From the IMG/VR virus record IMGVR_UViG_3300020474_002475, positions 32,001-96,000 of that record: 64,000 bases of DNA, one strand, 5' to 3'. How positions within the stretch are numbered: position 1 is the first letter of the stretch; each line of letters begins with the position of its first letter. Both the position numbers and the translations under genes were made by a program. The DNA is from a virus. This document shows positions 1 through 64,000 of the stretch, piece by piece. The notes under the pieces were generated by a model. It searched no databases. It saw only the letters and a list, made by a program, of their open reading frames with translations, and was not told where the DNA came from.

Positions 1-2
1 AC

Positions 3-362
3 AACAGATTTTGCAAACTATTCGGTAGACGAGCAAAAAATGAGAGTGATGAACCTAATATAATTTTTTCGATCGACATAGACGATGAATATGTTAGACA
101 TATTAATGTATACATACCAGAGGATATTGATATAGACAAAATAACAGAATTAGCTAATGCGTATAGCGAAAGTCTTTTGGATATGCGTTCAGGTAAAGTG
201 GTACAACAATTATTGTATGCTTTAGAATCGTCTATCGATAAAACAAATCCCAACGAGGTTTTATTATTCGAAAATATATTATCTTTATTTGTTCAAAGCT
301 CTCAAATCAGATCGGACTCAACAGACCCTATGATAGAACCTTTATCGGTTTTTAAAAAATGA
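3..362 (+). CDS. Hypothetical protein, 5' truncated by window edge
   Basis: The frame of ORF 177..362 is open back to position 3 (NRFCKLFGRRAKNESDEPNIIFSIDID...), so the real start lies before the window. Confidence 0.7.
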   Translation, partial: NRFCKLFGRRAKNESDEPNIIFSIDIDDEYVRHINVYIPEDIDIDKITELANAYSESLLDMRSGKVVQQLLYALESSIDKTNPNEVLLFENILSLFVQSSQIRSDSTDPMIEPLSVFKK

Positions 363-811
363 ATAAGGATGTTCAAATAGTGTGGGAAAAATGGTACTGT
401 CCTTTTGGTCAAGATGATCCAGAGGCTGAATCTTTGTTGGATAGTGCTGCCTTAAATGAATTATTAGAAGAAATAGATGAAGAGAATAGTGAGGAAGCTG
501 AAACATTATTACCTCCAATCGATCTTGATCAAAAGTTATCCAAACAATTTGGCGGACAAAAATTCATGATCACTCCGATGGGGGTTATGCCAATAACGGA
601 TAATACAATTAGTACGAAAATTTTTAATTTTTGGACTGGACATACAAATTTTAATATTTCAACTTCTGTTGCCGATACTATACAAAGGTGCGACGGTGTT
701 GAATCCTTAGATGTTTTTACTAGATATAGATTTAGAATTAGCATAGGCAAAGTGTTTAAAGAATCAGATGTAATGCACACCATAAATCAAAAAGTATACG
801 AGTCATTATGA
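359..811 (+). CDS. Hypothetical protein (acidic N-terminus)
   Basis: 150 aa ORF with ATGA-type overlaps on both sides. Confidence 0.75.
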   Translation: MNKDVQIVWEKWYCPFGQDDPEAESLLDSAALNELLEEIDEENSEEAETLLPPIDLDQKLSKQFGGQKFMITPMGVMPITDNTISTKIFNFWTGHTNFNISTSVADTIQRCDGVESLDVFTRYRFRISIGKVFKESDVMHTINQKVYESL

Positions 812-1452
812 TAAATAGCCAAGGCGACATAATCAACGACCTGCATAATAATTGCATAGATTTTAAATCAAGAGAGATATATCTTCATAATTATTTTGGT
901 TCAGCAGATACGGAGAATCCTGGTGTTGAATATAAAATGTCTAATATTTTCTTAAAAAACTTAAGAGTATTAGAACTAAAAAGTCAAGATCCTATTATTA
1001 TACATATGAACAGTATTGGCGGAGAATGGACTGATGGTATGGCAATATTTGATGCTATTAGAATGTGTAATTCTTATGTGACTATAATATCTTACGGACA
1101 GGTAGAATCCATGAGCAGTATTATATTACAAGCCGCAGACTATAGGCTCATAACTACAAATTCTTATTTTATGTGTCACTACGGCAGTTCTGGTATAATA
1201 AGTGATTACTTGAGCGCACAAAATTGGATTCATTATGAAAAATATATATGTGATACTATGTTAGGTATATATTCTAATAAATGTTTTAAAGGACAATTTT
1301 TTAAAGAAAAATATGTTAAACCTGATGAAGTAAAAGTAAAAAACTTTTTATCTAAAAAGCTTAAAGATGGTGATTGGTATATGACTGCTGAACAGTGTGT
1401 GTATTACGGTTTTGCAGATAAGATAATTAAAGATTGGAAACAATTGACATAG
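808..1452 (+). CDS. clpP: ClpP-like serine protease (S14 family)
   Basis: MNSIGG...GMAIFDAIR, GQVESMSS (catalytic Ser), FMCHYG (His), DWYMTAEQCVYYGFADKI (Asp region) match ClpP motifs; triad appears intact. Confidence 0.9.
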   Translation: MINSQGDIINDLHNNCIDFKSREIYLHNYFGSADTENPGVEYKMSNIFLKNLRVLELKSQDPIIIHMNSIGGEWTDGMAIFDAIRMCNSYVTIISYGQVESMSSIILQAADYRLITTNSYFMCHYGSSGIISDYLSAQNWIHYEKYICDTMLGIYSNKCFKGQFFKEKYVKPDEVKVKNFLSKKLKDGDWYMTAEQCVYYGFADKIIKDWKQLT

Positions 1453-1467
1453 ACGCAATATTATTTA

Positions 1468-1480
1468 GTGTATAGTAATA
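1468..1480 (+). promoter_or_regulatory. GTGTAT-AT-rich motif, putative phage promoter
   Basis: GTGTATAGTAATA between clpP and the DeoC-like gene; same motif recurs in other intergenic gaps. Confidence 0.55.
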
Positions 1481-1515
1481 TGAATATTAAATATTATAAA
1501 CACAGAGTTTGCAGT

Positions 1516-2157
1516 ATGTTAATTGAATTACAAATAGTAGACGAAACACTGTCCAACAAAGATATAAGACCTTTTATAGATCAAATCAATACTAAAAATA
1601 TTTCTAAAGTATGTGTATTGCCTTGTCATTTACCTGTATTTAAAAAATATCTTAGCGACAAAATAAAATTATCTACAATCATAGATTTTCCATTTGGTAT
1701 ATTGTCTACGGACAGTAGACAGTCTTTGATTAAAAACGCTATTAAAAATGGAGCTAAAAGCATAGAGGTTATATGCCCTTCATATATGATAGTAAATAAA
1801 TTATATACCCAATTAAAAAATGACATATCAACAATTTATGATATATGCTCTGAAAGCAAAGTAGACATTTCTTATGTGCTAGAGTATAGAACTTACACAT
1901 ACGATTCTCTGTATAAAATATCTAAAATTTTATTAGGTAGCAACATTAATTCTATTTATATTTCTACTGGATACAAATTAGATGATATTTATGACCATTT
2001 AATTGCTATGACAATGATCCAAAAAAAGCTGCCAGATATGAATATTGTTGTTAATGGCAATGCTTTTAACAGTAATCACCGAAATGTAATAAAAATGGCT
2101 GATTTGCCCATTGTTCGGGTGAATTCCCTTAATGCTGTTAATTTATTCTTAAATTAG
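1516..2157 (+). CDS. Deoxyribose-phosphate aldolase (DeoC)-like TIM-barrel protein, predicted inactive
   Basis: VCVLP, STIIDFPFG, AIKNGAKSIEV, YVLEY, ISTG align to DeoC; the Schiff-base Lys (FIKTSTG) reads SIYISTG and the second Lys (FKPAGG) reads IVVNGN. Start moved to ATG 1516. Confidence 0.8.
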   Translation: MLIELQIVDETLSNKDIRPFIDQINTKNISKVCVLPCHLPVFKKYLSDKIKLSTIIDFPFGILSTDSRQSLIKNAIKNGAKSIEVICPSYMIVNKLYTQLKNDISTIYDICSESKVDISYVLEYRTYTYDSLYKISKILLGSNINSIYISTGYKLDDIYDHLIAMTMIQKKLPDMNIVVNGNAFNSNHRNVIKMADLPIVRVNSLNAVNLFLN

Positions 2158-2167
2158 CGTATTTTTG

Positions 2168-2180
2168 GGGTATTATACTA
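2168..2180 (+). promoter_or_regulatory. Variant of the GTGTAT motif, putative phage promoter
   Basis: GGGTATTATACTA in the gap about 60 bp before ATG 2230. Confidence 0.45.
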
Positions 2181-2229
2181 CATAACGTTATTGTAAGATG
2201 TAAATTTACACACTCCATGGAGAAATCGA

Positions 2230-2754
2230 ATGTCAACACAAACAGCTAAAGGTAGCGGATCTACGGTCAACAATGGTGGCACTGTTGTTGCTGGAGGTAC
2301 AGCTTCCAAACTAACTAAAGTTATTCACGGACAAGAAGTATTCCGTAGCACAAAACCCCAAGTAGCCTCAGCCGATTTGCAAAAATCAATTAGTGCTGGC
2401 ACTTTTGCTTTTGACGATGCTGGAACTGGTATTGTTGCTAAAAAAGTTAATACCACTCTTTCTGGTGCTGCTAATACCTTCTTAAGGTCCGGAGCAGCTA
2501 CAACTGCTGATGGTCCTATTAGAGCTAAGGTTCACAAGATTGAAGGCTTAACAACCAGCAAAATTACTACTTCTCTTAGAAATGGCGAGTATAACCACGT
2601 ATCTGGAGTTTTTGATGGTGGCAAGCCAGCTTCTTCAGTAGATAGTTTTGGTACAGATGATGCAGTCACTTCAAACGAATTACAGTACATGTACGGTAAT
2701 CCTGTTCCTGCAAGTGGTGCATACGGTGCTGATAACACCACAAGTCTTGTTTAG
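2230..2754 (+). CDS. Hypothetical Gly/Ala/Ser/Thr-rich protein, probably virion-associated
   Basis: 174 aa, GGAG SD, composition typical of structural proteins, followed by a strong hairpin. Confidence 0.7.
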   Translation: MSTQTAKGSGSTVNNGGTVVAGGTASKLTKVIHGQEVFRSTKPQVASADLQKSISAGTFAFDDAGTGIVAKKVNTTLSGAANTFLRSGAATTADGPIRAKVHKIEGLTTSKITTSLRNGEYNHVSGVFDGGKPASSVDSFGTDDAVTSNELQYMYGNPVPASGAYGADNTTSLV

Positions 2755-2782
2755 TTTTTAATATTTATAAGTTTTATTCGAG

Positions 2783-2824
2783 TAGGCCAGTAATAGTGTA
2801 TACATTATTGCTGGCTTATTTTAT
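2783..2824 (+). terminator. 16-bp hairpin followed by T-tract, containing the GTGTATA motif
   Basis: TAGGCCAGTAATAGTG-TATA-CATTATTGCTGGCTTA (stem 2783-2798/2803-2818, three G-T pairs) followed by TTTTAT. Confidence 0.65.
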
Positions 2825-2842
2825 ATCTTGGAGATTATAACC

Positions 2843-3175
2843 ATGGCAGATCCAGATACATTAGGACATTTTTTTGAAAACTTTACAACATCTATACTTA
2901 GCATACTTATTGCTCTTGTAGGATTTTGGACAACTTTTATTAAAAACCTAGTAAACAGAAAAGATGTTGAAGAAATGCTTGCTGCTCAATCACAAGCAAG
3001 TCAATATGCTAAAGATAGACAGTTCATAATGGAACGATTAAACACACATAAAGAAGATACTAATATTTTATTTAGAGCATTAGAAAAAAACACAGAAGTT
3101 ATGCAAGAACTTCGTATACAAATGGCCACATTAACTAATACGTTAGAGTCTTTAGAGAAAAGAATAGAGGAATAA
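2843..3175 (+). CDS. Small membrane protein with one TM helix and a C-terminal coiled coil
   Basis: ILSILIALVGFWTTFI hydrophobic helix, heptad-like C-terminus; GGAG SD before ATG 2843. Confidence 0.7.
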   Translation: MADPDTLGHFFENFTTSILSILIALVGFWTTFIKNLVNRKDVEEMLAAQSQASQYAKDRQFIMERLNTHKEDTNILFRALEKNTEVMQELRIQMATLTNTLESLEKRIEE

Positions 3176-3176
3176 T

Positions 3177-5783
3177 ATGTCTGACTTTATTAAAAAGGCT
3201 AAAGAAGAAAAAGACATTAATAATGGCTCCGCTATTGTAAGTAGCAGAACGGACGGCGCCGCACCAGAACATCATGTTCAAAACTCTCAATTGTCAGAAA
3301 AGGCTCAAACAGATAACGAAACAAAATTAGAAAATAAGTTTGGAAATAAATTTAAATATTTTGATAGTGCCGCAGAAATTGAAAAGATGCAGTCTAAGGG
3401 TGGCGGCGTTAACAAAACTCTCTCACAGGTACAATCTCGCTTATCTGATGTTAAAGAAAAATCAGAAACCGTTGTAACTAAAGCAGAAGAAAATAAAGAT
3501 TTTAAAAGCGGCGGTGCTGTGTCTAATGCTGGTGGGGGTAGCAAGTTTAGTGATACATTAGAAACAAATCTTTCACAAAAAGATCAAAGCGATACGGCGA
3601 CAGTTATAAATGACAAGATAGGCCAATCTGTACAAACAGGTTCAAATAGTGGTTCACAAGATGCAACGGCTATTAGAGAAGAAATAATTAATAATGATCA
3701 AGCAATAGCTAATGCAGACGCTAGTACAGATAGTGATGGCTTAACAGTAGGCGGATGTAAAGGAGCTAAAACTAGAGGTCAATCAAGGACTTTGCAAAAT
3801 GCTATTTCTGTTTCTCTAACTGATGAGAGTGGCAATTTTGGCCCAAGTGCCGCTTTGTACGGAGACATACCTTGTGATTGCTATGTTCCTTTAAACTTGC
3901 CTCTACTAGGAGCACTAACTAAATCGGCTAAACTAATAGGTGGCTTTACCAATGTTTTTCAAGGTCTGCTAAAATTTGTAGGTGTTTGGGGTAAATATAC
4001 TGCCGCAGTGGGTGATGCGGCAAGAAAAGCTAAAGGTTTCCGCTGGCACCAAGGTCTAAAAAAATTCATGCATCCATTAGAAGGAGAATTAAGTGCTCTG
4101 AAAAAGGCTATGGACCAATTAAAAATAAACACAATCAACCTAGCGAATCAAGCAGGGGACGCTCTCTACGCTTTGAATCAAGCAAAAAGAAAAAGGGAAA
4201 TTGCTTTAAATAATCTGAGTGTGACAGAAACAGCGCTGAACGATACTTTGCCTTTTTCTTTAGGTAAGTTAATAAATGCTACTCCCGCCGAACTCCCAGG
4301 CTTGCTTAATCAATTGACTAGTGGACAGCAGGCGTTTTGGAACGGCTATAATCAGGCATTAAATTTCTTAAGTGTTTATGATCCTGCTATGATAGCGCAA
4401 TTACAAAGTAATTATAATAATTTGTCCGTTCTTGCTACCGCAGCAAGAATAGCGGAATTAGAACAGAGAAGCAAAATTGATGGAACTCTCAGAGCAATTG
4501 CCAGAGTAAATAAAGAGGTAAATGAACTTATTGCTCAATGCCATAAGAGCGATGCTCTAGGCCTCTTGAGTGGACTAATAGGTATAGGCTTTGATGCACT
4601 AGCAGCTCTTGATCCAGTAAGAAAAAAAGAATGTTTAGGCACAGGAACGACAAGGAATGAAAAAACGTGTGCTTGTGACTGCTCACCCGGTTACACAGAA
4701 GGTGTCGGAGGAACTGGAGACTCACCCGAATGGAGCCTACTTGACTTCATAGCTCCTGTACAAAGTGATGAACTTAAAAGATGTTATCCTGCATGTCCAT
4801 GTAATATGGAAAGGGGCCTCGTAGGTCCTAGAGGTAGCGATTTAGAATGTAGTGATTGTAAATCTGGATATACTTGGTATGCTGGCGCTACGTGCGAATG
4901 CGAAAGAACTACAGGATACGACCACGGCTTTCTTGGTTTACAGAAACCGGTAAGAAAAACAGAAATAGGAACGTGTGTAAAAAGTGAGCAAGTTACTGCA
5001 AATGCAAGTCTAGGTAAAACTTGGGATAGTAAAGCGTGTGGATTTAAGTGCGGACCTGATACGGACGTCGGCAACAAAGACAAACCTTTTGGTACTTATC
5101 ATAGACTAAACGATAACTACCCAGCTATTGCACCAAGTAAACATCACGCATTATATGCTACAGGATGCACTTATGTTTGTGATGGTAGAGATCGTCCAGA
5201 AGGAACTCCTTGGCCTCCGGATTGTGTTGGAGGTTTCTTTAATACTGAAAAGTGCGAATGTGCTCCTACAAACTGCCCTCAGTATATGGGACACAATGCA
5301 TTAGTTCTGCAAAACGTAAGTTACGGACTAGATCCTGACACTGGAGAACCGCTTGATTACGATAACTTCTGGAGTGTTTACGAGACACGAAGAGGAGGCT
5401 CAACATCACTAGGCTTACCAGCAGGCGCAACTGTAACTCCTCCTGGTGGCGGTCAAGATTACGGTTTATATATTGATTCTGCGAGCGCACAGGGATATGA
5501 ATTTTCAGCAGATCCTCGTAGATATGTAGAGTGGAGCAGTAGTAGAGTTAGATATAAAGCGTTTGAATGTAATGACGACGGTACTTTGGGATCAGACATT
5601 ACAGGCAGTGTAATTGATATTACTGGAGTTACTGGTGCGCTTGAAAGCTGTTATCAGGAAACATATGGGGAAAACCCCAGAGATCCTCCAACAGAAAGCG
5701 AAACAGATACGTGGCTGGGCTGCCTATCATTAAATTATGGAGTAGCTGGCGTTTCTAGTGTCAACCCTGATATTATACCGTAA
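3177..5783 (+). CDS. Large mosaic protein: low-complexity N-terminus, coiled coil, hydrophobic helices, Cys-rich CxC(xC) region
   Basis: 868 aa; segments such as CLGTGTTRNEKTCACDC, CKSGYTWYAGATCEC, CVGGFFNTEKCEC. Confidence 0.8.
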   Translation: MSDFIKKAKEEKDINNGSAIVSSRTDGAAPEHHVQNSQLSEKAQTDNETKLENKFGNKFKYFDSAAEIEKMQSKGGGVNKTLSQVQSRLSDVKEKSETVVTKAEENKDFKSGGAVSNAGGGSKFSDTLETNLSQKDQSDTATVINDKIGQSVQTGSNSGSQDATAIREEIINNDQAIANADASTDSDGLTVGGCKGAKTRGQSRTLQNAISVSLTDESGNFGPSAALYGDIPCDCYVPLNLPLLGALTKSAKLIGGFTNVFQGLLKFVGVWGKYTAAVGDAARKAKGFRWHQGLKKFMHPLEGELSALKKAMDQLKINTINLANQAGDALYALNQAKRKREIALNNLSVTETALNDTLPFSLGKLINATPAELPGLLNQLTSGQQAFWNGYNQALNFLSVYDPAMIAQLQSNYNNLSVLATAARIAELEQRSKIDGTLRAIARVNKEVNELIAQCHKSDALGLLSGLIGIGFDALAALDPVRKKECLGTGTTRNEKTCACDCSPGYTEGVGGTGDSPEWSLLDFIAPVQSDELKRCYPACPCNMERGLVGPRGSDLECSDCKSGYTWYAGATCECERTTGYDHGFLGLQKPVRKTEIGTCVKSEQVTANASLGKTWDSKACGFKCGPDTDVGNKDKPFGTYHRLNDNYPAIAPSKHHALYATGCTYVCDGRDRPEGTPWPPDCVGGFFNTEKCECAPTNCPQYMGHNALVLQNVSYGLDPDTGEPLDYDNFWSVYETRRGGSTSLGLPAGATVTPPGGGQDYGLYIDSASAQGYEFSADPRRYVEWSSSRVRYKAFECNDDGTLGSDITGSVIDITGVTGALESCYQETYGENPRDPPTESETDTWLGCLSLNYGVAGVSSVNPDIIP

Positions 5784-5813
5784 AAAATAAAAAGTTGATA
5801 TAACTAGACAGAT

Positions 5814-5826
5814 GTGTATTATATTA
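5814..5826 (+). promoter_or_regulatory. GTGTAT motif, putative phage promoter
   Basis: GTGTATTATATTA intergenic, about 50 bp before ATG 5866. Confidence 0.6.
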
Positions 5827-5865
5827 TAGTGGGTTTTCGTAAATATATAAAATCAAGGTGCTTTT

Positions 5866-6159
5866 ATGGGAAATGTTAATACTAATGACGTTGTAACAAA
5901 TGCAAAAAACAATAGTACAGATGCCAAACAAGGTTCGGTGGTTACAAAGTCTAAAATAGGACAAACCATAAACTCCGAAGACACGTATGCAAAAACTACA
6001 TCTTTAACAGACCTTGAGTCTAGACTAGAAAATAAGTTTGATGAAGTAGATTATTATGATATACCAGAAGCACTAAATGGTGGAGGATTTACTCCAACAC
6101 CTTCTCCTACGCCAACATTAACCCCAACACCTACTCCAACACCAACCCCAGTATCATAA
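5866..6159 (+). CDS. Small protein with Pro/Thr-repeat tail, paralogous to the N-terminus of the 868 aa protein
   Basis: RLENKFDEVDYYD versus KLENKFGNKFKYFD; C-terminal TPTPSPTPTLTPTPTPTPTP. Confidence 0.75.
   Translation: MGNVNTNDVVTNAKNNSTDAKQGSVVTKSKIGQTINSEDTYAKTTSLTDLESRLENKFDEVDYYDIPEALNGGGFTPTPSPTPTLTPTPTPTPTPVS
6091..6150 (+). repeat. Coding (Thr-Pro)n repeat
   Basis: Degenerate ACN-CCN hexamer repeats encoding TPTPSPTPTLTPTPTPTPTP. Confidence 0.85.
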
Positions 6160-6169
6160 GGAAGCTAAA

Positions 6170-6454
6170 ATGCCCAGAAATACTACTTTGATTATTAGAA
6201 ATGGCAATAGCGATCCTCTGCATTATAGCGGTGAGGTTTTAGCTAGTGGAGAATTAGCAGCAGCAGTTGATAGTGGTATAGTAAAGGTAGGCAATGGTAA
6301 CGCTCCTTGGTCAGGACTGCCTTCTATAGGAGTGCCCAGTAATCCAATTTCTATAACTGGAGCTAGCGGGGTGTTAAATATGATCTCAATTGCACAAGCA
6401 GATTATGATAATATAGCTAATCCAGATCCTCATACATTATATTTTATAGTATAA
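6170..6454 (+). CDS. Tail-fibre adaptor-like protein (Mtd/hyaluronidase-type N-terminal domain plus YDxxxxxDxxTLY C-terminal motif)
   Basis: IIRNG...VLASGELAAAVDSGIVKVGNGNAPWSGLP resembles the RRG...LAxGExGxxxDTxxxKxGDGxxxWxxL fibre N-domain; ends in QADYDNIANPDPHTLYFIV. Confidence 0.7.
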   Translation: MPRNTTLIIRNGNSDPLHYSGEVLASGELAAAVDSGIVKVGNGNAPWSGLPSIGVPSNPISITGASGVLNMISIAQADYDNIANPDPHTLYFIV

Positions 6455-6472
6455 ATATAGGCTTTAAATAAT

Positions 6473-6574
6473 ATGGCAGTAAAAGTAGCCAGTACCACAG
6501 TGTCTAAAATATACTTAGGCGGAAACTTAGTATCTAAGATATATTTAGGCGGTACTCAAATATATACAGGTTAA
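6473..6574 (+). CDS. 33 aa micro-protein with tandem VSKIYLGG repeat (missing from ORF track)
   Basis: ATG 6473 to TAA 6574 gives MAVKVASTTVSKIYLGGNLVSKIYLGGTQIYTG; repeat conserved at amino-acid level with synonymous differences. Confidence 0.75.
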   Translation: MAVKVASTTVSKIYLGGNLVSKIYLGGTQIYTG

Positions 6575-6588
6575 GGTGTATAATATAG
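6575..6588 (+). promoter_or_regulatory. GGTGTAT motif, putative phage promoter
   Basis: GGTGTATAATATAG immediately after the stop codon, 35 bp before ATG 6610. Confidence 0.6.
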
Positions 6589-6609
6589 TATACAATTAAG
6601 AGGTTTACT

Positions 6610-7095
6610 ATGAGAACACCCGGTTATAAAACTAGTGAATTTTGGTTTACGCTGGTTAGCTTTATAGTCAGTGGACTGTTTCTTTTTGGGGTCATAACCG
6701 AACCAGATACTAAAGATCAACTGATAGATGTATTTACCCATGCCACTGAAAGTATTTTGCTTTTAGGTGGACAAGGATTTTTATTATATAAATATTTAGG
6801 TAAAAGAAGACAAGAAAAAATAGAATACGAAAAAACGAAACAAAAAGAAGCCGATAATAATCGTAAGGAACTAGAAGATTATGTTGGCATAGACAAAACA
6901 TATAAAGAAATTAATATAAATACAGCAAAGCTTGCGGAATTAATTCAATTACCACATATTGGACCTATATTAGCGCAAAACATTATTGACTATAGGAATA
7001 GTGCAGGGAAATTTAAAGACAAGGTAGAAATAATTGCTGTTAAAAATATAACTTATTCAATGTACGAAGATATTAAACCCTATATAATTTTGTGA
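6610..7095 (+). CDS. Membrane protein fused to a ComEA-type helix-hairpin-helix DNA-binding domain
   Basis: N-terminal PGYKTSEFW plus two hydrophobic segments; C-terminal ININTAKLAELIQLPHIGPILAQNIIDYRNSAGKF...YEDIKPYI is a ComEA/HHH_3 signature. Confidence 0.85.
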   Translation: MRTPGYKTSEFWFTLVSFIVSGLFLFGVITEPDTKDQLIDVFTHATESILLLGGQGFLLYKYLGKRRQEKIEYEKTKQKEADNNRKELEDYVGIDKTYKEININTAKLAELIQLPHIGPILAQNIIDYRNSAGKFKDKVEIIAVKNITYSMYEDIKPYIIL

Positions 7096-7104
7096 GGCAT
7101 AACA

Positions 7105-7581
7105 ATGAGCGACGAAAGCACCAAAGAATTAATTCGCATAGAAGTAGAAAATTTAATTGCTGAAACTAAAAAAGCTGTTTCAGATGTAAAAAGATTTGCC
7201 GTCAGTGAAGTGTGGAAGATTCTACAATTATTGACAGCGGTTGTGATACGATTAATTGAAAATTTTGGTAAAGACCTTAGCAGTCCAGAAAAGAAAAAAC
7301 TAGCATTAGAATTAATTGGCAGTTTTTACGATCAGATATTTATTCGTGTAGATCTGCCTTGGGTTCCATCTGTATTAGAGCCTATTATTCATAGTCATGT
7401 TAAAAGCTTTTTAATGATACTGGTAAGCTCAGGTATTGATGCAATGGTTGCCACATTTAGACAAATCGGTGTTTTTCAACCAAAAGAAAAAGAAGTATTA
7501 GAAGCTGCTGTGGGTATGGCGGAAAAAAATCCCATAGTTGAGAATTTTTTAAAAGACCTTAAAACCATAGTGAGGAAATAA
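7105..7581 (+). CDS. Hypothetical helical protein with amphipathic segments
   Basis: 158 aa, GAGG SD, coupled to the next ORF. Confidence 0.75.
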   Translation: MSDESTKELIRIEVENLIAETKKAVSDVKRFAVSEVWKILQLLTAVVIRLIENFGKDLSSPEKKKLALELIGSFYDQIFIRVDLPWVPSVLEPIIHSHVKSFLMILVSSGIDAMVATFRQIGVFQPKEKEVLEAAVGMAEKNPIVENFLKDLKTIVRK

Positions 7582-7982
7582 TGAATTTTACAGAAAGTTT
7601 TAGCGAATTTAGTAGCAGGGTAGGGCCAACGGACTTGGCTCTGTATGCGGGTGCGGGTATAATTATATGGGTATTATTTAAGGACAAGATGAGCCCTGTA
7701 CAAGAATTTCTTTCTGATATCATTAAGAAAATTAAAGGTAGTGCTAAAAACAATGAGTTTTCTAAACACGTTAAGAAAATTATTGATAATTCTGACGAAA
7801 AGCCAGAAGATGAAAATTTATTTTTTGACCTAGTAGTGTCGTGGAAACAAACAAGAGATTTAGCACAAAAAAGCGGATGCAAAAAGGCCGTAGAAGTTGC
7901 AGATCAAATGTTTCCTTATCTTTCTCCAATGGTTTGTGAAGATCTAGGCGCAAAAGTTAAGGAGCCTTCTGATGAAGAATAG
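7581..7982 (+). CDS. Hypothetical single-pass membrane protein
   Basis: LALYAGAGIIIWVLF TM helix near the N-terminus; TAATG overlap. Confidence 0.75.
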   Translation: MNFTESFSEFSSRVGPTDLALYAGAGIIIWVLFKDKMSPVQEFLSDIIKKIKGSAKNNEFSKHVKKIIDNSDEKPEDENLFFDLVVSWKQTRDLAQKSGCKKAVEVADQMFPYLSPMVCEDLGAKVKEPSDEE

Positions 7983-8469
7983 TGTCATCTTATTTGCTGG
8001 AGTATTATTAGTACTATTTGGTTGCTTTGGAGAACAAATTACTAATAGTGTTTTTAGTCCTAATATTCCTGTAGTAGAGGGATATGTGGTAGATGCGCCA
8101 GCCAATAAAGAACTGCTAGATAAAGCCAGAGTTATCATCGACATACTTAATGATTCTAATGATTCTACTACTCGCATGGACTGTTTAAAATTATCGTCAT
8201 TATATTCAGACCTTGCAACACTTGTTGAATTAGATGCAGATGATCAAGTAGTCAAAGATACAGCTACTATAAAAGAAGCTAATGGCTTATCCGGTAAAAT
8301 GCTAAGACTAGACATTAAAGACAAATATCCTGGATTAGCAGAAGCTTCTAAGGACTTAGTTGTAACCTCTATCGGAGAGGACGATGTTGCATTAGATAAA
8401 GACACTAGATCAAACGCAGTTGACGCATTCAGAGCATTAAGTTGGGCTTTTTACGAAGGTAGCAAATAA
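7972..8469 (+). CDS. Exported or membrane-anchored helical protein, possible lipoprotein
   Basis: MKNSVILFAGVLLVLFGC signal-like N-terminus ending in an imperfect lipobox (LFGC). Confidence 0.7.
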   Translation: MKNSVILFAGVLLVLFGCFGEQITNSVFSPNIPVVEGYVVDAPANKELLDKARVIIDILNDSNDSTTRMDCLKLSSLYSDLATLVELDADDQVVKDTATIKEANGLSGKMLRLDIKDKYPGLAEASKDLVVTSIGEDDVALDKDTRSNAVDAFRALSWAFYEGSK

Positions 8470-9395
8470 TGTCTAGAATGACGCCTCAATCTTTGTACGA
8501 TTCTTACAGGCAGGGTTATAGTGGATGCTTGTGGGAAGAACACATATTTGAAGAATTAATAGAAACCTCCAGATATGCATTCTTTAAAGAAGGAGCAAAA
8601 AGAATTAAAGATAGTGGCAAAGGTAAATTATCTACTCCATTTAAATCTGTATTAAAGTTTGATAAACGATCTTTTACAGAAAGACAAACTACAGGAGATT
8701 GTGTCTCTCACGCTACTCGTAATGCATGTGATTTAACAAGAGCAATTGAAATAGACATTAAAGGGGATAAAGAAAGCTGGATTGCTAGAGGGGCTACAGA
8801 AGCCATATATGGCTGTAGAGGCCATGGCGGTCAAGGTATGAGTTGTAGTCGTGCTGCTACTTTTGTAAGCCAAACCGGTGGAGTATTGGTTCGTAAAAAT
8901 TATCCTGGCGTTGCAGATTTTAGTAAATACAACAGTAAACTTGGAACCACTTGGGGTTCCAGAGGTTTACCAGATAAAGTAATAGATAAAGCCGATGATC
9001 ATCAAGTTAAAACCGCATCCTTGATTAAAACTGTAGAAGAAGCTAGAGACGCACTAGCTAATGGATATGGATTAAGTGTATGCTCTGGTTATGGATTTTC
9101 TAACAAAAGAAATAAACAAGGATTTGCAAGAAAATCTGGTAGCTGGTCACACGCAATGGCGTGGACGGCTTGTGATGATACAAATGGAGAACCTGCTTTT
9201 TTAGTACAAAATAGCTGGGGTAAATGGAATGATGGAGGACACCCAGAATGGGGTCCAATTCCAGATGGTTCTTTTTTAATACATGCAGATGTTGCAGAAG
9301 GTATGTTAAGGCAAAACGGAGCTTATGCCTTTAGTGACTTTAACGGATTTCCTCCACAAAAACTCCCGGACTACGGTTTCGTAGATTACTTATGA
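8469..9395 (+). CDS. Papain-like (C1 family) cysteine peptidase
   Basis: RQTTGDCVSHA (oxyanion Gln plus catalytic Cys), WSHAM (His), VQNSWG (Asn). Confidence 0.88.
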   Translation: MSRMTPQSLYDSYRQGYSGCLWEEHIFEELIETSRYAFFKEGAKRIKDSGKGKLSTPFKSVLKFDKRSFTERQTTGDCVSHATRNACDLTRAIEIDIKGDKESWIARGATEAIYGCRGHGGQGMSCSRAATFVSQTGGVLVRKNYPGVADFSKYNSKLGTTWGSRGLPDKVIDKADDHQVKTASLIKTVEEARDALANGYGLSVCSGYGFSNKRNKQGFARKSGSWSHAMAWTACDDTNGEPAFLVQNSWGKWNDGGHPEWGPIPDGSFLIHADVAEGMLRQNGAYAFSDFNGFPPQKLPDYGFVDYL

Positions 9396-9547
9396 AATTA
9401 TTAGATAAAATCGCTTTGAATAGCCTTGTAAAAACAATTACTAATTTTATATTAGCAATTTTAAAAATGTTTAAACCTACTGACATTACAACACCAAAGA
9501 ATAAAAGACCACTAAAGGATTTATTAGATAGGATATTTAAAAAATGA
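9392..9547 (+). CDS. 51 aa amphipathic protein (missing from ORF track)
   Basis: ATG 9392 to TGA 9547 gives MKLLDKIALNSLVKTITNFILAILKMFKPTDITTPKNKRPLKDLLDRIFKK; ATGA overlaps with both neighbours and fills the gap exactly. Confidence 0.75.
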   Translation: MKLLDKIALNSLVKTITNFILAILKMFKPTDITTPKNKRPLKDLLDRIFKK

Positions 9548-9825
9548 AAATTTTATTGTCTTGCATTCTAATAGCCTCTGTGTTTTTTGCCGTAAGTACA
9601 AATTACAGTACAACCGCTGTTGTTACATTGGTTGGTGGTAAAATTATTGCATCTCAAAAAGACACCCCTATTAAAAAATACAAGCGTAAAGATTGTCCAG
9701 TATGTAAAGGTAAAGGATGGTACATTAGCGGAGACGGTATCGCTAAAGTTAGCTGCGGATATTGCGAACCGGAAGATGGTAAAAAATCCATAGACTATTC
9801 CAATCCTTCAATAAAAATACGGTAA
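9544..9825 (+). CDS. Signal/TM-anchored protein with DnaJ-type CxxCxGxG zinc finger
   Basis: Hydrophobic N-terminus; CPVCKGKGW...CGYC. Confidence 0.75.
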   Translation: MKILLSCILIASVFFAVSTNYSTTAVVTLVGGKIIASQKDTPIKKYKRKDCPVCKGKGWYISGDGIAKVSCGYCEPEDGKKSIDYSNPSIKIR

Positions 9826-9829
9826 TACA

Positions 9830-10225
9830 ATGAATAAAATATTATTAGAGCAAGTTGCTGAAGATGTCTCTTGCGGAGCTTCTAAAAAATCACAAAATGA
9901 AAATTTTGGAAGTATTATTTTAACTATTATGATTGTAGGAATTATAGTTAATTTAATAAGGGTAACACAAGAATGCAATAAAAATAAAGTTAGAGATCTG
10001 GAGCAAGAAGCAAAAAATAAATATAATGCTGGACATATTAAAAACTTATGTGCAGATAGAGGATGGTTTACTAAAATGAGAATTAAAAAAGCTATTAGAC
10101 AACAATTAGGTTCAGAAAAATACAAAGAATATGGCAACGTATTATTAGATTCAATCATGGATACTGGTGAAAATCTCACGGATGATAAACTTATAGAACT
10201 TGTGGAGGTTTCAAACAATGTTTAG
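9830..10225 (+). CDS. Hypothetical membrane protein
   Basis: SIILTIMIVGIIVNLI TM helix. Confidence 0.7.
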   Translation: MNKILLEQVAEDVSCGASKKSQNENFGSIILTIMIVGIIVNLIRVTQECNKNKVRDLEQEAKNKYNAGHIKNLCADRGWFTKMRIKKAIRQQLGSEKYKEYGNVLLDSIMDTGENLTDDKLIELVEVSNNV

Positions 10226-10466
10226 TATTTTAATATGGTGTGTTTATGGCATATTTGTTGGAGCAATAGCTAAAAGCTTAGTTCCTGGTGAAGAAAATTT
10301 TGGTTTTTTTAAAACAGTAGCTCTGGGAGTTGCTGGATCGTACATGGGTGGAGCTATACATTATATGCTAGGCATGCAAAATGAGTTGGCACCATCTGGT
10401 ATTTTTATGGGTGTTGCTGGTTCCGTTATAAGCCTAATATTATATAATAAGTTAACTAAAAAATGA
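10218..10466 (+). CDS. GlsB/YeaQ/YmgE (transglycosylase-associated) family membrane protein
   Basis: WCVYGIFVGAIAKSLVPG...TVALGVAGSYMGG...GIFMGVAGSVISL three-TM pattern; GGAGG SD before ATG 10218. Confidence 0.82.
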   Translation: MFSILIWCVYGIFVGAIAKSLVPGEENFGFFKTVALGVAGSYMGGAIHYMLGMQNELAPSGIFMGVAGSVISLILYNKLTKK

Positions 10467-10720
10467 GTCACATAAATACATTAATTGTTTCACGAACGCA
10501 TTATGATAACATTATAGATCTGCATACTACTACAGAATATAGTGTTTTAATTAATATAGAATATTTAAAATCTTTTATAGATTCTCTTCCGTCTGGAATG
10601 TCTGCTATAGAATTAACTAATAGAATTAGTACATGGTCTAATAAAATATTAAGACTAGACATCAAGGATCTAGATCATAATATAATACTGTCAACCGTAC
10701 TGGAAGAAGAAGACCATTAA
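10463..10720 (+). CDS. Hypothetical protein
   Basis: 85 aa ORF, overlapping start. Confidence 0.6.
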   Translation: MSHINTLIVSRTHYDNIIDLHTTTEYSVLINIEYLKSFIDSLPSGMSAIELTNRISTWSNKILRLDIKDLDHNIILSTVLEEEDH

Positions 10721-10750
10721 AATTATTTAAAATAATAATACAGAGGAACT

Positions 10751-11737
10751 ATGAAAAGGATACTTATTACAGGAGCCGCTGGCTTCCTGGGATCTCATTT
10801 TGTCGAAGAGGTATTATTAAATACTGACTGGGAAATAGTTGCTTTATGTAGGCTTACATATGTTGGAGACATGGAAAGGATTGTACAAAGCTTACACGTT
10901 AAAGAGCATGCACATAGAATCAAGATTATATATCATGATTTAAAATTTGAGCTACCTTCTCACACCATTGAGGCCATAGGAGAGGTCGATTATGTAGCCC
11001 ATATAGCAGCTAATAGCCATGTTAGCAGAAGTATAATACATCCAAAACAATTTGTTGAGGATAATGTTGTAGGCACTGTAAACCTTTTAGAGTGGTACAG
11101 AAACAATTGTCCCAGAGCCCTGTTTATTAACTATCTAACAGATGAAGTCTTCGGACCTGCCCCAGAAGGCTATGATTTTAAAGAAGACGATAGATGGCGT
11201 CCTAGCAATCCATATAGCGCTAGTAAAGCAGGCCAAGGAGCTTTAGGTATTTCTTATTATAATACATATAAACTTCCTATTATACATACTTATACTATGA
11301 ATCTTTTTGGAGAAAGGCAGCATAAAGAAAAATTTGTTGCCTTAGCTATCGATCTTATCAATAAAAATCAACCAGTTAAAATTCATGCGAAACTAGACGA
11401 TCAAGGTAATGTAGAATATGTAGGACAAAGACACTGGCTTCATGCTAGAAATGCAGCTAATGCTACATTATTTTTATTCAAGCATGGACAAGCAGGAGAA
11501 CACTATAATGTGGTTGGAGATGTTGAGTTATATAACGACGATATGGTGCAAAGATTAGGCCAATTAATGAATAAAAAACCCAGATTACAATACGTAGATT
11601 TAGAAAAAAGTAGACCGGGACACGATAGAAGATACAGTCTTGATGGTAGCAAACTACGTAATATGGGATGGCAGCAACCAATTTCTTTTGACGATTCTTT
11701 AACCAAAACAATAGATTGGATATTAAGCGGTGAATAA
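10751..11737 (+). CDS. rmlB: dTDP-glucose 4,6-dehydratase
   Basis: ITGAAGFLG, LTYVG, AANSHVSRSI, TDEVFG, PSNPYSASKA, GERQHKEKF, RPGHDRRYSLD. Confidence 0.92.
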   Translation: MKRILITGAAGFLGSHFVEEVLLNTDWEIVALCRLTYVGDMERIVQSLHVKEHAHRIKIIYHDLKFELPSHTIEAIGEVDYVAHIAANSHVSRSIIHPKQFVEDNVVGTVNLLEWYRNNCPRALFINYLTDEVFGPAPEGYDFKEDDRWRPSNPYSASKAGQGALGISYYNTYKLPIIHTYTMNLFGERQHKEKFVALAIDLINKNQPVKIHAKLDDQGNVEYVGQRHWLHARNAANATLFLFKHGQAGEHYNVVGDVELYNDDMVQRLGQLMNKKPRLQYVDLEKSRPGHDRRYSLDGSKLRNMGWQQPISFDDSLTKTIDWILSGE

Positions 11738-12218
11738 GTATTCAACAGTTGTAGAGGATTGTTTTTGGATTCAGCCAACAATATTCCAAGACCATAGAGG
11801 TACATTTTCTGAAATATATAAAAGTTCTAAATTAGATAATTTATTTAAACCAGTACAAACAAACTATAGTTCTTCTAAAAAGGGTACAATAAGAGGTATA
11901 CACAGAACACCTTATGCAAAATATGTTACATGTATTAAAGGTTCTGTGTATGATGTATGCGTAGATTTAAGACCCTCAAGCAAAACTCATTTAGAACATT
12001 TTGGTATAGAATTAAAAGCTGATCAATTAAACAGTTTATATATACCTGCTTTTTGTGGACACGCATTTTTAGCACTTGAAGACTGCACACTAATCTATCA
12101 ACAGGATCATGAATATAATGCTAAGTTAGATCAAACTTATTGTTATAAAAATTTTGATATAGAGTGGCCTATGAAACCAACAATTATTTCAGATAAAGAC
12201 ACAGACATATGTCAATGA
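11730..12218 (+). CDS. rmlC: dTDP-4-dehydrorhamnose 3,5-epimerase
   Basis: FQDHRGTFSE, QTNYSSS, GTIRGIH, VYDVCVDLR, YIPAFCGHAF, IISDKD. Confidence 0.92.
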   Translation: MNKYSTVVEDCFWIQPTIFQDHRGTFSEIYKSSKLDNLFKPVQTNYSSSKKGTIRGIHRTPYAKYVTCIKGSVYDVCVDLRPSSKTHLEHFGIELKADQLNSLYIPAFCGHAFLALEDCTLIYQQDHEYNAKLDQTYCYKNFDIEWPMKPTIISDKDTDICQ

Positions 12219-13969
12219 CAATAAAAAGATCTGACTTACCAAAAGACTTTGATTGGAAGTTTTATTTAGATAACCATAAAGACTTAACTATAGCGGGATT
12301 ATCTACAGAAAAAGATGCTATAGCCCATTACTTTATGTTTGGTAAAAAAGAGGGTAGGATATATAAACCTGTTTGTGATAGCATTATAGACATTCATAGT
12401 CATAACCTTGTTCAACAGCCTACCACTTCTGATATAACACTATTTGTACAATGGTACGAAGATAAAGACACACAAGAAAATAGAATTAAATGTTTAAAGA
12501 AAAATCTTAAAAATAATAAAATTAATCATGTTCATATTTTCTATGAAAAAAATTCTGTGGAATCATTGTCTAAAATAATTAAAAAACACAAGCATGTATC
12601 AAAATCTTTGATTAAAAAAAGACTATCTTATTCAAATTGGATGTTATATGCAAATAAGAACTTCCCAGACGATATCAAGCTCTTAGCTAATTCTGACATT
12701 TATTTTGATAAAACAATTGATTTAATCAGAAAACAAAATTTTTCTAGTAATATATTTTATGGTATCACCAGAAAAGACCTGAATGAAGAAGGAGAAATTG
12801 TAGAAAGTAGCGATTACTTTCAAGACGATTCTTGTCCTACTAATCCAATGTATTCTCATGATGCTTGGGTGTATTTTAATTCGCCCCACCTACCACCAGA
12901 GACTATCAAAGAAGTCTTTAATTTAGACCTAGGTAAAGGCAATTGTGACAGACTATTTAAAAGGTTTTTAGCTGAACAAAAAATATCTTTTAAAAATCTA
13001 TACCCTAAAGTTAATGCAATACATATAGATCACAGAAAAGAAAAAACCAGAGAAAGTTATAATTTAGATTATCACCCTCGTCAAAAAGTTTTGGTTAATA
13101 TTAATCAATATATATCACGAGAAGACAGATTAGATTATCATGACAATAAATTAGAGTGTCTCTGCTTGTTGATAACAGCAAAAGAACTTGAAGACGGTCA
13201 GTATAAAACATTTATCGACAATCTTAAAGACTCAATGAGGTTTTATAAAAATAGATTAGCTGCTAGAAAAATACATTTTCGTATAATTAGAAATAAAATA
13301 AAAAAAGAAGCTATAGATATTAGCTATCTAAAAAGAATATTTAAAACAGTAGATATTATATATCTAGATATACCAGAAAAATATAATCACTATAATTCCA
13401 ATAACGATTTGAAAGATCAAACATATGGCAATCAGTCTGGTCCTTCGTATTCTTTCTTTAGTATTTTTGCAAACAGGTATTTAGAACGATTTAATACCAC
13501 ATTGTTTTTAGAGTGTGACTGTGTTTTGTTACCTAACTGGTTGTATAGAATTAATAATTATTGCAAACATGCTGGTTCTTTTCTAATTTCTGGCTCTCAA
13601 TATGATGGTCATAATTTTATGAAATACTATAATATCAATAGTCAGCACATGAATGGAGGAATATGCTTATATGCCACCAGTAGTAACATTCTAAATAAAT
13701 ATATGGATTTTTGTTTTGATTCTATGCCTCTTTATATAAAATATATTTCTAAGGACATACCATATGATTATATTATGTATTACGTATTAGAAAATAATTA
13801 CGACTACGATTTAAATAACAGAGAAATTTTTAAGTTTCTTAAAAAGAATATTATTTCAAATACTATTATATGCAATTATTCAAACAATATACCTGAGGAT
13901 ATAAATTTTTCTATAGAGAAGATAATAAGTAGATACAATCCTTGCATTATACACAAAAAGCTGAAATGA
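12209..13969 (+). CDS. Multidomain putative glycosyltransferase
   Basis: N-terminal FDWKFY...DL...AIAHY...GKKEGR module, then two GT-A-like regions (LANSDIYFD...SHDAW; FLECDC...HMNGG). Confidence 0.65.
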   Translation: MSMTIKRSDLPKDFDWKFYLDNHKDLTIAGLSTEKDAIAHYFMFGKKEGRIYKPVCDSIIDIHSHNLVQQPTTSDITLFVQWYEDKDTQENRIKCLKKNLKNNKINHVHIFYEKNSVESLSKIIKKHKHVSKSLIKKRLSYSNWMLYANKNFPDDIKLLANSDIYFDKTIDLIRKQNFSSNIFYGITRKDLNEEGEIVESSDYFQDDSCPTNPMYSHDAWVYFNSPHLPPETIKEVFNLDLGKGNCDRLFKRFLAEQKISFKNLYPKVNAIHIDHRKEKTRESYNLDYHPRQKVLVNINQYISREDRLDYHDNKLECLCLLITAKELEDGQYKTFIDNLKDSMRFYKNRLAARKIHFRIIRNKIKKEAIDISYLKRIFKTVDIIYLDIPEKYNHYNSNNDLKDQTYGNQSGPSYSFFSIFANRYLERFNTTLFLECDCVLLPNWLYRINNYCKHAGSFLISGSQYDGHNFMKYYNINSQHMNGGICLYATSSNILNKYMDFCFDSMPLYIKYISKDIPYDYIMYYVLENNYDYDLNNREIFKFLKKNIISNTIICNYSNNIPEDINFSIEKIISRYNPCIIHKKLK

Positions 13970-13973
13970 AATT

Positions 13974-14726
13974 ATGAAGATATACACTTATCATGAAGAT
14001 GTAGAATTTAAAAAACAATTAGAGCTTATAAAACTTTGGAAAGAAAGCTGGTCAAGACAAGGATTTGACCCAATTGTTCTAGATAGAAACGACGCTAAAC
14101 AATCACCTTTGTATCAACAATATTACGACTTTGTGCAAAATGTTCACAAAAAAAGTGTGGGTATTGAATTAAAAGATAATTCTTATTGGATGGCTGCTCA
14201 ATTAGAAATTGTAGCCTGGCACACAATAAAAGAACCCTCTTTTATATCTGACTATGATGTTATAAATAAAAACTGGCAATGTAGATGGCAGGATAAACAT
14301 GAATTAAAAGGCAAAGTTCACTGGAGAGATGATTGTTGTTCTTGTTTTGCTTCGGGTAATAGCTGGGGTTGGAAGAAGTACATACAGTTTCTCTTAAATA
14401 GTGAAGCCTGTATAATAGAATGGTGTAAAGACTGCAACAGAAAACGTCAAAGAACACATTTTGGTGATCAAGATTTTTTAATAGCTGTCAGCAATTTAGA
14501 AGATTTTATGCATAAAACAGTAACTATGACAAGATCGCACTTTAAGCTTTGTGTCGGGATAGATAATGTATATGGAGTAAATAAAGACAAGAGATTTGAC
14601 AATGCGCAAACATATCATTTAGGACATTCATCTCTTTACAAGATAATTAATGACAATCCAAAATATAAGGACTATGATGTTGATAGTTTAAGAATAAAGA
14701 TAGCTAAAGAAATTATGGAACTTTGA
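13974..14726 (+). CDS. Putative nucleotide-diphospho-sugar transferase
   Basis: WKESWSRQGFDP, FISDYDV (DxD), GDQDFL. Confidence 0.6.
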   Translation: MKIYTYHEDVEFKKQLELIKLWKESWSRQGFDPIVLDRNDAKQSPLYQQYYDFVQNVHKKSVGIELKDNSYWMAAQLEIVAWHTIKEPSFISDYDVINKNWQCRWQDKHELKGKVHWRDDCCSCFASGNSWGWKKYIQFLLNSEACIIEWCKDCNRKRQRTHFGDQDFLIAVSNLEDFMHKTVTMTRSHFKLCVGIDNVYGVNKDKRFDNAQTYHLGHSSLYKIINDNPKYKDYDVDSLRIKIAKEIMEL

Positions 14727-14729
14727 TAT

Positions 14730-15368
14730 ATGTACAATGAAAACCTTTTTGTAAACAATAAAATAATTACACAATTAAACAAAATAGTTGAACCTTATGC
14801 TCCTGAAGGGTTTGAGGGCAACTGCTTGTATCAACACGCCAGTAATTTTGTAATAGATAAAACTAAAAATATATTAAGACAAAATTTATATAATATATCC
14901 AAAAATGCAGAATCTATTATTGAGATAGGCATCAACGGAGGGCATTCTATTGCATTATTTTTATATTCAAATCCTAATTTAAAAATACTTGGTTTTGATA
15001 TATGTCAACACCCGTACACACGACCTTGCTGCAATTTTCTTTCTAGTGAATATAATTTTACTCTCATAGAGGGAGACACAAAACAGACACTAGCAGACCA
15101 TACCACAAATATAAAATATGATATTATTCATATAGATGGTGGACATACCACAAACGATCTAATGCAGGATGTGTACGACTGCAAAAGCTTTGCTCATGCT
15201 GATACAATAATAATTATTGATGATATCCCTAACCAAGAGGTATATCAAGGAGTAATTAATATGTGCAACAATAATACTATAGCAGATATTACAGAACATT
15301 TGCTGATGGATCGTAATGCGGGGATAATAGACTGTTCTTTTCATAGGTTTTTTGCTTACAAAAATTAA
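14730..15368 (+). CDS. Class I SAM-dependent methyltransferase (Methyltransf_24-like)
   Basis: IIEIGINGGHS, IEGDT, YDIIHIDGGH, IIIDD. Confidence 0.85.
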   Translation: MYNENLFVNNKIITQLNKIVEPYAPEGFEGNCLYQHASNFVIDKTKNILRQNLYNISKNAESIIEIGINGGHSIALFLYSNPNLKILGFDICQHPYTRPCCNFLSSEYNFTLIEGDTKQTLADHTTNIKYDIIHIDGGHTTNDLMQDVYDCKSFAHADTIIIIDDIPNQEVYQGVINMCNNNTIADITEHLLMDRNAGIIDCSFHRFFAYKN

Positions 15369-15371
15369 ATT

Positions 15372-15815
15372 ATGAATGATATATCTATAGAAGATTTTTA
15401 CAAAAATAATATTTGTAATAAATTCTTTGATGAAATAAACTACATTAAAAAGAATCCGTCTATTGGTGATTTTTATCAACCGCATTCTAAAGATAATGGT
15501 TTTTCTGAAAAAGAAAGATTATATTTTCATTGGTCCTTATATGGACTAGACATGGGACATGAGCCTTGTAAAGACAACAAGTATCATATTCATGCTTTTA
15601 TGATGGAGGAAATAAATAAATCAGAAAGTTTAACAAATGAAGATGAAAAAACTAAACTGCTAAAAGTTTTCTTTAATCTAACAAGAAACAATCTTTATGA
15701 TCCTTATATCTGCGAAGACGAACAAGATAAAAAAATTAATATTAATATCATAAGATATATGATTAAATCCATAGATTTAGATGTTCACGCAAAGGCTTTA
15801 TATTATTATGATTAA
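15372..15815 (+). CDS. Hypothetical protein with FDxxxY...HWxxYG module
   Basis: FFDEINYIKKNP...RLYFHWSLYG resembles the N-terminal module of ORF 12209. Confidence 0.6.
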   Translation: MNDISIEDFYKNNICNKFFDEINYIKKNPSIGDFYQPHSKDNGFSEKERLYFHWSLYGLDMGHEPCKDNKYHIHAFMMEEINKSESLTNEDEKTKLLKVFFNLTRNNLYDPYICEDEQDKKININIIRYMIKSIDLDVHAKALYYYD

Positions 15816-16662
15816 GTGTATATGTTCTTATTTTAATTATTACGAAGATGAATTAAGAAAGCAAAACTATATCAAATTTAGGAAAAATTTTGCACACGAT
15901 CTATTGACGGTAGAAGTGGCAAAAGATGAATCTGAATTTTTTATAGACGACGCAATACAAATCATTGCTAAACCAGAAAATTTATTGTGGCAAAAAGAAA
16001 GATGTTTTAATATAGCTTTAGAGTCGCTACCGCCTTCTGTTGATAAAATTGTGTGGGTAGATACGGATATTATTTTTCATAATAAAAACTGGTTAGACGA
16101 TTTAGAAACGCAATTAGATAATTATGCTTTTGTACAACCTTTTGAAAGAGTTGTTGAAATAAATAATCATTACAATCATAATTTAAATTGTTTTGGGTAT
16201 GGCAAACTTGTGTATGACAAAATACAAGATGGATCAACATTACCCGCAAGTATTGCTCAAGGCTTGTCTTGGGGTGTTAATAGAAGCATATTAAAAAATG
16301 GATTTTATGATAAACACATATTAGGCAGCAATGATGCTTTGCAATTAATTTCTTGGCTTGGTGATGTTTTTAACATAATATTGCTGCAATTACCACATTC
16401 CCTAATTATGGATTTCTTGGACTATTATAATGACATGGATCATTTCCTTGGTTCAAATATGAATTATTGCAAAGGTGTTGTTGAGCATATGTATCATGGA
16501 GACACATTCAAGAGAGGATATAACGCTAGGGAAAAACTATTCAGAGAAAATTTTGAGATTGATGATCTTGAAATTGACAACAATGGATTATATAAATTAA
16601 ACAATAATAAAAAACTGCTTGAAATAACCAATCATTTTTCTAACCTACCCACACACACATGA
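15808..16662 (+). CDS. Putative GT-A glycosyltransferase
   Basis: WQKERCFNIA, IVWVDTDIIF (DxD), ILGSND, HMYHG; start moved to ATG 15808. Confidence 0.72.
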   Translation: MIKCICSYFNYYEDELRKQNYIKFRKNFAHDLLTVEVAKDESEFFIDDAIQIIAKPENLLWQKERCFNIALESLPPSVDKIVWVDTDIIFHNKNWLDDLETQLDNYAFVQPFERVVEINNHYNHNLNCFGYGKLVYDKIQDGSTLPASIAQGLSWGVNRSILKNGFYDKHILGSNDALQLISWLGDVFNIILLQLPHSLIMDFLDYYNDMDHFLGSNMNYCKGVVEHMYHGDTFKRGYNAREKLFRENFEIDDLEIDNNGLYKLNNNKKLLEITNHFSNLPTHT

Positions 16663-17573
16663 ATAAAAACAATCTTGTAGTTTTAGCTGCTGCTGGTAGA
16701 ACTGGCACAAATTATGTTATGAATACTATAACTTCTGACAAGACTTATTATATGTTAGGTGAATTTTTTAATCATATCCCTTGGAATATCGTTTGGCACA
16801 CAGATTTACTTGCTAAAATGTTAGAAAAAAATAGTCCATATGTCTTTGAGTATAAAGATTGGTTTAAAGAATTATCATTATGCTACAAAAGAAATGGTAG
16901 GACAGTATTTAGTGAGAACGGTAATTTACTACAAAAAGATATGAGACGTTTTATAAAAATATCTAATTTACCATTGTTTGAAAACTGTATAAATTTTATT
17001 AATTATGAATTAAATCTAAACAGTGTACATAAAACATTTCTATTCCATACCTCTCTAATAGACACACCTGAAAATGATATAGACTTAGAAACACTATTAA
17101 AGCATTGCAATAATTTAGTAGTTGTATATAGAAATAATATTTTAGAGCAATACATAAGCGAACAAAAAGCTAATATAACTAACTTGTGGTATATAGGTGG
17201 TAACATAGTAAATACTGAAACTTATAAAATACGAATTAAAAAATCTCAAGAACTTAAATTACAATGGGATAAATCAAACTATGTGGAAAGACACAAGCAA
17301 ATAGAAGGATATTACAAAATACTATTGGAAATTTATAAAAATTATAATGGCAACAAATGTCAAATTGAATACGATGAACTTCATAGTCAAAAAAACAAAT
17401 TAGAGTATTTACAAGAAATATATAACAAGAATAATATTGATGTTACTATCAATACTGACAATTATAAACCTGCAATTAAATTAGCTAAAGACCAACCTTT
17501 AGAAGATAATTTCAGTAATTCTGAAGAATTTTTAAAAGACCTTCCCAGCATACCAATATTTTTTAAATCATGA
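16659..17573 (+). CDS. Sulfotransferase, Stf0-like
   Basis: GRTGTNY PAPS-binding loop, LGEFF, YRNNILEQYISEQKA, IEYDEL. Confidence 0.75.
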   Translation: MNKNNLVVLAAAGRTGTNYVMNTITSDKTYYMLGEFFNHIPWNIVWHTDLLAKMLEKNSPYVFEYKDWFKELSLCYKRNGRTVFSENGNLLQKDMRRFIKISNLPLFENCINFINYELNLNSVHKTFLFHTSLIDTPENDIDLETLLKHCNNLVVVYRNNILEQYISEQKANITNLWYIGGNIVNTETYKIRIKKSQELKLQWDKSNYVERHKQIEGYYKILLEIYKNYNGNKCQIEYDELHSQKNKLEYLQEIYNKNNIDVTINTDNYKPAIKLAKDQPLEDNFSNSEEFLKDLPSIPIFFKS

Positions 17574-18220
17574 ATAACGGAATTGTGGAAGCGTGTAATA
17601 TATACGGAAGATATGCTATACCTAAAAATTCTTTATGGAGAATTGCAGCGCAAACTGTTCTTGAGGGAGAAGTATGGGAACCTGATACTATTAAATACAT
17701 AATTAATAATTGCGGGAATAGTAGTATTATCCATGCGGGTACTTACTTTGGGGATTTTTTACCAGCATTATCTAAACATTGTAAAAACACAGTGTTCGCT
17801 TTTGAGCCCAATACAGAGAGTTATGGTTGTGCAAGAAAAACTTGTTTGTTTAATAATTGTAAAAATGTTATCTTAAAAAACAACGCATTGGGTAGTTGCA
17901 CTAAAATGGTAAATCTAAAAATTAAAGACAAAGACAAATACATTGGTGGACTTAGTAGCGTGGTTGATGATGAAAGTCCAGATACAGAAAAAGTTTGTCA
18001 GGTAAAAATAGATGATGTAATATGTGATACTACGCCTATATCGATTTTACATTTAGATTTAGAAGGATATGAATTAAATGCAATTAATGGGGCAATCAAC
18101 ATAGTCAAGAACTGGAAACCAATTATTATAATTGAAGACAACGGCAATAATTATATAGATCTAGAAAATTTAGGCTATAGGTATACAAAAAGAATAGATA
18201 ACAATTTAGTATGGAGATAA
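17570..18220 (+). CDS. FkbM family methyltransferase
   Basis: HAGTYFG, VFAFEPN, NNALG, LHLDLEGYE, PIIIIE. Confidence 0.88.
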   Translation: MNNGIVEACNIYGRYAIPKNSLWRIAAQTVLEGEVWEPDTIKYIINNCGNSSIIHAGTYFGDFLPALSKHCKNTVFAFEPNTESYGCARKTCLFNNCKNVILKNNALGSCTKMVNLKIKDKDKYIGGLSSVVDDESPDTEKVCQVKIDDVICDTTPISILHLDLEGYELNAINGAINIVKNWKPIIIIEDNGNNYIDLENLGYRYTKRIDNNLVWR

Positions 18221-18221
18221 A

Positions 18222-18701
18222 ATGAGACCGGATTGGACAGATTATTTTTTGGGATTAGCAAAAGTTATTTCACAAAGAAGTCACGATATTCATACGCAAC
18301 ACGGCTGTATCATTACAGATCAAGATAATTTAATTTTGGGAACAGGATATAATGGATTCCCAAGAGGTATGGACGAAAAACTATTACCTACTTCTCGCCC
18401 AGAAAAATATCACTGGATGATTCATGCTGAAAGAAATGCACTATCTAATTGTACACACAAACCTACAGATGGAATAGCCTATGTAACAGGACAGTGCTGT
18501 AATGATTGCGTAATGGCCCTGTGGCAAGCTGGCGTGACTAAAGTAATTATGTCTGACAGTCATGGTACTAAATTATTCGATAATGATGCGCAAAAACGTT
18601 TTGATTTATTTGTGGAATTGACCGGTATAGAAATTGTAAAACATACACCAAATTTTAATTGGATTCAAGAAATAGATTTTAAAAAGCTTCACATTAGATA
18701 A
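18222..18701 (+). CDS. dCMP deaminase (ComEB-like)
   Basis: RPDWTDYF, GTGYNG, IHAERNA, CCNDC zinc motif. Confidence 0.92.
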   Translation: MRPDWTDYFLGLAKVISQRSHDIHTQHGCIITDQDNLILGTGYNGFPRGMDEKLLPTSRPEKYHWMIHAERNALSNCTHKPTDGIAYVTGQCCNDCVMALWQAGVTKVIMSDSHGTKLFDNDAQKRFDLFVELTGIEIVKHTPNFNWIQEIDFKKLHIR

Positions 18702-18709
18702 ACTGTAGT

Positions 18710-18722
18710 GGTGTATCTATTA
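18710..18722 (+). promoter_or_regulatory. GGTGTAT motif, putative phage promoter
   Basis: GGTGTATCTATTA right after the dCMP deaminase stop, 130 bp before nrdJ. Confidence 0.55.
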
Positions 18723-18742
18723 ACATCAACAAAGTTTCAATA

Positions 18743-18810
18743 TGGCCCTTGCTTCCTCTAACCAATGATTTATCATAACTTATGACCAAATCAATCTTTC
18801 TTTCGGGCCA
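18743..18810 (+). promoter_or_regulatory. Nested inverted repeats in the nrdJ leader
   Basis: TGGCCC(18743)/GGGCCA(18805), TGATTT(18766)/AAATCA(18788), TCATAA-C-TTATGA(18773-18785). Confidence 0.5.
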
Positions 18811-18839
18811 GTTCTTCAATAAAGTTTTAAGGAGTTAGT

Positions 18840-21038
18840 ATGTCGGCGTTAAATGAATTACAGAACTATACTTTTGTTAGTAAGTATGCCCGTTGGATAG
18901 AAAGTGAAAATAGAAGAGAAACTTGGAAAGAAGCGGTTGATAGAGTCAAAAATATGATGCATACTCAATACGAGGACAAAAATATTACTGAAGAAATAGA
19001 TTGGGCTTATGATCTAATGTTTAAAAAGCGTGTATTAGGCAGCCAAAGAGCTTTACAGTTTGGCGGAGAGCCTATCTTGAAGAGACACGCTAAAATTTAT
19101 AACTGCACAAGCTCTTACTGTGATCGTTTAAGATTTTTTCAAGAATGTTTTTGGTTATTATTGTGCGGAAGTGGTACCGGCTTTAGTGTACAAAAACATC
19201 ATGTAAGTAAACTGCCAACATTATCTCATAATAAAAAAGATAAAAGAAAAGGTGTAAAATATAAGATAGAAGACAGTATAGAAGGCTGGGCTGATTCTTT
19301 GGGTGTTTTATTAAGTTCTTACTTTAATAAACCTAGTGAGTCTCGTTTTGCGGAATATAAAGATCAATATATAGTTTTTGACTATAGTAATATCCGCAAA
19401 AAGGGCGCAACTTTATCTTCTGGAGTAGGTAAGGCTCCTGGTTTTGAGCCCTTACAAAATGGTTTAGAAAAAATTAGAGAATTATTGGAGGCGTGTGTTG
19501 AGAGTAAGCAAAAAAAATTACGACCGATCGATGCTTATGATATTATTATGCACAGCAGCGATGCTGTATTATCTGGTGGTGTTCGTAGAAGTGCGTCGTT
19601 AGCATTATTTAGTGCAAATGATGAAGAGATGGCTAAGGCTAAGACAGGTAACTGGTATGTAGACAATCCACAAAGAGCTAGAAGCAATAATTCTGCGCTG
19701 CTGTTAAAAGACGATACCTCTTATGAACAGTTTTCTGAATTAATGGAATCAGTTAAAGAGTTCGGAGAGCCTGGATTTATTTGGAGCGATTCTACAGAAA
19801 TGACTTTTAATCCATGCGTAGAAGTAGGCATGTGGCCCGTAGATGAAAAAACAGGCAAATCTGGCTGGCAAGGATGTAACTTATCTACTATCAACTGTTC
19901 ATCCGTAATTGATGAAGAAGATTTTTACGAAAGATGTAAAGCCGCTGCAATTATTGGTACTTTGCAAGCTGGTTTTACAGACCTAGAATACTTAGGTAAA
20001 ACCACTAACTCTATTTTTGAACGAGAGGCTTTACTTGGTGTTTCATTAACAGGAATCATGGAAAAGCACGAACTAGTATTAACAGAAAAAGTATTGAAAA
20101 AGGGCGCTAAGATTGCTGTAGATACCAATAAAGAGATGGCTAAAAAAATAGCTATTAATCAAGCAGCAAGAGTTACCTGCCTAAAACCTGAAGGTACTAG
20201 TAGTAGCATGCTGGGTACAAGTTCCGGTATTCATCCTCACCACGCTAAAAGGTACATTAGGCATGTACAGGCCAATATTCTTGAACCACCATATCAGTAT
20301 TTTAAAAGTTATAATCCCCAAGCTTGTGAAAAATCATCTTGGTCTGCTAATGATACTGATGAGGTGGTTAAATTCCCTATAGAAGTGCCAGATGGTTCAA
20401 AATTAAAAAATCAATTACCAGCAGTAAAAATGTTAGGAGTTGTTAAAGACGCACAAACTAATTGGGTGCATTCTGGTAAAAATAGATCTTTATGTACTCA
20501 AGACTTTTTAAGTCACAATGTAAGCAATACAGTAACTGTACAACCAGACGAATGGCAGGCCGTAACTAAATTTATTTATAATAACAGAAAATTCTTTGCT
20601 GGTATTAGTCTTATTCCACAAAGCGGAGATAAAGATTATCCACAAGCCCCCTTTACTACAGTCTATACAAGTAGAGAGATTGTTAAAGAATATGGAGATG
20701 CAGCACTATGGTGTTCTGGATTAATTGAATTGGGATTAAATGCATTTGAAAATAATTTATGGTCAGCATGTGATTATATTACCCTTAAACAGCAAGGGCA
20801 AAAAGACTCAGAAGATAAACAGTTATTTGCTATCAAAATGCATAGGTTTGCTAAAAGATATTTTGAAGAAGATCTTAGAAGACTAACTTATTGCATGAAA
20901 GATGTTTATAATTGGAAAATATATAAAGATTTATATGATAGCTTTAGTAAAGTTGATTATACACAACTACTAGAAACAGAGGATAATACTACAGGAATAG
21001 AGGAAATTAGTTGTGCCGGTGGTGCCTGTCTAATTTAG
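18840..21038 (+). CDS. nrdJ: Ribonucleotide reductase class II (adenosylcobalamin-dependent, monomeric RTPR-like)
   Basis: RRETW, IYNC, GTGFSV, GGVRRSA, NPCVE, GCNL, KPEGT, C-terminal CAGGAC; no beta subunit nearby; AAGGAG SD. Confidence 0.9.
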   Translation: MSALNELQNYTFVSKYARWIESENRRETWKEAVDRVKNMMHTQYEDKNITEEIDWAYDLMFKKRVLGSQRALQFGGEPILKRHAKIYNCTSSYCDRLRFFQECFWLLLCGSGTGFSVQKHHVSKLPTLSHNKKDKRKGVKYKIEDSIEGWADSLGVLLSSYFNKPSESRFAEYKDQYIVFDYSNIRKKGATLSSGVGKAPGFEPLQNGLEKIRELLEACVESKQKKLRPIDAYDIIMHSSDAVLSGGVRRSASLALFSANDEEMAKAKTGNWYVDNPQRARSNNSALLLKDDTSYEQFSELMESVKEFGEPGFIWSDSTEMTFNPCVEVGMWPVDEKTGKSGWQGCNLSTINCSSVIDEEDFYERCKAAAIIGTLQAGFTDLEYLGKTTNSIFEREALLGVSLTGIMEKHELVLTEKVLKKGAKIAVDTNKEMAKKIAINQAARVTCLKPEGTSSSMLGTSSGIHPHHAKRYIRHVQANILEPPYQYFKSYNPQACEKSSWSANDTDEVVKFPIEVPDGSKLKNQLPAVKMLGVVKDAQTNWVHSGKNRSLCTQDFLSHNVSNTVTVQPDEWQAVTKFIYNNRKFFAGISLIPQSGDKDYPQAPFTTVYTSREIVKEYGDAALWCSGLIELGLNAFENNLWSACDYITLKQQGQKDSEDKQLFAIKMHRFAKRYFEEDLRRLTYCMKDVYNWKIYKDLYDSFSKVDYTQLLETEDNTTGIEEISCAGGACLI

Positions 21039-21062
21039 TCTCTTTCTTGAAAGGTTATATCG

Positions 21063-21770
21063 TTGAGAAAAAAAAAGAAAGTTGTAGATACAACAAAAAA
21101 AATTGCTGCTGAAAATAATATTATTGGTTTTAAAAATAGGTTAAAGCCTAGAAGCATAAATCAAAAAGAGTATATTAGATCAGTAGCAGAGAATACTATT
21201 ACCTTTTGTCAAGGAGTCCCCGGTAGTGGTAAAACACATATAGCCGTTGGTATGGCTTTGGAATATCTTATTGATCACAAAGTAGAAAAATTAGTTATTA
21301 CTAGACCGGTGGTAGAGGCTGGCGAAAGACTAGGCTTTTTACCCGGTACTGCAGAAGAAAAACTGCATCCGTACCTCTTGCCTTTGTTTGATGAAATTAA
21401 TTATTTTTTAGAAATGCAAAGCTACACGAAGCTAAAAGTAGGTAAACAAATAGAAATTGTGCCTCTTGGTTTAATGAGAGGTAGAAGTTTTAACAACGCA
21501 TTTATTGTAGCTGACGAATGCCAAAATGCTTCATATGATCAGTTAAAAATGTTATTAACTAGAATTGGAATGAATAGCAAAATGGTGCTTACGGGAGATG
21601 TGGCGCAATCTGACCTGCAGAGACAACAACAGGGAGGGTTCTTAGAATTGATAGAACGACTTAATGGTATCGACAGCATAGGCATTGCCAATCTTTATGC
21701 GACAGACATAGTTAGAAATCCCATTATAGGTTCTATTATTTCTAGGTTAGAAGAATATGAAAACAAATAG
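21063..21770 (+). CDS. phoH: PhoH-like ATPase
   Basis: GVPGSGKT, RPVVEAGERLGFLPG, MRGRSF, DECQN, LTRIG, GDVAQSDL, DIVRN. Confidence 0.95.
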   Translation: MRKKKKVVDTTKKIAAENNIIGFKNRLKPRSINQKEYIRSVAENTITFCQGVPGSGKTHIAVGMALEYLIDHKVEKLVITRPVVEAGERLGFLPGTAEEKLHPYLLPLFDEINYFLEMQSYTKLKVGKQIEIVPLGLMRGRSFNNAFIVADECQNASYDQLKMLLTRIGMNSKMVLTGDVAQSDLQRQQQGGFLELIERLNGIDSIGIANLYATDIVRNPIIGSIISRLEEYENK

Positions 21771-22359
21771 ACAGTGCTTATTGTTAAATAGTGACTTTAG
21801 TCCAATATGTGTTATAGATTGGAAAAAAGCTATTGTATGGCATATGAAGTATAATAATAGTTTTAGTTATAGTATACAAATTATAGAATCATATGATGAT
21901 CACATTTTATGCGCAAATGGTAGTAATATACCTGTTCCTGCCGTAGCAAGAACAACCAAATACTATCGGGTACATCACAATAAATTCGATTTAAAGTTGT
22001 CTAGAAGAAATCTATTTACTAGAGATGATTATTGCTGCCAATATTGCGGTAAATATTTACTTAAAAATCAATTGACATATGACCACATAATACCAAAATC
22101 CAAATTTAAAGAGTCTAAAATGGCAACTACATGGGATAATGTTGTTACAGCATGCCGTAAATGCAATTGTAAGAAGGGCAATAAAACACCCAAAGAGTCG
22201 GGCATGTCCCTTTTAAAACAGCCTGAATGTCCAAAATTTTCGCCCAAGTACTTGCCATGGCACGATCAGGTTACTAATATAGTATATGAATCTAGAACGA
22301 TATGGGACAAATATATAGAAAGATACTTAAGTACAAATGAAAGAGAAAGATCAAAATAA
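21757..22359 (+). CDS. HNH endonuclease
   Basis: RRNLFTRDDYCCQYCG, TYDHIIPKS, WDNVVTACRKCNCKKGNKTP. Confidence 0.9.
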   Translation: MKTNRQCLLLNSDFSPICVIDWKKAIVWHMKYNNSFSYSIQIIESYDDHILCANGSNIPVPAVARTTKYYRVHHNKFDLKLSRRNLFTRDDYCCQYCGKYLLKNQLTYDHIIPKSKFKESKMATTWDNVVTACRKCNCKKGNKTPKESGMSLLKQPECPKFSPKYLPWHDQVTNIVYESRTIWDKYIERYLSTNERERSK

Positions 22360-22720
22360 GTACTATACTTTTCTAGGAAAAGAAGACTTTATAGACGACA
22401 AAGGATTTGCTAGGGCAAAAAACGAATCTAAAGAAGTTTATGCTAAATGTTCTTTATCTCAAAAGCCTAAACATATAGCATCTAGGAGTAATTTAGGAGT
22501 AGATAAAACATCGTATAAGTATTATATTGCTGTCAATTCAAATAAAGAAGCATATAATCCAGATAATCCAAATCAACCCAAAGCAAATTTTATAGATAAT
22601 GTTTGTAGAAATAATACAAAATTTCAAGAAGTAAATCAATACATATTTGAAAAATACGTCAACTTTTTAATGACAAAAAATGATGGGTGGATTAGAGAAA
22701 TTAATAGGGATTTAAAATAA
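22337..22720 (+). CDS. Hypothetical protein, paralog A
   Basis: Full-length similarity to ORF 23357..23725. Confidence 0.75.
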   Translation: MKEKDQNKYYTFLGKEDFIDDKGFARAKNESKEVYAKCSLSQKPKHIASRSNLGVDKTSYKYYIAVNSNKEAYNPDNPNQPKANFIDNVCRNNTKFQEVNQYIFEKYVNFLMTKNDGWIREINRDLK

Positions 22721-23065
22721 ATGCCAGTTTATACTTTTGAATGTTGTAAATGCAAACATCTTTTTGAATTATTTGCAAGTTACTCTAATTATAATAGTGC
22801 AAAAGTCGAATGTCCAAAATGTCAAAGTAAAAAAGTAGAGCGTTCCTATGGTATAGATTTACAGAATATGACGGGAAGTGTTGTTAAATCTGATGCAGAT
22901 ATGAAGTTGGGAGATTTAGCAAACAGAAATAGAGACAGAATGAGTGATGATCATAAACAGCATTTATATAATAAGCACAATAAGTATAAGGACCCATCTT
23001 TTAATAAGCCTTTACCCAAGGGTATGTCTAGAACAAAAAGGAAAAACAAAACTAAATGGACATAG
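22721..23065 (+). CDS. FmdB-family zinc-ribbon protein
   Basis: MPVYTFECCKCKHLFE...CPKCQS. Confidence 0.85.
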   Translation: MPVYTFECCKCKHLFELFASYSNYNSAKVECPKCQSKKVERSYGIDLQNMTGSVVKSDADMKLGDLANRNRDRMSDDHKQHLYNKHNKYKDPSFNKPLPKGMSRTKRKNKTKWT

Positions 23066-23364
23066 AAAGTAAAGTTAAAGAGATCTTACAAGATCCGGAA
23101 AAAAGAAAAGAATTTTTGAAGTATGAAGAGTTAGATAGTACTCCTAAGAAGCTGATTGATGCTCCTTACGAAATTATTTTTACAGTAGAAGCTAATATAA
23201 TGGAGCAAAATGAAAAGCACGAAAATGTAAGCTCTAAATTAATACATAAAACAAACTTTCATATGCCAGTACCAGAAGGTAAAGAAGCATTAGAATATAT
23301 GGATGGGTTTTTACAGCACTTTCAAAAGTGTTTACTTAACACAGAAGAGAAGATTAATGAGTGA
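23056..23364 (+). CDS. Hypothetical protein
   Basis: 102 aa ORF overlapping both neighbours. Confidence 0.65.
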   Translation: MDIESKVKEILQDPEKRKEFLKYEELDSTPKKLIDAPYEIIFTVEANIMEQNEKHENVSSKLIHKTNFHMPVPEGKEALEYMDGFLQHFQKCLLNTEEKINE

Positions 23365-23725
23365 TATTTTTACAACCGCTAAACAAAAAAATAAACCAAA
23401 AGATGATGAATATTATGTATATTTAGGCGATGAAGACTTTGTAGACGATAATAACAATCTTAGATCTAAGCAAGACGATAACAAGGTTTTAGCTAAAAAA
23501 ATCTATAGAGACAATGGCGGATACAAACTTATGATAAAATGTGATTCGTATAATAAACCATTTGATCCAGATAATCAAATACAGTCCGCAAATAAGACTG
23601 TAGCATCGTATAAAAATGGACATAAGTTTATTACAGTTGGTCAAAAGGCTTTTGATCATTATTTAATGTTTTTACAAACTAAAAACAAATCGTGGCTATT
23701 GAATACAGAAAGAGAGTTGATATAA
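23357..23725 (+). CDS. Hypothetical protein, paralog B
   Basis: YYVYLGDEDFVDD...FDPDN...FDHYLMFLQTKNKSWL matches paralog A; start moved to ATG 23357. Confidence 0.75.
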   Translation: MSDIFTTAKQKNKPKDDEYYVYLGDEDFVDDNNNLRSKQDDNKVLAKKIYRDNGGYKLMIKCDSYNKPFDPDNQIQSANKTVASYKNGHKFITVGQKAFDHYLMFLQTKNKSWLLNTERELI

Positions 23726-24048
23726 TGGCAAGAGTAAGCAAAGCACAAACATACGCCGTCAGGTGGCTTGATCACGAGAATAAGAATACAGAGGATATTG
23801 CATCTGAATTAAATCTCTCTGTTAAACAAGTGGCTAACATATTAGAAAAATATGGCAAGTCAGAAGGTTCCGTTGATACTAAACAGCAGCCCGTTTCTGG
23901 CGTCAGAAATATGATGAATTCAAAAACAAATAGCAACAAGGGCGTGACAGTAATGACTCAAGAAGCTTCAATGGCTATTCAAGAAGCCGCAGAAAAAAAA
24001 CCACCATCCACAGACAGGTCATCTTATATCTATAGTCCTAATGGTTAA
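23725..24048 (+). CDS. Putative helix-turn-helix protein
   Basis: NTEDIASELNLSVKQVANIL HTH pattern; start at TAATG overlap 23725. Confidence 0.65.
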   Translation: MARVSKAQTYAVRWLDHENKNTEDIASELNLSVKQVANILEKYGKSEGSVDTKQQPVSGVRNMMNSKTNSNKGVTVMTQEASMAIQEAAEKKPPSTDRSSYIYSPNG

Positions 24049-24051
24049 TAG

Positions 24052-24468
24052 ATGTATATATCAAAATATTCTAACGGCAAAAAGGTATCTGATGCTCAGT
24101 ATATCACAGAAATAATATGTGAGCATAAAGCCAAAAGAGATAAAAAGGATCTACATTATAGATTCTGGCTTAATAAAGAATGGGAAAAGTTTTTTAAAAG
24201 TCAAATAGCTTCTGCGCACAAGCTATTAAAACAATATGGGGCTCAAGCAATAGTAGCAGCTTTAAATAATCCTAGAACTAGAAATACATATTCTCTTAGA
24301 TCTAAATATTTAAAGCCAATTATTGAAAGTGAACAAAAGATTCTAGATAATAAAAATAATTCTCTATCTAAAGAAATAGAAAGAATTAGTGATCCAACAT
24401 CATTTAGAAAAGTACAAGTAAAGAAAAACATTTTGTCTAATTTAGAGGATATAGATAATGAGCATTAA
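24052..24468 (+). CDS. Hypothetical basic protein
   Basis: 138 aa ORF directly before recA. Confidence 0.7.
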   Translation: MYISKYSNGKKVSDAQYITEIICEHKAKRDKKDLHYRFWLNKEWEKFFKSQIASAHKLLKQYGAQAIVAALNNPRTRNTYSLRSKYLKPIIESEQKILDNKNNSLSKEIERISDPTSFRKVQVKKNILSNLEDIDNEH

Positions 24469-25471
24469 GACAGATATTAAAAAGAACTTTGGCGACAATA
24501 TTATACTATCCGGTAATTCGGTTATAGATAAAAAAGTATTAAATGTATCAATTAGTCCTTCGCTAGACATAGCATTAAATGGAGGTATTCCAGAAGGAAG
24601 TTTTATGATATTGACAGGGCAACCTAAATGTGGTAAAACTACAACATCTCTCCAGATTGCTGCTTTAGCACAGCAAAAACAATATGCTTATGGAGATTTT
24701 GAAAAGGGTAGAGAAGTGTATTTTCTAAACATTGAAGGTAGGATTAAGAAAAGAGACTTAGCTGGAATTAAAGGATTAGATTTAGATAGATTTCATATCA
24801 TAGGCTCTAAGACAGGTAAGATTTTACACGCAGAAGAATATTTGCAGATGGCTGAAAAAATCATTAATGAAGTTCCCGGCTCTGTCGTTATTATAGATTC
24901 ATATTCAGCTCTATGTACAGAATCAGAGATTACTTCAGACATGAGTAAAATGCAAAGAGCAGATGGCGCCAAGCTATTAGCAAAATTTTGCAGGAAAGTA
25001 GCTAATGTTATACCTGTTAATAAAAATATTGTTATGGGCATCACTCATCTTATGGGAAATCCTGGTTATGGCAGCAGTGAATGGAAAGAAAAATCTGGGC
25101 AGGCTATTGCTTATCAAACAGATGTAAAAATAAAAGCTACATATTTTAAACCGTGGACAGTCGGAAAAGAAGAAACACAGATTGGACAAACAATAGAATG
25201 GCAAGTTGTTTGCTCGGCTTTAGGTCCTCCTGGTGCTAAAATTACTAGTTATATTAGATATGGACAAGGCATAGACAAAGAGATGGAGCTATTTAATCTT
25301 GCAACAGATTTGGGAATTATTGACAAGGCAGGAGCTTGGTATACATTTACGACAGTTAAAGATAGTCCCAAATTCCAAGGAGCAGAAAAGTCTAGAGATT
25401 ACTTAGCACAAAATCCTAAACTATATACTTCTTTATGGAATACTGTTAAAGAGACAATGGGAATTAAATAA
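24458..25471 (+). CDS. recA: RecA/UvsX-like recombinase
   Basis: SLDIALNGGIPEG, GQPKCGKTT Walker A, VIIDSYSAL Walker B, YGQGID, GIIDKAGAWY. Confidence 0.92.
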   Translation: MSIKTDIKKNFGDNIILSGNSVIDKKVLNVSISPSLDIALNGGIPEGSFMILTGQPKCGKTTTSLQIAALAQQKQYAYGDFEKGREVYFLNIEGRIKKRDLAGIKGLDLDRFHIIGSKTGKILHAEEYLQMAEKIINEVPGSVVIIDSYSALCTESEITSDMSKMQRADGAKLLAKFCRKVANVIPVNKNIVMGITHLMGNPGYGSSEWKEKSGQAIAYQTDVKIKATYFKPWTVGKEETQIGQTIEWQVVCSALGPPGAKITSYIRYGQGIDKEMELFNLATDLGIIDKAGAWYTFTTVKDSPKFQGAEKSRDYLAQNPKLYTSLWNTVKETMGIK

Positions 25472-25878
25472 TGGATGTGATCGACTTAGATGGCAAAATA
25501 CAAAAATGGGCTTTAACAGGACATATAGCCAAAGGTAGTAGGCAGAATAAGTCTACTTTACATTTACAAGCAAGAGATGTTATAAAAAATATCCATCCCA
25601 CTTTACAACTTTTAGAGGAGGTTTCGATACCTTTAAGGAGAACTGAAACTTTGTACCTTGACTTTTACTTGCCTTTGACTAAAACATGTATAGAGGTGCA
25701 TGGCGAACAGCATTATAAATTTGTGCAATTTTATCACAATAATACTCTTGGCTTTTTAAAACATAAAAAAAGAGATGCCGAAAAAAAAGAGTGGTGTCAA
25801 AAAAACGACATTAGATATATTGAGTTTCCATATAATGAGTCTGTAGAGGAATGGACCAAAAGGATGACTGATGAGTAA
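25471..25878 (+). CDS. Vsr/DUF559-like PD-(D/E)XK endonuclease
   Basis: LYLDFYLP, CIEVHGEQHY, RDAEKKEWC. Confidence 0.8.
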   Translation: MDVIDLDGKIQKWALTGHIAKGSRQNKSTLHLQARDVIKNIHPTLQLLEEVSIPLRRTETLYLDFYLPLTKTCIEVHGEQHYKFVQFYHNNTLGFLKHKKRDAEKKEWCQKNDIRYIEFPYNESVEEWTKRMTDE

Positions 25879-26356
25879 AACAAGCAAAGAAGAATTACAG
25901 CATTGGGATGCGGTTTTAGACGAGTATGAGTCGTCTATAGGTCTTCCTCCATATCTTGATGATAATATGCCAGCAGAAGAATTAAATTCATATTTAACAA
26001 TGAATCGTAATGAATTAGAAAAATTGACACCTGATGATTGTGGAGAAATTGCATACAGATTATCACAATTCTGTTTTCATATACAAAGAACAATTAATAG
26101 AGAAATAGCTAGACATAATTGGGCTGATGAAAAAATTAAAGAAGTTATAGCAGACCAAATTAATAATTACAAAGGTTATGGCTATATTGAAAAATCTTTA
26201 CAGGCGATTAAACATAATGAAAAGGCTTATTCTTTGAGTCAGATAAAAAGATATGCTAAACAAAGAATGGATAGACTTTCTTACATAGCAAATACAACAA
26301 AAAACTTATCGGATATCATAATTTCTATACAACGAAGTAAGGTGAAAAATGGGTAA
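25871..26356 (+). CDS. Hypothetical alpha-helical protein (possible recombination mediator)
   Basis: 161 aa, helical or coiled-coil pattern, located between recA and dnaB; function inferred from context only. Confidence 0.6.
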   Translation: MSKTSKEELQHWDAVLDEYESSIGLPPYLDDNMPAEELNSYLTMNRNELEKLTPDDCGEIAYRLSQFCFHIQRTINREIARHNWADEKIKEVIADQINNYKGYGYIEKSLQAIKHNEKAYSLSQIKRYAKQRMDRLSYIANTTKNLSDIIISIQRSKVKNG

Positions 26357-26735
26357 TGTAGATACTGACAAACTAAAACAATTGTTGTATGCAATGATAG
26401 AAACATTAGATGGAGAAACATCTGAATCTAGTGAAAAAGTAGAAGAAACAAAAGATGTAAACTCTAATGCTCAACAACCAAAGAATTCTCGTAGAAAAAG
26501 ATACGGTGGAGAAGAAAATTTATTTTTAAGCATGCCAGAAAAAGACATGCATAAGGCAGATGTTGAAATAGATAAAAAACTAGCACCTAAACAGTTAACG
26601 GCAAGAAACAGAGTTTCTACAGAAATGGATGTCCGATGTAGAATTTGCGGCAAAGAGCAGAGGGTAAGCAAATCTTTGATAACTGATGGTGCCCATAGAT
26701 ATAAATGCAATGATTGTTCTAGGAGTTCAGGCTAA
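26349..26735 (+). CDS. Hypothetical protein with C-terminal zinc ribbon
   Basis: CRICG...YKCNDC. Confidence 0.7.
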   Translation: MGNVDTDKLKQLLYAMIETLDGETSESSEKVEETKDVNSNAQQPKNSRRKRYGGEENLFLSMPEKDMHKADVEIDKKLAPKQLTARNRVSTEMDVRCRICGKEQRVSKSLITDGAHRYKCNDCSRSSG

Positions 26736-28201
26736 TGATATTGTGTGATCCTGCAGCAGAACGTGCTGTTCTTAGCACCATTATGCAAAATGGTGACAAA
26801 TCTTACTTGGAAATTTCTGATATAGTAAATGAATCTACGTTTACTGTTGATAGCAACCAATATTTGTATCAGTGTTTAAAGCACATTTGCGAACAAAGCT
26901 CATGCAGCAATATAGATATTGCTTCTGTATTTTCTGCGGCTCAAGAACTTGGATTATCTCATTTATTAAACACAAAGTCGGAAGCCCAGCATATTAAAGC
27001 AATCAAAGATTTTCCTGTAGAAAAAAGCAATCTTAGGAAATTTGGTGCAAAAATTAAAAAATTAGAGATTGCCAGAGATCTACATAAACAGCTTAAAGAT
27101 ACACAAGACAAGATTTTAGACATTAACGGAAATGAAAGCATAACTTCTATTTTGGGTATAGCAGAAGATTCGATATTTGATTTTTCTTCTAAGTTAAATG
27201 ATTCAGAATCTGGACCACAAACAATCGGTGAGAATATTGAAGACTATGTAAAGTATCTAGAAGAAAATCCCATCGAACAAGTTGGTATTTCTACAGGCTT
27301 TCCTGTATATGATAAGTCTATTGGTGGAGGTTTGAGAAAGAGTACCGTAAATGTTATAGCTGCTAGACCTAAAACTGGTAAAACATTGTTGTCTGACAAT
27401 ATGGGATATTATATAGCAAACACCTTGAATATTCCTGTTTTAAATATGGACACGGAAATGACTAGAGAGGATCATGTTCATAGATTATTGGCTATGTCAA
27501 CAGAGATAGAAATGAATCAAATAGAGACAGGTAGGTTCGCAGAATCTCCTAATCTTAAAAAGAAGATATATGAAAGCGCTAATAAAATTTCTAAGATACC
27601 ATACTACCATAAAAGCATTGCAGGTAAACCATTCGAAGAACAATTAGCGGTAATGAGAAGATGGATAGTTAAAGAAGTAGGCTTAAAACCAGATGGTACA
27701 GCTAAAGACTGTGTTGTATTTTACGATTACTTAAAATTAATGGATACTCAAGGTATGAGTCAAGATCTAAAAGAGTATCAAGTTTTAGGTTTTATGATGA
27801 CGCAATTACATAATTTTTCTACTAAATATGGCATTCCTGTTGTCGCTTTTGTTCAGTTAAATAGAGATGGCATTACAAAAGAGTCGACAGATACGGCAAG
27901 CGGTTCTGATAGAATTATCTGGCTATGTAGCAATTTTACAATATTTAAAAAGAAAACAGATGAAGAAATTGCAGAAGACGGACCAGACAATGGCAATAGA
28001 AAACTAATACCAATTATTAGTCGTCATGGCGGAGGATTAGACGACAATGATTATATAAACTGTCATATGAAAGGCTGGTGTGCTAAAATTGCTGAAGGTC
28101 AAACTAGATTAGAATTAACTTCAGGTGGTAGTAATAACTTTAAAGATGATGGGTTCATAGTAAATGAAAATGATGAAAATGAAAAAATTGAATTCGTATG
28201 A
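26735..28201 (+). CDS. dnaB: Replicative DNA helicase DnaB
   Basis: AERAVL, GISTGFP, AARPKTGKT, DTEM, FYDYLKL, FVQLNR. Confidence 0.95.
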   Translation: MILCDPAAERAVLSTIMQNGDKSYLEISDIVNESTFTVDSNQYLYQCLKHICEQSSCSNIDIASVFSAAQELGLSHLLNTKSEAQHIKAIKDFPVEKSNLRKFGAKIKKLEIARDLHKQLKDTQDKILDINGNESITSILGIAEDSIFDFSSKLNDSESGPQTIGENIEDYVKYLEENPIEQVGISTGFPVYDKSIGGGLRKSTVNVIAARPKTGKTLLSDNMGYYIANTLNIPVLNMDTEMTREDHVHRLLAMSTEIEMNQIETGRFAESPNLKKKIYESANKISKIPYYHKSIAGKPFEEQLAVMRRWIVKEVGLKPDGTAKDCVVFYDYLKLMDTQGMSQDLKEYQVLGFMMTQLHNFSTKYGIPVVAFVQLNRDGITKESTDTASGSDRIIWLCSNFTIFKKKTDEEIAEDGPDNGNRKLIPIISRHGGGLDDNDYINCHMKGWCAKIAEGQTRLELTSGGSNNFKDDGFIVNENDENEKIEFV

Positions 28202-29318
28202 CCAAGCCAAGTTAAAGGCTATGTCAGACAGCTTGTGTGATAATATAGAAGAACTATTAGATGTCTTAGATGTTACAGACTACAGGATATCTGATAAAAT
28301 GGTTATTTGTAGTTGTCCAATACACGGTGGAGATAATCCGTCTGCATTTAATTTATACCACACTGGAGATAGCTATAGGGGCAATTGGAAATGCAGGACT
28401 CACAATTGCGAAGAAATATTTAAACCTTCTATACTGGGTTTTATTAGAGGATGTCTGTCTAATAAAAAGTATGATTGGTCTTCGAAAGAAGGTCAGGTTT
28501 GTACATTTAAAGAAACAATAACTTTTGCTGAACGCTTTTTAGGCAATAAACTTGATGACATAAAAATATCTAGCAAACAAAAAGAAAAAACTAGCTTTGT
28601 TAATGTTGTTAAATATATCAATACAAAAAACGAAGAAGAAACAAATAAAATACCTAGAAGCACAATTGTCTCGTCTCTAGATATACCATCCAAATACTTT
28701 ATAGAAAGAGGTTTTTCTAAAGACATTTTACTTAAATATGACGTAGGAGACTGCAATACAGCAAGCAAACCTATGTTTGGCAGGGCAGTGGTGCCAGTAT
28801 ATGATCAAGATTATAAATATATGGTTGGATGTACTGGAAGATCTATAGACAATAAATGTAATAAATGTTCATGTTATCATAAAAGTTCGGAATGTCCACC
28901 AGAAGATAAGCAATATCTGCATTCTAAATGGAGACATAATTTTGGTTTTAAAACACAAAACCACTTATATAACTACTGGTTTGCAAAAGACCATATAAAG
29001 AAAACGGGTAAGGTTATATTAGTAGAAAGTCCCGGTAATGTATGGAGACTAGAAGAGGCTGGTATACACAATTCTGTCGCCTTATTTGGTGCTTCATTAG
29101 CAGATATACAAAAAATGATTTTAGATATATCTGGAGCAATGACTATATATACTATTATGGACAATGATGACGCCGGTAAAAAAGCAGCGGAAAATATATA
29201 TAAAAAATGTGAAAGAATATACAATGTTCATAACATAGAGCTTGAACAGGCAGATGTAGCTAGTATGAATGTTGATCAAGTTAAGGACTTTATAAAACCA
29301 AGGATAGACCATGACTAA
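28164..29318 (+). CDS. dnaG: DNA primase DnaG-like (CHC2 zinc finger plus TOPRIM)
   Basis: CPIHGGDNPSAF...WKCRTHNC, GRAVVP, GCTGR, ILVESPGNV, MDNDDAG. Confidence 0.9.
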   Translation: MKMMKMKKLNSYDQAKLKAMSDSLCDNIEELLDVLDVTDYRISDKMVICSCPIHGGDNPSAFNLYHTGDSYRGNWKCRTHNCEEIFKPSILGFIRGCLSNKKYDWSSKEGQVCTFKETITFAERFLGNKLDDIKISSKQKEKTSFVNVVKYINTKNEEETNKIPRSTIVSSLDIPSKYFIERGFSKDILLKYDVGDCNTASKPMFGRAVVPVYDQDYKYMVGCTGRSIDNKCNKCSCYHKSSECPPEDKQYLHSKWRHNFGFKTQNHLYNYWFAKDHIKKTGKVILVESPGNVWRLEEAGIHNSVALFGASLADIQKMILDISGAMTIYTIMDNDDAGKKAAENIYKKCERIYNVHNIELEQADVASMNVDQVKDFIKPRIDHD

Positions 29319-30036
29319 AATTATAGCATTTTCTGGAAAAAAACAGTCAGGTAAAAATACCTGTGCAAATTTTATATATTCTACATATATGGCAAATCTT
29401 AAAATTAGTAAAAAAATACACATCAATGATCTTGGAGAAATAGAAGTATCTGATCTCTTTGGTAAAAAAGAATATTCGGGAATATTTAATCCAGAAAGAT
29501 ATGATTCTACAGATTTTATTTTACAACAAGCACTAACAAAAGTTAATCCTCATATTAAACTTTATAGCTTTGCTGAACCTCTTAAAACGGATATCTGTAT
29601 TAATATATTGGGACTAAGCTATGAACAATGTTATGGGTCGGATAATGATAAAAATTCAATAACAGATTTACAATGGGAAAACAAAAACTTAACAGCTAGA
29701 GATGTTATGCAAATTGTTGGTACAGACATTTTACGAAAAATGAAACCAGATGTTTGGACTAGCGCACTAATAAGAAAAATCAAAAGCGATAACCCCAATC
29801 TAGCCATTATTACAGATTGTAGATTTCCTAACGAAGTTGATTGCATACAAGACAATGAAGGTGTTGTTATTCGTTTAACAAGAAGTACTAGTGATTCTCA
29901 ACATAGCAGTGAAACTATCCTAGATAGGAACAATTATGCGTGGGACAATTTTGACTATGTACTCGATAATAACAATTTGGATATATATAATCAGTCTTTG
30001 TCAATAGAAAAAATACTAAAAGAGGTGTTATCATAA
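29311..30036 (+). CDS. Deoxynucleoside monophosphate kinase
   Basis: GKKQSGKNT P-loop, SFAEPLK, TARDVMQIVGT, ITDCRFPNE, HSSE. Confidence 0.88.
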   Translation: MTKIIAFSGKKQSGKNTCANFIYSTYMANLKISKKIHINDLGEIEVSDLFGKKEYSGIFNPERYDSTDFILQQALTKVNPHIKLYSFAEPLKTDICINILGLSYEQCYGSDNDKNSITDLQWENKNLTARDVMQIVGTDILRKMKPDVWTSALIRKIKSDNPNLAIITDCRFPNEVDCIQDNEGVVIRLTRSTSDSQHSSETILDRNNYAWDNFDYVLDNNNLDIYNQSLSIEKILKEVLS

Positions 30037-31082
30037 TTATTACATATTTTCGTAGTTCTAGCTATAACACACACAATATGTGTGAACAACAATATCTATT
30101 TGATTATGTTCTTGGCTATAGATCTCCGTCTAATAAAAAAGCAGACAAAGGTACAATTGTACACAAAATATTGGAAATATTAGCTTTTGTTAAATTTACC
30201 ATACAAAAAAATGAACAAACATTTGAAGATGATATTTTGGGTAAAATCAATGTTTATAATTATGATTTAGACGATATTATTGATAGAGTCTATAATTTTT
30301 ACACATCGCACTTTACACATCATGAATGGAAAGATGTGGACCATAGAGATTGTAAAAAATGGAGTTATAAAGCGATAGAATATGCAGGAGGTATGTTTGA
30401 TCCTAGAAATAGAACCATCTTATATCCAGAACAAAGATTTGATATAACAATTGAAAAGCCTTGGGCAGAGTATGAATATGAATTGCCTAGCGGAGAAAAA
30501 CTAAAAGGACACCTATCTATTAAGGGTACTATCGATTTAATTACCAAACCAAGTGACAATACATTAGAAATCGTCGACTGGAAAACAGGGAGAAGACTTG
30601 ACTGGGCTACAGGACAAGAAAAAACTCAAGAAAAACTAGAAACAGATCCGCAGCTTATGATATACTATTATGCTGCTCAAAAACTCTATCCTGAAATAGA
30701 TCATTGTATCGTAACGATATACTTCATTAATGATGGTGGTCCTTTTAGTATGACATTCGACAAATCGCATTTACAAAAAACGGAAGACTTACTAAGAGAA
30801 AAATTTTATAAAATTAAACAATCCAATAAACCTCGACTATCTAAAACTTGGAAATGTAGAAAATTGTGTCATTATGGTAAAAATACTTTTCAAGGACATG
30901 ATAGTATATTGCCGATGCTTGAATATAGAGAAGGTCAAGTATGTAATCCGGGATATAATATGACGATGTGCGAACAAGTAGCTCATGACATAAAAACTAA
31001 AGGTTTAAAAAATGTTGTTGACGAATACACTGTTCCAGGGTATAATGTAGGACATTACCAAGCTCCTGGAAGTACAGAATGA
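30033..31082 (+). CDS. Cas4/AddB-like PD-(D/E)XK nuclease, probable non-canonical ATA start
   Basis: FRSSSY...MC N-terminal motif, GTIVHKILE, KGTIDL, IVDWKTG, QLMIY, C-terminal CRKLC...C (Fe-S staple pattern); frame open from TAA 29988 with no ATG/GTG/TTG before 30078; GAGGTG at 30022. Confidence 0.85.
   Translation: MIITYFRSSSYNTHNMCEQQYLFDYVLGYRSPSNKKADKGTIVHKILEILAFVKFTIQKNEQTFEDDILGKINVYNYDLDDIIDRVYNFYTSHFTHHEWKDVDHRDCKKWSYKAIEYAGGMFDPRNRTILYPEQRFDITIEKPWAEYEYELPSGEKLKGHLSIKGTIDLITKPSDNTLEIVDWKTGRRLDWATGQEKTQEKLETDPQLMIYYYAAQKLYPEIDHCIVTIYFINDGGPFSMTFDKSHLQKTEDLLREKFYKIKQSNKPRLSKTWKCRKLCHYGKNTFQGHDSILPMLEYREGQVCNPGYNMTMCEQVAHDIKTKGLKNVVDEYTVPGYNVGHYQAPGSTE
31018..31046 (+). promoter_or_regulatory. 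Sigma70-like promoter upstream of dnaE-N
   Basis: TTGACG-N17-TATAAT inside the 3' end of the nuclease gene. Confidence 0.65.
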
Positions 31083-32953
31083 AAAATTATATTCCATTAC
31101 ATGTTCACAGTCATTATTCTCTATTAGATGGCTTATCTAAGCCCGAACAAATAGCAAATAGATGCAATAAGATTGGAGTAAATAGCTGTGCTATTACAGA
31201 CCATGGCTCTATCTCCGGTGCAGTACAAATGTATTCAGCACTTAAAGCTAAAAATATAAAGCCTATATTAGGCTGTGAACTGTATTTGGCGTTTAACGAC
31301 TCCTGTATAAAAACAAAAGAGAATATAAAATTAACTCACTTTCTTGTTTTGGCCAAGAACTTAGAAGGTTGGAAAAATTTAATAAAAATAGTTTCTACGT
31401 CCAACAGCGAAGAAAACTACTACAGAAAACCTAGACTTTCTATAGATAAACTTAAAGAACTAGTTACTGGCAAAAATTTAATTAGTTTTTGTGGTCACAT
31501 GGGATCTTATTTGCCAGATTTAATAGAACAGCATCCAGATAATTATAAAAAACATTGCCTAAATTTTATAGACGAGATGAAAGATATTTTTGGTAAAGAA
31601 AATTTCTTTTTAGAATCTCAGCTTATGGACAAAGAGTATATGCCTAAGCAGATAGAGCTTTCTGATATAATGAGAGACCTATCGTCTTTATCAAATACCA
31701 AAGTCTTAGCGACCCCCGATGCTCATTACGCAGAGCAAGAGGATGCTATAGATCAAAGAATTCTATTATGCAATAATATTAAAACAACCCTCACTAATAT
31801 TAACAAAAAAATTATTAATGAAGAAAGTGTTCCTTTTGATTGTTTCTTTAAGTCTGATAAGTATTATATTTTATCTCCAGAAGAGATGAATGAATTACAT
31901 AAAGAAGAAGAAATAGAAAACACACAACTGGTAGATAGTATGTGTGAAGAGTATGATATTTTAAATAAGCCCTTATTGCCTCCATTTAGATGTCCTAATG
32001 GTCAAAATCCAGATGAGTATTTAAGACAATTATGTAGAAATGGATGGAAAGAAAAAATAGCAAATAATATACCAAAAGAAAAACATGAAATGTATACTGA
32101 TAGAATTAAAAAAGAATTAGAAGTTTTACAAGGTGCTGACTTGTCTAGTTACTTTTTGATAGTGTCTGATATAGTAAATCATGTCAGGTCCAATGGCTGG
32201 CTTCCTGGTCCAGGCAGAGGCTCGGCTGCTGGGTGCTTGGTGTCATATTTAATTGGTATTACATCTATTGATCCTATACAATACGGATTGATTTTTGAAA
32301 GATTTTATAATTCTGGCAGAAATACAGAAGGTAGAGTTTCTATGCCAGATATCGATGTAGACGTACCTATTAATAAAAGAGAAAACATCATTTCATATAT
32401 TCGACAAAGATATGGTAGTGACAAAGTTTCTCAGATGATTACTTTTAATACCATGAAAGGTCGTGGCGCATTAAAAGAAGTTCTGCGTGTTTATGGCAAT
32501 ATCAGTTTTGACGAAATGAATCAAATTACTAAATTTATTCCTGATGAGGCCAAAATAGCAGATGAACTACAAGAAATGAAAGCAGATCATGGGGAAGCAT
32601 CAATTATTAGATGGGCATTAGAAAACAATGCAGATAAATTAAAAGATTGGTGCCACATTTCACAAGATGGCAAAAACAGATTGTCAGGACCACTTGCCAA
32701 AAGGTTTGAGCAGGCTATTAGATTAGAGGGCACTAAATCAAACCAGTCTAAGCATGCCGCCGGTGTAGTTATTAGTAGTCACAATTTGAGTGATATATGT
32801 CCGATGATTTACGATACTAAAAACAAAACCACTATAGCGGGTATGGAGATGCAAGATTTAGAATCCATAGGTATAATCAAATTTGATATTTTGGGAGTAG
32901 CTATGCTAGATAAAGTAATGTCCATATCCGATATTTTATTAAATGGAGAATAA
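31079..32953 (+). CDS. dnaE: DNA polymerase III alpha, N-terminal part (PHP plus palm/thumb)
   Basis: LHVHSHYSLLDG, AITDHG, DAHY, GPGRGSAAG, FERF, MPDIDVD, HAAGVVI, KFDILG then stop. Confidence 0.95.
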   Translation: MKNYIPLHVHSHYSLLDGLSKPEQIANRCNKIGVNSCAITDHGSISGAVQMYSALKAKNIKPILGCELYLAFNDSCIKTKENIKLTHFLVLAKNLEGWKNLIKIVSTSNSEENYYRKPRLSIDKLKELVTGKNLISFCGHMGSYLPDLIEQHPDNYKKHCLNFIDEMKDIFGKENFFLESQLMDKEYMPKQIELSDIMRDLSSLSNTKVLATPDAHYAEQEDAIDQRILLCNNIKTTLTNINKKIINEESVPFDCFFKSDKYYILSPEEMNELHKEEEIENTQLVDSMCEEYDILNKPLLPPFRCPNGQNPDEYLRQLCRNGWKEKIANNIPKEKHEMYTDRIKKELEVLQGADLSSYFLIVSDIVNHVRSNGWLPGPGRGSAAGCLVSYLIGITSIDPIQYGLIFERFYNSGRNTEGRVSMPDIDVDVPINKRENIISYIRQRYGSDKVSQMITFNTMKGRGALKEVLRVYGNISFDEMNQITKFIPDEAKIADELQEMKADHGEASIIRWALENNADKLKDWCHISQDGKNRLSGPLAKRFEQAIRLEGTKSNQSKHAAGVVISSHNLSDICPMIYDTKNKTTIAGMEMQDLESIGIIKFDILGVAMLDKVMSISDILLNGE

Positions 32954-33137
32954 TAAAATGCAAAAAGAATTTAAAGAAGTAAATGTCAATGAAACTTTTA
33001 GTGTAAACGGTAAACAATATGTTAAAGTTAACCCAGTTAAAGTTAGCTGTTGCCGTAGTGTAAACTGTCACGCTGTTAACAGTCCAAAGGATAGGACGTT
33101 TTTACAGCCCAACTCGAAGGTAGAGGTGCAAGATTAA
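32943..33137 (+). CDS. Small beta-rich hypothetical protein between the dnaE halves
   Basis: 64 aa with SCCRSVNC; overlaps the dnaE-N stop. Confidence 0.7.
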   Translation: MENNKMQKEFKEVNVNETFSVNGKQYVKVNPVKVSCCRSVNCHAVNSPKDRTFLQPNSKVEVQD

Positions 33138-33834
33138 TAGGAATAAGATTTGTGTATTTGACTTGGAAACTGACGGCGTCAATCCAGAAGTTTGCAGTCC
33201 TGTACAAATTGCTGCGGTTATTGTGGATCCTTTGAAATTAGAAATCGTACCAGACTCCGAGTTTAATATTACTCTTAAGCCGGAGTCCCTGGAACAAAAT
33301 CCTGAATATTGCTATGATGATTCTGATGTTTTAGATTTTCATGCAAAAGTTAGAGGGGTAAGCAAGGCTAAGATTTTAGAATCTTGGAAGAAATACCAAA
33401 AACAGGATCAAGCATGGAAGATGCTTACTAGCTATTTACAAATGTATCATACTAGATCAACTAAAAAGAATTGTTTTAGTGCTCCGATTGCTGCTGGTTA
33501 TAATATTAATAAATTTGATTTACCAATTATCAACAGACTTAGCAGTAAATATAAAACAGTAAACAAAGAAGGAAAGACCGATTTGTTTTATCCCAGAGAT
33601 GTTTTAGATATAATGAATGTAATATTTTATTGGTTCGAAAACAATAATGAACTAAAAAGTTATACATTAGATAATCTGAGAGACTATTTAGGCTTATCAA
33701 AAGAAAATGCTCATGACGCACTAAAAGATGTGCAAGATACTGCTCAAATAATGATAAGGTTTATGAAACTGTTTAGAAGTATGTCGCCAAAAATTAAATT
33801 TAAGGATTCATTTAATAGTACTGCAAATGTCTGA
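33133..33834 (+). CDS. dnaQ: DnaQ-like DEDDh 3'-5' exonuclease, probable non-canonical ATT start
   Basis: ExoI ICVFDLETDG (Asp lies upstream of the TTG at 33163), ExoII AGYNINKFDL, ExoIII AHDALKDV; in-frame TAG at 33121, GAGGTG at 33123. Confidence 0.88.
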   Translation: MNRNKICVFDLETDGVNPEVCSPVQIAAVIVDPLKLEIVPDSEFNITLKPESLEQNPEYCYDDSDVLDFHAKVRGVSKAKILESWKKYQKQDQAWKMLTSYLQMYHTRSTKKNCFSAPIAAGYNINKFDLPIINRLSSKYKTVNKEGKTDLFYPRDVLDIMNVIFYWFENNNELKSYTLDNLRDYLGLSKENAHDALKDVQDTAQIMIRFMKLFRSMSPKIKFKDSFNSTANV

Positions 33835-35452
33835 ATATTACACTTTTGATTGTGGTTGTAAATTTAAAATACTTGGGAATAGTAAAGAATTTCCTAGTAT
33901 AGATTTTAAACCGACTTTAGATAATTTAAATTTAGAATGTTCTAAAACTTGGGACTTAATATCTTCTGGCAATACCAAAGGATGTTTTCAATTAGAGTCT
34001 AGACTTGGTCAAACCATGTCAAAAAAACTTAAACCCAGAAGTATTGAACATTTGTCTGGATTAATCAGTATTCTTCGTCCAGGATGTCTTGAAGCAGTTA
34101 GGGATGGTAAAACTGTATCTAATCATTATATAGACAAGAAGAATGATCAAGAAACTGTAGATTATTATCATCCTGTTTTAAAAGAATGTCTTGAGAAAAG
34201 CTATGGCGAAATGATCTATCAAGAACAAGCTATGGAAATTGCAAGAGTAGTTTCTGGATTTAATCTGGAAGAAGCAGACATATTAAGAAAAGCAATTGGT
34301 AAGAAAAAAGCGGATTTGATGTCTCAGGTAAAGACTTCATTTATGGCAGGTGCAACCAAAATGGGTTTAGTAAATAAAGAAACCGCTGAAGAAATTTTTG
34401 GTTGGATTGAAAAGAGTCAAAGATATTCTTTTAATAAAAGCCATGCCGTTAGCTACGCTATGAACGCATATCTCTCTGCATACTCTAAGGCTCACTTCCC
34501 CAGAGTATTCTTTGCTTCATATCTTAAATTCGCTAAAGATAAAATAGACCCTCAACAAGAAATAAAAGAGCTGGTACGTAATGCTAACGAAATGGATATA
34601 ACCATCCATACTCCCGATATTAGAGAGCTAAATGAACTCTTTGCAATTAGACAAGGTAAAATATATTTTGGACTAACCGATATAAAAGGTTTAGGTCAAT
34701 CTGTATTTAAAAAATTATTAAAGATTGTTGAAAATGATAATATAGATATCGGCAAATTATCATGGTATCAAATGCTATATAAGATATTATGTAATATAAA
34801 TAGCACTGCTACCAAAGCCCTTATTGCATCAGGAGCATTAGATTATTTCAAAAAAACTCGCACAGAAATGCTATTTGAGTATGATATATTTACATCTCTT
34901 ACTAAGAAGGAAATCGAAAAAGCAGGAGATATTATAGAAAACGGAGCAGTTCCTTTAATCAGCATATTAACAGAATTATTAACTAAAAGAGTTAATATAA
35001 AAAGACAAGCTATAATAAATAATCTTATAGAAACTATCAAGCACCCCCCTTATTCTCTTATTGATAAAATAGAATGGCTATCAGATTCAGAAAATACTTT
35101 GTTAGGAACATCGATAACTTGCTGTAAATTAGACTCATATAATATAGATATGACTAATATGAACTGTAAAGACTTCAAGAAAACATATAAGGTAGAAGAT
35201 ATCATATTGGCTGCCGAAGTGGTTGGGGTTAATGTAACCAAAACTAAAAATGGTAAAAACCCAGGTGCTGAAATGGCATTTGTTACAGGAGAAGATCAAT
35301 ACGGGATGTTAGATTCAATTATTATGTTTCCAGAAACATGGGAAAAATACAGACCTCACGTTTTTGATGGTAATGTTTTAATATTCACGGGCAAAAAGTC
35401 AAAAGCAAAAGACAGTCTAATAGTAGAAAAATGCTTTGTTCCTAAGTCTTGA
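33827..35452 (+). CDS. dnaE: DNA polymerase III alpha, C-terminal part (fingers, HhH, OB fold)
   Basis: GCFQLES, ILRPG, YGEMIYQEQ, ADILRKAIGKK, YSFNKSHAVSYA, FGLTDIKGLG, MAFVTGED. Confidence 0.95.
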   Translation: MSEYYTFDCGCKFKILGNSKEFPSIDFKPTLDNLNLECSKTWDLISSGNTKGCFQLESRLGQTMSKKLKPRSIEHLSGLISILRPGCLEAVRDGKTVSNHYIDKKNDQETVDYYHPVLKECLEKSYGEMIYQEQAMEIARVVSGFNLEEADILRKAIGKKKADLMSQVKTSFMAGATKMGLVNKETAEEIFGWIEKSQRYSFNKSHAVSYAMNAYLSAYSKAHFPRVFFASYLKFAKDKIDPQQEIKELVRNANEMDITIHTPDIRELNELFAIRQGKIYFGLTDIKGLGQSVFKKLLKIVENDNIDIGKLSWYQMLYKILCNINSTATKALIASGALDYFKKTRTEMLFEYDIFTSLTKKEIEKAGDIIENGAVPLISILTELLTKRVNIKRQAIINNLIETIKHPPYSLIDKIEWLSDSENTLLGTSITCCKLDSYNIDMTNMNCKDFKKTYKVEDIILAAEVVGVNVTKTKNGKNPGAEMAFVTGEDQYGMLDSIIMFPETWEKYRPHVFDGNVLIFTGKKSKAKDSLIVEKCFVPKS

Positions 35453-35476
35453 CTTTTGCTGAGTACGACATATAAT
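35449..35476 (+). promoter_or_regulatory. Sigma70-like promoter for ssb
   Basis: TTGACT-N16-TATAAT. Confidence 0.7.
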
Positions 35477-35524
35477 AAACTAGTGTTTGGTTTTGGATTT
35501 TTAATTTTAAATAAGGAGTTTTCA

Positions 35525-35896
35525 ATGAATCTTGTAATTTTAAGAGGTAATTTAGCTAGAGACCCAGAAGTTCGCAGAGTGAATACTGGCGGAAAAGAAA
35601 CCGCTGTAGTGAATTTCACCGTAGCTACTTCTCGTGAATACACGAAGTCTAATGGCGAGAAGGATAAGGTTACTTCTTTTATTAATTGTGAAGCATGGGA
35701 TACCGGTGCTGAAATCATCGGTGAATCTTTTTCTAAGGGAGATCTAGTAATGGTAGAAGGATCTTTACGAAATGATTCCTGGGAAAAAGATGGAGTTAAA
35801 CACAATAGCTTCAAGGTTAGAGTAAATAATTTCTCTAAGCTTACCAAGCTTTCTAGACATAAGGCAGCTAGCAAAGAAGAGCCTGTTGCATTCTAA
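35525..35896 (+). CDS. ssb: Single-stranded DNA-binding protein
   Basis: MNLVILRGNLARDPEVR, NFTVAT, FINCEAW, KGDLVMVEGSL, acidic tail EEPVAF; AAGGAG SD before ATG 35525. Confidence 0.95.
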   Translation: MNLVILRGNLARDPEVRRVNTGGKETAVVNFTVATSREYTKSNGEKDKVTSFINCEAWDTGAEIIGESFSKGDLVMVEGSLRNDSWEKDGVKHNSFKVRVNNFSKLTKLSRHKAASKEEPVAF

Positions 35897-35915
35897 TTAT
35901 TAGGAATCTTATGAG

Positions 35916-35946
35916 CAAAGGGGCTTCACGGCCCCTTTGTATTTTT
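35916..35946 (+). terminator. Rho-independent terminator after ssb
   Basis: CAAAGGGGC-TTCACG-GCCCCTTTG perfect 9-bp stem followed by TATTTTT. Confidence 0.85.
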
Positions 35947-35948
35947 AT

Positions 35949-37595
35949 ATGAACAAGTTAAAAGTATTAATGTGCTCGGAAGCTAGCTTTTTAAATTCTG
36001 GCTTTTCTATATACGCCAAAGAAATATTATCTCGGCTATACGCGACAGGTAAATATGAAATAGCCGAATTTGCTAGTTACGCTGTTGTTAACGACCCTAA
36101 AGACAAAGACATACCTTGGTCAATATATGCAAATGCTGTTAATAATGCAGATCCTAGACATGCCGAATATACTTCTAGAACAGATAATATGTTTGGTAGG
36201 TGGCGTTTTGATAAAACCGTTGTAGATTTTAAACCCGATGTTGTAATAGATGTTAGGGATTACTGGATGTCTGCTTATCAGGAGCAATCACCAGCTAGAA
36301 AATTGTTTCATTGGATATTAATGCCTACAGTAGATTCTGCTCCACAACAACCGCATTGGATAGATACTTTCTTAAATGCAGATGCGATTTTTACGTATTC
36401 GGATTGGGGGGCTGATGTACTAAAAAATCAATCAGGAGGAAAAATAAATTATATAGACACGGCATCTCCTGGTGTTGATTTGTCTGTTTTTAAAATTAAA
36501 GACAAACAAGAGTGCAGAAAAGCAATCGGAGTACCGTCTGATGCAATAGTAATAGGTTCGGTCATGAGGAATCAAAAAAGAAAACTAATACCAGAATTAT
36601 TTGTTTCTTTTAAAAAGCTGTTAGATAAATATAAAAAGTCTAATAATCCACTTGGAGAAAAACTTTTCCTTTATTTGCATACTAGCTTTCCTGATGCTGG
36701 GTGGGATATTCCAGAATCAATGAAAGAAAACGGAATTTTAAATAAAGTTCTGTTTACACAAATTTGTAGAAAATGCAACCATGTTTCATGTGGAGTCTTT
36801 CGTGGTCCACAAACGGTGTGTCCTAAATGCTTTACTAGGAATCAGACATTTCCAAATGTTACTGCCGGTGTAACATCTGAGCAATTATCTACTATCTATA
36901 ATACTTTTGATATGTATGTGCAGTATGCTATATGTGAAGGCTTTGGCATGCCGCAAGTAGAAGCTGGAGCTTGTGGTATACCTATAGCTACAGTTGATTA
37001 TAGTGCGATGTGTGACGTGATAAATAAATTAAACGCATATCCTGTAGAAATTAAAACATATTTTAAAGAATTAGAAACTAGAGCCATTAGGGTTTATCCA
37101 AACAATGACAGCTTGATATCCACTATAGATAAGTTTATTAACATGCCTGAACCTATACAATACAAAAAACGTCTTAATACTAGAAAATTAACAGAAAAAC
37201 ATTATAATTGGGACAATATAGCTAAAAAGTGGGAAAAATATTTGGACAGTTTAAATGATAGTGGTTATAGGGCCGATTGGAGTCATCACAAACGAATTAA
37301 TAAGATAGCTAATGCGGAAGCAAATAGTAATGTGGATGCATTAATATCTGTATGTCGTGATAATTTGTTAGATATAAACGCTGCGTCATCTAGTAAAATG
37401 TTATCATATTTAAATGACGCTGATTACGGTTTTCAACTTAATGGCTTAAGCACAAACCCTTTTGATATGAATAAGGTTGCTGAACAAATGAATATATATG
37501 TTAGCAATAATAATCAGTTGTGTGATGCTTTAGATAATAAATTAGCCCTAACAGAAGACTTTATACAATACGCAAAACTAAAAGCAAATAATTAA
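35949..37595 (+). CDS. GT4 (GT-B fold) glycosyltransferase with CxxC-CxxC insertion
   Basis: PGVDLSVF, VMRNQKRK, CRKC...CPKC, YNTFDMYV, CEGFGMPQVEAGACGIP, YNWDNIA; start moved to ATG 35949. Confidence 0.9.
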   Translation: MNKLKVLMCSEASFLNSGFSIYAKEILSRLYATGKYEIAEFASYAVVNDPKDKDIPWSIYANAVNNADPRHAEYTSRTDNMFGRWRFDKTVVDFKPDVVIDVRDYWMSAYQEQSPARKLFHWILMPTVDSAPQQPHWIDTFLNADAIFTYSDWGADVLKNQSGGKINYIDTASPGVDLSVFKIKDKQECRKAIGVPSDAIVIGSVMRNQKRKLIPELFVSFKKLLDKYKKSNNPLGEKLFLYLHTSFPDAGWDIPESMKENGILNKVLFTQICRKCNHVSCGVFRGPQTVCPKCFTRNQTFPNVTAGVTSEQLSTIYNTFDMYVQYAICEGFGMPQVEAGACGIPIATVDYSAMCDVINKLNAYPVEIKTYFKELETRAIRVYPNNDSLISTIDKFINMPEPIQYKKRLNTRKLTEKHYNWDNIAKKWEKYLDSLNDSGYRADWSHHKRINKIANAEANSNVDALISVCRDNLLDINAASSSKMLSYLNDADYGFQLNGLSTNPFDMNKVAEQMNIYVSNNNQLCDALDNKLALTEDFIQYAKLKANN

Positions 37596-37598
37596 TTA

Positions 37599-38558
37599 AT
37601 GAATATACTATATATAGGACCATTTCAAAAAAATAATTCTTTAGGTTATGTCTCTTCTATAATTTTAGAGAAACTATGTCATTTATCTCAGCATAAAATA
37701 TATGCCCATCCTATATACTCAGGTTATGATAATCACAAACTATCTAGTTTACCATATTTAAGATTTGCAGACTTAATTGATTATCCTGATATCAATATAC
37801 AGCATTGTACAATAAATAGTTTATATATTGATCAAAAAAGCAAAAATTACTTTATACCAATTCATCCTATGAATTTAAATATACCTAAACAATATTATGA
37901 AAAACTAAAGTGTCTAGATAAAATTTTAGTCCATAGCGATTTTGAGCTAGATAAATTTTTAAATATAGGTATACAATCTGAAAAATTGGTAAAATTAGAA
38001 TTACCTAAAATTGAAAGTAGTCCAGCAAAGTTATCATTAGGCATTTATGATAGCTATAAAAAATATTATTTTATTGGAGACTATTCTAATAATAAAAACA
38101 TTATTGAGAAACTTATTAAAAACTTTCTAGTAGTGTCAAAACACCAAAGAGACACGTGTCTTGTGATTGCTTCTGAATGTGACGCTCAACAAAAACAAGA
38201 CTTAATTAAGTTTTACGAAAAACAAAAAGAAAATATTATGGTAAGCAATTACGAAGATAGGGTCTTACTGTTAGTAGACGACGTTGGCTGTGACAGGGTA
38301 CAGGGGCTGCATAATTGTGCAGATATTTATCTTTGTATTAATGATGGTCATTACCCTTTAACTGATGCTTCAATGGCTAATTTATCAGACAATATCATTA
38401 TTAATTACCCTACTGAAGGTTTAGATTCTGAACACATACATAATTCAGTAATTAGCTCTATTAGCAATAATAAAATTATTGACATTCTAAAAAATATTGG
38501 AAACAATAATATATCACAAAAATATAAAACAACTAAGTGGCAAGAGGTTCTATGTTAG
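37599..38558 (+). CDS. Degenerate GT-B glycosyltransferase-like protein
   Basis: MNILYIGP...GY, DKILVHS, YYFIG, LHNCADIYL pattern, but no ExFG...E motif. Confidence 0.6.
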   Translation: MNILYIGPFQKNNSLGYVSSIILEKLCHLSQHKIYAHPIYSGYDNHKLSSLPYLRFADLIDYPDINIQHCTINSLYIDQKSKNYFIPIHPMNLNIPKQYYEKLKCLDKILVHSDFELDKFLNIGIQSEKLVKLELPKIESSPAKLSLGIYDSYKKYYFIGDYSNNKNIIEKLIKNFLVVSKHQRDTCLVIASECDAQQKQDLIKFYEKQKENIMVSNYEDRVLLLVDDVGCDRVQGLHNCADIYLCINDGHYPLTDASMANLSDNIIINYPTEGLDSEHIHNSVISSISNNKIIDILKNIGNNNISQKYKTTKWQEVLC

Positions 38559-39385
38559 ATACAGAATGGTCTACAGGTAATATATTTCAAAAAGCTAGAT
38601 CAAAATCACAATCTTATACGACTAATGTCCTGTATGAATCATATTATAATATATTTGATCAATTACTACAACAGGCGATACCCGATATCTGTTTTGTTCA
38701 TAAAAATGTAAATAACTCTTTTTTTAACTTTGACTTTACTAGTAATAATTCTATATTTATATCACCATCAGAAATTAATAATATATACAACACTTATACA
38801 GACTTGGTGATATTTAATCATGAAGATGTGTCAAACATGAAAAAAGAAGATAAAGCTATTTTGAACCATAACGTCAAAAATGTCAAAGTAATAAATTTTA
38901 ACAGTAAATCAAATTCAATATTTGCAAATGCTTTAAACATAGAATATCCATTTCCGAACCTGTCTTGTAATGTTGACAGGATTAAAGATTTATTGATAAT
39001 AGATACAAAGCAACATCCTTTTAGCCAAAGCGTACTAGAATATGCTAAATTACAAGGCATATCTGCTGACCTTATAAAGAAAGTGGATGCTAATATATCT
39101 GAGCTATATACTCAATTCTCTCAATATAAAATTATATTGGACACATCTCAAAGAATTAATCATATATTGGCATTATTAGCAGGTTGTCATGTAATTACAC
39201 AATCTAACATAGATGGATATTTCGAAAGCAAATATACATTTAAATTTAATGACCACAATGAAATTTTAACTATAATTAAAAAATGTCTATCAAAAGAGAC
39301 AAAATATCATACAGAAATAGCTGACAGATATTCGTCTAAAGATTTTAGCAAGAAATTTAAGGAATATATTTATGGAAATAATTAA
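38552..39385 (+). CDS. Degenerate glycosyltransferase-like protein
   Basis: C-terminal YKIILDTS...LALLAGCHVIT...RYSSKDF resembles the GT-B C-domain with the Glu lost. Confidence 0.5.
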   Translation: MLDTEWSTGNIFQKARSKSQSYTTNVLYESYYNIFDQLLQQAIPDICFVHKNVNNSFFNFDFTSNNSIFISPSEINNIYNTYTDLVIFNHEDVSNMKKEDKAILNHNVKNVKVINFNSKSNSIFANALNIEYPFPNLSCNVDRIKDLLIIDTKQHPFSQSVLEYAKLQGISADLIKKVDANISELYTQFSQYKIILDTSQRINHILALLAGCHVITQSNIDGYFESKYTFKFNDHNEILTIIKKCLSKETKYHTEIADRYSSKDFSKKFKEYIYGNN

Positions 39386-39785
39386 TATATGTTATGACAA
39401 AAATTTTACTTCGGAAGGTTTATCTAATTGTGATATTAGAAATCTTGATAGCATACCGAACTTTTCTGCACATAAAATCATAATGTCGTTTTTAAACCAA
39501 TTAGAAAAAAAACAAAGCTTAGATATTATAGAAGGTTTATGTAAAAAACTCAGACAGGGAGGGACGCTAACTTTTAATCTGTTAGATTTCGATCAGCTTA
39601 TTAACTTTTATCAAAATCAAAAAATAAAATTAGACGATATTATTATACATACTAACGGTATACAGTGTTTTATTAGCAGGGCTGAAGTTATAAAAATGTT
39701 CCATAAAAATTCACAAATGTCTTTAGATAGTATATTATATGATGACATATATTCCATTTGTACCGTTTCTAGGAAATCTCTATGA
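39372..39785 (+). CDS. Truncated or degenerate class I methyltransferase-like protein
   Basis: DIRNLDSIPNFSAHKI...KKLRQGGTLTF is the C-terminal part of the Methyltransf_11 fold; no SAM motif I. Confidence 0.55.
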   Translation: MEIINICYDKNFTSEGLSNCDIRNLDSIPNFSAHKIIMSFLNQLEKKQSLDIIEGLCKKLRQGGTLTFNLLDFDQLINFYQNQKIKLDDIIIHTNGIQCFISRAEVIKMFHKNSQMSLDSILYDDIYSICTVSRKSL

Positions 39786-40516
39786 ATACTATATGTAAAA
39801 GATGTCTTTTTGTAAATCCATCCCCTAGTGAAAAATGTTTTTTTAATATACCTACTTTACTCAAAAAGTCTGACTATTCTATTAGAGATACAGACGGGTA
39901 TAATGTAATAGAAAACTACGATTGTTCTTATGCTTTTTCAAAAGAGCATTATGAAAAACATAAAGAAGAACTACCAGAAAATATGATCGAGCTTATTCAA
40001 GAGAAAAATAGGCTTGATTACTACTTGATCATTTCCTTTGACGATGAAGACAACAATGCAATTATCTCCGAGTGTGATAAAATATCAACACTACACACTA
40101 TGCCTACGAAAATATCTGTACTTTGCAAAACAGATAAAATTAAACCTCTTATACAATATTTCAAAACCCATAAAATATATAAAGACATTGATTGGAAATT
40201 GCATAATTTAACAGAAGACTATACAGATGTAGACAAACTAAAAGATATTTTAAATGTAAATTTAATTAAGACGGTGAATAATATTTGGTATGTACATAGC
40301 AGATCTTTAGAAGCCATAACAGAAGATTTAAATTATATTAATTTTTTAAGCAAAGTAATGAAACCTGAATATCCGGCTATAAGAAAAAACGACGAGAATT
40401 TGGACGGGCTGTTTATATCTTCAAACAATCTGAAATTGATAAAAAACGAGCACGATCAAGAATATGTAGATTTTTTACAAGAGAATTGTACTCTTGTTAG
40501 AAAGTACTATGAGTAA
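39782..40516 (+). CDS. Hypothetical protein with N-terminal Cys motif
   Basis: TICKRCLF...C...C; 244 aa coupled ORF. Confidence 0.65.
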   Translation: MNTICKRCLFVNPSPSEKCFFNIPTLLKKSDYSIRDTDGYNVIENYDCSYAFSKEHYEKHKEELPENMIELIQEKNRLDYYLIISFDDEDNNAIISECDKISTLHTMPTKISVLCKTDKIKPLIQYFKTHKIYKDIDWKLHNLTEDYTDVDKLKDILNVNLIKTVNNIWYVHSRSLEAITEDLNYINFLSKVMKPEYPAIRKNDENLDGLFISSNNLKLIKNEHDQEYVDFLQENCTLVRKYYE

Positions 40517-41177
40517 TAATTATTTAATACTAATGCCAGAAATTACTAAAGGTATGAAATCCATAGGATCTAAAGCATTATTAAAGCTCAATAGTAAACT
40601 AACCATTTTAGAATATCAAATAAAAAGTATTAAATCTATAAACAGAAGAAACAAAATATTTTTAGCGACAGGTTTTCAAAACAATAAAATAGTAAAACTT
40701 ATTCAAAATTATAAAAATGTATACATTATCTATGAAAAAAACTATTTAAAATATAATGACACTAAACACCTAATAAACTATATGAAACATCTGAATTCTT
40801 TTGAAGATGTATTTATTATCAATAATGGCATTTTATTTAGAAATGATTGTTTTAAGTCTATAAAAAAAAATGAATCTAAAATTTTTTTACTTGATAAATC
40901 CAAAGATAACTTTAATATTGGATGTAGTAATCATGACTATGTTTACTTATTTTATGATCTTCCAAAAAAATGGTCAGAATGTGTTTTTTTAAAAAAAGAA
41001 GCTTTACAAGAAATATTTCAACTTAACACAAATAAAAATATTGGTCACTATTTTTTGTTTGAAACATTAAACTGCATTAGTGAAACTGTTAATATTAATC
41101 CAATTAATACTTCGCATAGAAACATTATGAAATTAAATAGTCTATCAGATCTTCCAAAGGCGAAAAGATTTATATGA
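40509..41177 (+). CDS. Degenerate NTP-transferase (sugar or choline-phosphate nucleotidyltransferase-like)
   Basis: GMKSIGSKALL...TILEYQI...IFLATGF; the AAGxG loop and GD motif are not conserved. Confidence 0.65.
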   Translation: MSNNYLILMPEITKGMKSIGSKALLKLNSKLTILEYQIKSIKSINRRNKIFLATGFQNNKIVKLIQNYKNVYIIYEKNYLKYNDTKHLINYMKHLNSFEDVFIINNGILFRNDCFKSIKKNESKIFLLDKSKDNFNIGCSNHDYVYLFYDLPKKWSECVFLKKEALQEIFQLNTNKNIGHYFLFETLNCISETVNINPINTSHRNIMKLNSLSDLPKAKRFI

Positions 41178-41812
41178 AAATTATTATTCAGCAATCTAAT
41201 TGTAAATTTATAAATAATTTAGATTCTCTACAATACCAATCAATATCAGTGAATATTAAAAACAACATATATCAAATAGAACAGATCGAACAACCTGACG
41301 TTTATGTACTGATAGCAGAAAAACTTTCTAATGAGGAATTACATTTTTGTAGTAATAATCCTAATAAAAAAATATTAATATATAATCAGTCGCCAAAAGA
41401 CTTAGATGTTCCCAATGCTACAATAATAAGTGATACTGAACTACCCTGTCTATATAATCCAAATAGATTTTCAGATAACAAATCAAACAAAGATATAGAA
41501 TACAGTTACTTTTTAGATAACGATTCTGCTTTACCCGAAAATTTAACATACGAACTTTTGCCAAATAAAATTAACCATATTAAATTATTTAATAATAGAC
41601 TAATCGACCATCCACAAAACTTAGGATTGTTGTCAGAAGATGATAAGGCAGTAATTTTGAACAGAACTAAAAAATATATCTGCAATAATAATTTTTACGC
41701 TATCGAAGCCATAAAATGCGGATGTGAGGTTGTAGATACTTCACTAAGCCCGATTGATGTTAATATTGATGATTGTCAAACATATTCTAATTATTTTGAA
41801 AGTTTAATATGA
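41174..41812 (+). CDS. Degenerate glycosyltransferase-like protein
   Basis: HPQNLG, FYAIEAIKCGCEVV resembles the GT-B C-terminal motif. Confidence 0.5.
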   Translation: MKIIIQQSNCKFINNLDSLQYQSISVNIKNNIYQIEQIEQPDVYVLIAEKLSNEELHFCSNNPNKKILIYNQSPKDLDVPNATIISDTELPCLYNPNRFSDNKSNKDIEYSYFLDNDSALPENLTYELLPNKINHIKLFNNRLIDHPQNLGLLSEDDKAVILNRTKKYICNNNFYAIEAIKCGCEVVDTSLSPIDVNIDDCQTYSNYFESLI

Positions 41813-42267
41813 AAGAAGATACCGGATTCATTTTATTAAAGATAACAAATAATACGACCAATGACGTTGTATTTAGCTCTATCTCTAAGTTTATAAAAGA
41901 TAATCCTTATCAACAAATATGTATTTTCAATAGCTCCAATGACAGAATATGTAATGAATTGGTGCCAATAGTACATTTAAATCAAGCAAAGTTTTTTAAT
42001 GGGAATTTAGTAGTATTCGATACCATGTCACTCTTGTTTGCTAAAAACTTTCCAAATATAAAAACTATTTTTATGTATGCTTCAGATATATTTTGGTCAA
42101 AAAATTCTTACTCTTCATATAAAAACATTGAATCTCTTTTTAAATTAAGTAATTTAGAATTTATAGCATCAAATCAAGAAACATACGATGTATATCAAAC
42201 GTGCTGGAAAAAACCTATAGGAATATGCGAGAACTTTAATTATGAAAAACTTAAAAAACTCATATAA
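41809..42267 (+). CDS. Hypothetical protein
   Basis: 152 aa coupled ORF. Confidence 0.65.
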   Translation: MKEDTGFILLKITNNTTNDVVFSSISKFIKDNPYQQICIFNSSNDRICNELVPIVHLNQAKFFNGNLVVFDTMSLLFAKNFPNIKTIFMYASDIFWSKNSYSSYKNIESLFKLSNLEFIASNQETYDVYQTCWKKPIGICENFNYEKLKKLI

Positions 42268-43045
42268 CAAACTAAATGAAAAAGAAAAAATAGATATTAT
42301 TAATCTTTATTATATAAAAAAAGAAAAAAGTTTTGATGAAATTTCTGAAATGTATAATACTTATCCTAATAGACTAAGAAGAGATGCAAAAAAATTTAAT
42401 ATACCTATTAGAAGTCGAAGCCAAGCACAAAAAAACGCTTTGAAAAAAGGCAGAACAACACATCCTACAAAAGGGATGTCCAGATCAATAGAGACTAAAC
42501 AAAAAATAGGTATGGCTGTTTTACAAAATTGGCAAAATATGGATGAAAAGAAATTAAAACAAATTAAACAAAAACAAAAAGAAATATGGAATAGTAAGTC
42601 AGAAGAAGAAAAAGCCAATTTACAACAAGCTGCTAATAATGCAATTAGACTATCTAGTAAAGTAGGATCAAAATTAGAAAAGTTTCTTTTATCAGGGCTG
42701 ATAGAAAATAATATAGATACTAAGTTTCACTATGAACAAACTTTAGTAAATACTAGATTGCAAATAGACCTGTACATACCTAGTATAAATTTGGCAATAG
42801 AAGTTGATGGCCCTTCCCACTTTGATCCTGTGTGGGGACAAGAGACATTACAAAAGACTAAAACCTATGATGACAAAAAACAAGGACTAATAATTGGTAA
42901 AGGTATGAAGCTAGTTAGAATTAAACAGAAGATGGACTTTTCTATGTCTAGATCTAGATTAATTTTGGATAAATTATTATTCTTGGTGGATCAGATATCA
43001 AACAATTTAACGAACGAAGAATTTTACGAAATAAAGGATATTTAA
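42242..43045 (+). CDS. HTH/NUMOD3-like DNA-binding region fused to a Vsr-like PD-(D/E)XK endonuclease
   Basis: SFDEISEMYNTYPNRLRR HTH, KGMSRSIETKQKIG NUMOD3-like, QIDLYIP, LAIEVDGPSH. Confidence 0.75.
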   Translation: MKNLKNSYNKLNEKEKIDIINLYYIKKEKSFDEISEMYNTYPNRLRRDAKKFNIPIRSRSQAQKNALKKGRTTHPTKGMSRSIETKQKIGMAVLQNWQNMDEKKLKQIKQKQKEIWNSKSEEEKANLQQAANNAIRLSSKVGSKLEKFLLSGLIENNIDTKFHYEQTLVNTRLQIDLYIPSINLAIEVDGPSHFDPVWGQETLQKTKTYDDKKQGLIIGKGMKLVRIKQKMDFSMSRSRLILDKLLFLVDQISNNLTNEEFYEIKDI

Positions 43046-43723
43046 ATGGCTAAAAAACAAGCAGTTCCATCACCAAAAGATATTGAATGGAATGATTATG
43101 TTTTAGGTTTGCTAGAAGATGAAGAGAAAATATCAGATAATCCTACCACAGATGGTCTTAGGAGGATTTTTGAAATTGCACTAAATTGTACAGTTATCGA
43201 GGCAACATCGGAAGTATGTCAGTCTCCAGATCCAGCAAATGGCAATAGAGCTACTGTGGTACATAATCTAGTCTATATTTTAAATGACCCTAAGGTTGAT
43301 GGGGATTTTAAAAAAATCACCGTAAATGGAGCAGCAGACGTCTATTGGGGCAATTGTGACAAGATATATAGAAACCATCCGGTTGCTGTAGCTGAGACAA
43401 GAGCTGAAGGTAGAGCTTTGCGTAGAGGACTAAAACTCAGAAAGGTCGTAGCAGCTGAAGAATTAGCTAAAGAGGTTGAAGATATAGATGGTAGTAATGT
43501 AGGAAAAATTACTAATAATCAGATTAATTTCATTGACGTACTTGCAAAAAGACTTAATATAAATGTAACTAAAATGCTAGAACTAGAAAATATAGAATCA
43601 AAAAATATCTATATTATCGACCATTCACATGCTGTTAAAGTTATTAGACAATTATCTACTTATCAACAAAATGTAGACAATATACCAGAAACTATATTAG
43701 ATTATACCTCGGAGTGGAAATAA
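43046..43723 (+). CDS. Putative single-strand annealing protein (Rad52/Sak-like)
   Basis: AVAETRAEGRALRRGL helix and C-terminal ITNNQINFI motif, typical of phage SSAP-like proteins. Confidence 0.5.
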   Translation: MAKKQAVPSPKDIEWNDYVLGLLEDEEKISDNPTTDGLRRIFEIALNCTVIEATSEVCQSPDPANGNRATVVHNLVYILNDPKVDGDFKKITVNGAADVYWGNCDKIYRNHPVAVAETRAEGRALRRGLKLRKVVAAEELAKEVEDIDGSNVGKITNNQINFIDVLAKRLNINVTKMLELENIESKNIYIIDHSHAVKVIRQLSTYQQNVDNIPETILDYTSEWK

Positions 43724-43728
43724 ATATT

Positions 43729-44049
43729 ATGAAAGCAAAGTATAAAGTAGGCGACAAGCTGGAGTTTGAATTAGATGGAGCTGGACAAAAAGAGCTTTTC
43801 AAAGAAATAGCAAATATCCAAGAAATTTTTGGAGAAGCTAAATGCGGAGTATGTGGATCTGAAAATATTAAATTCGTAGTTAGAGTAGTAGATGACAATG
43901 AATATTACGAATTAAGATGCATGGACTGCGGAGCTCTGCTTTCCTTTGGTCAACATAAAAAGGGCGGCACTCTCTTCCCTAAGAGAAAAGATGCTGATGG
44001 CAACTATATGAAAAATAATGGCTGGTACAAATACACTGGTAAAAAATAA
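43729..44049 (+). CDS. Hypothetical zinc-ribbon protein
   Basis: CGVCGS...CMDCGA; start moved to ATG 43729. Confidence 0.7.
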   Translation: MKAKYKVGDKLEFELDGAGQKELFKEIANIQEIFGEAKCGVCGSENIKFVVRVVDDNEYYELRCMDCGALLSFGQHKKGGTLFPKRKDADGNYMKNNGWYKYTGKK

Positions 44050-44055
44050 ATTTAG

Positions 44056-46365
44056 TTACGCAGAATTTGGGTCTATACCAGAATAAATTGGCTGAAAATC
44101 GCCTTCGCCAGTAATTGTATTATCTTTTGAGTAGTAGCCTATATCTACAAGGTTTGCTACAGTGACATTAGATAGTATGGAATTTTTTCTATATGTTGTA
44201 TTCATAATATCTTTAATGCCGACATAAGGAGTGTCAACACTACAATTTAATGGTGTAAAGCATTCTCCGTCTGTTAAATAATTGTCTTCCCAAAAACTTG
44301 GAACATCATTAAAGTTGTTAGTGCTAGTAACGCCACTTGTCTGTTCTATAGGAATATATTTTCTGGTATATCCACCAGTAACACCATGCGCTACTCTATT
44401 ATATTCAATGCTTGTCTTACTATAAAAAGCTTGATCTAAGAAATAATTTGATACTACATTATTATCTCTACTCCATGATGTACTGCCAAAGCCAAGAGCC
44501 TGTCCTAATGCGCGAGTAAAAACGTTAACCCAATCTGCTCTAGAATAAGTAGGGTTTGCGGTACTTCGGTATCCATATCTTCTATTGATGAAAAGATTAA
44601 ATGACGTAGGGATTCTAAGAGAATCAATTGTAGCAAACTGTCTGCATTCTTGATCAACGTCCCTAGCTTTAATGCTATTTCCAAAAGCTGCTTTTTCTAA
44701 TTTTAAACCTTTCCAGCTGGTTCGAAAATTTACACTACTTTCATACTGAAGCTTGCACGCTTCATATCTTGACTTATCTTTTACTTCATATCTGTAGCCA
44801 TCATGAGCATCTGTATCCGTTACTTTGTGAAACTCAACCAAGCTTAGATGTTTATCCCATCTGTCGGCAGCTTCATTTAAAATACCAATCCAGTATTGAT
44901 CATTAAGGATATCAAAACTATGTCTGTCAAATAAACTTACGTCGGTAAGATTTATATATGGGCCATTACTATATCTATCTATATATGCTATTCTGGAAGG
45001 AAGAACATTAGTTCTAGTGGCATGTTTTCTGTATACATTAACTCCACCTTCTTTACCATAATATGCTGCTTTATACCATTCGTTTTCATTCGGTATAAAA
45101 TATCTAGCAAAATCTGTTCTTGTTAGAGTCTGTAAAGGATTACTTAAATCATAAGCTCCTTTATTAGTATTCGTTGTGTCGGTAGAGGTGCATCTATTAT
45201 GCAACCAATTGGAATATCGTGCTGCTTGAAGCCATGTAATACCAACAACAGGTTTGTTGTCTTGGTTTACTACAGGAATATACTTATACTCTATTACTTT
45301 TCCGCTATACGTTCTGCCAGTTGCTTCCCTTACAATACCGTGGCTCATATTAAGCTGTTTCCTATTACTCGCTGGCGTATAATATACTTCAGAATCGTTA
45401 GCATATTTAGCAACCTCGTTTAAATATGCACAATATTCACTATTAGTAACAACATATTTGCCAATATAGTAATTGTAATTAACACGACCATATCCTGGTG
45501 AAAAACCATCAGGATTATTACCGCTAGAATCAATTAAAACCATATTTTTTAAATTCAATGTATTGTCATCTGAAACTGTAATAGATAGACCAGTGCCTCC
45601 AGCTATTGGAGCTGCGTCCACAACTACTCTGTTATATGCTACCCCACTAATGGTTGTATAACTAGTAGACAAAGTTTGTACTTTAGTATTATCTTTGAAT
45701 AATGTAGAATTTTTAATGTCCATCCCAGGTGCAACTGTGATTTCACCCAATGATATTTGACCGGATGGAATATTGACTGTGGTATTACCGCTAGTCATTA
45801 ATACTCCTGTAAGATTAAATACTCTAGATGCTGCAGCCAGCCTAAAGCCTACAGAATCTGATGGAGAATTAGGAACTGAATACTGTAACGGTGATTCTTT
45901 ATTTATGTCTCCACTACTAGAAACATAAGAACCTCCTCTATTAGAATTACCATAGCCAAAATTTTGACTTGGAGGAATAAAGACGGGTGTTACTGTAGGA
46001 GGTCTGATAGGTTGGTCTGGTGGTGGCGGAGGACCTACAGGCACTCCAGAAGCAAAATTAAATTGACGTTCTATTGGGGCGTCAGATACTTGACGGTTTG
46101 CCGGAATAAAAATCTCAGACCCTGTAGGAGTAACAATAGGTTTAAAAGTATCATTAGCTGAAAACAATACCTTTTTTTCTATATGTTCAGAAACCCCACC
46201 TGTTTGATCGTATGTACCAAAAAATGAAGGAGATCCGTTTGTTCCGACACTAGTGATCAAAATGTTCGATGAATATGGGCCTGGAGCGCCCGTAGCATCA
46301 CGCAAACCCGAAGGAAAAGGAGATGTAGGGTGACCATAATTAGCAGTATTAATATTGTAGCTCAT
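44056..46365 (-). CDS. Virion or adhesin-like protein: permuted FGE (sulfatase-modifying factor, C-type lectin fold) halves plus inactive leishmanolysin (M8)-like domain
   Basis: N-terminal SVGTNGSPSFFGTYDQTGGVSE...RGGS...VGFRLA (FGE C-half); central IGKYVVTNSEY...PVVGITWLQAARYSNW...PNENEWYKAAYY (FGE N-half); C-terminal AADRW...TRALGQALGFG...IPIE...LSNVTVANLVDIGY. Confidence 0.8.
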   Translation of the reverse strand: MSYNINTANYGHPTSPFPSGLRDATGAPGPYSSNILITSVGTNGSPSFFGTYDQTGGVSEHIEKKVLFSANDTFKPIVTPTGSEIFIPANRQVSDAPIERQFNFASGVPVGPPPPPDQPIRPPTVTPVFIPPSQNFGYGNSNRGGSYVSSSGDINKESPLQYSVPNSPSDSVGFRLAAASRVFNLTGVLMTSGNTTVNIPSGQISLGEITVAPGMDIKNSTLFKDNTKVQTLSTSYTTISGVAYNRVVVDAAPIAGGTGLSITVSDDNTLNLKNMVLIDSSGNNPDGFSPGYGRVNYNYYIGKYVVTNSEYCAYLNEVAKYANDSEVYYTPASNRKQLNMSHGIVREATGRTYSGKVIEYKYIPVVNQDNKPVVGITWLQAARYSNWLHNRCTSTDTTNTNKGAYDLSNPLQTLTRTDFARYFIPNENEWYKAAYYGKEGGVNVYRKHATRTNVLPSRIAYIDRYSNGPYINLTDVSLFDRHSFDILNDQYWIGILNEAADRWDKHLSLVEFHKVTDTDAHDGYRYEVKDKSRYEACKLQYESSVNFRTSWKGLKLEKAAFGNSIKARDVDQECRQFATIDSLRIPTSFNLFINRRYGYRSTANPTYSRADWVNVFTRALGQALGFGSTSWSRDNNVVSNYFLDQAFYSKTSIEYNRVAHGVTGGYTRKYIPIEQTSGVTSTNNFNDVPSFWEDNYLTDGECFTPLNCSVDTPYVGIKDIMNTTYRKNSILSNVTVANLVDIGYYSKDNTITGEGDFQPIYSGIDPNSA

Positions 46366-46384
46366 CTAATGTCTCTCTTTATGG

Positions 46385-47173
46385 CTAAGAAGTGGTAGGT
46401 GTCAAAGTTGGTGTAACGCTTGGGGTTATACTTGGCGTTACGCTAATTGTTGGCGTTAGAGTTGGAGTCACACTAATTGTAGGAGTAATTGATGGTGTTA
46501 TACTAGGAGTGGGTGTAGGAGTAGTAGTCGCTGTAGGCGTAGCGGCTATGTATCCAAGACTTCTAGAGGTTGGAGTGACAGTAGGCGTTGGGGCAGGAGT
46601 GCTGGTAGGCGTTGCTGTCACAGGGACTAGTGTAGGCTGAATCTTACACTCGGTGTCTGTACAGGTTAAAGTGTATGAATGTGAACTAGAAACATCGGAA
46701 GATATAAATACTACAACTTTATTTGCATTGACAGGTTTACATAAAGTTACGGTAGCGCTTCCAGATCTCATTCCCGTATCAAATATAATTTCATCTTTAT
46801 GTCCTGGAATACCAGACTTTTCAGTTCTGGCCACTACTACAAATCGGCTAGCAATAGAATATGCATTATATGCAAATGTAAGCTCTATTGCATCATCACT
46901 AACTTCATACTGATCTCCGTAGATTTTATATTCAGGATTAGTTCTTGTTACTGTTTGTCCGCATACTTGAGTAGAAGTTCTAGGATAGTTGTTTACATTA
47001 TCGTCTTCTGCATCATCTTCTACCGGAATTCCCAGCATATGTGCAAGAACTTGGACAAAATCGCCTACTGTTATTTTTCTTGTCTCACTAGTGTTTTTGT
47101 CTACTAATATTAATAAATCTTCATTAGAAACATCTAAAGTTTCAGCAATCGACAACTCTGAAATTTTTGGCAT
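46385..47173 (-). CDS. Structural or appendage protein with KISEL N-terminal motif and mucin-like Pro/Thr tail
   Basis: MPKISELS...DLLILVD...TRKITV fibre-type N-terminus; C-terminal about 80 aa of TP/ITPS/VTPT repeats. Confidence 0.75.
   Translation of the reverse strand: MPKISELSIAETLDVSNEDLLILVDKNTSETRKITVGDFVQVLAHMLGIPVEDDAEDDNVNNYPRTSTQVCGQTVTRTNPEYKIYGDQYEVSDDAIELTFAYNAYSIASRFVVVARTEKSGIPGHKDEIIFDTGMRSGSATVTLCKPVNANKVVVFISSDVSSSHSYTLTCTDTECKIQPTLVPVTATPTSTPAPTPTVTPTSRSLGYIAATPTATTTPTPTPSITPSITPTISVTPTLTPTISVTPSITPSVTPTLTPTTS
46388..46630 (-). repeat. Coding Pro/Thr/Ser repeat
   Basis: TPTSTPAPTPTVTPT...TPSITPSITPTISVTPTLTPTISVTPSITPSVTPTLTPTTS. Confidence 0.85.
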
Positions 47174-47203
47174 GACTTATCCTGTTTTATTAGAGTAATT
47201 ATT

Positions 47204-47216
47204 TAATATATACACC
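47204..47216 (-). promoter_or_regulatory. GGTGTAT motif on minus strand, putative phage promoter
   Basis: Reverse complement reads GGTGTATATATTA, about 30 bp before the ATG at 47173. Confidence 0.6.
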
Positions 47217-47587
47217 TACCATTTATTTATAGGACATTTTTGGTCTGCCCAAGCCAATTTGCTTATATAGTTTTTACCTTGTTTTAAGGGGCAGCCACAA
47301 AGTTTACAGCTGTGATTATGGAAATTCTCGCATTTTACGCAAATGTCGTATCTCTTGGATATGGTTTCTTCATCACACATTGGTGCTCCAAGAGCTATAT
47401 GATCAAATGTGGCCAAAGCAAAATTTTTAATTTTTTTAATAAAATTGCTCATTGTGCTATCTTTAGATATTGATGTGGTGCATAGATAGACAGGTTCAGA
47501 TAACTGATATTCTTTAAATAGTAATTCTGTATTACAATTTTTACACTTAAAATGCATACCGTCATATGTAATAAAATCACATCTCAT
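47216..47587 (-). CDS. Cys-rich small protein (DUF6171-like C-terminus)
   Basis: RYDICVKCE...CKLCGC...KLAWADQKCPINKW; start moved to ATG 47587. Confidence 0.72.
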   Translation of the reverse strand: MRCDFITYDGMHFKCKNCNTELLFKEYQLSEPVYLCTTSISKDSTMSNFIKKIKNFALATFDHIALGAPMCDEETISKRYDICVKCENFHNHSCKLCGCPLKQGKNYISKLAWADQKCPINKW

Positions 47588-47591
47588 TTTA

Positions 47592-50500
47592 TTAATCCTC
47601 AACCTCATAACCTGGATCATATTCATACGGTATCCATTCAAAAGGGTCTTTGCTTTCATCCAAATCGTCTATATGCTCTAGATTATCCTTGCTTCCAAAA
47701 TATGATCTAATAATCATTTCATTTTTAATTTTAAAATAATCAGGAACCGGCACGTGCTTAAGTTGATTGGTGTCTATACAATGCCACAAAGCCAATACGT
47801 TGCTAAATGGCCCTCCGGGGCCGATACTGGGCAAAACTTTTTCTAAATTTCCATTATAGTCTGCACCATATCTTTCATAGTGAGTATCCAATTTTCTAAG
47901 TTTCCTAGGTATAACCTTACTTCTACAAACAAGGTTATCAGACTCTAATACGGATTCGGGTATGATATCTTTTACTTTTCCTTGATACTCTTGGTATGCT
48001 TTACGATAAAGTCTGTTGCCGTCACTATCTCTTTTTTCTCCTGCATAGTTGTCAAAAAAGTCTTCGTTAGGCACTAAATACTTCTCAGTAACTTCTACTA
48101 AAATGTCTGATCGATTTGTATCTGGTCTAATAAAGAAGGATCTAGTTGCTGTACCTCCACCATCAGCCATTCTAGGTCCAGGAAATGTAATTTCTTCCCA
48201 TTGATTAGCTCCTATTCCGTATTTAGCATTGTAATCTACTTTTTGTCTAGCTATCTCATTTAATTGAACCTCATATGTAAAAACATTACCTGCATTATCG
48301 AATATAATTTCTGGAGATTGAAACCCTCTTGCTTGACTAGGACAAACATTCTGAGCATCTTGATCTAAAACAGGTATAACCCCCAGATCTCCCGCAACTA
48401 CTGCTGTTGTTGGAAAACAGGTATATTTGGCTTCTACTAAAATTTTTATACTGCTATCTTTGGATGTTTTGCACTTTTGGTGCGGATCTATATTAATCCA
48501 ATAAGATGGAATATCTGTATTTGCATATGATATTATTTTTATGGGTTCAAAATTATCTGTAGAGTTAAATATAATGGTGCCATGATATCGAATATCTGCA
48601 TTTCCATATGGAGTATATATTACATTATAAGTTTCCGGTTCATATATAATACCTACAGTATCTAATATATTTAGTAGCTGATTTCTTTCATTTGTTAAAT
48701 TAGATAATTCATTTCTCGCATTAAACTTTTGACATTTTTTAGCCCTATTAGCCACAACATAATCACTAGCAGAAAAACATGCAGCAGCATCTTCAGGAAG
48801 AGTATTAACTAATCTTTTCAAAAATGCTATGCTCATATTTTTATATAAAGTATCTTCATCAAATTCAGCATCTTGTTGATCCAAAAATTTTAATCTGGAC
48901 AAAATAAATTGAGACGCATCGTTTCCAAAAGAGACTGGAGTCACGGATTGTTTTCCTATAGCAACTCCTAAATTGTAAGCATAAGAAAATTCATAGTCAC
49001 CCTCTACACACAGATATCCATTATTATCAATATCTTTAAAATCTGAATTATTAAGCTCTACTATATTAGGACTATCGGGACCATTGTTGTGTACATTATT
49101 TAACAGATGTTCGAAATTATTAGGCCCAACAGTATCACGAGTAACTGGAACTTCAAGTTTTTCAGATCTATTGTTACTAATATTTTCCCAAGGTGAACCT
49201 CCATGTCCTTGAGGTGTGTTAAATACACTACTATCGTTATTATCTTTAGTGCTATATATATAATCTGATGAAAGTCTGTCTTTTGGATCAAGAATGTTAT
49301 AAATATTGTAGGAATAACCAGCAGTTAGAGAATGAGTTGGTCCATTTGCCATTCCTTGCAAAACAGTACCTTGTTCTTTTTTACTGTTATTTACGATATC
49401 TGAACCACCTAAATTATATGCAAAGTTTCTATCAGCTTTTCTTGTCTCAATCCTATCAGCATATTTGCTGGATGCAGAAAATAGTGTGATTCTATTATTG
49501 GGTTTTACATTACATTCTTGATTATTAAAAATGTCGAAAATAGTAGGAACATCATTAACTTGCAATTGATTAGAATAGGTTGTAGAATTTATAACGGGTG
49601 TTGCAGAACCATAGGCCCCTTTAGGGAAAAGAGTATTACCGGGAGGAGTAGCTGGATTTCTAGAATTGTAATGATCAGATTCTTTATCTGACCATATAAT
49701 AATATTAAAATCTTCTTCAGGTTTGAGTATTATTTCTTGTCCAGCACCAGGTCTGTTTGTCACAAATTCTAATACCGTATATTCTTTCTTATCCTTTAAT
49801 ATTTTACCTCTAGCCTTTACAATATATTCATCTCCAGATAGTGTTTGCACCGTATTGCCAACTTGAAAATAATTGTATGCTCTAGTACCTGCTATTAAAC
49901 ACATATTATTAAGCCTTCTAAGATCTAATGATAGTACATTGTTTTGACACAAAACAGGTAAAGGAATATTTGTATTATTTAATAATTCCCAACCTTCTTG
50001 TTTTGCAACATATAGGTTATCATTAAAATCTACCAACCCTCCTTCAGCAGGCAGTTTGTTAATAATCAAACCCTCTGAATTAACTATATTTAAAGACTGT
50101 TCTTCTATAGCTCCCATGCCAGAAAAAACATTACCTGTAAATAAATCTTGTAATTTTCTAACCTCTTCTACCACTGGAAAAACACTTAATTCTGGTATAG
50201 TATTTGTTTTAACATATTTTCTAATTTTGCGTTTAAGCAATGGTGTGTTACTATATTTATATATAGCAGCTTCTACATCGTACACAAAAGGTCCGTTTGC
50301 ACCTACTTGTAATAATATTTTATCATGACCACCAAAGCCTCTTTTAGTATAAACACTTCTGACAAATGCCTCCTTAAGTGCTGCTGCTACTCTTGCTCTT
50401 TTAATACTGCTTAAGAATCTTGTAATACCAGCCATAGCAGATAAAAATGCGCCAAAACCTACACTCAAACCAATAATACCACCCAAAGCTCCCACAGTTA

Positions 50501-53500
50501 AAGCCGCCAATCCCAAAGCTATAAGCTCTGATGGAAATCTAAGTTCTGGAGGTCTTCTTATAAGTGCAAGACTGTTGTCAATTGTTTCTCCATAACTGCA
50601 TGGATTTAAGTCTGCTAATTTTTGATTAGGTGCGTCTTGAACAGCTTGTGGTATCTTAAACTCTATATTAGGGTCTGACGATATAAAGTTATATCCTGGT
50701 ATGTTTGGTTCCCATCCATATTTAATTTGTCCAAGATTGTCTGTAGGAGTAAAATCATCGGTATCAAAATGTAAAATTAATTCCCAGGAACATAAAGAAT
50801 TAAAAACACTATCTGATCCTGGTTTAGTAGTTGTGGTATCTGTATATGTTTTGCTTGGTAAGTTACTAATGGTGTCCAAACTTGTCATATCATCATCATG
50901 AAAGGTCGATATTTGGAGAGTAAAAGTAGTCTCTGAATCAGGTTTTTCAATTTCTCCTTCTTCTGATGTTATGTCTAAAGCGCCTTGGAAAACAGGCTGA
51001 TCATAAAATTGAACAAAACTATTAACTGGCAAAAATATATCATTATTCTTGATAGCAGTAATGTATTCATCTGCATGAGGATAGCCCGTAGGACTTATAG
51101 CAAGAGTTGGTTGTAGCTTTATATAGTTTGTAGTATTAACTTTTTGATTGATATTGATCCCAGCGTTAGTATTAAGATTTCTAGGAGTCAGGTGTTTTGA
51201 GAATCTATCGGAAAAATGCAACACAGTATCAACCGTATTGGAATCTACATGTTCTTCATTTAACAAATTCAAAGTATAGGTACCATACCTAGTTAAATTT
51301 GTATACTGTAAATGTTCTAAATATTCCGCAATACCACTATGGTTCATATAGTTAGAAGGGACATTGACCTTTTCGCTTCTAGAGTTCTTGATTTCTGTCT
51401 TTAAGCCCTGATTAGATTTATCAACATTAGACAGAACAGGAGATGATTTTCTAGACAAAAGAAAGTTAAATGGATCGCTTCTAAAAGTAAATGCCTTCTT
51501 TTCCGGTGCGTTACCCTGTATAGTATCTACTAAATCAAAAGCATCTTGTTCTGGTTCTGTTAGCTTTCGAATTTTTTTACAACTCCTAACATTTAAAGAA
51601 ATTCTTGTATTTTTTAGATTTACTTGATTTAAAAAGTTTAATTTAACTTCAATATTTCTAATCTTAGGAAACAGCAGATTACTACCATATATTCTGTCGC
51701 CACCATCTCCTGACCCTCCTTTATTTTCTATCCTCCTACCTCTAACCCCCATGTCATAACCACCATAGCTTGCTGAAGTAAATTCATCCTGAAGCAAATA
51801 ATCTTTAGGTTTGTTTAGACCGGGATCACCAAACTGTCTATAACCGTGATGCACATCTATTGTATCGTTATCTGTAGTGTCTTGTAAGACCTCAACACTT
51901 CCTCCAGGTCTATCCACCATTGTTACATCTAGAGTAGAATTTGTCATTGAAATACTTGAAGACTGACTATCTATATCACCTCTTATGGTATTATAAAAAC
52001 CTTTACCGATAAATGAAAAAGTTGTTCTGTCTCCTGGATTAAATTTTAATGCACTGGTTTTATTATGAAAAGGCTCTTTAGTAGTGTTGAAGATAAAACC
52101 ACTTTCTGGATGAAAAGTTCCTTTACTAAATCTTATATTCGGATTATTAGCGGGATAATCATTCCTAGAATCTGTATCTGTATATATCTTTGCTTCTCTT
52201 AAGTAGCAAACTTTGCTTGCAGCATTTAAAGGATGACCGAATACAGTATCTACATTTGCTTTGGGAAGAATAAGATCTTTGGTTTTTAAGCCAACAACAT
52301 CGGTAACTAAAGTATCTTTCATATCAATAGACCCAAAACTCATATTAACTCCATAGTCAGATAAGGGTGGCATTGGATGTAAAGTTACCTCACTTTTTCT
52401 TATGCCTCTTTTTTGCTTAGGATTATATTCATATTCATTAAATACATCGGTTTGACCAGGTATGTCTCTATCAAATCGAGTTTCTGTTCTCGCATTTGGC
52501 CCCATAATAGTTCTGGTAGTATTATATAATAAATTCCTATATACGCTTTTACAACCAGAGTGGTTTCTGTCTCTAAGTCTTTCTAAATTAATTTTATATA
52601 ATTTTATTACAGTATTATTGGGTCTGTATCTTATGAAAAATTCCGTGGCGCTTTCACTAATTTCTTTTACAGGAGAATAGAAAAATTTATTATGCTTGTT
52701 TGCGCCGTCTAGTCTGCCTATGTAATACATTCCGTCCACCTGACCATCATCATTAGGTGCAGACACACTAGTAGATACAGAAACATAAGAATTACTTTTA
52801 ACAGGCTGTATAGCACCAAATTTGCTAAACATTAATTGGGTAATATTGGGAACGAATGATCTGTTATTATCATTAGGGATAATTCTAGCAACAACTCTTC
52901 TTCCATCAATAAATTTGTCTAATTCCCCTTCTCTATTTCTATTAAAAGTCACAGGACTCTTGCTAAAGGTATTATAGTAGTTTGGTGGCACAAAAGCCAC
53001 TGCCTTATCTACTATTCTCGTACCTGTTTGTTCTTTTGTAATTGGGTCAATAATCTTTTCTTCAAATTTATAAGCTGGCAACCCGAATTCATCAATCCCT
53101 ACATTACAACCGGTTTTATTTACTACATAAACATCTACCGTATCTTTTAGAGCCAATTCTCCTAATGTTACAGTAAGAGCTATTGTAAACTTACCAAATG
53201 TTCTAAATTTAAATTTAGGGTTGGGCTCAGTAGCATCTGAAATTGATAAACCCCTTTGTGGTCCGGATTGTTTGGTCCATTTATATTCTAAACTCCCAAT
53301 AGAGTAGAAAGGAATAGTGTCTCCGGCTTTATCAAGTATCTTTTGAATTAGTGAAAGATCTATTTCATGTTCTATATTAAAAGAACCTGTGGTCAGTCTG
53401 TCTACGCCTGGAGCAAAACTGAATCCATTAAATTTTTCTGGAACACCACATTGAGGATCTGGTATAGTAGCTGGAATATGTATATCAGGACCAGCACTAA

Positions 53501-55130
53501 AAGAAACATCTTTATCAATCTCATAAAGATCAAACTTTTTTGCAATATCAAATAAAGGGATATTATACTTTTTGCTCGCTTCTCCTTTTTCATTAACAAC
53601 AATCCTATATTCCGTTTTTTTATTATTAAAATTTGTTTCAAATCTGTAGCCACTATTTCTTCCAGACCTAAAGTCTAATGACATGTTATTATATACAAGA
53701 TCGTTTGATAAACCTTTAGAACAATGATTTGTCATAACTTGATTTATATATATATTAGGTTCTATTGATTCTTTGTAAGTAATTTTAGAGTTGTTACTTA
53801 TTAAAATATGAGGATTATATTTATACATCAATTTATTAAATAGGTCTGCAGGATTATTAATAAATCCATAAATAGAATTAGAATGATCAGGATCTACAGT
53901 TACTTGATTATTAGAATGCTCCTCACCAGATATAGATATTCCTGCAAAGAAATCTCTATTTATATCTCGCAATAAATTCATTTCATCATTATCGTTTTTT
54001 ATAGGCATTACCGGCTTTGGATTGCCTTCTTCGTCTTCGGTTTGTTGTAAAGCTTTGTATATTTTTAGCACTTGTGGACCGGGTGTAGAAAAACACTCTT
54101 GTGTAATCCTGTCTCGTAATGGATGGGTAGCAAAAAAACCAGCTATTTTACGTAAAATTTTAGCCTGACTACTTGAAAATCGTTTTCCTTTATAGGCACC
54201 TACTGCATCCAAACCTCTTTTTGAATATTTTTCGTTCTTACGAAAATCCCAAGGAACACCGATATGATTATCGTTCCGTCCATTCATTATATCATACATA
54301 CTCTTAGACAATACGTTATAAATATGTTGATAATCTTTCCAGAGTGTTGCCGAAATAAAGGTATCAGAACCGAAACCTTTTGCATTAAGCTCGTCTTGTA
54401 CAGTATTGCTCTCATAGTGTGAAAAAAAGTCTCCATCAGAAATATAAAGCTGCGCACCTGTTCCCTTTTTTTGATTAAGGGACAAAGAATTATAATCTGG
54501 GCTAACAGAATCGTCTCCGGGAAAAGCAGACATAGAAAAAAACTTAGTATCAGAATCTCCATATACATTAATAAAAGTATCGTCATTATGCTTTATAATG
54601 CAATCATTTGTGCCAAAATCATAAGATTTGCCGCTGAGAGAATTAGCGCTAAAAGATGAAACAACATTAAATTTAATGTTTGATGGACCCAACAGAAAAG
54701 AATATATTTGAGGATATTTTATCCATCCAAGTAAACCATAAGCAGGATGATTAGGAAAATTAGCATCTGTTAATACCCAGTCTACTACCATGCTGTTTGT
54801 AAGCTTCCAGGTATTGCATTTGGGTGCAAAGCTCATAAATCTTTCGATACCTAATTGATTGTCTAAAGGTACTGAAAAATTTCTATTAACTTTTTTAGTT
54901 ACAATTCTACTAGTGCTTCTAGAGATAAATATAGGCTGCCATATTTCTGCACTAGTATCGACACGGCTAGTCTTTATAGCTCTTCGTAAACGACTATAAT
55001 TAAAACTAACAGTATTTTCGCTACCATCTCCGTAATCTAAAAATAGACTATTGTCTTTGGATAGTCGCAAAGTGTATGGCGAAAGATCGTCAGAAAAAGA
55101 TTTATCTGTGAGGGTGCATCTAGAAGACAT
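47592..55130 (-). CDS. Very large virion-associated protein with PKD/Ig-like and P-domain-like segments and one long hydrophobic stretch
   Basis: 2512 aa; YKWTKQSGP...GKFTIALTV (PKD-like), IRNIEVKLNF...LCSWELIL (proprotein convertase P-domain-like), LIALGLAALTVGALGGIIGLSVGFGAFLSAMAGI. Confidence 0.75.
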   Translation of the reverse strand: MSSRCTLTDKSFSDDLSPYTLRLSKDNSLFLDYGDGSENTVSFNYSRLRRAIKTSRVDTSAEIWQPIFISRSTSRIVTKKVNRNFSVPLDNQLGIERFMSFAPKCNTWKLTNSMVVDWVLTDANFPNHPAYGLLGWIKYPQIYSFLLGPSNIKFNVVSSFSANSLSGKSYDFGTNDCIIKHNDDTFINVYGDSDTKFFSMSAFPGDDSVSPDYNSLSLNQKKGTGAQLYISDGDFFSHYESNTVQDELNAKGFGSDTFISATLWKDYQHIYNVLSKSMYDIMNGRNDNHIGVPWDFRKNEKYSKRGLDAVGAYKGKRFSSSQAKILRKIAGFFATHPLRDRITQECFSTPGPQVLKIYKALQQTEDEEGNPKPVMPIKNDNDEMNLLRDINRDFFAGISISGEEHSNNQVTVDPDHSNSIYGFINNPADLFNKLMYKYNPHILISNNSKITYKESIEPNIYINQVMTNHCSKGLSNDLVYNNMSLDFRSGRNSGYRFETNFNNKKTEYRIVVNEKGEASKKYNIPLFDIAKKFDLYEIDKDVSFSAGPDIHIPATIPDPQCGVPEKFNGFSFAPGVDRLTTGSFNIEHEIDLSLIQKILDKAGDTIPFYSIGSLEYKWTKQSGPQRGLSISDATEPNPKFKFRTFGKFTIALTVTLGELALKDTVDVYVVNKTGCNVGIDEFGLPAYKFEEKIIDPITKEQTGTRIVDKAVAFVPPNYYNTFSKSPVTFNRNREGELDKFIDGRRVVARIIPNDNNRSFVPNITQLMFSKFGAIQPVKSNSYVSVSTSVSAPNDDGQVDGMYYIGRLDGANKHNKFFYSPVKEISESATEFFIRYRPNNTVIKLYKINLERLRDRNHSGCKSVYRNLLYNTTRTIMGPNARTETRFDRDIPGQTDVFNEYEYNPKQKRGIRKSEVTLHPMPPLSDYGVNMSFGSIDMKDTLVTDVVGLKTKDLILPKANVDTVFGHPLNAASKVCYLREAKIYTDTDSRNDYPANNPNIRFSKGTFHPESGFIFNTTKEPFHNKTSALKFNPGDRTTFSFIGKGFYNTIRGDIDSQSSSISMTNSTLDVTMVDRPGGSVEVLQDTTDNDTIDVHHGYRQFGDPGLNKPKDYLLQDEFTSASYGGYDMGVRGRRIENKGGSGDGGDRIYGSNLLFPKIRNIEVKLNFLNQVNLKNTRISLNVRSCKKIRKLTEPEQDAFDLVDTIQGNAPEKKAFTFRSDPFNFLLSRKSSPVLSNVDKSNQGLKTEIKNSRSEKVNVPSNYMNHSGIAEYLEHLQYTNLTRYGTYTLNLLNEEHVDSNTVDTVLHFSDRFSKHLTPRNLNTNAGININQKVNTTNYIKLQPTLAISPTGYPHADEYITAIKNNDIFLPVNSFVQFYDQPVFQGALDITSEEGEIEKPDSETTFTLQISTFHDDDMTSLDTISNLPSKTYTDTTTTKPGSDSVFNSLCSWELILHFDTDDFTPTDNLGQIKYGWEPNIPGYNFISSDPNIEFKIPQAVQDAPNQKLADLNPCSYGETIDNSLALIRRPPELRFPSELIALGLAALTVGALGGIIGLSVGFGAFLSAMAGITRFLSSIKRARVAAALKEAFVRSVYTKRGFGGHDKILLQVGANGPFVYDVEAAIYKYSNTPLLKRKIRKYVKTNTIPELSVFPVVEEVRKLQDLFTGNVFSGMGAIEEQSLNIVNSEGLIINKLPAEGGLVDFNDNLYVAKQEGWELLNNTNIPLPVLCQNNVLSLDLRRLNNMCLIAGTRAYNYFQVGNTVQTLSGDEYIVKARGKILKDKKEYTVLEFVTNRPGAGQEIILKPEEDFNIIIWSDKESDHYNSRNPATPPGNTLFPKGAYGSATPVINSTTYSNQLQVNDVPTIFDIFNNQECNVKPNNRITLFSASSKYADRIETRKADRNFAYNLGGSDIVNNSKKEQGTVLQGMANGPTHSLTAGYSYNIYNILDPKDRLSSDYIYSTKDNNDSSVFNTPQGHGGSPWENISNNRSEKLEVPVTRDTVGPNNFEHLLNNVHNNGPDSPNIVELNNSDFKDIDNNGYLCVEGDYEFSYAYNLGVAIGKQSVTPVSFGNDASQFILSRLKFLDQQDAEFDEDTLYKNMSIAFLKRLVNTLPEDAAACFSASDYVVANRAKKCQKFNARNELSNLTNERNQLLNILDTVGIIYEPETYNVIYTPYGNADIRYHGTIIFNSTDNFEPIKIISYANTDIPSYWINIDPHQKCKTSKDSSIKILVEAKYTCFPTTAVVAGDLGVIPVLDQDAQNVCPSQARGFQSPEIIFDNAGNVFTYEVQLNEIARQKVDYNAKYGIGANQWEEITFPGPRMADGGGTATRSFFIRPDTNRSDILVEVTEKYLVPNEDFFDNYAGEKRDSDGNRLYRKAYQEYQGKVKDIIPESVLESDNLVCRSKVIPRKLRKLDTHYERYGADYNGNLEKVLPSIGPGGPFSNVLALWHCIDTNQLKHVPVPDYFKIKNEMIIRSYFGSKDNLEHIDDLDESKDPFEWIPYEYDPGYEVED

Positions 55131-55145
55131 TTTATCCTATTAAAT

Positions 55146-58100
55146 TTAATTACTTGATATTAAAATCCACTTACCACCATTATAATTAAAAAATCCAGTA
55201 TTCCCAACTCGAATACCTAACTTATTTTCAAAATTAACTTTCATAGTTGGCATACTTCCAGCCGCTTTGCCTTGAGCATAGCTCATTTCTATTGTGGCTA
55301 AATTACCTATAATGGTACCAAATGCGGTATATGATGGTTTAGACACTGGCTCATAAAAACCAGAATCACTATCATATCTACATAAAAATTTAGCACCTCT
55401 AGGTGCAGTCCAACCGCTTTTATCTTTTACATATACTAATCTTCTAGAGCCAACAGGCAACGGCTCTACACTATATTCTAATTCGTCTAAATAGCCTCTA
55501 GCAGCAAAAGTTTCATCGTAATGATCTGCTGGCTTAATTAAATCTTCTTCTAAAGTAATGTATACCATTTTATATAAACTAGCAGCAGATGGAACTGACC
55601 AAACTTTTCTTTTAGTATCCCATCTTAAATCTACTGGTCCTACAGGCCATAAATCAGGTCTTTCCCCAAAATTTAAATAGAACTCATTTAGTCTGGTTTT
55701 TTTACTCCAGCTTTTGCCATCCCACGCTTGGGTTTTACTAATAATATCTCCTTGAAAGCCAACAGTTCTATCACCACTATAATCATCAGATATTACAAAA
55801 CCTCCTGCGTTTTCCATATTATTTTCATAAGTATAATATGTTACATTAGTATCATCTGCTGGAACAGCAGACTCTTCTCCTTTAACAAGTAGTTCGCGGC
55901 CAGAACTATAAACTCCACCAAATGGAACGTCTTGATATTTTACATCTTGACTAGTTTTTATTTTAAGTGCAAATCTTTTAGGTCTACCAATACTATCTAT
56001 TTCATAAGGCTCTTCTGCTGCATTTGGCACAGGGAAACCGTCACTGTCGTATCCCCAAGCATGCATAGTTAATGGTCCCCTAAGACCCAAAAATCTTTGA
56101 TTCATTTGATAATTAGGTAATATAGGTATAGATCCTGTATCTCTATTGTCTGTTATATCTTTTAGTTGTAAATCTTCATTATAAAAATCTGCCTGATGAC
56201 CATCCTTAAAATCATATACGTTATCTGTAATGGTTAAATTCTCTTGAGGAATAGCTCCTCTGGCTACTATCTCTATACTATGTCTACATCTATCATAAAA
56301 AGGTCTTTCTTTACCAGCTAATTTTAGAGAGTCATGTTTTCCGTCTGGATGAGCCCCTTGGTAGTTTTGAGTATTGCTGTTTCTAAATTGTCCTTTAGAA
56401 ACAAGAATTGGATTTAGTGTCAATAAATTAATAGCAGAATTACCTGAAGTATTACTGGAACTGCTACCTCCAGTTCCTAAGCTCTTGAATTGTTCCAGTA
56501 CGTTTAATGTAGATAAATTAGTAATAATATAAGGAGGAAGTGTTTCGGAAGATTGTCCTGTGGCAGTACTAGATAAGGTATATTTTAATTTTTTATCTTT
56601 TCTTTCACATTTATCGCAATATACAAAATCAACAAAATTTGAAGTATTTCCATCTGTGTAATACTTATATTCGCTTTTTATTTTTTTTGTACCTTTACAA
56701 AAGGGACAGGTGTCTAGATCATATTTAGAGTAACTATAAGTGCTGTTTTTGTGAGTAGGATAAAACGATACAGGAGACAGTAAACCATCAAGACTCATAG
56801 CGGACTGCATGCCATAATTTTCGCCTAATTGTGCCCTGACTTCTTTAAGTTCGTGCATACCAACATCTGTCCTATATCTCAAATTGTTTAACATCATAGG
56901 AATATGTGATTGGGTATTTTCCAATAAGTCTTCTGGTTTAGCGGATTCATTATCTCCAACATCTTCTGATTTTGGCAAACTGTAATTTTTGGATGCTTCT
57001 CCTCGAACCGCAAAACCTTCAGGTTCTACGTATAAAGAAGATGGAGGTATATAATCTGGCTGAACATCTAAAGATTTTAAAAATGGAGAAGCTTGTCCAA
57101 TAAAAACAGTAGTAGGACTCCAACCAAAAAGCTTACTACTAAAACCAATACTATCGAAATATGAATTTGCTTCCCCCAGCCTTTTGTCTTCTCGTATTTT
57201 AAATTGACTTATTTCTGTATTTACAGCCTGCTGTCTGACACTAGCTATTTGTTTATCTCTTTGTACAAGTTCTTTTCCTTGTTTTGTAATTTTGTCTATT
57301 TCTGTTTTATTAAAAAGTCCTAATTTTTTTGTGTATGTTCTTAATGAATAAGTACTAGTAATACCCTGATTGCCTATATTTACCTGTATGTTGGTAATAA
57401 CCGTTTGAGGTTTTGCTATCTGTGTATCTAGTCTTATAGTTTCGTATGTTACATCTACATTATTGTTCACTACGGGTTTAGCAGAACTTAAACTAGAACC
57501 AAAACTATTAGCGAAACCTATCTCAGAAAAATTTGATAATGAATTAGTATTACTTTTAACATCCGTATAAGAATACTGGCTTCTTCCAATATATTTACTA
57601 AAATCTACAGACACATTATTAAAACTATCTAAATCAAAATTGCCACCTAGATCAAATATTGGCAATCCTGGCATTTGTATCTGAGCTGATTCTATAGTAT
57701 TCTGATAATTTAATTTAGAATAAGCCTTAATATTGGCTATTTTATCCATAAAGGGTGCTCCTCCAAAATTCCATGGAGTCAATTCTTCATCGATTTCTAC
57801 AGAAGTAGCGCCTATAAAATTATCTATAAGATTTTTAGCCTGTTCGGTATCAACTGATATATCTGTTGAAGTACAAGTATAAGGTAATTCATTACTTAAT
57901 TTAATATCTTGACCACCAGGAAATATAGAATCGGGATTTCGCAAATAATCAACATAGACATTATTAGACCAAGGACCATAAACATAATTATTCATTTTAA
58001 TTGGTATGCCAGCAAAAAACGGATGAGCAGCTTTAGGGGCTATTTCAACATGATTAGCAGACTCCTCTGTATCAACGGCATAATTGCCTTTAAAAATGTT

Positions 58101-61100
58101 AGCAAATGTAGGACTAACAAAATATAATAAATAGGCTATAAATTCATAATCCCAATATTGTTCATTTGTTGTTTTTAAGTACAGTATTAAGTCTTCACTA
58201 GAAACATTACTAATAACAGTTCTATTAGGATCTTTTTTATATTGAGAACTGCTGGTATTTAAACTTAATCCTGGAGAAACAACTATAGCTTTTGGGAAAA
58301 ATAAACTTTCAGGTTCAATATATCTCACTAAAGGATCTACTTGAGCTTTAACATATAGCTTCTTCATAGTTGTATCATTTATGGGATTCCCCCAAGCGTC
58401 TCTAACTGTAGTTTCTTCAAATTCATATTGCGATTGAAATTCTTGAGATTCTCCCGGTTTGTCTTGGCTACTTTTAATAATACTCATATCCTGAGTAGGA
58501 TTGCTGAGAGCCAATATAGGGTCAGGTAATTGACCATTGCCAGTAACATTTAGATTAACATAGTCAGTAGTAGGTAATGAGGATATATTTATACTGTTAA
58601 ATATAAAACCATTATCAGGACAAGCGGTTTCTCTTAAATTAAGTATTTCATCAAAAACCTGATAACTCCATGCGGGATTTATTTTTTGATCATCCATATC
58701 CGCAAGGTTATTATTATATACTTTTTGAGCAAACTCACACATCTCTTTTTTAGTATAATCAAAATACTTATTAGAATTATAACCAAGTATCGTACCTATC
58801 TTTCCGTCTTTCTCGGCTAGTGCATAATAATTACTTCCTCCTACGGCAATACTATCATCAATAATATTACCAGGTTCTTCCCAAGCCCCTTCTGATACTG
58901 GCTGATAATTATAATATATATCTCCCCCACCCTGAAAAACCAAGCTATCTCCTGCTTGTGTCGGTAATGTTAAATAGCTGTATTGTTGATCTTTATACGA
59001 TGATAAATTAGGCAAAGATACCATATATTGCTTACCGTAGTAACTAGCTACTTGCTGTACATAAGTATGCAATAGTTGATAATCTTGTAAAGATTTCTGA
59101 TCTATATAACTAGCTCCATCATTTTTGGCTGGAGCAATTTCAATTGGTTGACCAAATGGACCAGCTATGTTTCCATGAATAGATCTCCAAAACCAATCGT
59201 ATTTTTTATTAGCCATCTCAAGAGCTTTGCCAGCGCCTATGCCCTCTGATAACAATTTATTATAGTATTTATTTCTATGTCCAAGTCTTAATGCTTCTAA
59301 TAAATCTGGCCTATACTGTTTAGCAAGAGAATATACTAAAAAATTATCAAAACCAGCTAGTGCAGCTCTAATTTCGCTTTCACTAAGTAATACATATCCC
59401 ACCCCTCCTGCAATAATTGTTGGCTGTAAAGGTATGCTTATCTGAGGAAATTCAGAAACTTGTATTAACACACATATTTGTCCTGTCCACGTATCTAAAT
59501 ATACTGGTCTAATTTTTCTAAAATCTGTATTCTTTTCCGATACATCTAATTTTAACTCTTCGTCTTTAACATAACCAAAGAATGGACATATAGCGTCTTT
59601 AAACAAAGGGAAGAATCTTAAGCTTTGTCCCATGACTGAGCCGTTATTAAATTTAAAGTTGTCAGCAGAGTTGGGGTCATTAGATTCTATAGGGTCTGAT
59701 TGCAACGCAGTTATACTGTTATAATAGTTTCCAGCATTTTGAGCAGCCTGCCGAGAGCCAAGTACATCAGCGTCTGAATAGCCACCATCTATAGTGTCAA
59801 AATTATTGCCTGCAATTGAATTGGCTATACTCTCGTTGGCACTATATAAATCTGTTTGATTGGGATTTATGTGTTTTGAGACTATAGGATTGTTAGTAGA
59901 AAATGCAGAAGGAAACCGATATTTACCGTGGTGGAATCTGTTTAGATTTCCTGGATTGTTGCCTAATGCGTCATAGTTTACGAACTCTCTGGTTCTGCTA
60001 TTAAAAATTAAATTAGTTTGAGTATAAGCAAGTCTTGTACTTTTAACCTGTAATAATCTTTGCTGATTGCCGCCTATTACAACGCTTTTTAAATTTTTAT
60101 CATTTTTTTCTTTACCGTATGAAGCAGAAGATACATTAAATCCTTCACACAATAACTTTTTGACTGTATTCGGTATTTTATTAGCTACTGGTTGACTATT
60201 TCTAGATATCAACTTCAATTTAATTACATTGAAAATTCCTGTAGAAGTAGTGACAGGATTTAAATCTATTGTAAAATCATATCCAGACTCTTCCGTTACT
60301 TTTGTAATGAAGTCAGTAATACTTATAACCGGTTCTATCATGCGGAAGTCGTCTGGTATTACAGAATGTCTTAACTGTTGCAATTCGCTTAGATCTAATA
60401 CAAATTGACATCTATCAACACCATCAGCAAAAGTTCTGCTTGGCGGCACTATACCAAAAGTATTAAAACTAGATGAGATATTTTGGAAAGTATCAGTCGT
60501 CTGAGGTGTTTTGGTTAGTATTCTAAAAAAGGGAGAAAACGCACTTTTAGGGGCATAGCCGCTTTGAATGCTACTAAAACCATTTTCTCCAGCATTACTA
60601 GTTAATACAGCCAAAGCATTTATAATGGCATTAACAGATATCCCCTTATCGTTTCTATTAGCTGCTCCGAATGATCCAACACCAAAAGAGTCCATAAAAC
60701 CGTAAACATTAAATACGTTGGGAATATTACCGTTATATAATCTGCCAGTATAATCTACATTATCACCGACCCAATTTCTAGGACCTCCATAAAAACTTTC
60801 AGCGCCCTTAATTTTACTATATACAGCACCAGAAAATTTATCTAAAATCATATAACAATTAGATAAAACACTTTTCATATCTTCAATCGTAACACTAATA
60901 GTGTCTCCAGATTCAGATTGGTTTCTTGTCCAACTTTGTATTATACCTCCAAAAGAAAAGTCTCCGGCTTTAAAAAATACAGGACAATTTATAATATCAT
61001 AACCAGGATTCAAATTAGTTTGATTCTGTTGAAAGATATTAATATAAGAACCGTCCCTATTAAGCCTATTTGTTGTGCCTAAAAATCCAGGATCTGGATT

Positions 61101-61502
61101 AAACCAATATTCTGACAAAAAACAGTTTGTTTTGCCACTGTTAGGAATTACAGAAGGATTAGCATGAAATTTGTAGTATACTTTTCCTAATGTTTGCCTG
61201 TCTCTTTGATCATAAATAGACGAATCGAAAGGAGTACCGTCTCGCAACATATAACAATTATCGCCAATACAATCATGATAATGATTACTTGGTAGTTCTC
61301 CTCCTTGATAATTAGCAAATTGTGACGCTATAGGAGCTCCATTGGCATCACAAAAACTAGAAACCTTATCTTCAATCAAGTTTACACTGAGCTGAGATGG
61401 TTGGCTACCCCAACCTAAACTAATATTAAAGTTAGATACACTTGCTCCTAAAAACAATGTTTGGGCAATTTTTTTATCTATATTACATTTTTGCGTAGGC
61501 AT
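55146..61502 (-). CDS. Very large virion structural protein (tail or baseplate hub-like)
   Basis: 2118 aa; N-terminal FLGASVSNFNISLGWGSQPSQLSVNL and ITNIQVNIGNQGITSTYSL patterns resemble tail hub proteins; in a coupled structural operon. Confidence 0.65.
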   Translation of the reverse strand: MPTQKCNIDKKIAQTLFLGASVSNFNISLGWGSQPSQLSVNLIEDKVSSFCDANGAPIASQFANYQGGELPSNHYHDCIGDNCYMLRDGTPFDSSIYDQRDRQTLGKVYYKFHANPSVIPNSGKTNCFLSEYWFNPDPGFLGTTNRLNRDGSYINIFQQNQTNLNPGYDIINCPVFFKAGDFSFGGIIQSWTRNQSESGDTISVTIEDMKSVLSNCYMILDKFSGAVYSKIKGAESFYGGPRNWVGDNVDYTGRLYNGNIPNVFNVYGFMDSFGVGSFGAANRNDKGISVNAIINALAVLTSNAGENGFSSIQSGYAPKSAFSPFFRILTKTPQTTDTFQNISSSFNTFGIVPPSRTFADGVDRCQFVLDLSELQQLRHSVIPDDFRMIEPVISITDFITKVTEESGYDFTIDLNPVTTSTGIFNVIKLKLISRNSQPVANKIPNTVKKLLCEGFNVSSASYGKEKNDKNLKSVVIGGNQQRLLQVKSTRLAYTQTNLIFNSRTREFVNYDALGNNPGNLNRFHHGKYRFPSAFSTNNPIVSKHINPNQTDLYSANESIANSIAGNNFDTIDGGYSDADVLGSRQAAQNAGNYYNSITALQSDPIESNDPNSADNFKFNNGSVMGQSLRFFPLFKDAICPFFGYVKDEELKLDVSEKNTDFRKIRPVYLDTWTGQICVLIQVSEFPQISIPLQPTIIAGGVGYVLLSESEIRAALAGFDNFLVYSLAKQYRPDLLEALRLGHRNKYYNKLLSEGIGAGKALEMANKKYDWFWRSIHGNIAGPFGQPIEIAPAKNDGASYIDQKSLQDYQLLHTYVQQVASYYGKQYMVSLPNLSSYKDQQYSYLTLPTQAGDSLVFQGGGDIYYNYQPVSEGAWEEPGNIIDDSIAVGGSNYYALAEKDGKIGTILGYNSNKYFDYTKKEMCEFAQKVYNNNLADMDDQKINPAWSYQVFDEILNLRETACPDNGFIFNSINISSLPTTDYVNLNVTGNGQLPDPILALSNPTQDMSIIKSSQDKPGESQEFQSQYEFEETTVRDAWGNPINDTTMKKLYVKAQVDPLVRYIEPESLFFPKAIVVSPGLSLNTSSSQYKKDPNRTVISNVSSEDLILYLKTTNEQYWDYEFIAYLLYFVSPTFANIFKGNYAVDTEESANHVEIAPKAAHPFFAGIPIKMNNYVYGPWSNNVYVDYLRNPDSIFPGGQDIKLSNELPYTCTSTDISVDTEQAKNLIDNFIGATSVEIDEELTPWNFGGAPFMDKIANIKAYSKLNYQNTIESAQIQMPGLPIFDLGGNFDLDSFNNVSVDFSKYIGRSQYSYTDVKSNTNSLSNFSEIGFANSFGSSLSSAKPVVNNNVDVTYETIRLDTQIAKPQTVITNIQVNIGNQGITSTYSLRTYTKKLGLFNKTEIDKITKQGKELVQRDKQIASVRQQAVNTEISQFKIREDKRLGEANSYFDSIGFSSKLFGWSPTTVFIGQASPFLKSLDVQPDYIPPSSLYVEPEGFAVRGEASKNYSLPKSEDVGDNESAKPEDLLENTQSHIPMMLNNLRYRTDVGMHELKEVRAQLGENYGMQSAMSLDGLLSPVSFYPTHKNSTYSYSKYDLDTCPFCKGTKKIKSEYKYYTDGNTSNFVDFVYCDKCERKDKKLKYTLSSTATGQSSETLPPYIITNLSTLNVLEQFKSLGTGGSSSSNTSGNSAINLLTLNPILVSKGQFRNSNTQNYQGAHPDGKHDSLKLAGKERPFYDRCRHSIEIVARGAIPQENLTITDNVYDFKDGHQADFYNEDLQLKDITDNRDTGSIPILPNYQMNQRFLGLRGPLTMHAWGYDSDGFPVPNAAEEPYEIDSIGRPKRFALKIKTSQDVKYQDVPFGGVYSSGRELLVKGEESAVPADDTNVTYYTYENNMENAGGFVISDDYSGDRTVGFQGDIISKTQAWDGKSWSKKTRLNEFYLNFGERPDLWPVGPVDLRWDTKRKVWSVPSAASLYKMVYITLEEDLIKPADHYDETFAARGYLDELEYSVEPLPVGSRRLVYVKDKSGWTAPRGAKFLCRYDSDSGFYEPVSKPSYTAFGTIIGNLATIEMSYAQGKAAGSMPTMKVNFENKLGIRVGNTGFFNYNGGKWILISSN

Positions 61503-63460
61503 TATGTATTCCTAAAGTCTCTAGATGCATTACATGGCTGATATACGTAGCCTAATGATAATGTATATTTTCCTTGGGTTGGGTTCCAGTTTTCTTGGTT
61601 GTTTACGACAAATACTTTACCTGTATCATTAATTCTTGCGGGATTAAAGTAAGCAGATTGTTGATCTCCATATGGTTTTAAGCCTTCTATAATACCGGTA
61701 ATAGTTTGATAAACATAACCCCCATGATACAGAGGACAATCAGGACTACTCATTAACAAACCATTCATATGTTTAGGAGGAATAACATTAACTTCAATAG
61801 TGATATTTTTCTTGGCCGATGTAATTGTGCCCAAATCTTGTAATACAGGACCAAGTGTTCTACCAAGAACAAAAGATTCTGCAAAAACATCATTGGGGAA
61901 AGTAGTATCAACAGCTATATTTGAACTAATCACACCAGTAATAAAATTAGGTTTATTATTAAACTGATAAGTATAACTTAAACTTCCTTTTCTGGTATTG
62001 TGTGCTTCGCTCGTACTAATGGGTATAATATTAAGTTGTGCTTCTTTAACATACGTTGGATTCCTAATCTGTGGCGCATTAGAAGTGTCGATCTCAATTG
62101 GCACAACACCAAATAGTTCGGCTACAGTACTATTATCTAAGAACTCTTCTTGATAATAACCGTTATTTAAGCCCATGCTAGCTCTACTATATATGCTAGG
62201 TTTTACATCATATAAAAATCCACTTAATGCATTCTCATATCTGTTTTTTTGTATACTTGCCTTATCTGAACCTAATACGTTTACAGCTGCAGAGCCTAAA
62301 GACGCATTTTCCATTTGGTCGTAGTCAATATTAATCAAATTTTCATTATTAGGAGGTAGGCCAGAACCCGACATAGCTGTAAACTGTTTTAATTGTAAAC
62401 CTCTAACTTCTCCCTTAACGGTCACAGACTTGACATAATTTTCATCCGTAGACACATCAATATCGTAGTCCTCGATATACCTAATAGCGGTAGGCATAGC
62501 TAACCAGGATTCAGCAACACTATAACTGCCTGCAGAAACACTATAATTAATTGTTCTTACATGATTATATAGATAAGTATCTACATCTAAACCTAAACTA
62601 GCATAATTGCCATTACTAGAAAAAGCAGGAACTCCACTATTCAAAGTATTAGAAGAATTATTTTCATTGTCAAAAGCTGTAGGTAGCTTAGATTGTACCC
62701 ATCTTTTAGCTTCCTGAAAAGAAGTATTGAAACCTCCGTCAGTACATCCGCTAATACCTGTAGGCGGTAATCCTACAGCAGACAGTTTTCTAGAAATCTT
62801 ATATCTAGGAACGTCTATAAGATCGATTTTATTGTTTTCTTTGGCAAAGTTTCTGTCTATAGGAACTGTAGAATTAGTTAAAGGACTATGTAATTCTGGT
62901 TTACCGTCTATATTTTGAGAATAGTTGATATAAACATAATCTTCTAAAGGCTCTATGCTCCAATCGTCGCTTGTATTTTTAACAGAAAACCCGTGTGTTC
63001 CTGGTTCAGTAAAGCTTAAATCTATAGTATAGTCAGCAACCTGAACAAAATTATCTTCTGAAGATAAATCAATACTATCTACTCTAACATTATTTTGTTT
63101 AAAAAAGGCTTCACCATCACAGAATATAGATAAAGTACCAGCACTACATTCTGAAAAAAGTCTCTTAAGCTCCTCATGAGCTCCTACTAGCCCTTTAATT
63201 CCCGTAGTGTCTGGAGTTACATCTTGGACAAAATTTCTATTAGGACTTCTAACTATTTTGCCGATTAATTGTATTTTTCTATCTATGCTATCAAGTTGTC
63301 CAACATCACTTCTGTTATAGGCACTACTAAGAGATATTAAAGGAGTTGGTCCAACAATCTTATGTAAACCCGAACCATTAAATTCTATAATTACTTTTGG
63401 GTCCGGCAGAGAGACCTCTTGCGTATCAAAATTAAATGCTTGAAATTTATCATATACCAT
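61502..63460 (-). CDS. Virion structural protein (tail-associated, beta-rich)
   Basis: 652 aa, beta-strand-rich, coupled to the 2118 aa gene. Confidence 0.65.
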   Translation of the reverse strand: MVYDKFQAFNFDTQEVSLPDPKVIIEFNGSGLHKIVGPTPLISLSSAYNRSDVGQLDSIDRKIQLIGKIVRSPNRNFVQDVTPDTTGIKGLVGAHEELKRLFSECSAGTLSIFCDGEAFFKQNNVRVDSIDLSSEDNFVQVADYTIDLSFTEPGTHGFSVKNTSDDWSIEPLEDYVYINYSQNIDGKPELHSPLTNSTVPIDRNFAKENNKIDLIDVPRYKISRKLSAVGLPPTGISGCTDGGFNTSFQEAKRWVQSKLPTAFDNENNSSNTLNSGVPAFSSNGNYASLGLDVDTYLYNHVRTINYSVSAGSYSVAESWLAMPTAIRYIEDYDIDVSTDENYVKSVTVKGEVRGLQLKQFTAMSGSGLPPNNENLINIDYDQMENASLGSAAVNVLGSDKASIQKNRYENALSGFLYDVKPSIYSRASMGLNNGYYQEEFLDNSTVAELFGVVPIEIDTSNAPQIRNPTYVKEAQLNIIPISTSEAHNTRKGSLSYTYQFNNKPNFITGVISSNIAVDTTFPNDVFAESFVLGRTLGPVLQDLGTITSAKKNITIEVNVIPPKHMNGLLMSSPDCPLYHGGYVYQTITGIIEGLKPYGDQQSAYFNPARINDTGKVFVVNNQENWNPTQGKYTLSLGYVYQPCNASRDFRNT

Positions 63461-63480
63461 TTATTTTATCCTTAGGCTAT

Positions 63481-63999
63481 CTAAAACAACCCATCTCCAT
63501 CAGGGCCAACAGAAACAGCTGTAGGAGCATCATTAGATTGTGTCGCATAAGTATAATAATCTGTACCATTATAGTATGCAGATTTTACCCATTCGTCTTC
63601 ATCTGGTAAGTAATAATCTGAATTAGCATTTGTGCTAAATGTGCCAGTAACTGCGCCATTCAGTGTATATGCCCCATTTTCTGTTGTAGTAAGGTCTTGA
63701 GATCCTGTGGGTGCTCCATTATCTAGCCAGTTACAATATCTTGCAGCACTATGCCAACTTATATAATTAACAGGATTATTGAATTTGTCTGGTCTACAAA
63801 CATAAGTATAAGAACCTGAAGAACCGAATCTTAATATGCCACCAGTTGTCTGACCGGCCATATTGGTATTATATAATGCGTAGGTGTCTGTACTAGCAAT
63901 ACTGTTTAAAAAGTCTACATATTGTGAATTTGTAATTAAGAATTTAGAAATCATATAAAGATAATCTATTCGACCAATTCCACTAGAATGATTAGCGTT
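63481..63999 (-). CDS. C-terminal part of a protein ending in an FGE-domain N-half, 5' truncated by window edge
   Basis: Frame open to the window end (NANHSSGIGRIDYLYMISKF); ITNSQYVDFLN, PVNYISWHSAARYCNW, LPDEDEWVKSAYY, YATQSN, then stop before the GxYDxxGNVxEW half. Confidence 0.8.
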   Translation of the reverse strand, partial: NANHSSGIGRIDYLYMISKFLITNSQYVDFLNSIASTDTYALYNTNMAGQTTGGILRFGSSGSYTYVCRPDKFNNPVNYISWHSAARYCNWLDNGAPTGSQDLTTTENGAYTLNGAVTGTFSTNANSDYYLPDEDEWVKSAYYNGTDYYTYATQSNDAPTAVSVGPDGDGLF

Positions 64000-64000
64000 C

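Follow-up and report, generated by a model that had tools for sequence, protein, structure and literature searches.

The protein of 769 residues encoded on the minus strand at 44056..46365 of the window, that is, the whole stretch of 64,000 nucleotides of viral DNA analysed, raises the question of how an FGE-sulfatase domain is built when its usual end opens the chain and its usual beginning stands later. A first-pass annotation had offered two answers: an intramolecular circular permutation, or complementation in trans, in which the N-half of one subunit folds with the C-half of the next to build a head-to-tail fibre in the manner of donor-strand complementation.

The gene and the order of the halves

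The open reading frame is the final gene of a long minus-strand series of very large frames (570-2512 aa), and all the features described below lie on this strand. An in-frame TAG stands immediately 5' of the ATG at 46365, so that a start of the protein further upstream is impossible; a purine-rich tract was found upstream of the frame. The stretch originally annotated, 44950-46365, corresponds to residues 1-472. The upstream frame of 262 aa was considered as a source of the missing N-half, by fusion or frameshift, and was rejected: its stop adjoins the start codon, and its product contains no FGE piece.

The product consists of a permuted FGE-like domain followed by a leishmanolysin (M8)-like domain (residues ~470-769, 44059..44958). 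Three pieces of the FGE-like domain were aligned by a canonical HMM of 269 positions, for which 45 full-length domains in canonical order had been taken from the related hits. Residues 7-66 (46168..46347), which include the GTYDQxG motif, matched positions 181-227 (i-E 4.3e-6, 121 targets), residues 141-177 (45835..45945), with RGGS and VGFRLA, matched positions 234-269, where the canonical domain ends (i-E 0.043, weak by itself), and residues 290-460 (44986..45498) matched positions 6-173 (i-E 1.4e-40). The two halves thus stand in reversed order and complement each other without overlap, neither of them being a complete domain, and the N-half stops at position 173, where the C-half begins (position 181), as had been noticed from the letters alone. 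The Pro-rich insert seen at first reading occupies residues 67-140 (45946..46167; 22% Pro), between profile positions 227 and 234, a site which in long relatives carries an insert of about 290 aa. The beta-rich spacer, too, was recovered: residues 178-289 (45499..45834), for which no family was found in Pfam, are predicted to be all-beta in the AlphaFold model and lie at the junction of the ancestral C- and N-termini.

With the Pfam FGE-sulfatase model (PF03781), the expectation of two partial matches in reversed order was borne out for the N-half, residues 297-448 matching positions 35-136 of 255 in a single stretch (E 6.9e-13, 49.3 bits, cut-off 23.3); for the C-half it held only below threshold, residues 142-177 matching positions 217-254 of 255 when residues 1-192 were searched alone (E 0.079, 13 bits). 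In a profile search of the PDB, the N-terminal piece of the permuted proteins matched the C-terminal ends of solved FGE-fold chains (1y1e, 216-295 of 311; 2y3c, 212-291 of 294; 1y4j, 199-266 of 284) and the middle piece of the family profile their N-terminal parts (1y1e, 37-151; 2aft, 24-138 of 286); this search found no solved permuted form. A phmmer search of PDB sequences with the single 769-residue protein gave nothing meaningful. The order observed is thus C-half, spacer, N-half, instead of one contiguous domain in canonical N-to-C order, and by these alignments the protein is a permuted variant of the FGE-sulfatase domain, not a canonical member.

Conservation of the permuted order

All 11 full-length relatives, 32-58% identical to the 769-residue protein, keep the order and the breakpoint. 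The canonical HMM recovered the three pieces in 10 of them and, in the remaining one (P0019), the first and last pieces with no middle piece. In the family alignment invariant residues occur in both halves; across the 12 family members the invariant columns of the first C-half piece are G41, T42, G44, S47, T51-Q54, G56 and E60, and those of the second piece G144, G145, G173, F174 and R175. Two related viral loci whose frames were listed (L004 and L006) share the flanking gene order, and the gene for the permuted protein occupies the same place in both. Because all the full-length relatives retain the permuted order at such distances, the architecture is judged to be old.

These data bear on the view that the locus is the remnant of a decaying tandem FGE array, or a mis-called gene, whose pieces would have neither a joint fold nor a function. 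Tandem arrays are indeed frequent in relatives, and the peptidase-like domain of the protein has lost its motif. Against this stand the relatives with their invariant residues, the shared gene order, the intact frame with its defined start, and the C-terminal 120 residues, whose high conservation extends to the three members that lack HExxH. One breakpoint is moreover common to 138 permuted units, which does not agree with the recent broken array lacking a conserved breakpoint that had been named as a ground for refutation. Conservation, the reversed pieces and the shared breakpoint already contradict decay or mis-calling, and we consider it most improbable.

Distribution of permuted units

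The 138 permuted units were found, all with the same breakpoint, in 100 of 251 related proteins. Their C-pieces start at profile position 176 (median; IQR 171-178) and their N-pieces end at position 177 (median; IQR 175-183). The first C-piece starts at most 12 residues from the protein start in 55 of 114 cases, and the last N-piece ends at most 20 residues from the protein end in 35 of 103; because the pieces so often begin or end at protein termini, the permuted unit is taken to be autonomous. The linker from C-piece to N-piece has a median length of 20 aa (range 11-103), of the same order as the linkers that separate domains in tandem arrays (median 33.5 aa, IQR 21-74); in the 769-residue protein it reaches about 110 aa.

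The same virus carries a second example. The 3' end of another permuted-FGE gene lies at 63484..64000 on the minus strand, as part of an open frame of 1157 aa that continues beyond the window edge. Residues 885-966 of its product match profile positions 187-269 and residues 987-1148 match positions 2-173, so that only 9 residues separate the end of the compact permuted unit from the stop; of this unit the N-half (about 63511-63996) is the only part inside the window.

Permuted units were present in 64 of 67 viral loci and in 0 of 76 bacterial loci, all 76 of the latter showing the canonical order; both the protein and the locus sets were ranked by likeness to a permuted query, and these frequencies are therefore no unbiased census. 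Within this sample the swapped form is usual in uncultured viruses and absent from bacterial genomes. In a tree of 421 N-halves the label permuted or canonical changed 14 times, whereas shuffled labels changed 124 times on average and never fewer than 111 times, and the family of the 769-residue protein nests among the permuted units; the permuted units are thus a separate lineage. Canonical domains in tandem were seen as pairs in 78 of 250 proteins and as triplets in 10, and arrays of the half-full-half type, with a C-half at one end, an N-half at the other and one full domain between them (C-F-N), in 10 of 250, with two full domains (C-F-F-N) in 1 of 250. Neither the gene nor the protein nor the N-half alone gave any match in 50,697 deposited phage records (megablast and tblastn), and there is therefore no cultured relative to lean on.

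Predicted fold and proposed arrangement within the chain

An AlphaFold2 monomer model of residues 1-475, calculated with 52 sequences, reached a mean pLDDT of 80.8 and a pTM of 0.82, with values below 50 confined to residues 16-22, several segments between 76 and 128, which fall in the Pro-rich insert, and 472-475. Strands were predicted in the spacer at 182-278, with block-mean pLDDT mostly above 90. The single-sequence prediction of the whole 769-residue protein gave a mean pLDDT of 28. The monomer calculation proposed at first reading returned, for residues 1-475, a confident model folded in cis; such a model is also compatible with swapping, because monomer predictions fold domain-swapped proteins in cis too.

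When the C-half and the N-half were given as separate chains, the ipSAE was 0.85 (median of 3 runs), compared with 0.00 for the best of 3 controls, the mark used being met by 58 of 80 solved complexes and by 2 of 110 mismatched pairs. The runs had at least 79% of their contacts in common, with a partner pLDDT of at least 56. In the predicted contacts the strand that closes the C-half (172-178) lies beside the one that opens the N-half (299-306), and also against 372-374 and 422-425. Residue 177 faces 300-301, so that the two ends needing a connection belong to neighbouring strands. The packing of the two halves is a prediction in silico; the separate-chain score shows likeness to the FGE fold, not binding, and may come from the model's memory of solved FGE folds.

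A Foldseek search with the monomer model showed no FGE-fold chain among the 50 matches listed, and nothing in the PDB at E<=0.001; structure comparison thus did not confirm the fold. In the viral library a single protein, with collagen repeats, was matched at E<=0.001 (TM 0.14), the remainder being weak resemblances to fibre or virion proteins of phages. For the spacer, Foldseek found only weak similarity, to small beta-barrels and to tail proteins of phages.

In the arrangement that we propose, the chain would start at profile position ~177, in what forms a loop on the surface of the canonical domain, would then reach the canonical C-terminal strand (VGFRLA) and would leave through the beta domain of about 110 residues placed where the old termini met. 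It would re-enter at the canonical N-terminus, end the domain at the same loop (position ~173) and, after the permuted domain, continue into the leishmanolysin-like domain. The halves would fold together in one chain, in cis, to give a single lectin-like module. Of the two answers first offered, the intramolecular circular permutation is supported in this way by the complementary halves, the conserved breakpoint, the old architecture, the confident monomer model and the predicted contact between 172-178 and 299-306.

A possible but unlikely complementation between chains

The other answer has the C-half and the N-half of a domain coming from different subunits. The product would be a polymer, open and arranged head to tail, or else an oligomer closed by swapping, for example a trimer. 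Such pairing is physically conceivable, since the halves are predicted to associate as separate chains; phage fibre proteins are commonly oligomeric, and in the relatives of C-F-N and C-F-F-N type the terminal halves must find a partner. No support for the fibre was obtained, however. The halves always occur in one chain, a lone half being found in 0 of 101 viral frames with FGE pieces. The linkers of permuted units are ample for closure in cis between ends that are adjacent strands, and the monomer model folds confidently in that way. The 769-residue chain, which holds both halves and the long spacer, shows neither an incomplete one-chain fold nor too short a linker. The results are compatible with cis folding and with domain swapping alike, and the fibre is considered unlikely.

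The pilins of the chaperone-usher pili lack a strand in their own chain, and a neighbouring subunit completes the fold. The likeness to this donor-strand complementation is only in the idea of a neighbour completing an incomplete fold, the 769-residue protein having all the fold elements and a linker that is long enough.

It is tempting to speculate further that the permuted unit might be an assembly device and more than a re-wired monomeric lectin. The termini of the unit lie in a loop remote from the ancestral ones, and halves standing at the chain ends (C ... N, C-F-N, C-F-F-N) could close rings within a chain, or could be swapped between chains to give trimeric heads or open head-to-tail fibres. 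We hold this, too, to be unlikely, and prefer folding within one chain.

Absence of catalytic residues

The automatic names of the relatives in their source ('formylglycine-generating enzyme'), together with the retention of HExxH in 9 of the 12 family members, by which relatives may be peptidases, could be read as signs that the phage delivers an enzyme of the FGE, EgtB or PvdO type, or an M8 peptidase, in active form. The cysteine pair of FGE lies in the C-terminal part of the domain. The cysteines of the 769-residue protein are at 312, 392, 537, 574, 702 and 708; residues 1-190, and with them the whole C-half, contain none. The active-site residues Cys336 and Cys341 (human numbering) are required by FGE (PMC4505483). 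Because this pair is lacking, the permuted module is predicted to be no formylglycine-generating enzyme.

In the leishmanolysin-like domain the zinc-site motif, HELGH in relatives, is replaced by TRALGQ at residues 617-622 (44500-44517), with Arg, Ala and Gln in place of the motif His, Glu and His, and the later His is replaced by Phe (FWE at 691-693, HWE in relatives). Peptidase_M8 was matched at E<=0.01 in 7 of the 12 family members, in three relatives with 21.0-23.2 bits (cut-off 21), and not in the 769-residue protein, which had no peptidase match in Pfam. Clusters carrying M8 made up 9 of the 10 ESM Atlas matches listed, with TM values of 0.51-0.55, below the bar for naming a fold; the family profile found no solved M8 structure in the PDB at E<=0.1. 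The relatives thus resemble leishmanolysin (Peptidase M8, PF01457) in carrying HExxH and the later His and in a C-terminal domain that reaches the Pfam cut-off, whereas the 769-residue protein differs in lacking all three motif residues and the Pfam match. Its zinc site is, from these substitutions, lost, and an active enzyme of either kind is very improbable here.

Relation to known systems and probable role

Homology to canonical FGE-sulfatase (PF03781; human FGE, 1y1e, and its paralogue pFGE, 1y4j) is clear in both halves; the differences are the reversed halves, two large insertions and the absent active-site cysteines. Among solved structures, those scoring best with the permuted profile were the PorK/GldK FGE-like lipoproteins of type IX secretion (9mzu, 9ots; E 2.5e-11), in which both halves are detectable and the stretch from the GNVxEW strand to the RGGS strand is likewise interrupted by an insertion. 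They differ in their canonical order and in their bacterial rather than viral origin, being components of a ring associated with the outer membrane.

TvpA of Treponema denticola (2y3c), residues 212-291 of 294 of which match the N-terminal piece of the family, is described in PMC5758913 as using the FGE-type lectin fold as a binding scaffold without FGE activity; the same paper places Mtd, of the Bordetella phage BPP-1 and a more distant likeness, at the tips of phage tail fibres. In both the domains are in canonical order, at the C-terminus and diversified by a retroelement, whereas the 769-residue protein is permuted. It was ruled out as a target of such a diversity-generating retroelement: the record, 83% complete, gave 0 RVT_1 matches for a reverse transcriptase, and no template-like repeat was seen, the longest non-self repeat of the gene being 28 nt.

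The neighbouring giant frames matched no Pfam or PHROG family; further upstream there were only protease-like and RCC1-like matches and one weak match to a tail-fibre-assembly protein. Binding, not catalysis, is the most likely mode of action of the protein, which by its gene context is presumably part of the virion and is probably an adhesin for the host surface (glycan or protein) in the giant fibre-like protein module of the phage. As the best explanation overall we consider it likely that the protein is a true circular permutant which folds in one chain into a non-catalytic ligand-binding module and serves as such a host-surface adhesin.

Probable origin and significance of the permutation

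In the library of papers searched, no description of circular permutation was found for the FGE/SUMF domain. The most likely origin is permutation by duplication, in which the first N-half and the last C-half would have been lost from canonical domains in tandem; it is suggested because tandem arrays are common and the C-to-N linker is similar in length to inter-domain linkers. Natural circular permutants, as in the DNA methyltransferases, have been ascribed to duplication and loss of ends, and the present case is alike in its tandem copies, its half-full-half intermediates and its fitting linker length. For the C-type lectin fold it would be a clear case in nature of permutation by duplication, in which the tandem and half-full-half intermediates have survived.

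FGE-sulfatase matches in viral metagenomes are routinely given enzyme names automatically. The viral form in the present sample appears instead to be a distinct lectin-like module, circularly permuted at a fixed breakpoint and predicted to be non-catalytic, and in annotation two reversed half-matches should be read as one domain. As a simple marker, the permuted unit could point to candidates for receptor binding or adhesion in uncultured phages. Should a census free of bias confirm the split between viruses and bacteria, this would suggest that the re-wiring was selected for building fibre proteins.

The permuted FGE domain

A TAG in frame and a tract rich in purines stand directly before the ATG of the 769-aa ORF (window 44056-46365, minus strand), whose N-terminus is therefore real. 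The first-pass annotation had described an FGE domain with its halves in swapped order, and had proposed a profile search for two reversed partial matches. Both matches were found, although the one to the C-terminal half is weak in Pfam. The Pfam FGE-sulfatase model matched residues 297-448 only (profile 35-136 of 255, E 6.9e-13), and residues 1-192, when scanned alone, gave a match below the cut-off between 142-177 and the last positions of the same model (217-254, E 0.079). With a canonical HMM of 269 positions, built from 45 complete canonical domains among the homologues of the protein, the C-half was found in two pieces, residues 7-66 (profile 181-227) and 141-177 (234-269), and the N-half at residues 290-460 (6-173). 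Thus the usual end of the domain precedes its usual beginning, and the halves abut at about position 173-181 with no overlap. The swapped order was also borne out by solved chains: the N-terminal piece of a permuted-protein profile aligned to the C-terminal ends of the FGE, pFGE, TvpA, PvdO and PorK chains, and the middle piece of the target-family profile to the N-terminal parts of the same chains. The first-pass description thus holds in all its details: the Pro-rich insert that had been noted is present at residues 67-140, and the beta-rich spacer at 178-289, as judged from the predicted model.

Predicted folding of the two halves

The AlphaFold2 monomer of residues 1-475, obtained with an alignment of 52 sequences, showed a mean pLDDT of 80.8 and a pTM of 0.82, with values below 50 in residues 16-22, several segments between 76 and 128, and 472-475. 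As a point against a single FGE-like domain, a Foldseek search with this model retrieved no FGE structure among the matches listed. Supplied as two chains, the halves were predicted to pack: the median ipSAE over 3 runs was 0.85, whereas the best of the 3 controls gave 0.00. Of 80 solved complexes 58 attained the mark applied, and of 110 mismatched pairs 2 did so. At least 79% of the contacts were common to the runs, and partner pLDDT was at least 56. The predicted contacts place the VGFRLA strand (172-178) against strands 299-306, 372-374 and 422-425, as one would predict for old terminal strands that are still in contact. AlphaFold2 may here have reproduced solved FGE folds on which it was trained; the predicted packing is a sign of likeness to the FGE fold, not of binding.

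All elements of the fold occur in one chain, the two ends that need joining sit on adjacent strands in the model, and the linkers, of at least 11 aa and about 110 aa in the target, suffice to join the old termini; the halves are therefore read as folding in cis. Domain swapping, in which the C-half of one subunit would pair with the N-half of another, is also conceivable from separately supplied halves, but we consider it improbable, since nothing that the fold needs is missing from the single chain and its linker allows closure.

Conservation, architecture and lineage

Of the 7999 candidates scored in the homologue search, 193 proteins had E<=0.001. These include full-length relatives 714-759 aa in length and four longer ones of about 1090-1115 aa; identity to the target in the joint alignment is 32-58%. 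The idea of a recently broken tandem array lacking a conserved breakpoint does not agree with the family: each of the 11 full-length relatives has its pieces, as recognised by the canonical HMM, in the same order and with the same ends, three pieces being seen in 10 and the first and last only in P0019. The residues defining both halves are invariant in the target-family alignment. Judged from these sequences, the permuted arrangement is not accidental. In the long relatives an insertion of about 290 aa lies precisely at the site of the Pro-rich insert (P0010, P0013, P0014 and P0017; family alignment columns about 100-380). By eye, this extra region has segments like the beta spacer domain, which may have been duplicated into the loop.

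When 250 proteins from two homologue searches were classed by the canonical HMM, 78 had two canonical domains in tandem, 50 one permuted unit, 27 two permuted units, 14 the pattern of the target family, 10 a half-full-half order (C-F-N) and 10 three canonical domains. Together with the second gene of the virus, 100 of 251 proteins contained 138 permuted units, with a median profile position of 176 for the start of the C-piece and 177 for the end of the N-piece. After correction, the linker that joins the former C-terminus to the former N-terminus measures 20 aa in the median (IQR 18-24). The units often lie at protein ends (55/114 at the start, 35/103 at the end). C-F-N or C-F-F-N orders were observed in P0011, P0012, P0018, P0024, P0134, P0136, P0145 and P0241; these could be tandem permuted units, or alternatively could be canonical domains with orphan terminal halves closing on each other.

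A tree was calculated from 421 N-halves; P0002, which is identical to the query, the fragment P0006 and any piece that did not cover profile 12-165 were excluded. Permuted and canonical labels changed 14 times, compared to a shuffled mean of 124, and the best split was correct for 343 of 372 sequences, so that the separation is large, although not complete. Within the tree, the target family branches among the compact permuted units. Permuted and canonical N-halves thus appear as separate lineages; the number of events is not given by the tree, because kin share labels.

Viral and prokaryotic relatives

Among viral contigs, 227 of 263 stretches were confirmed as relatives, and permuted units occurred in 64 of the 67 classifiable loci of the best 75, 62 being exclusively permuted. 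For prokaryote genomes, mostly Planctomycetota and Verrucomicrobiota MAGs, 449 of 600 stretches were confirmed, and all 76 classifiable loci of the best 80 were canonical, with no permuted unit. Both sets are samples ranked by likeness to the permuted query, neither being a census, and this ranking should favour permuted matches in both collections. In contrast to the 227 stretches from uncultured viral contigs, a tblastn search of 50,697 deposited phage records with the N-half gave nothing at E<=1e-3. The nearest cellular relatives among the matches listed were Planctomycetota and Verrucomicrobiota MAGs; this may be a clue to which hosts the viruses infect.

Gene surroundings

The source record has 117,939 bp and an estimated completeness of 83%. 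Replication genes lie on the plus strand and include a DnaB-like helicase, a ribonucleotide reductase and a polymerase resembling Pol III alpha. The polymerase is encoded by two ORFs (window 31079-32953 and 33827-35452), which match consecutive stretches of a single PHROG profile (41-611 and 622-1074 of 1190) and enclose a DnaQ/RNase_T-like exonuclease ORF (33163-33834). An HNH/homing-endonuclease-like ORF (42242-43045, plus; phrog_559, E 2.4e-14) is part of the plus-strand block converging on the target gene.

The minus strand carries a long run of very large ORFs, of which the target gene is the last. Twelve successive ORFs on this strand, several of 1000-2500 aa, lie at window 47592-55130 and 55146-61502 and at whole-record C1:96001-116876. 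The two largest in the window matched no Pfam or PHROG family, and further upstream there are protease-like (phrog_3677), RCC1-like and weak tail-fibre-assembly matches. A Cys-rich 147-aa ORF (47216-47659; phrog_13558, E 1.8e-8), for which Pfam gives weak hints of a zinc-ribbon-like fold, is flanked by the 2512-aa and 262-aa ORFs; its place is filled by a 124-127 aa ORF in the viral loci L004 and L006. In these loci, the two with ORFs listed, the target homologue has the same position, following a giant ORF, an ORF of about 125 aa and one of 263-348 aa, and facing convergent genes of matching sizes.

The second permuted-FGE gene is a 1157-aa frame (window 63484-64000, continuing to C1:98954; 784-3084 of locus L003), with a long Thr/Pro-rich linker followed by a compact permuted unit ending 9 residues before the stop. 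By eye, its repeats would resemble LVIVD-type beta-propeller repeats. The remaining ORFs of the record gave no further FGE pieces. TPTITPTIS-like Thr/Pro-rich tandem repeats are common to this linker and to the end of the 262-aa ORF (46385-46640); the plus-strand ORF 46392-46640 looks like their mirror image and not a gene.

Novelty and possible function

The FGE family is already known, as is its service as a scaffold for binding. In the openly accessible full texts searched, a permuted FGE/SUMF domain was nowhere described, the texts that did contain the terms dealing with other subjects, and a PDB search with the permuted-protein profile returned canonical chains only. What is new is that the permutation is fixed and prevalent among viral contigs, together with the insertions by which the target becomes a three-part protein.

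FGE depends on an active-site cysteine pair (PMC4505483), whereas the C-half of the target has no cysteine. The C-terminal domain is leishmanolysin-like in relatives, with Pfam matches at E<=0.01 in 7 of 12 family members and scores of 21.0-23.2 bits in three relatives; its ESM Atlas structural neighbours are leads at most. In the target, P0003 and P0005, other residues stand in place of those of the HExxH motif and of the later His, while the domain is still well conserved in all three. FGE-type lectin folds such as TvpA are known binding scaffolds, and Mtd caps phage tail fibres (PMC5758913). No reverse transcriptase or template repeat was found in the record, 83% complete. The cysteine-free C-half, the replaced zinc-site residues and the known lectin scaffolds therefore suggest that the protein is a non-catalytic adhesin in a fibre-like module, with a putative virion location indicated by its gene context.
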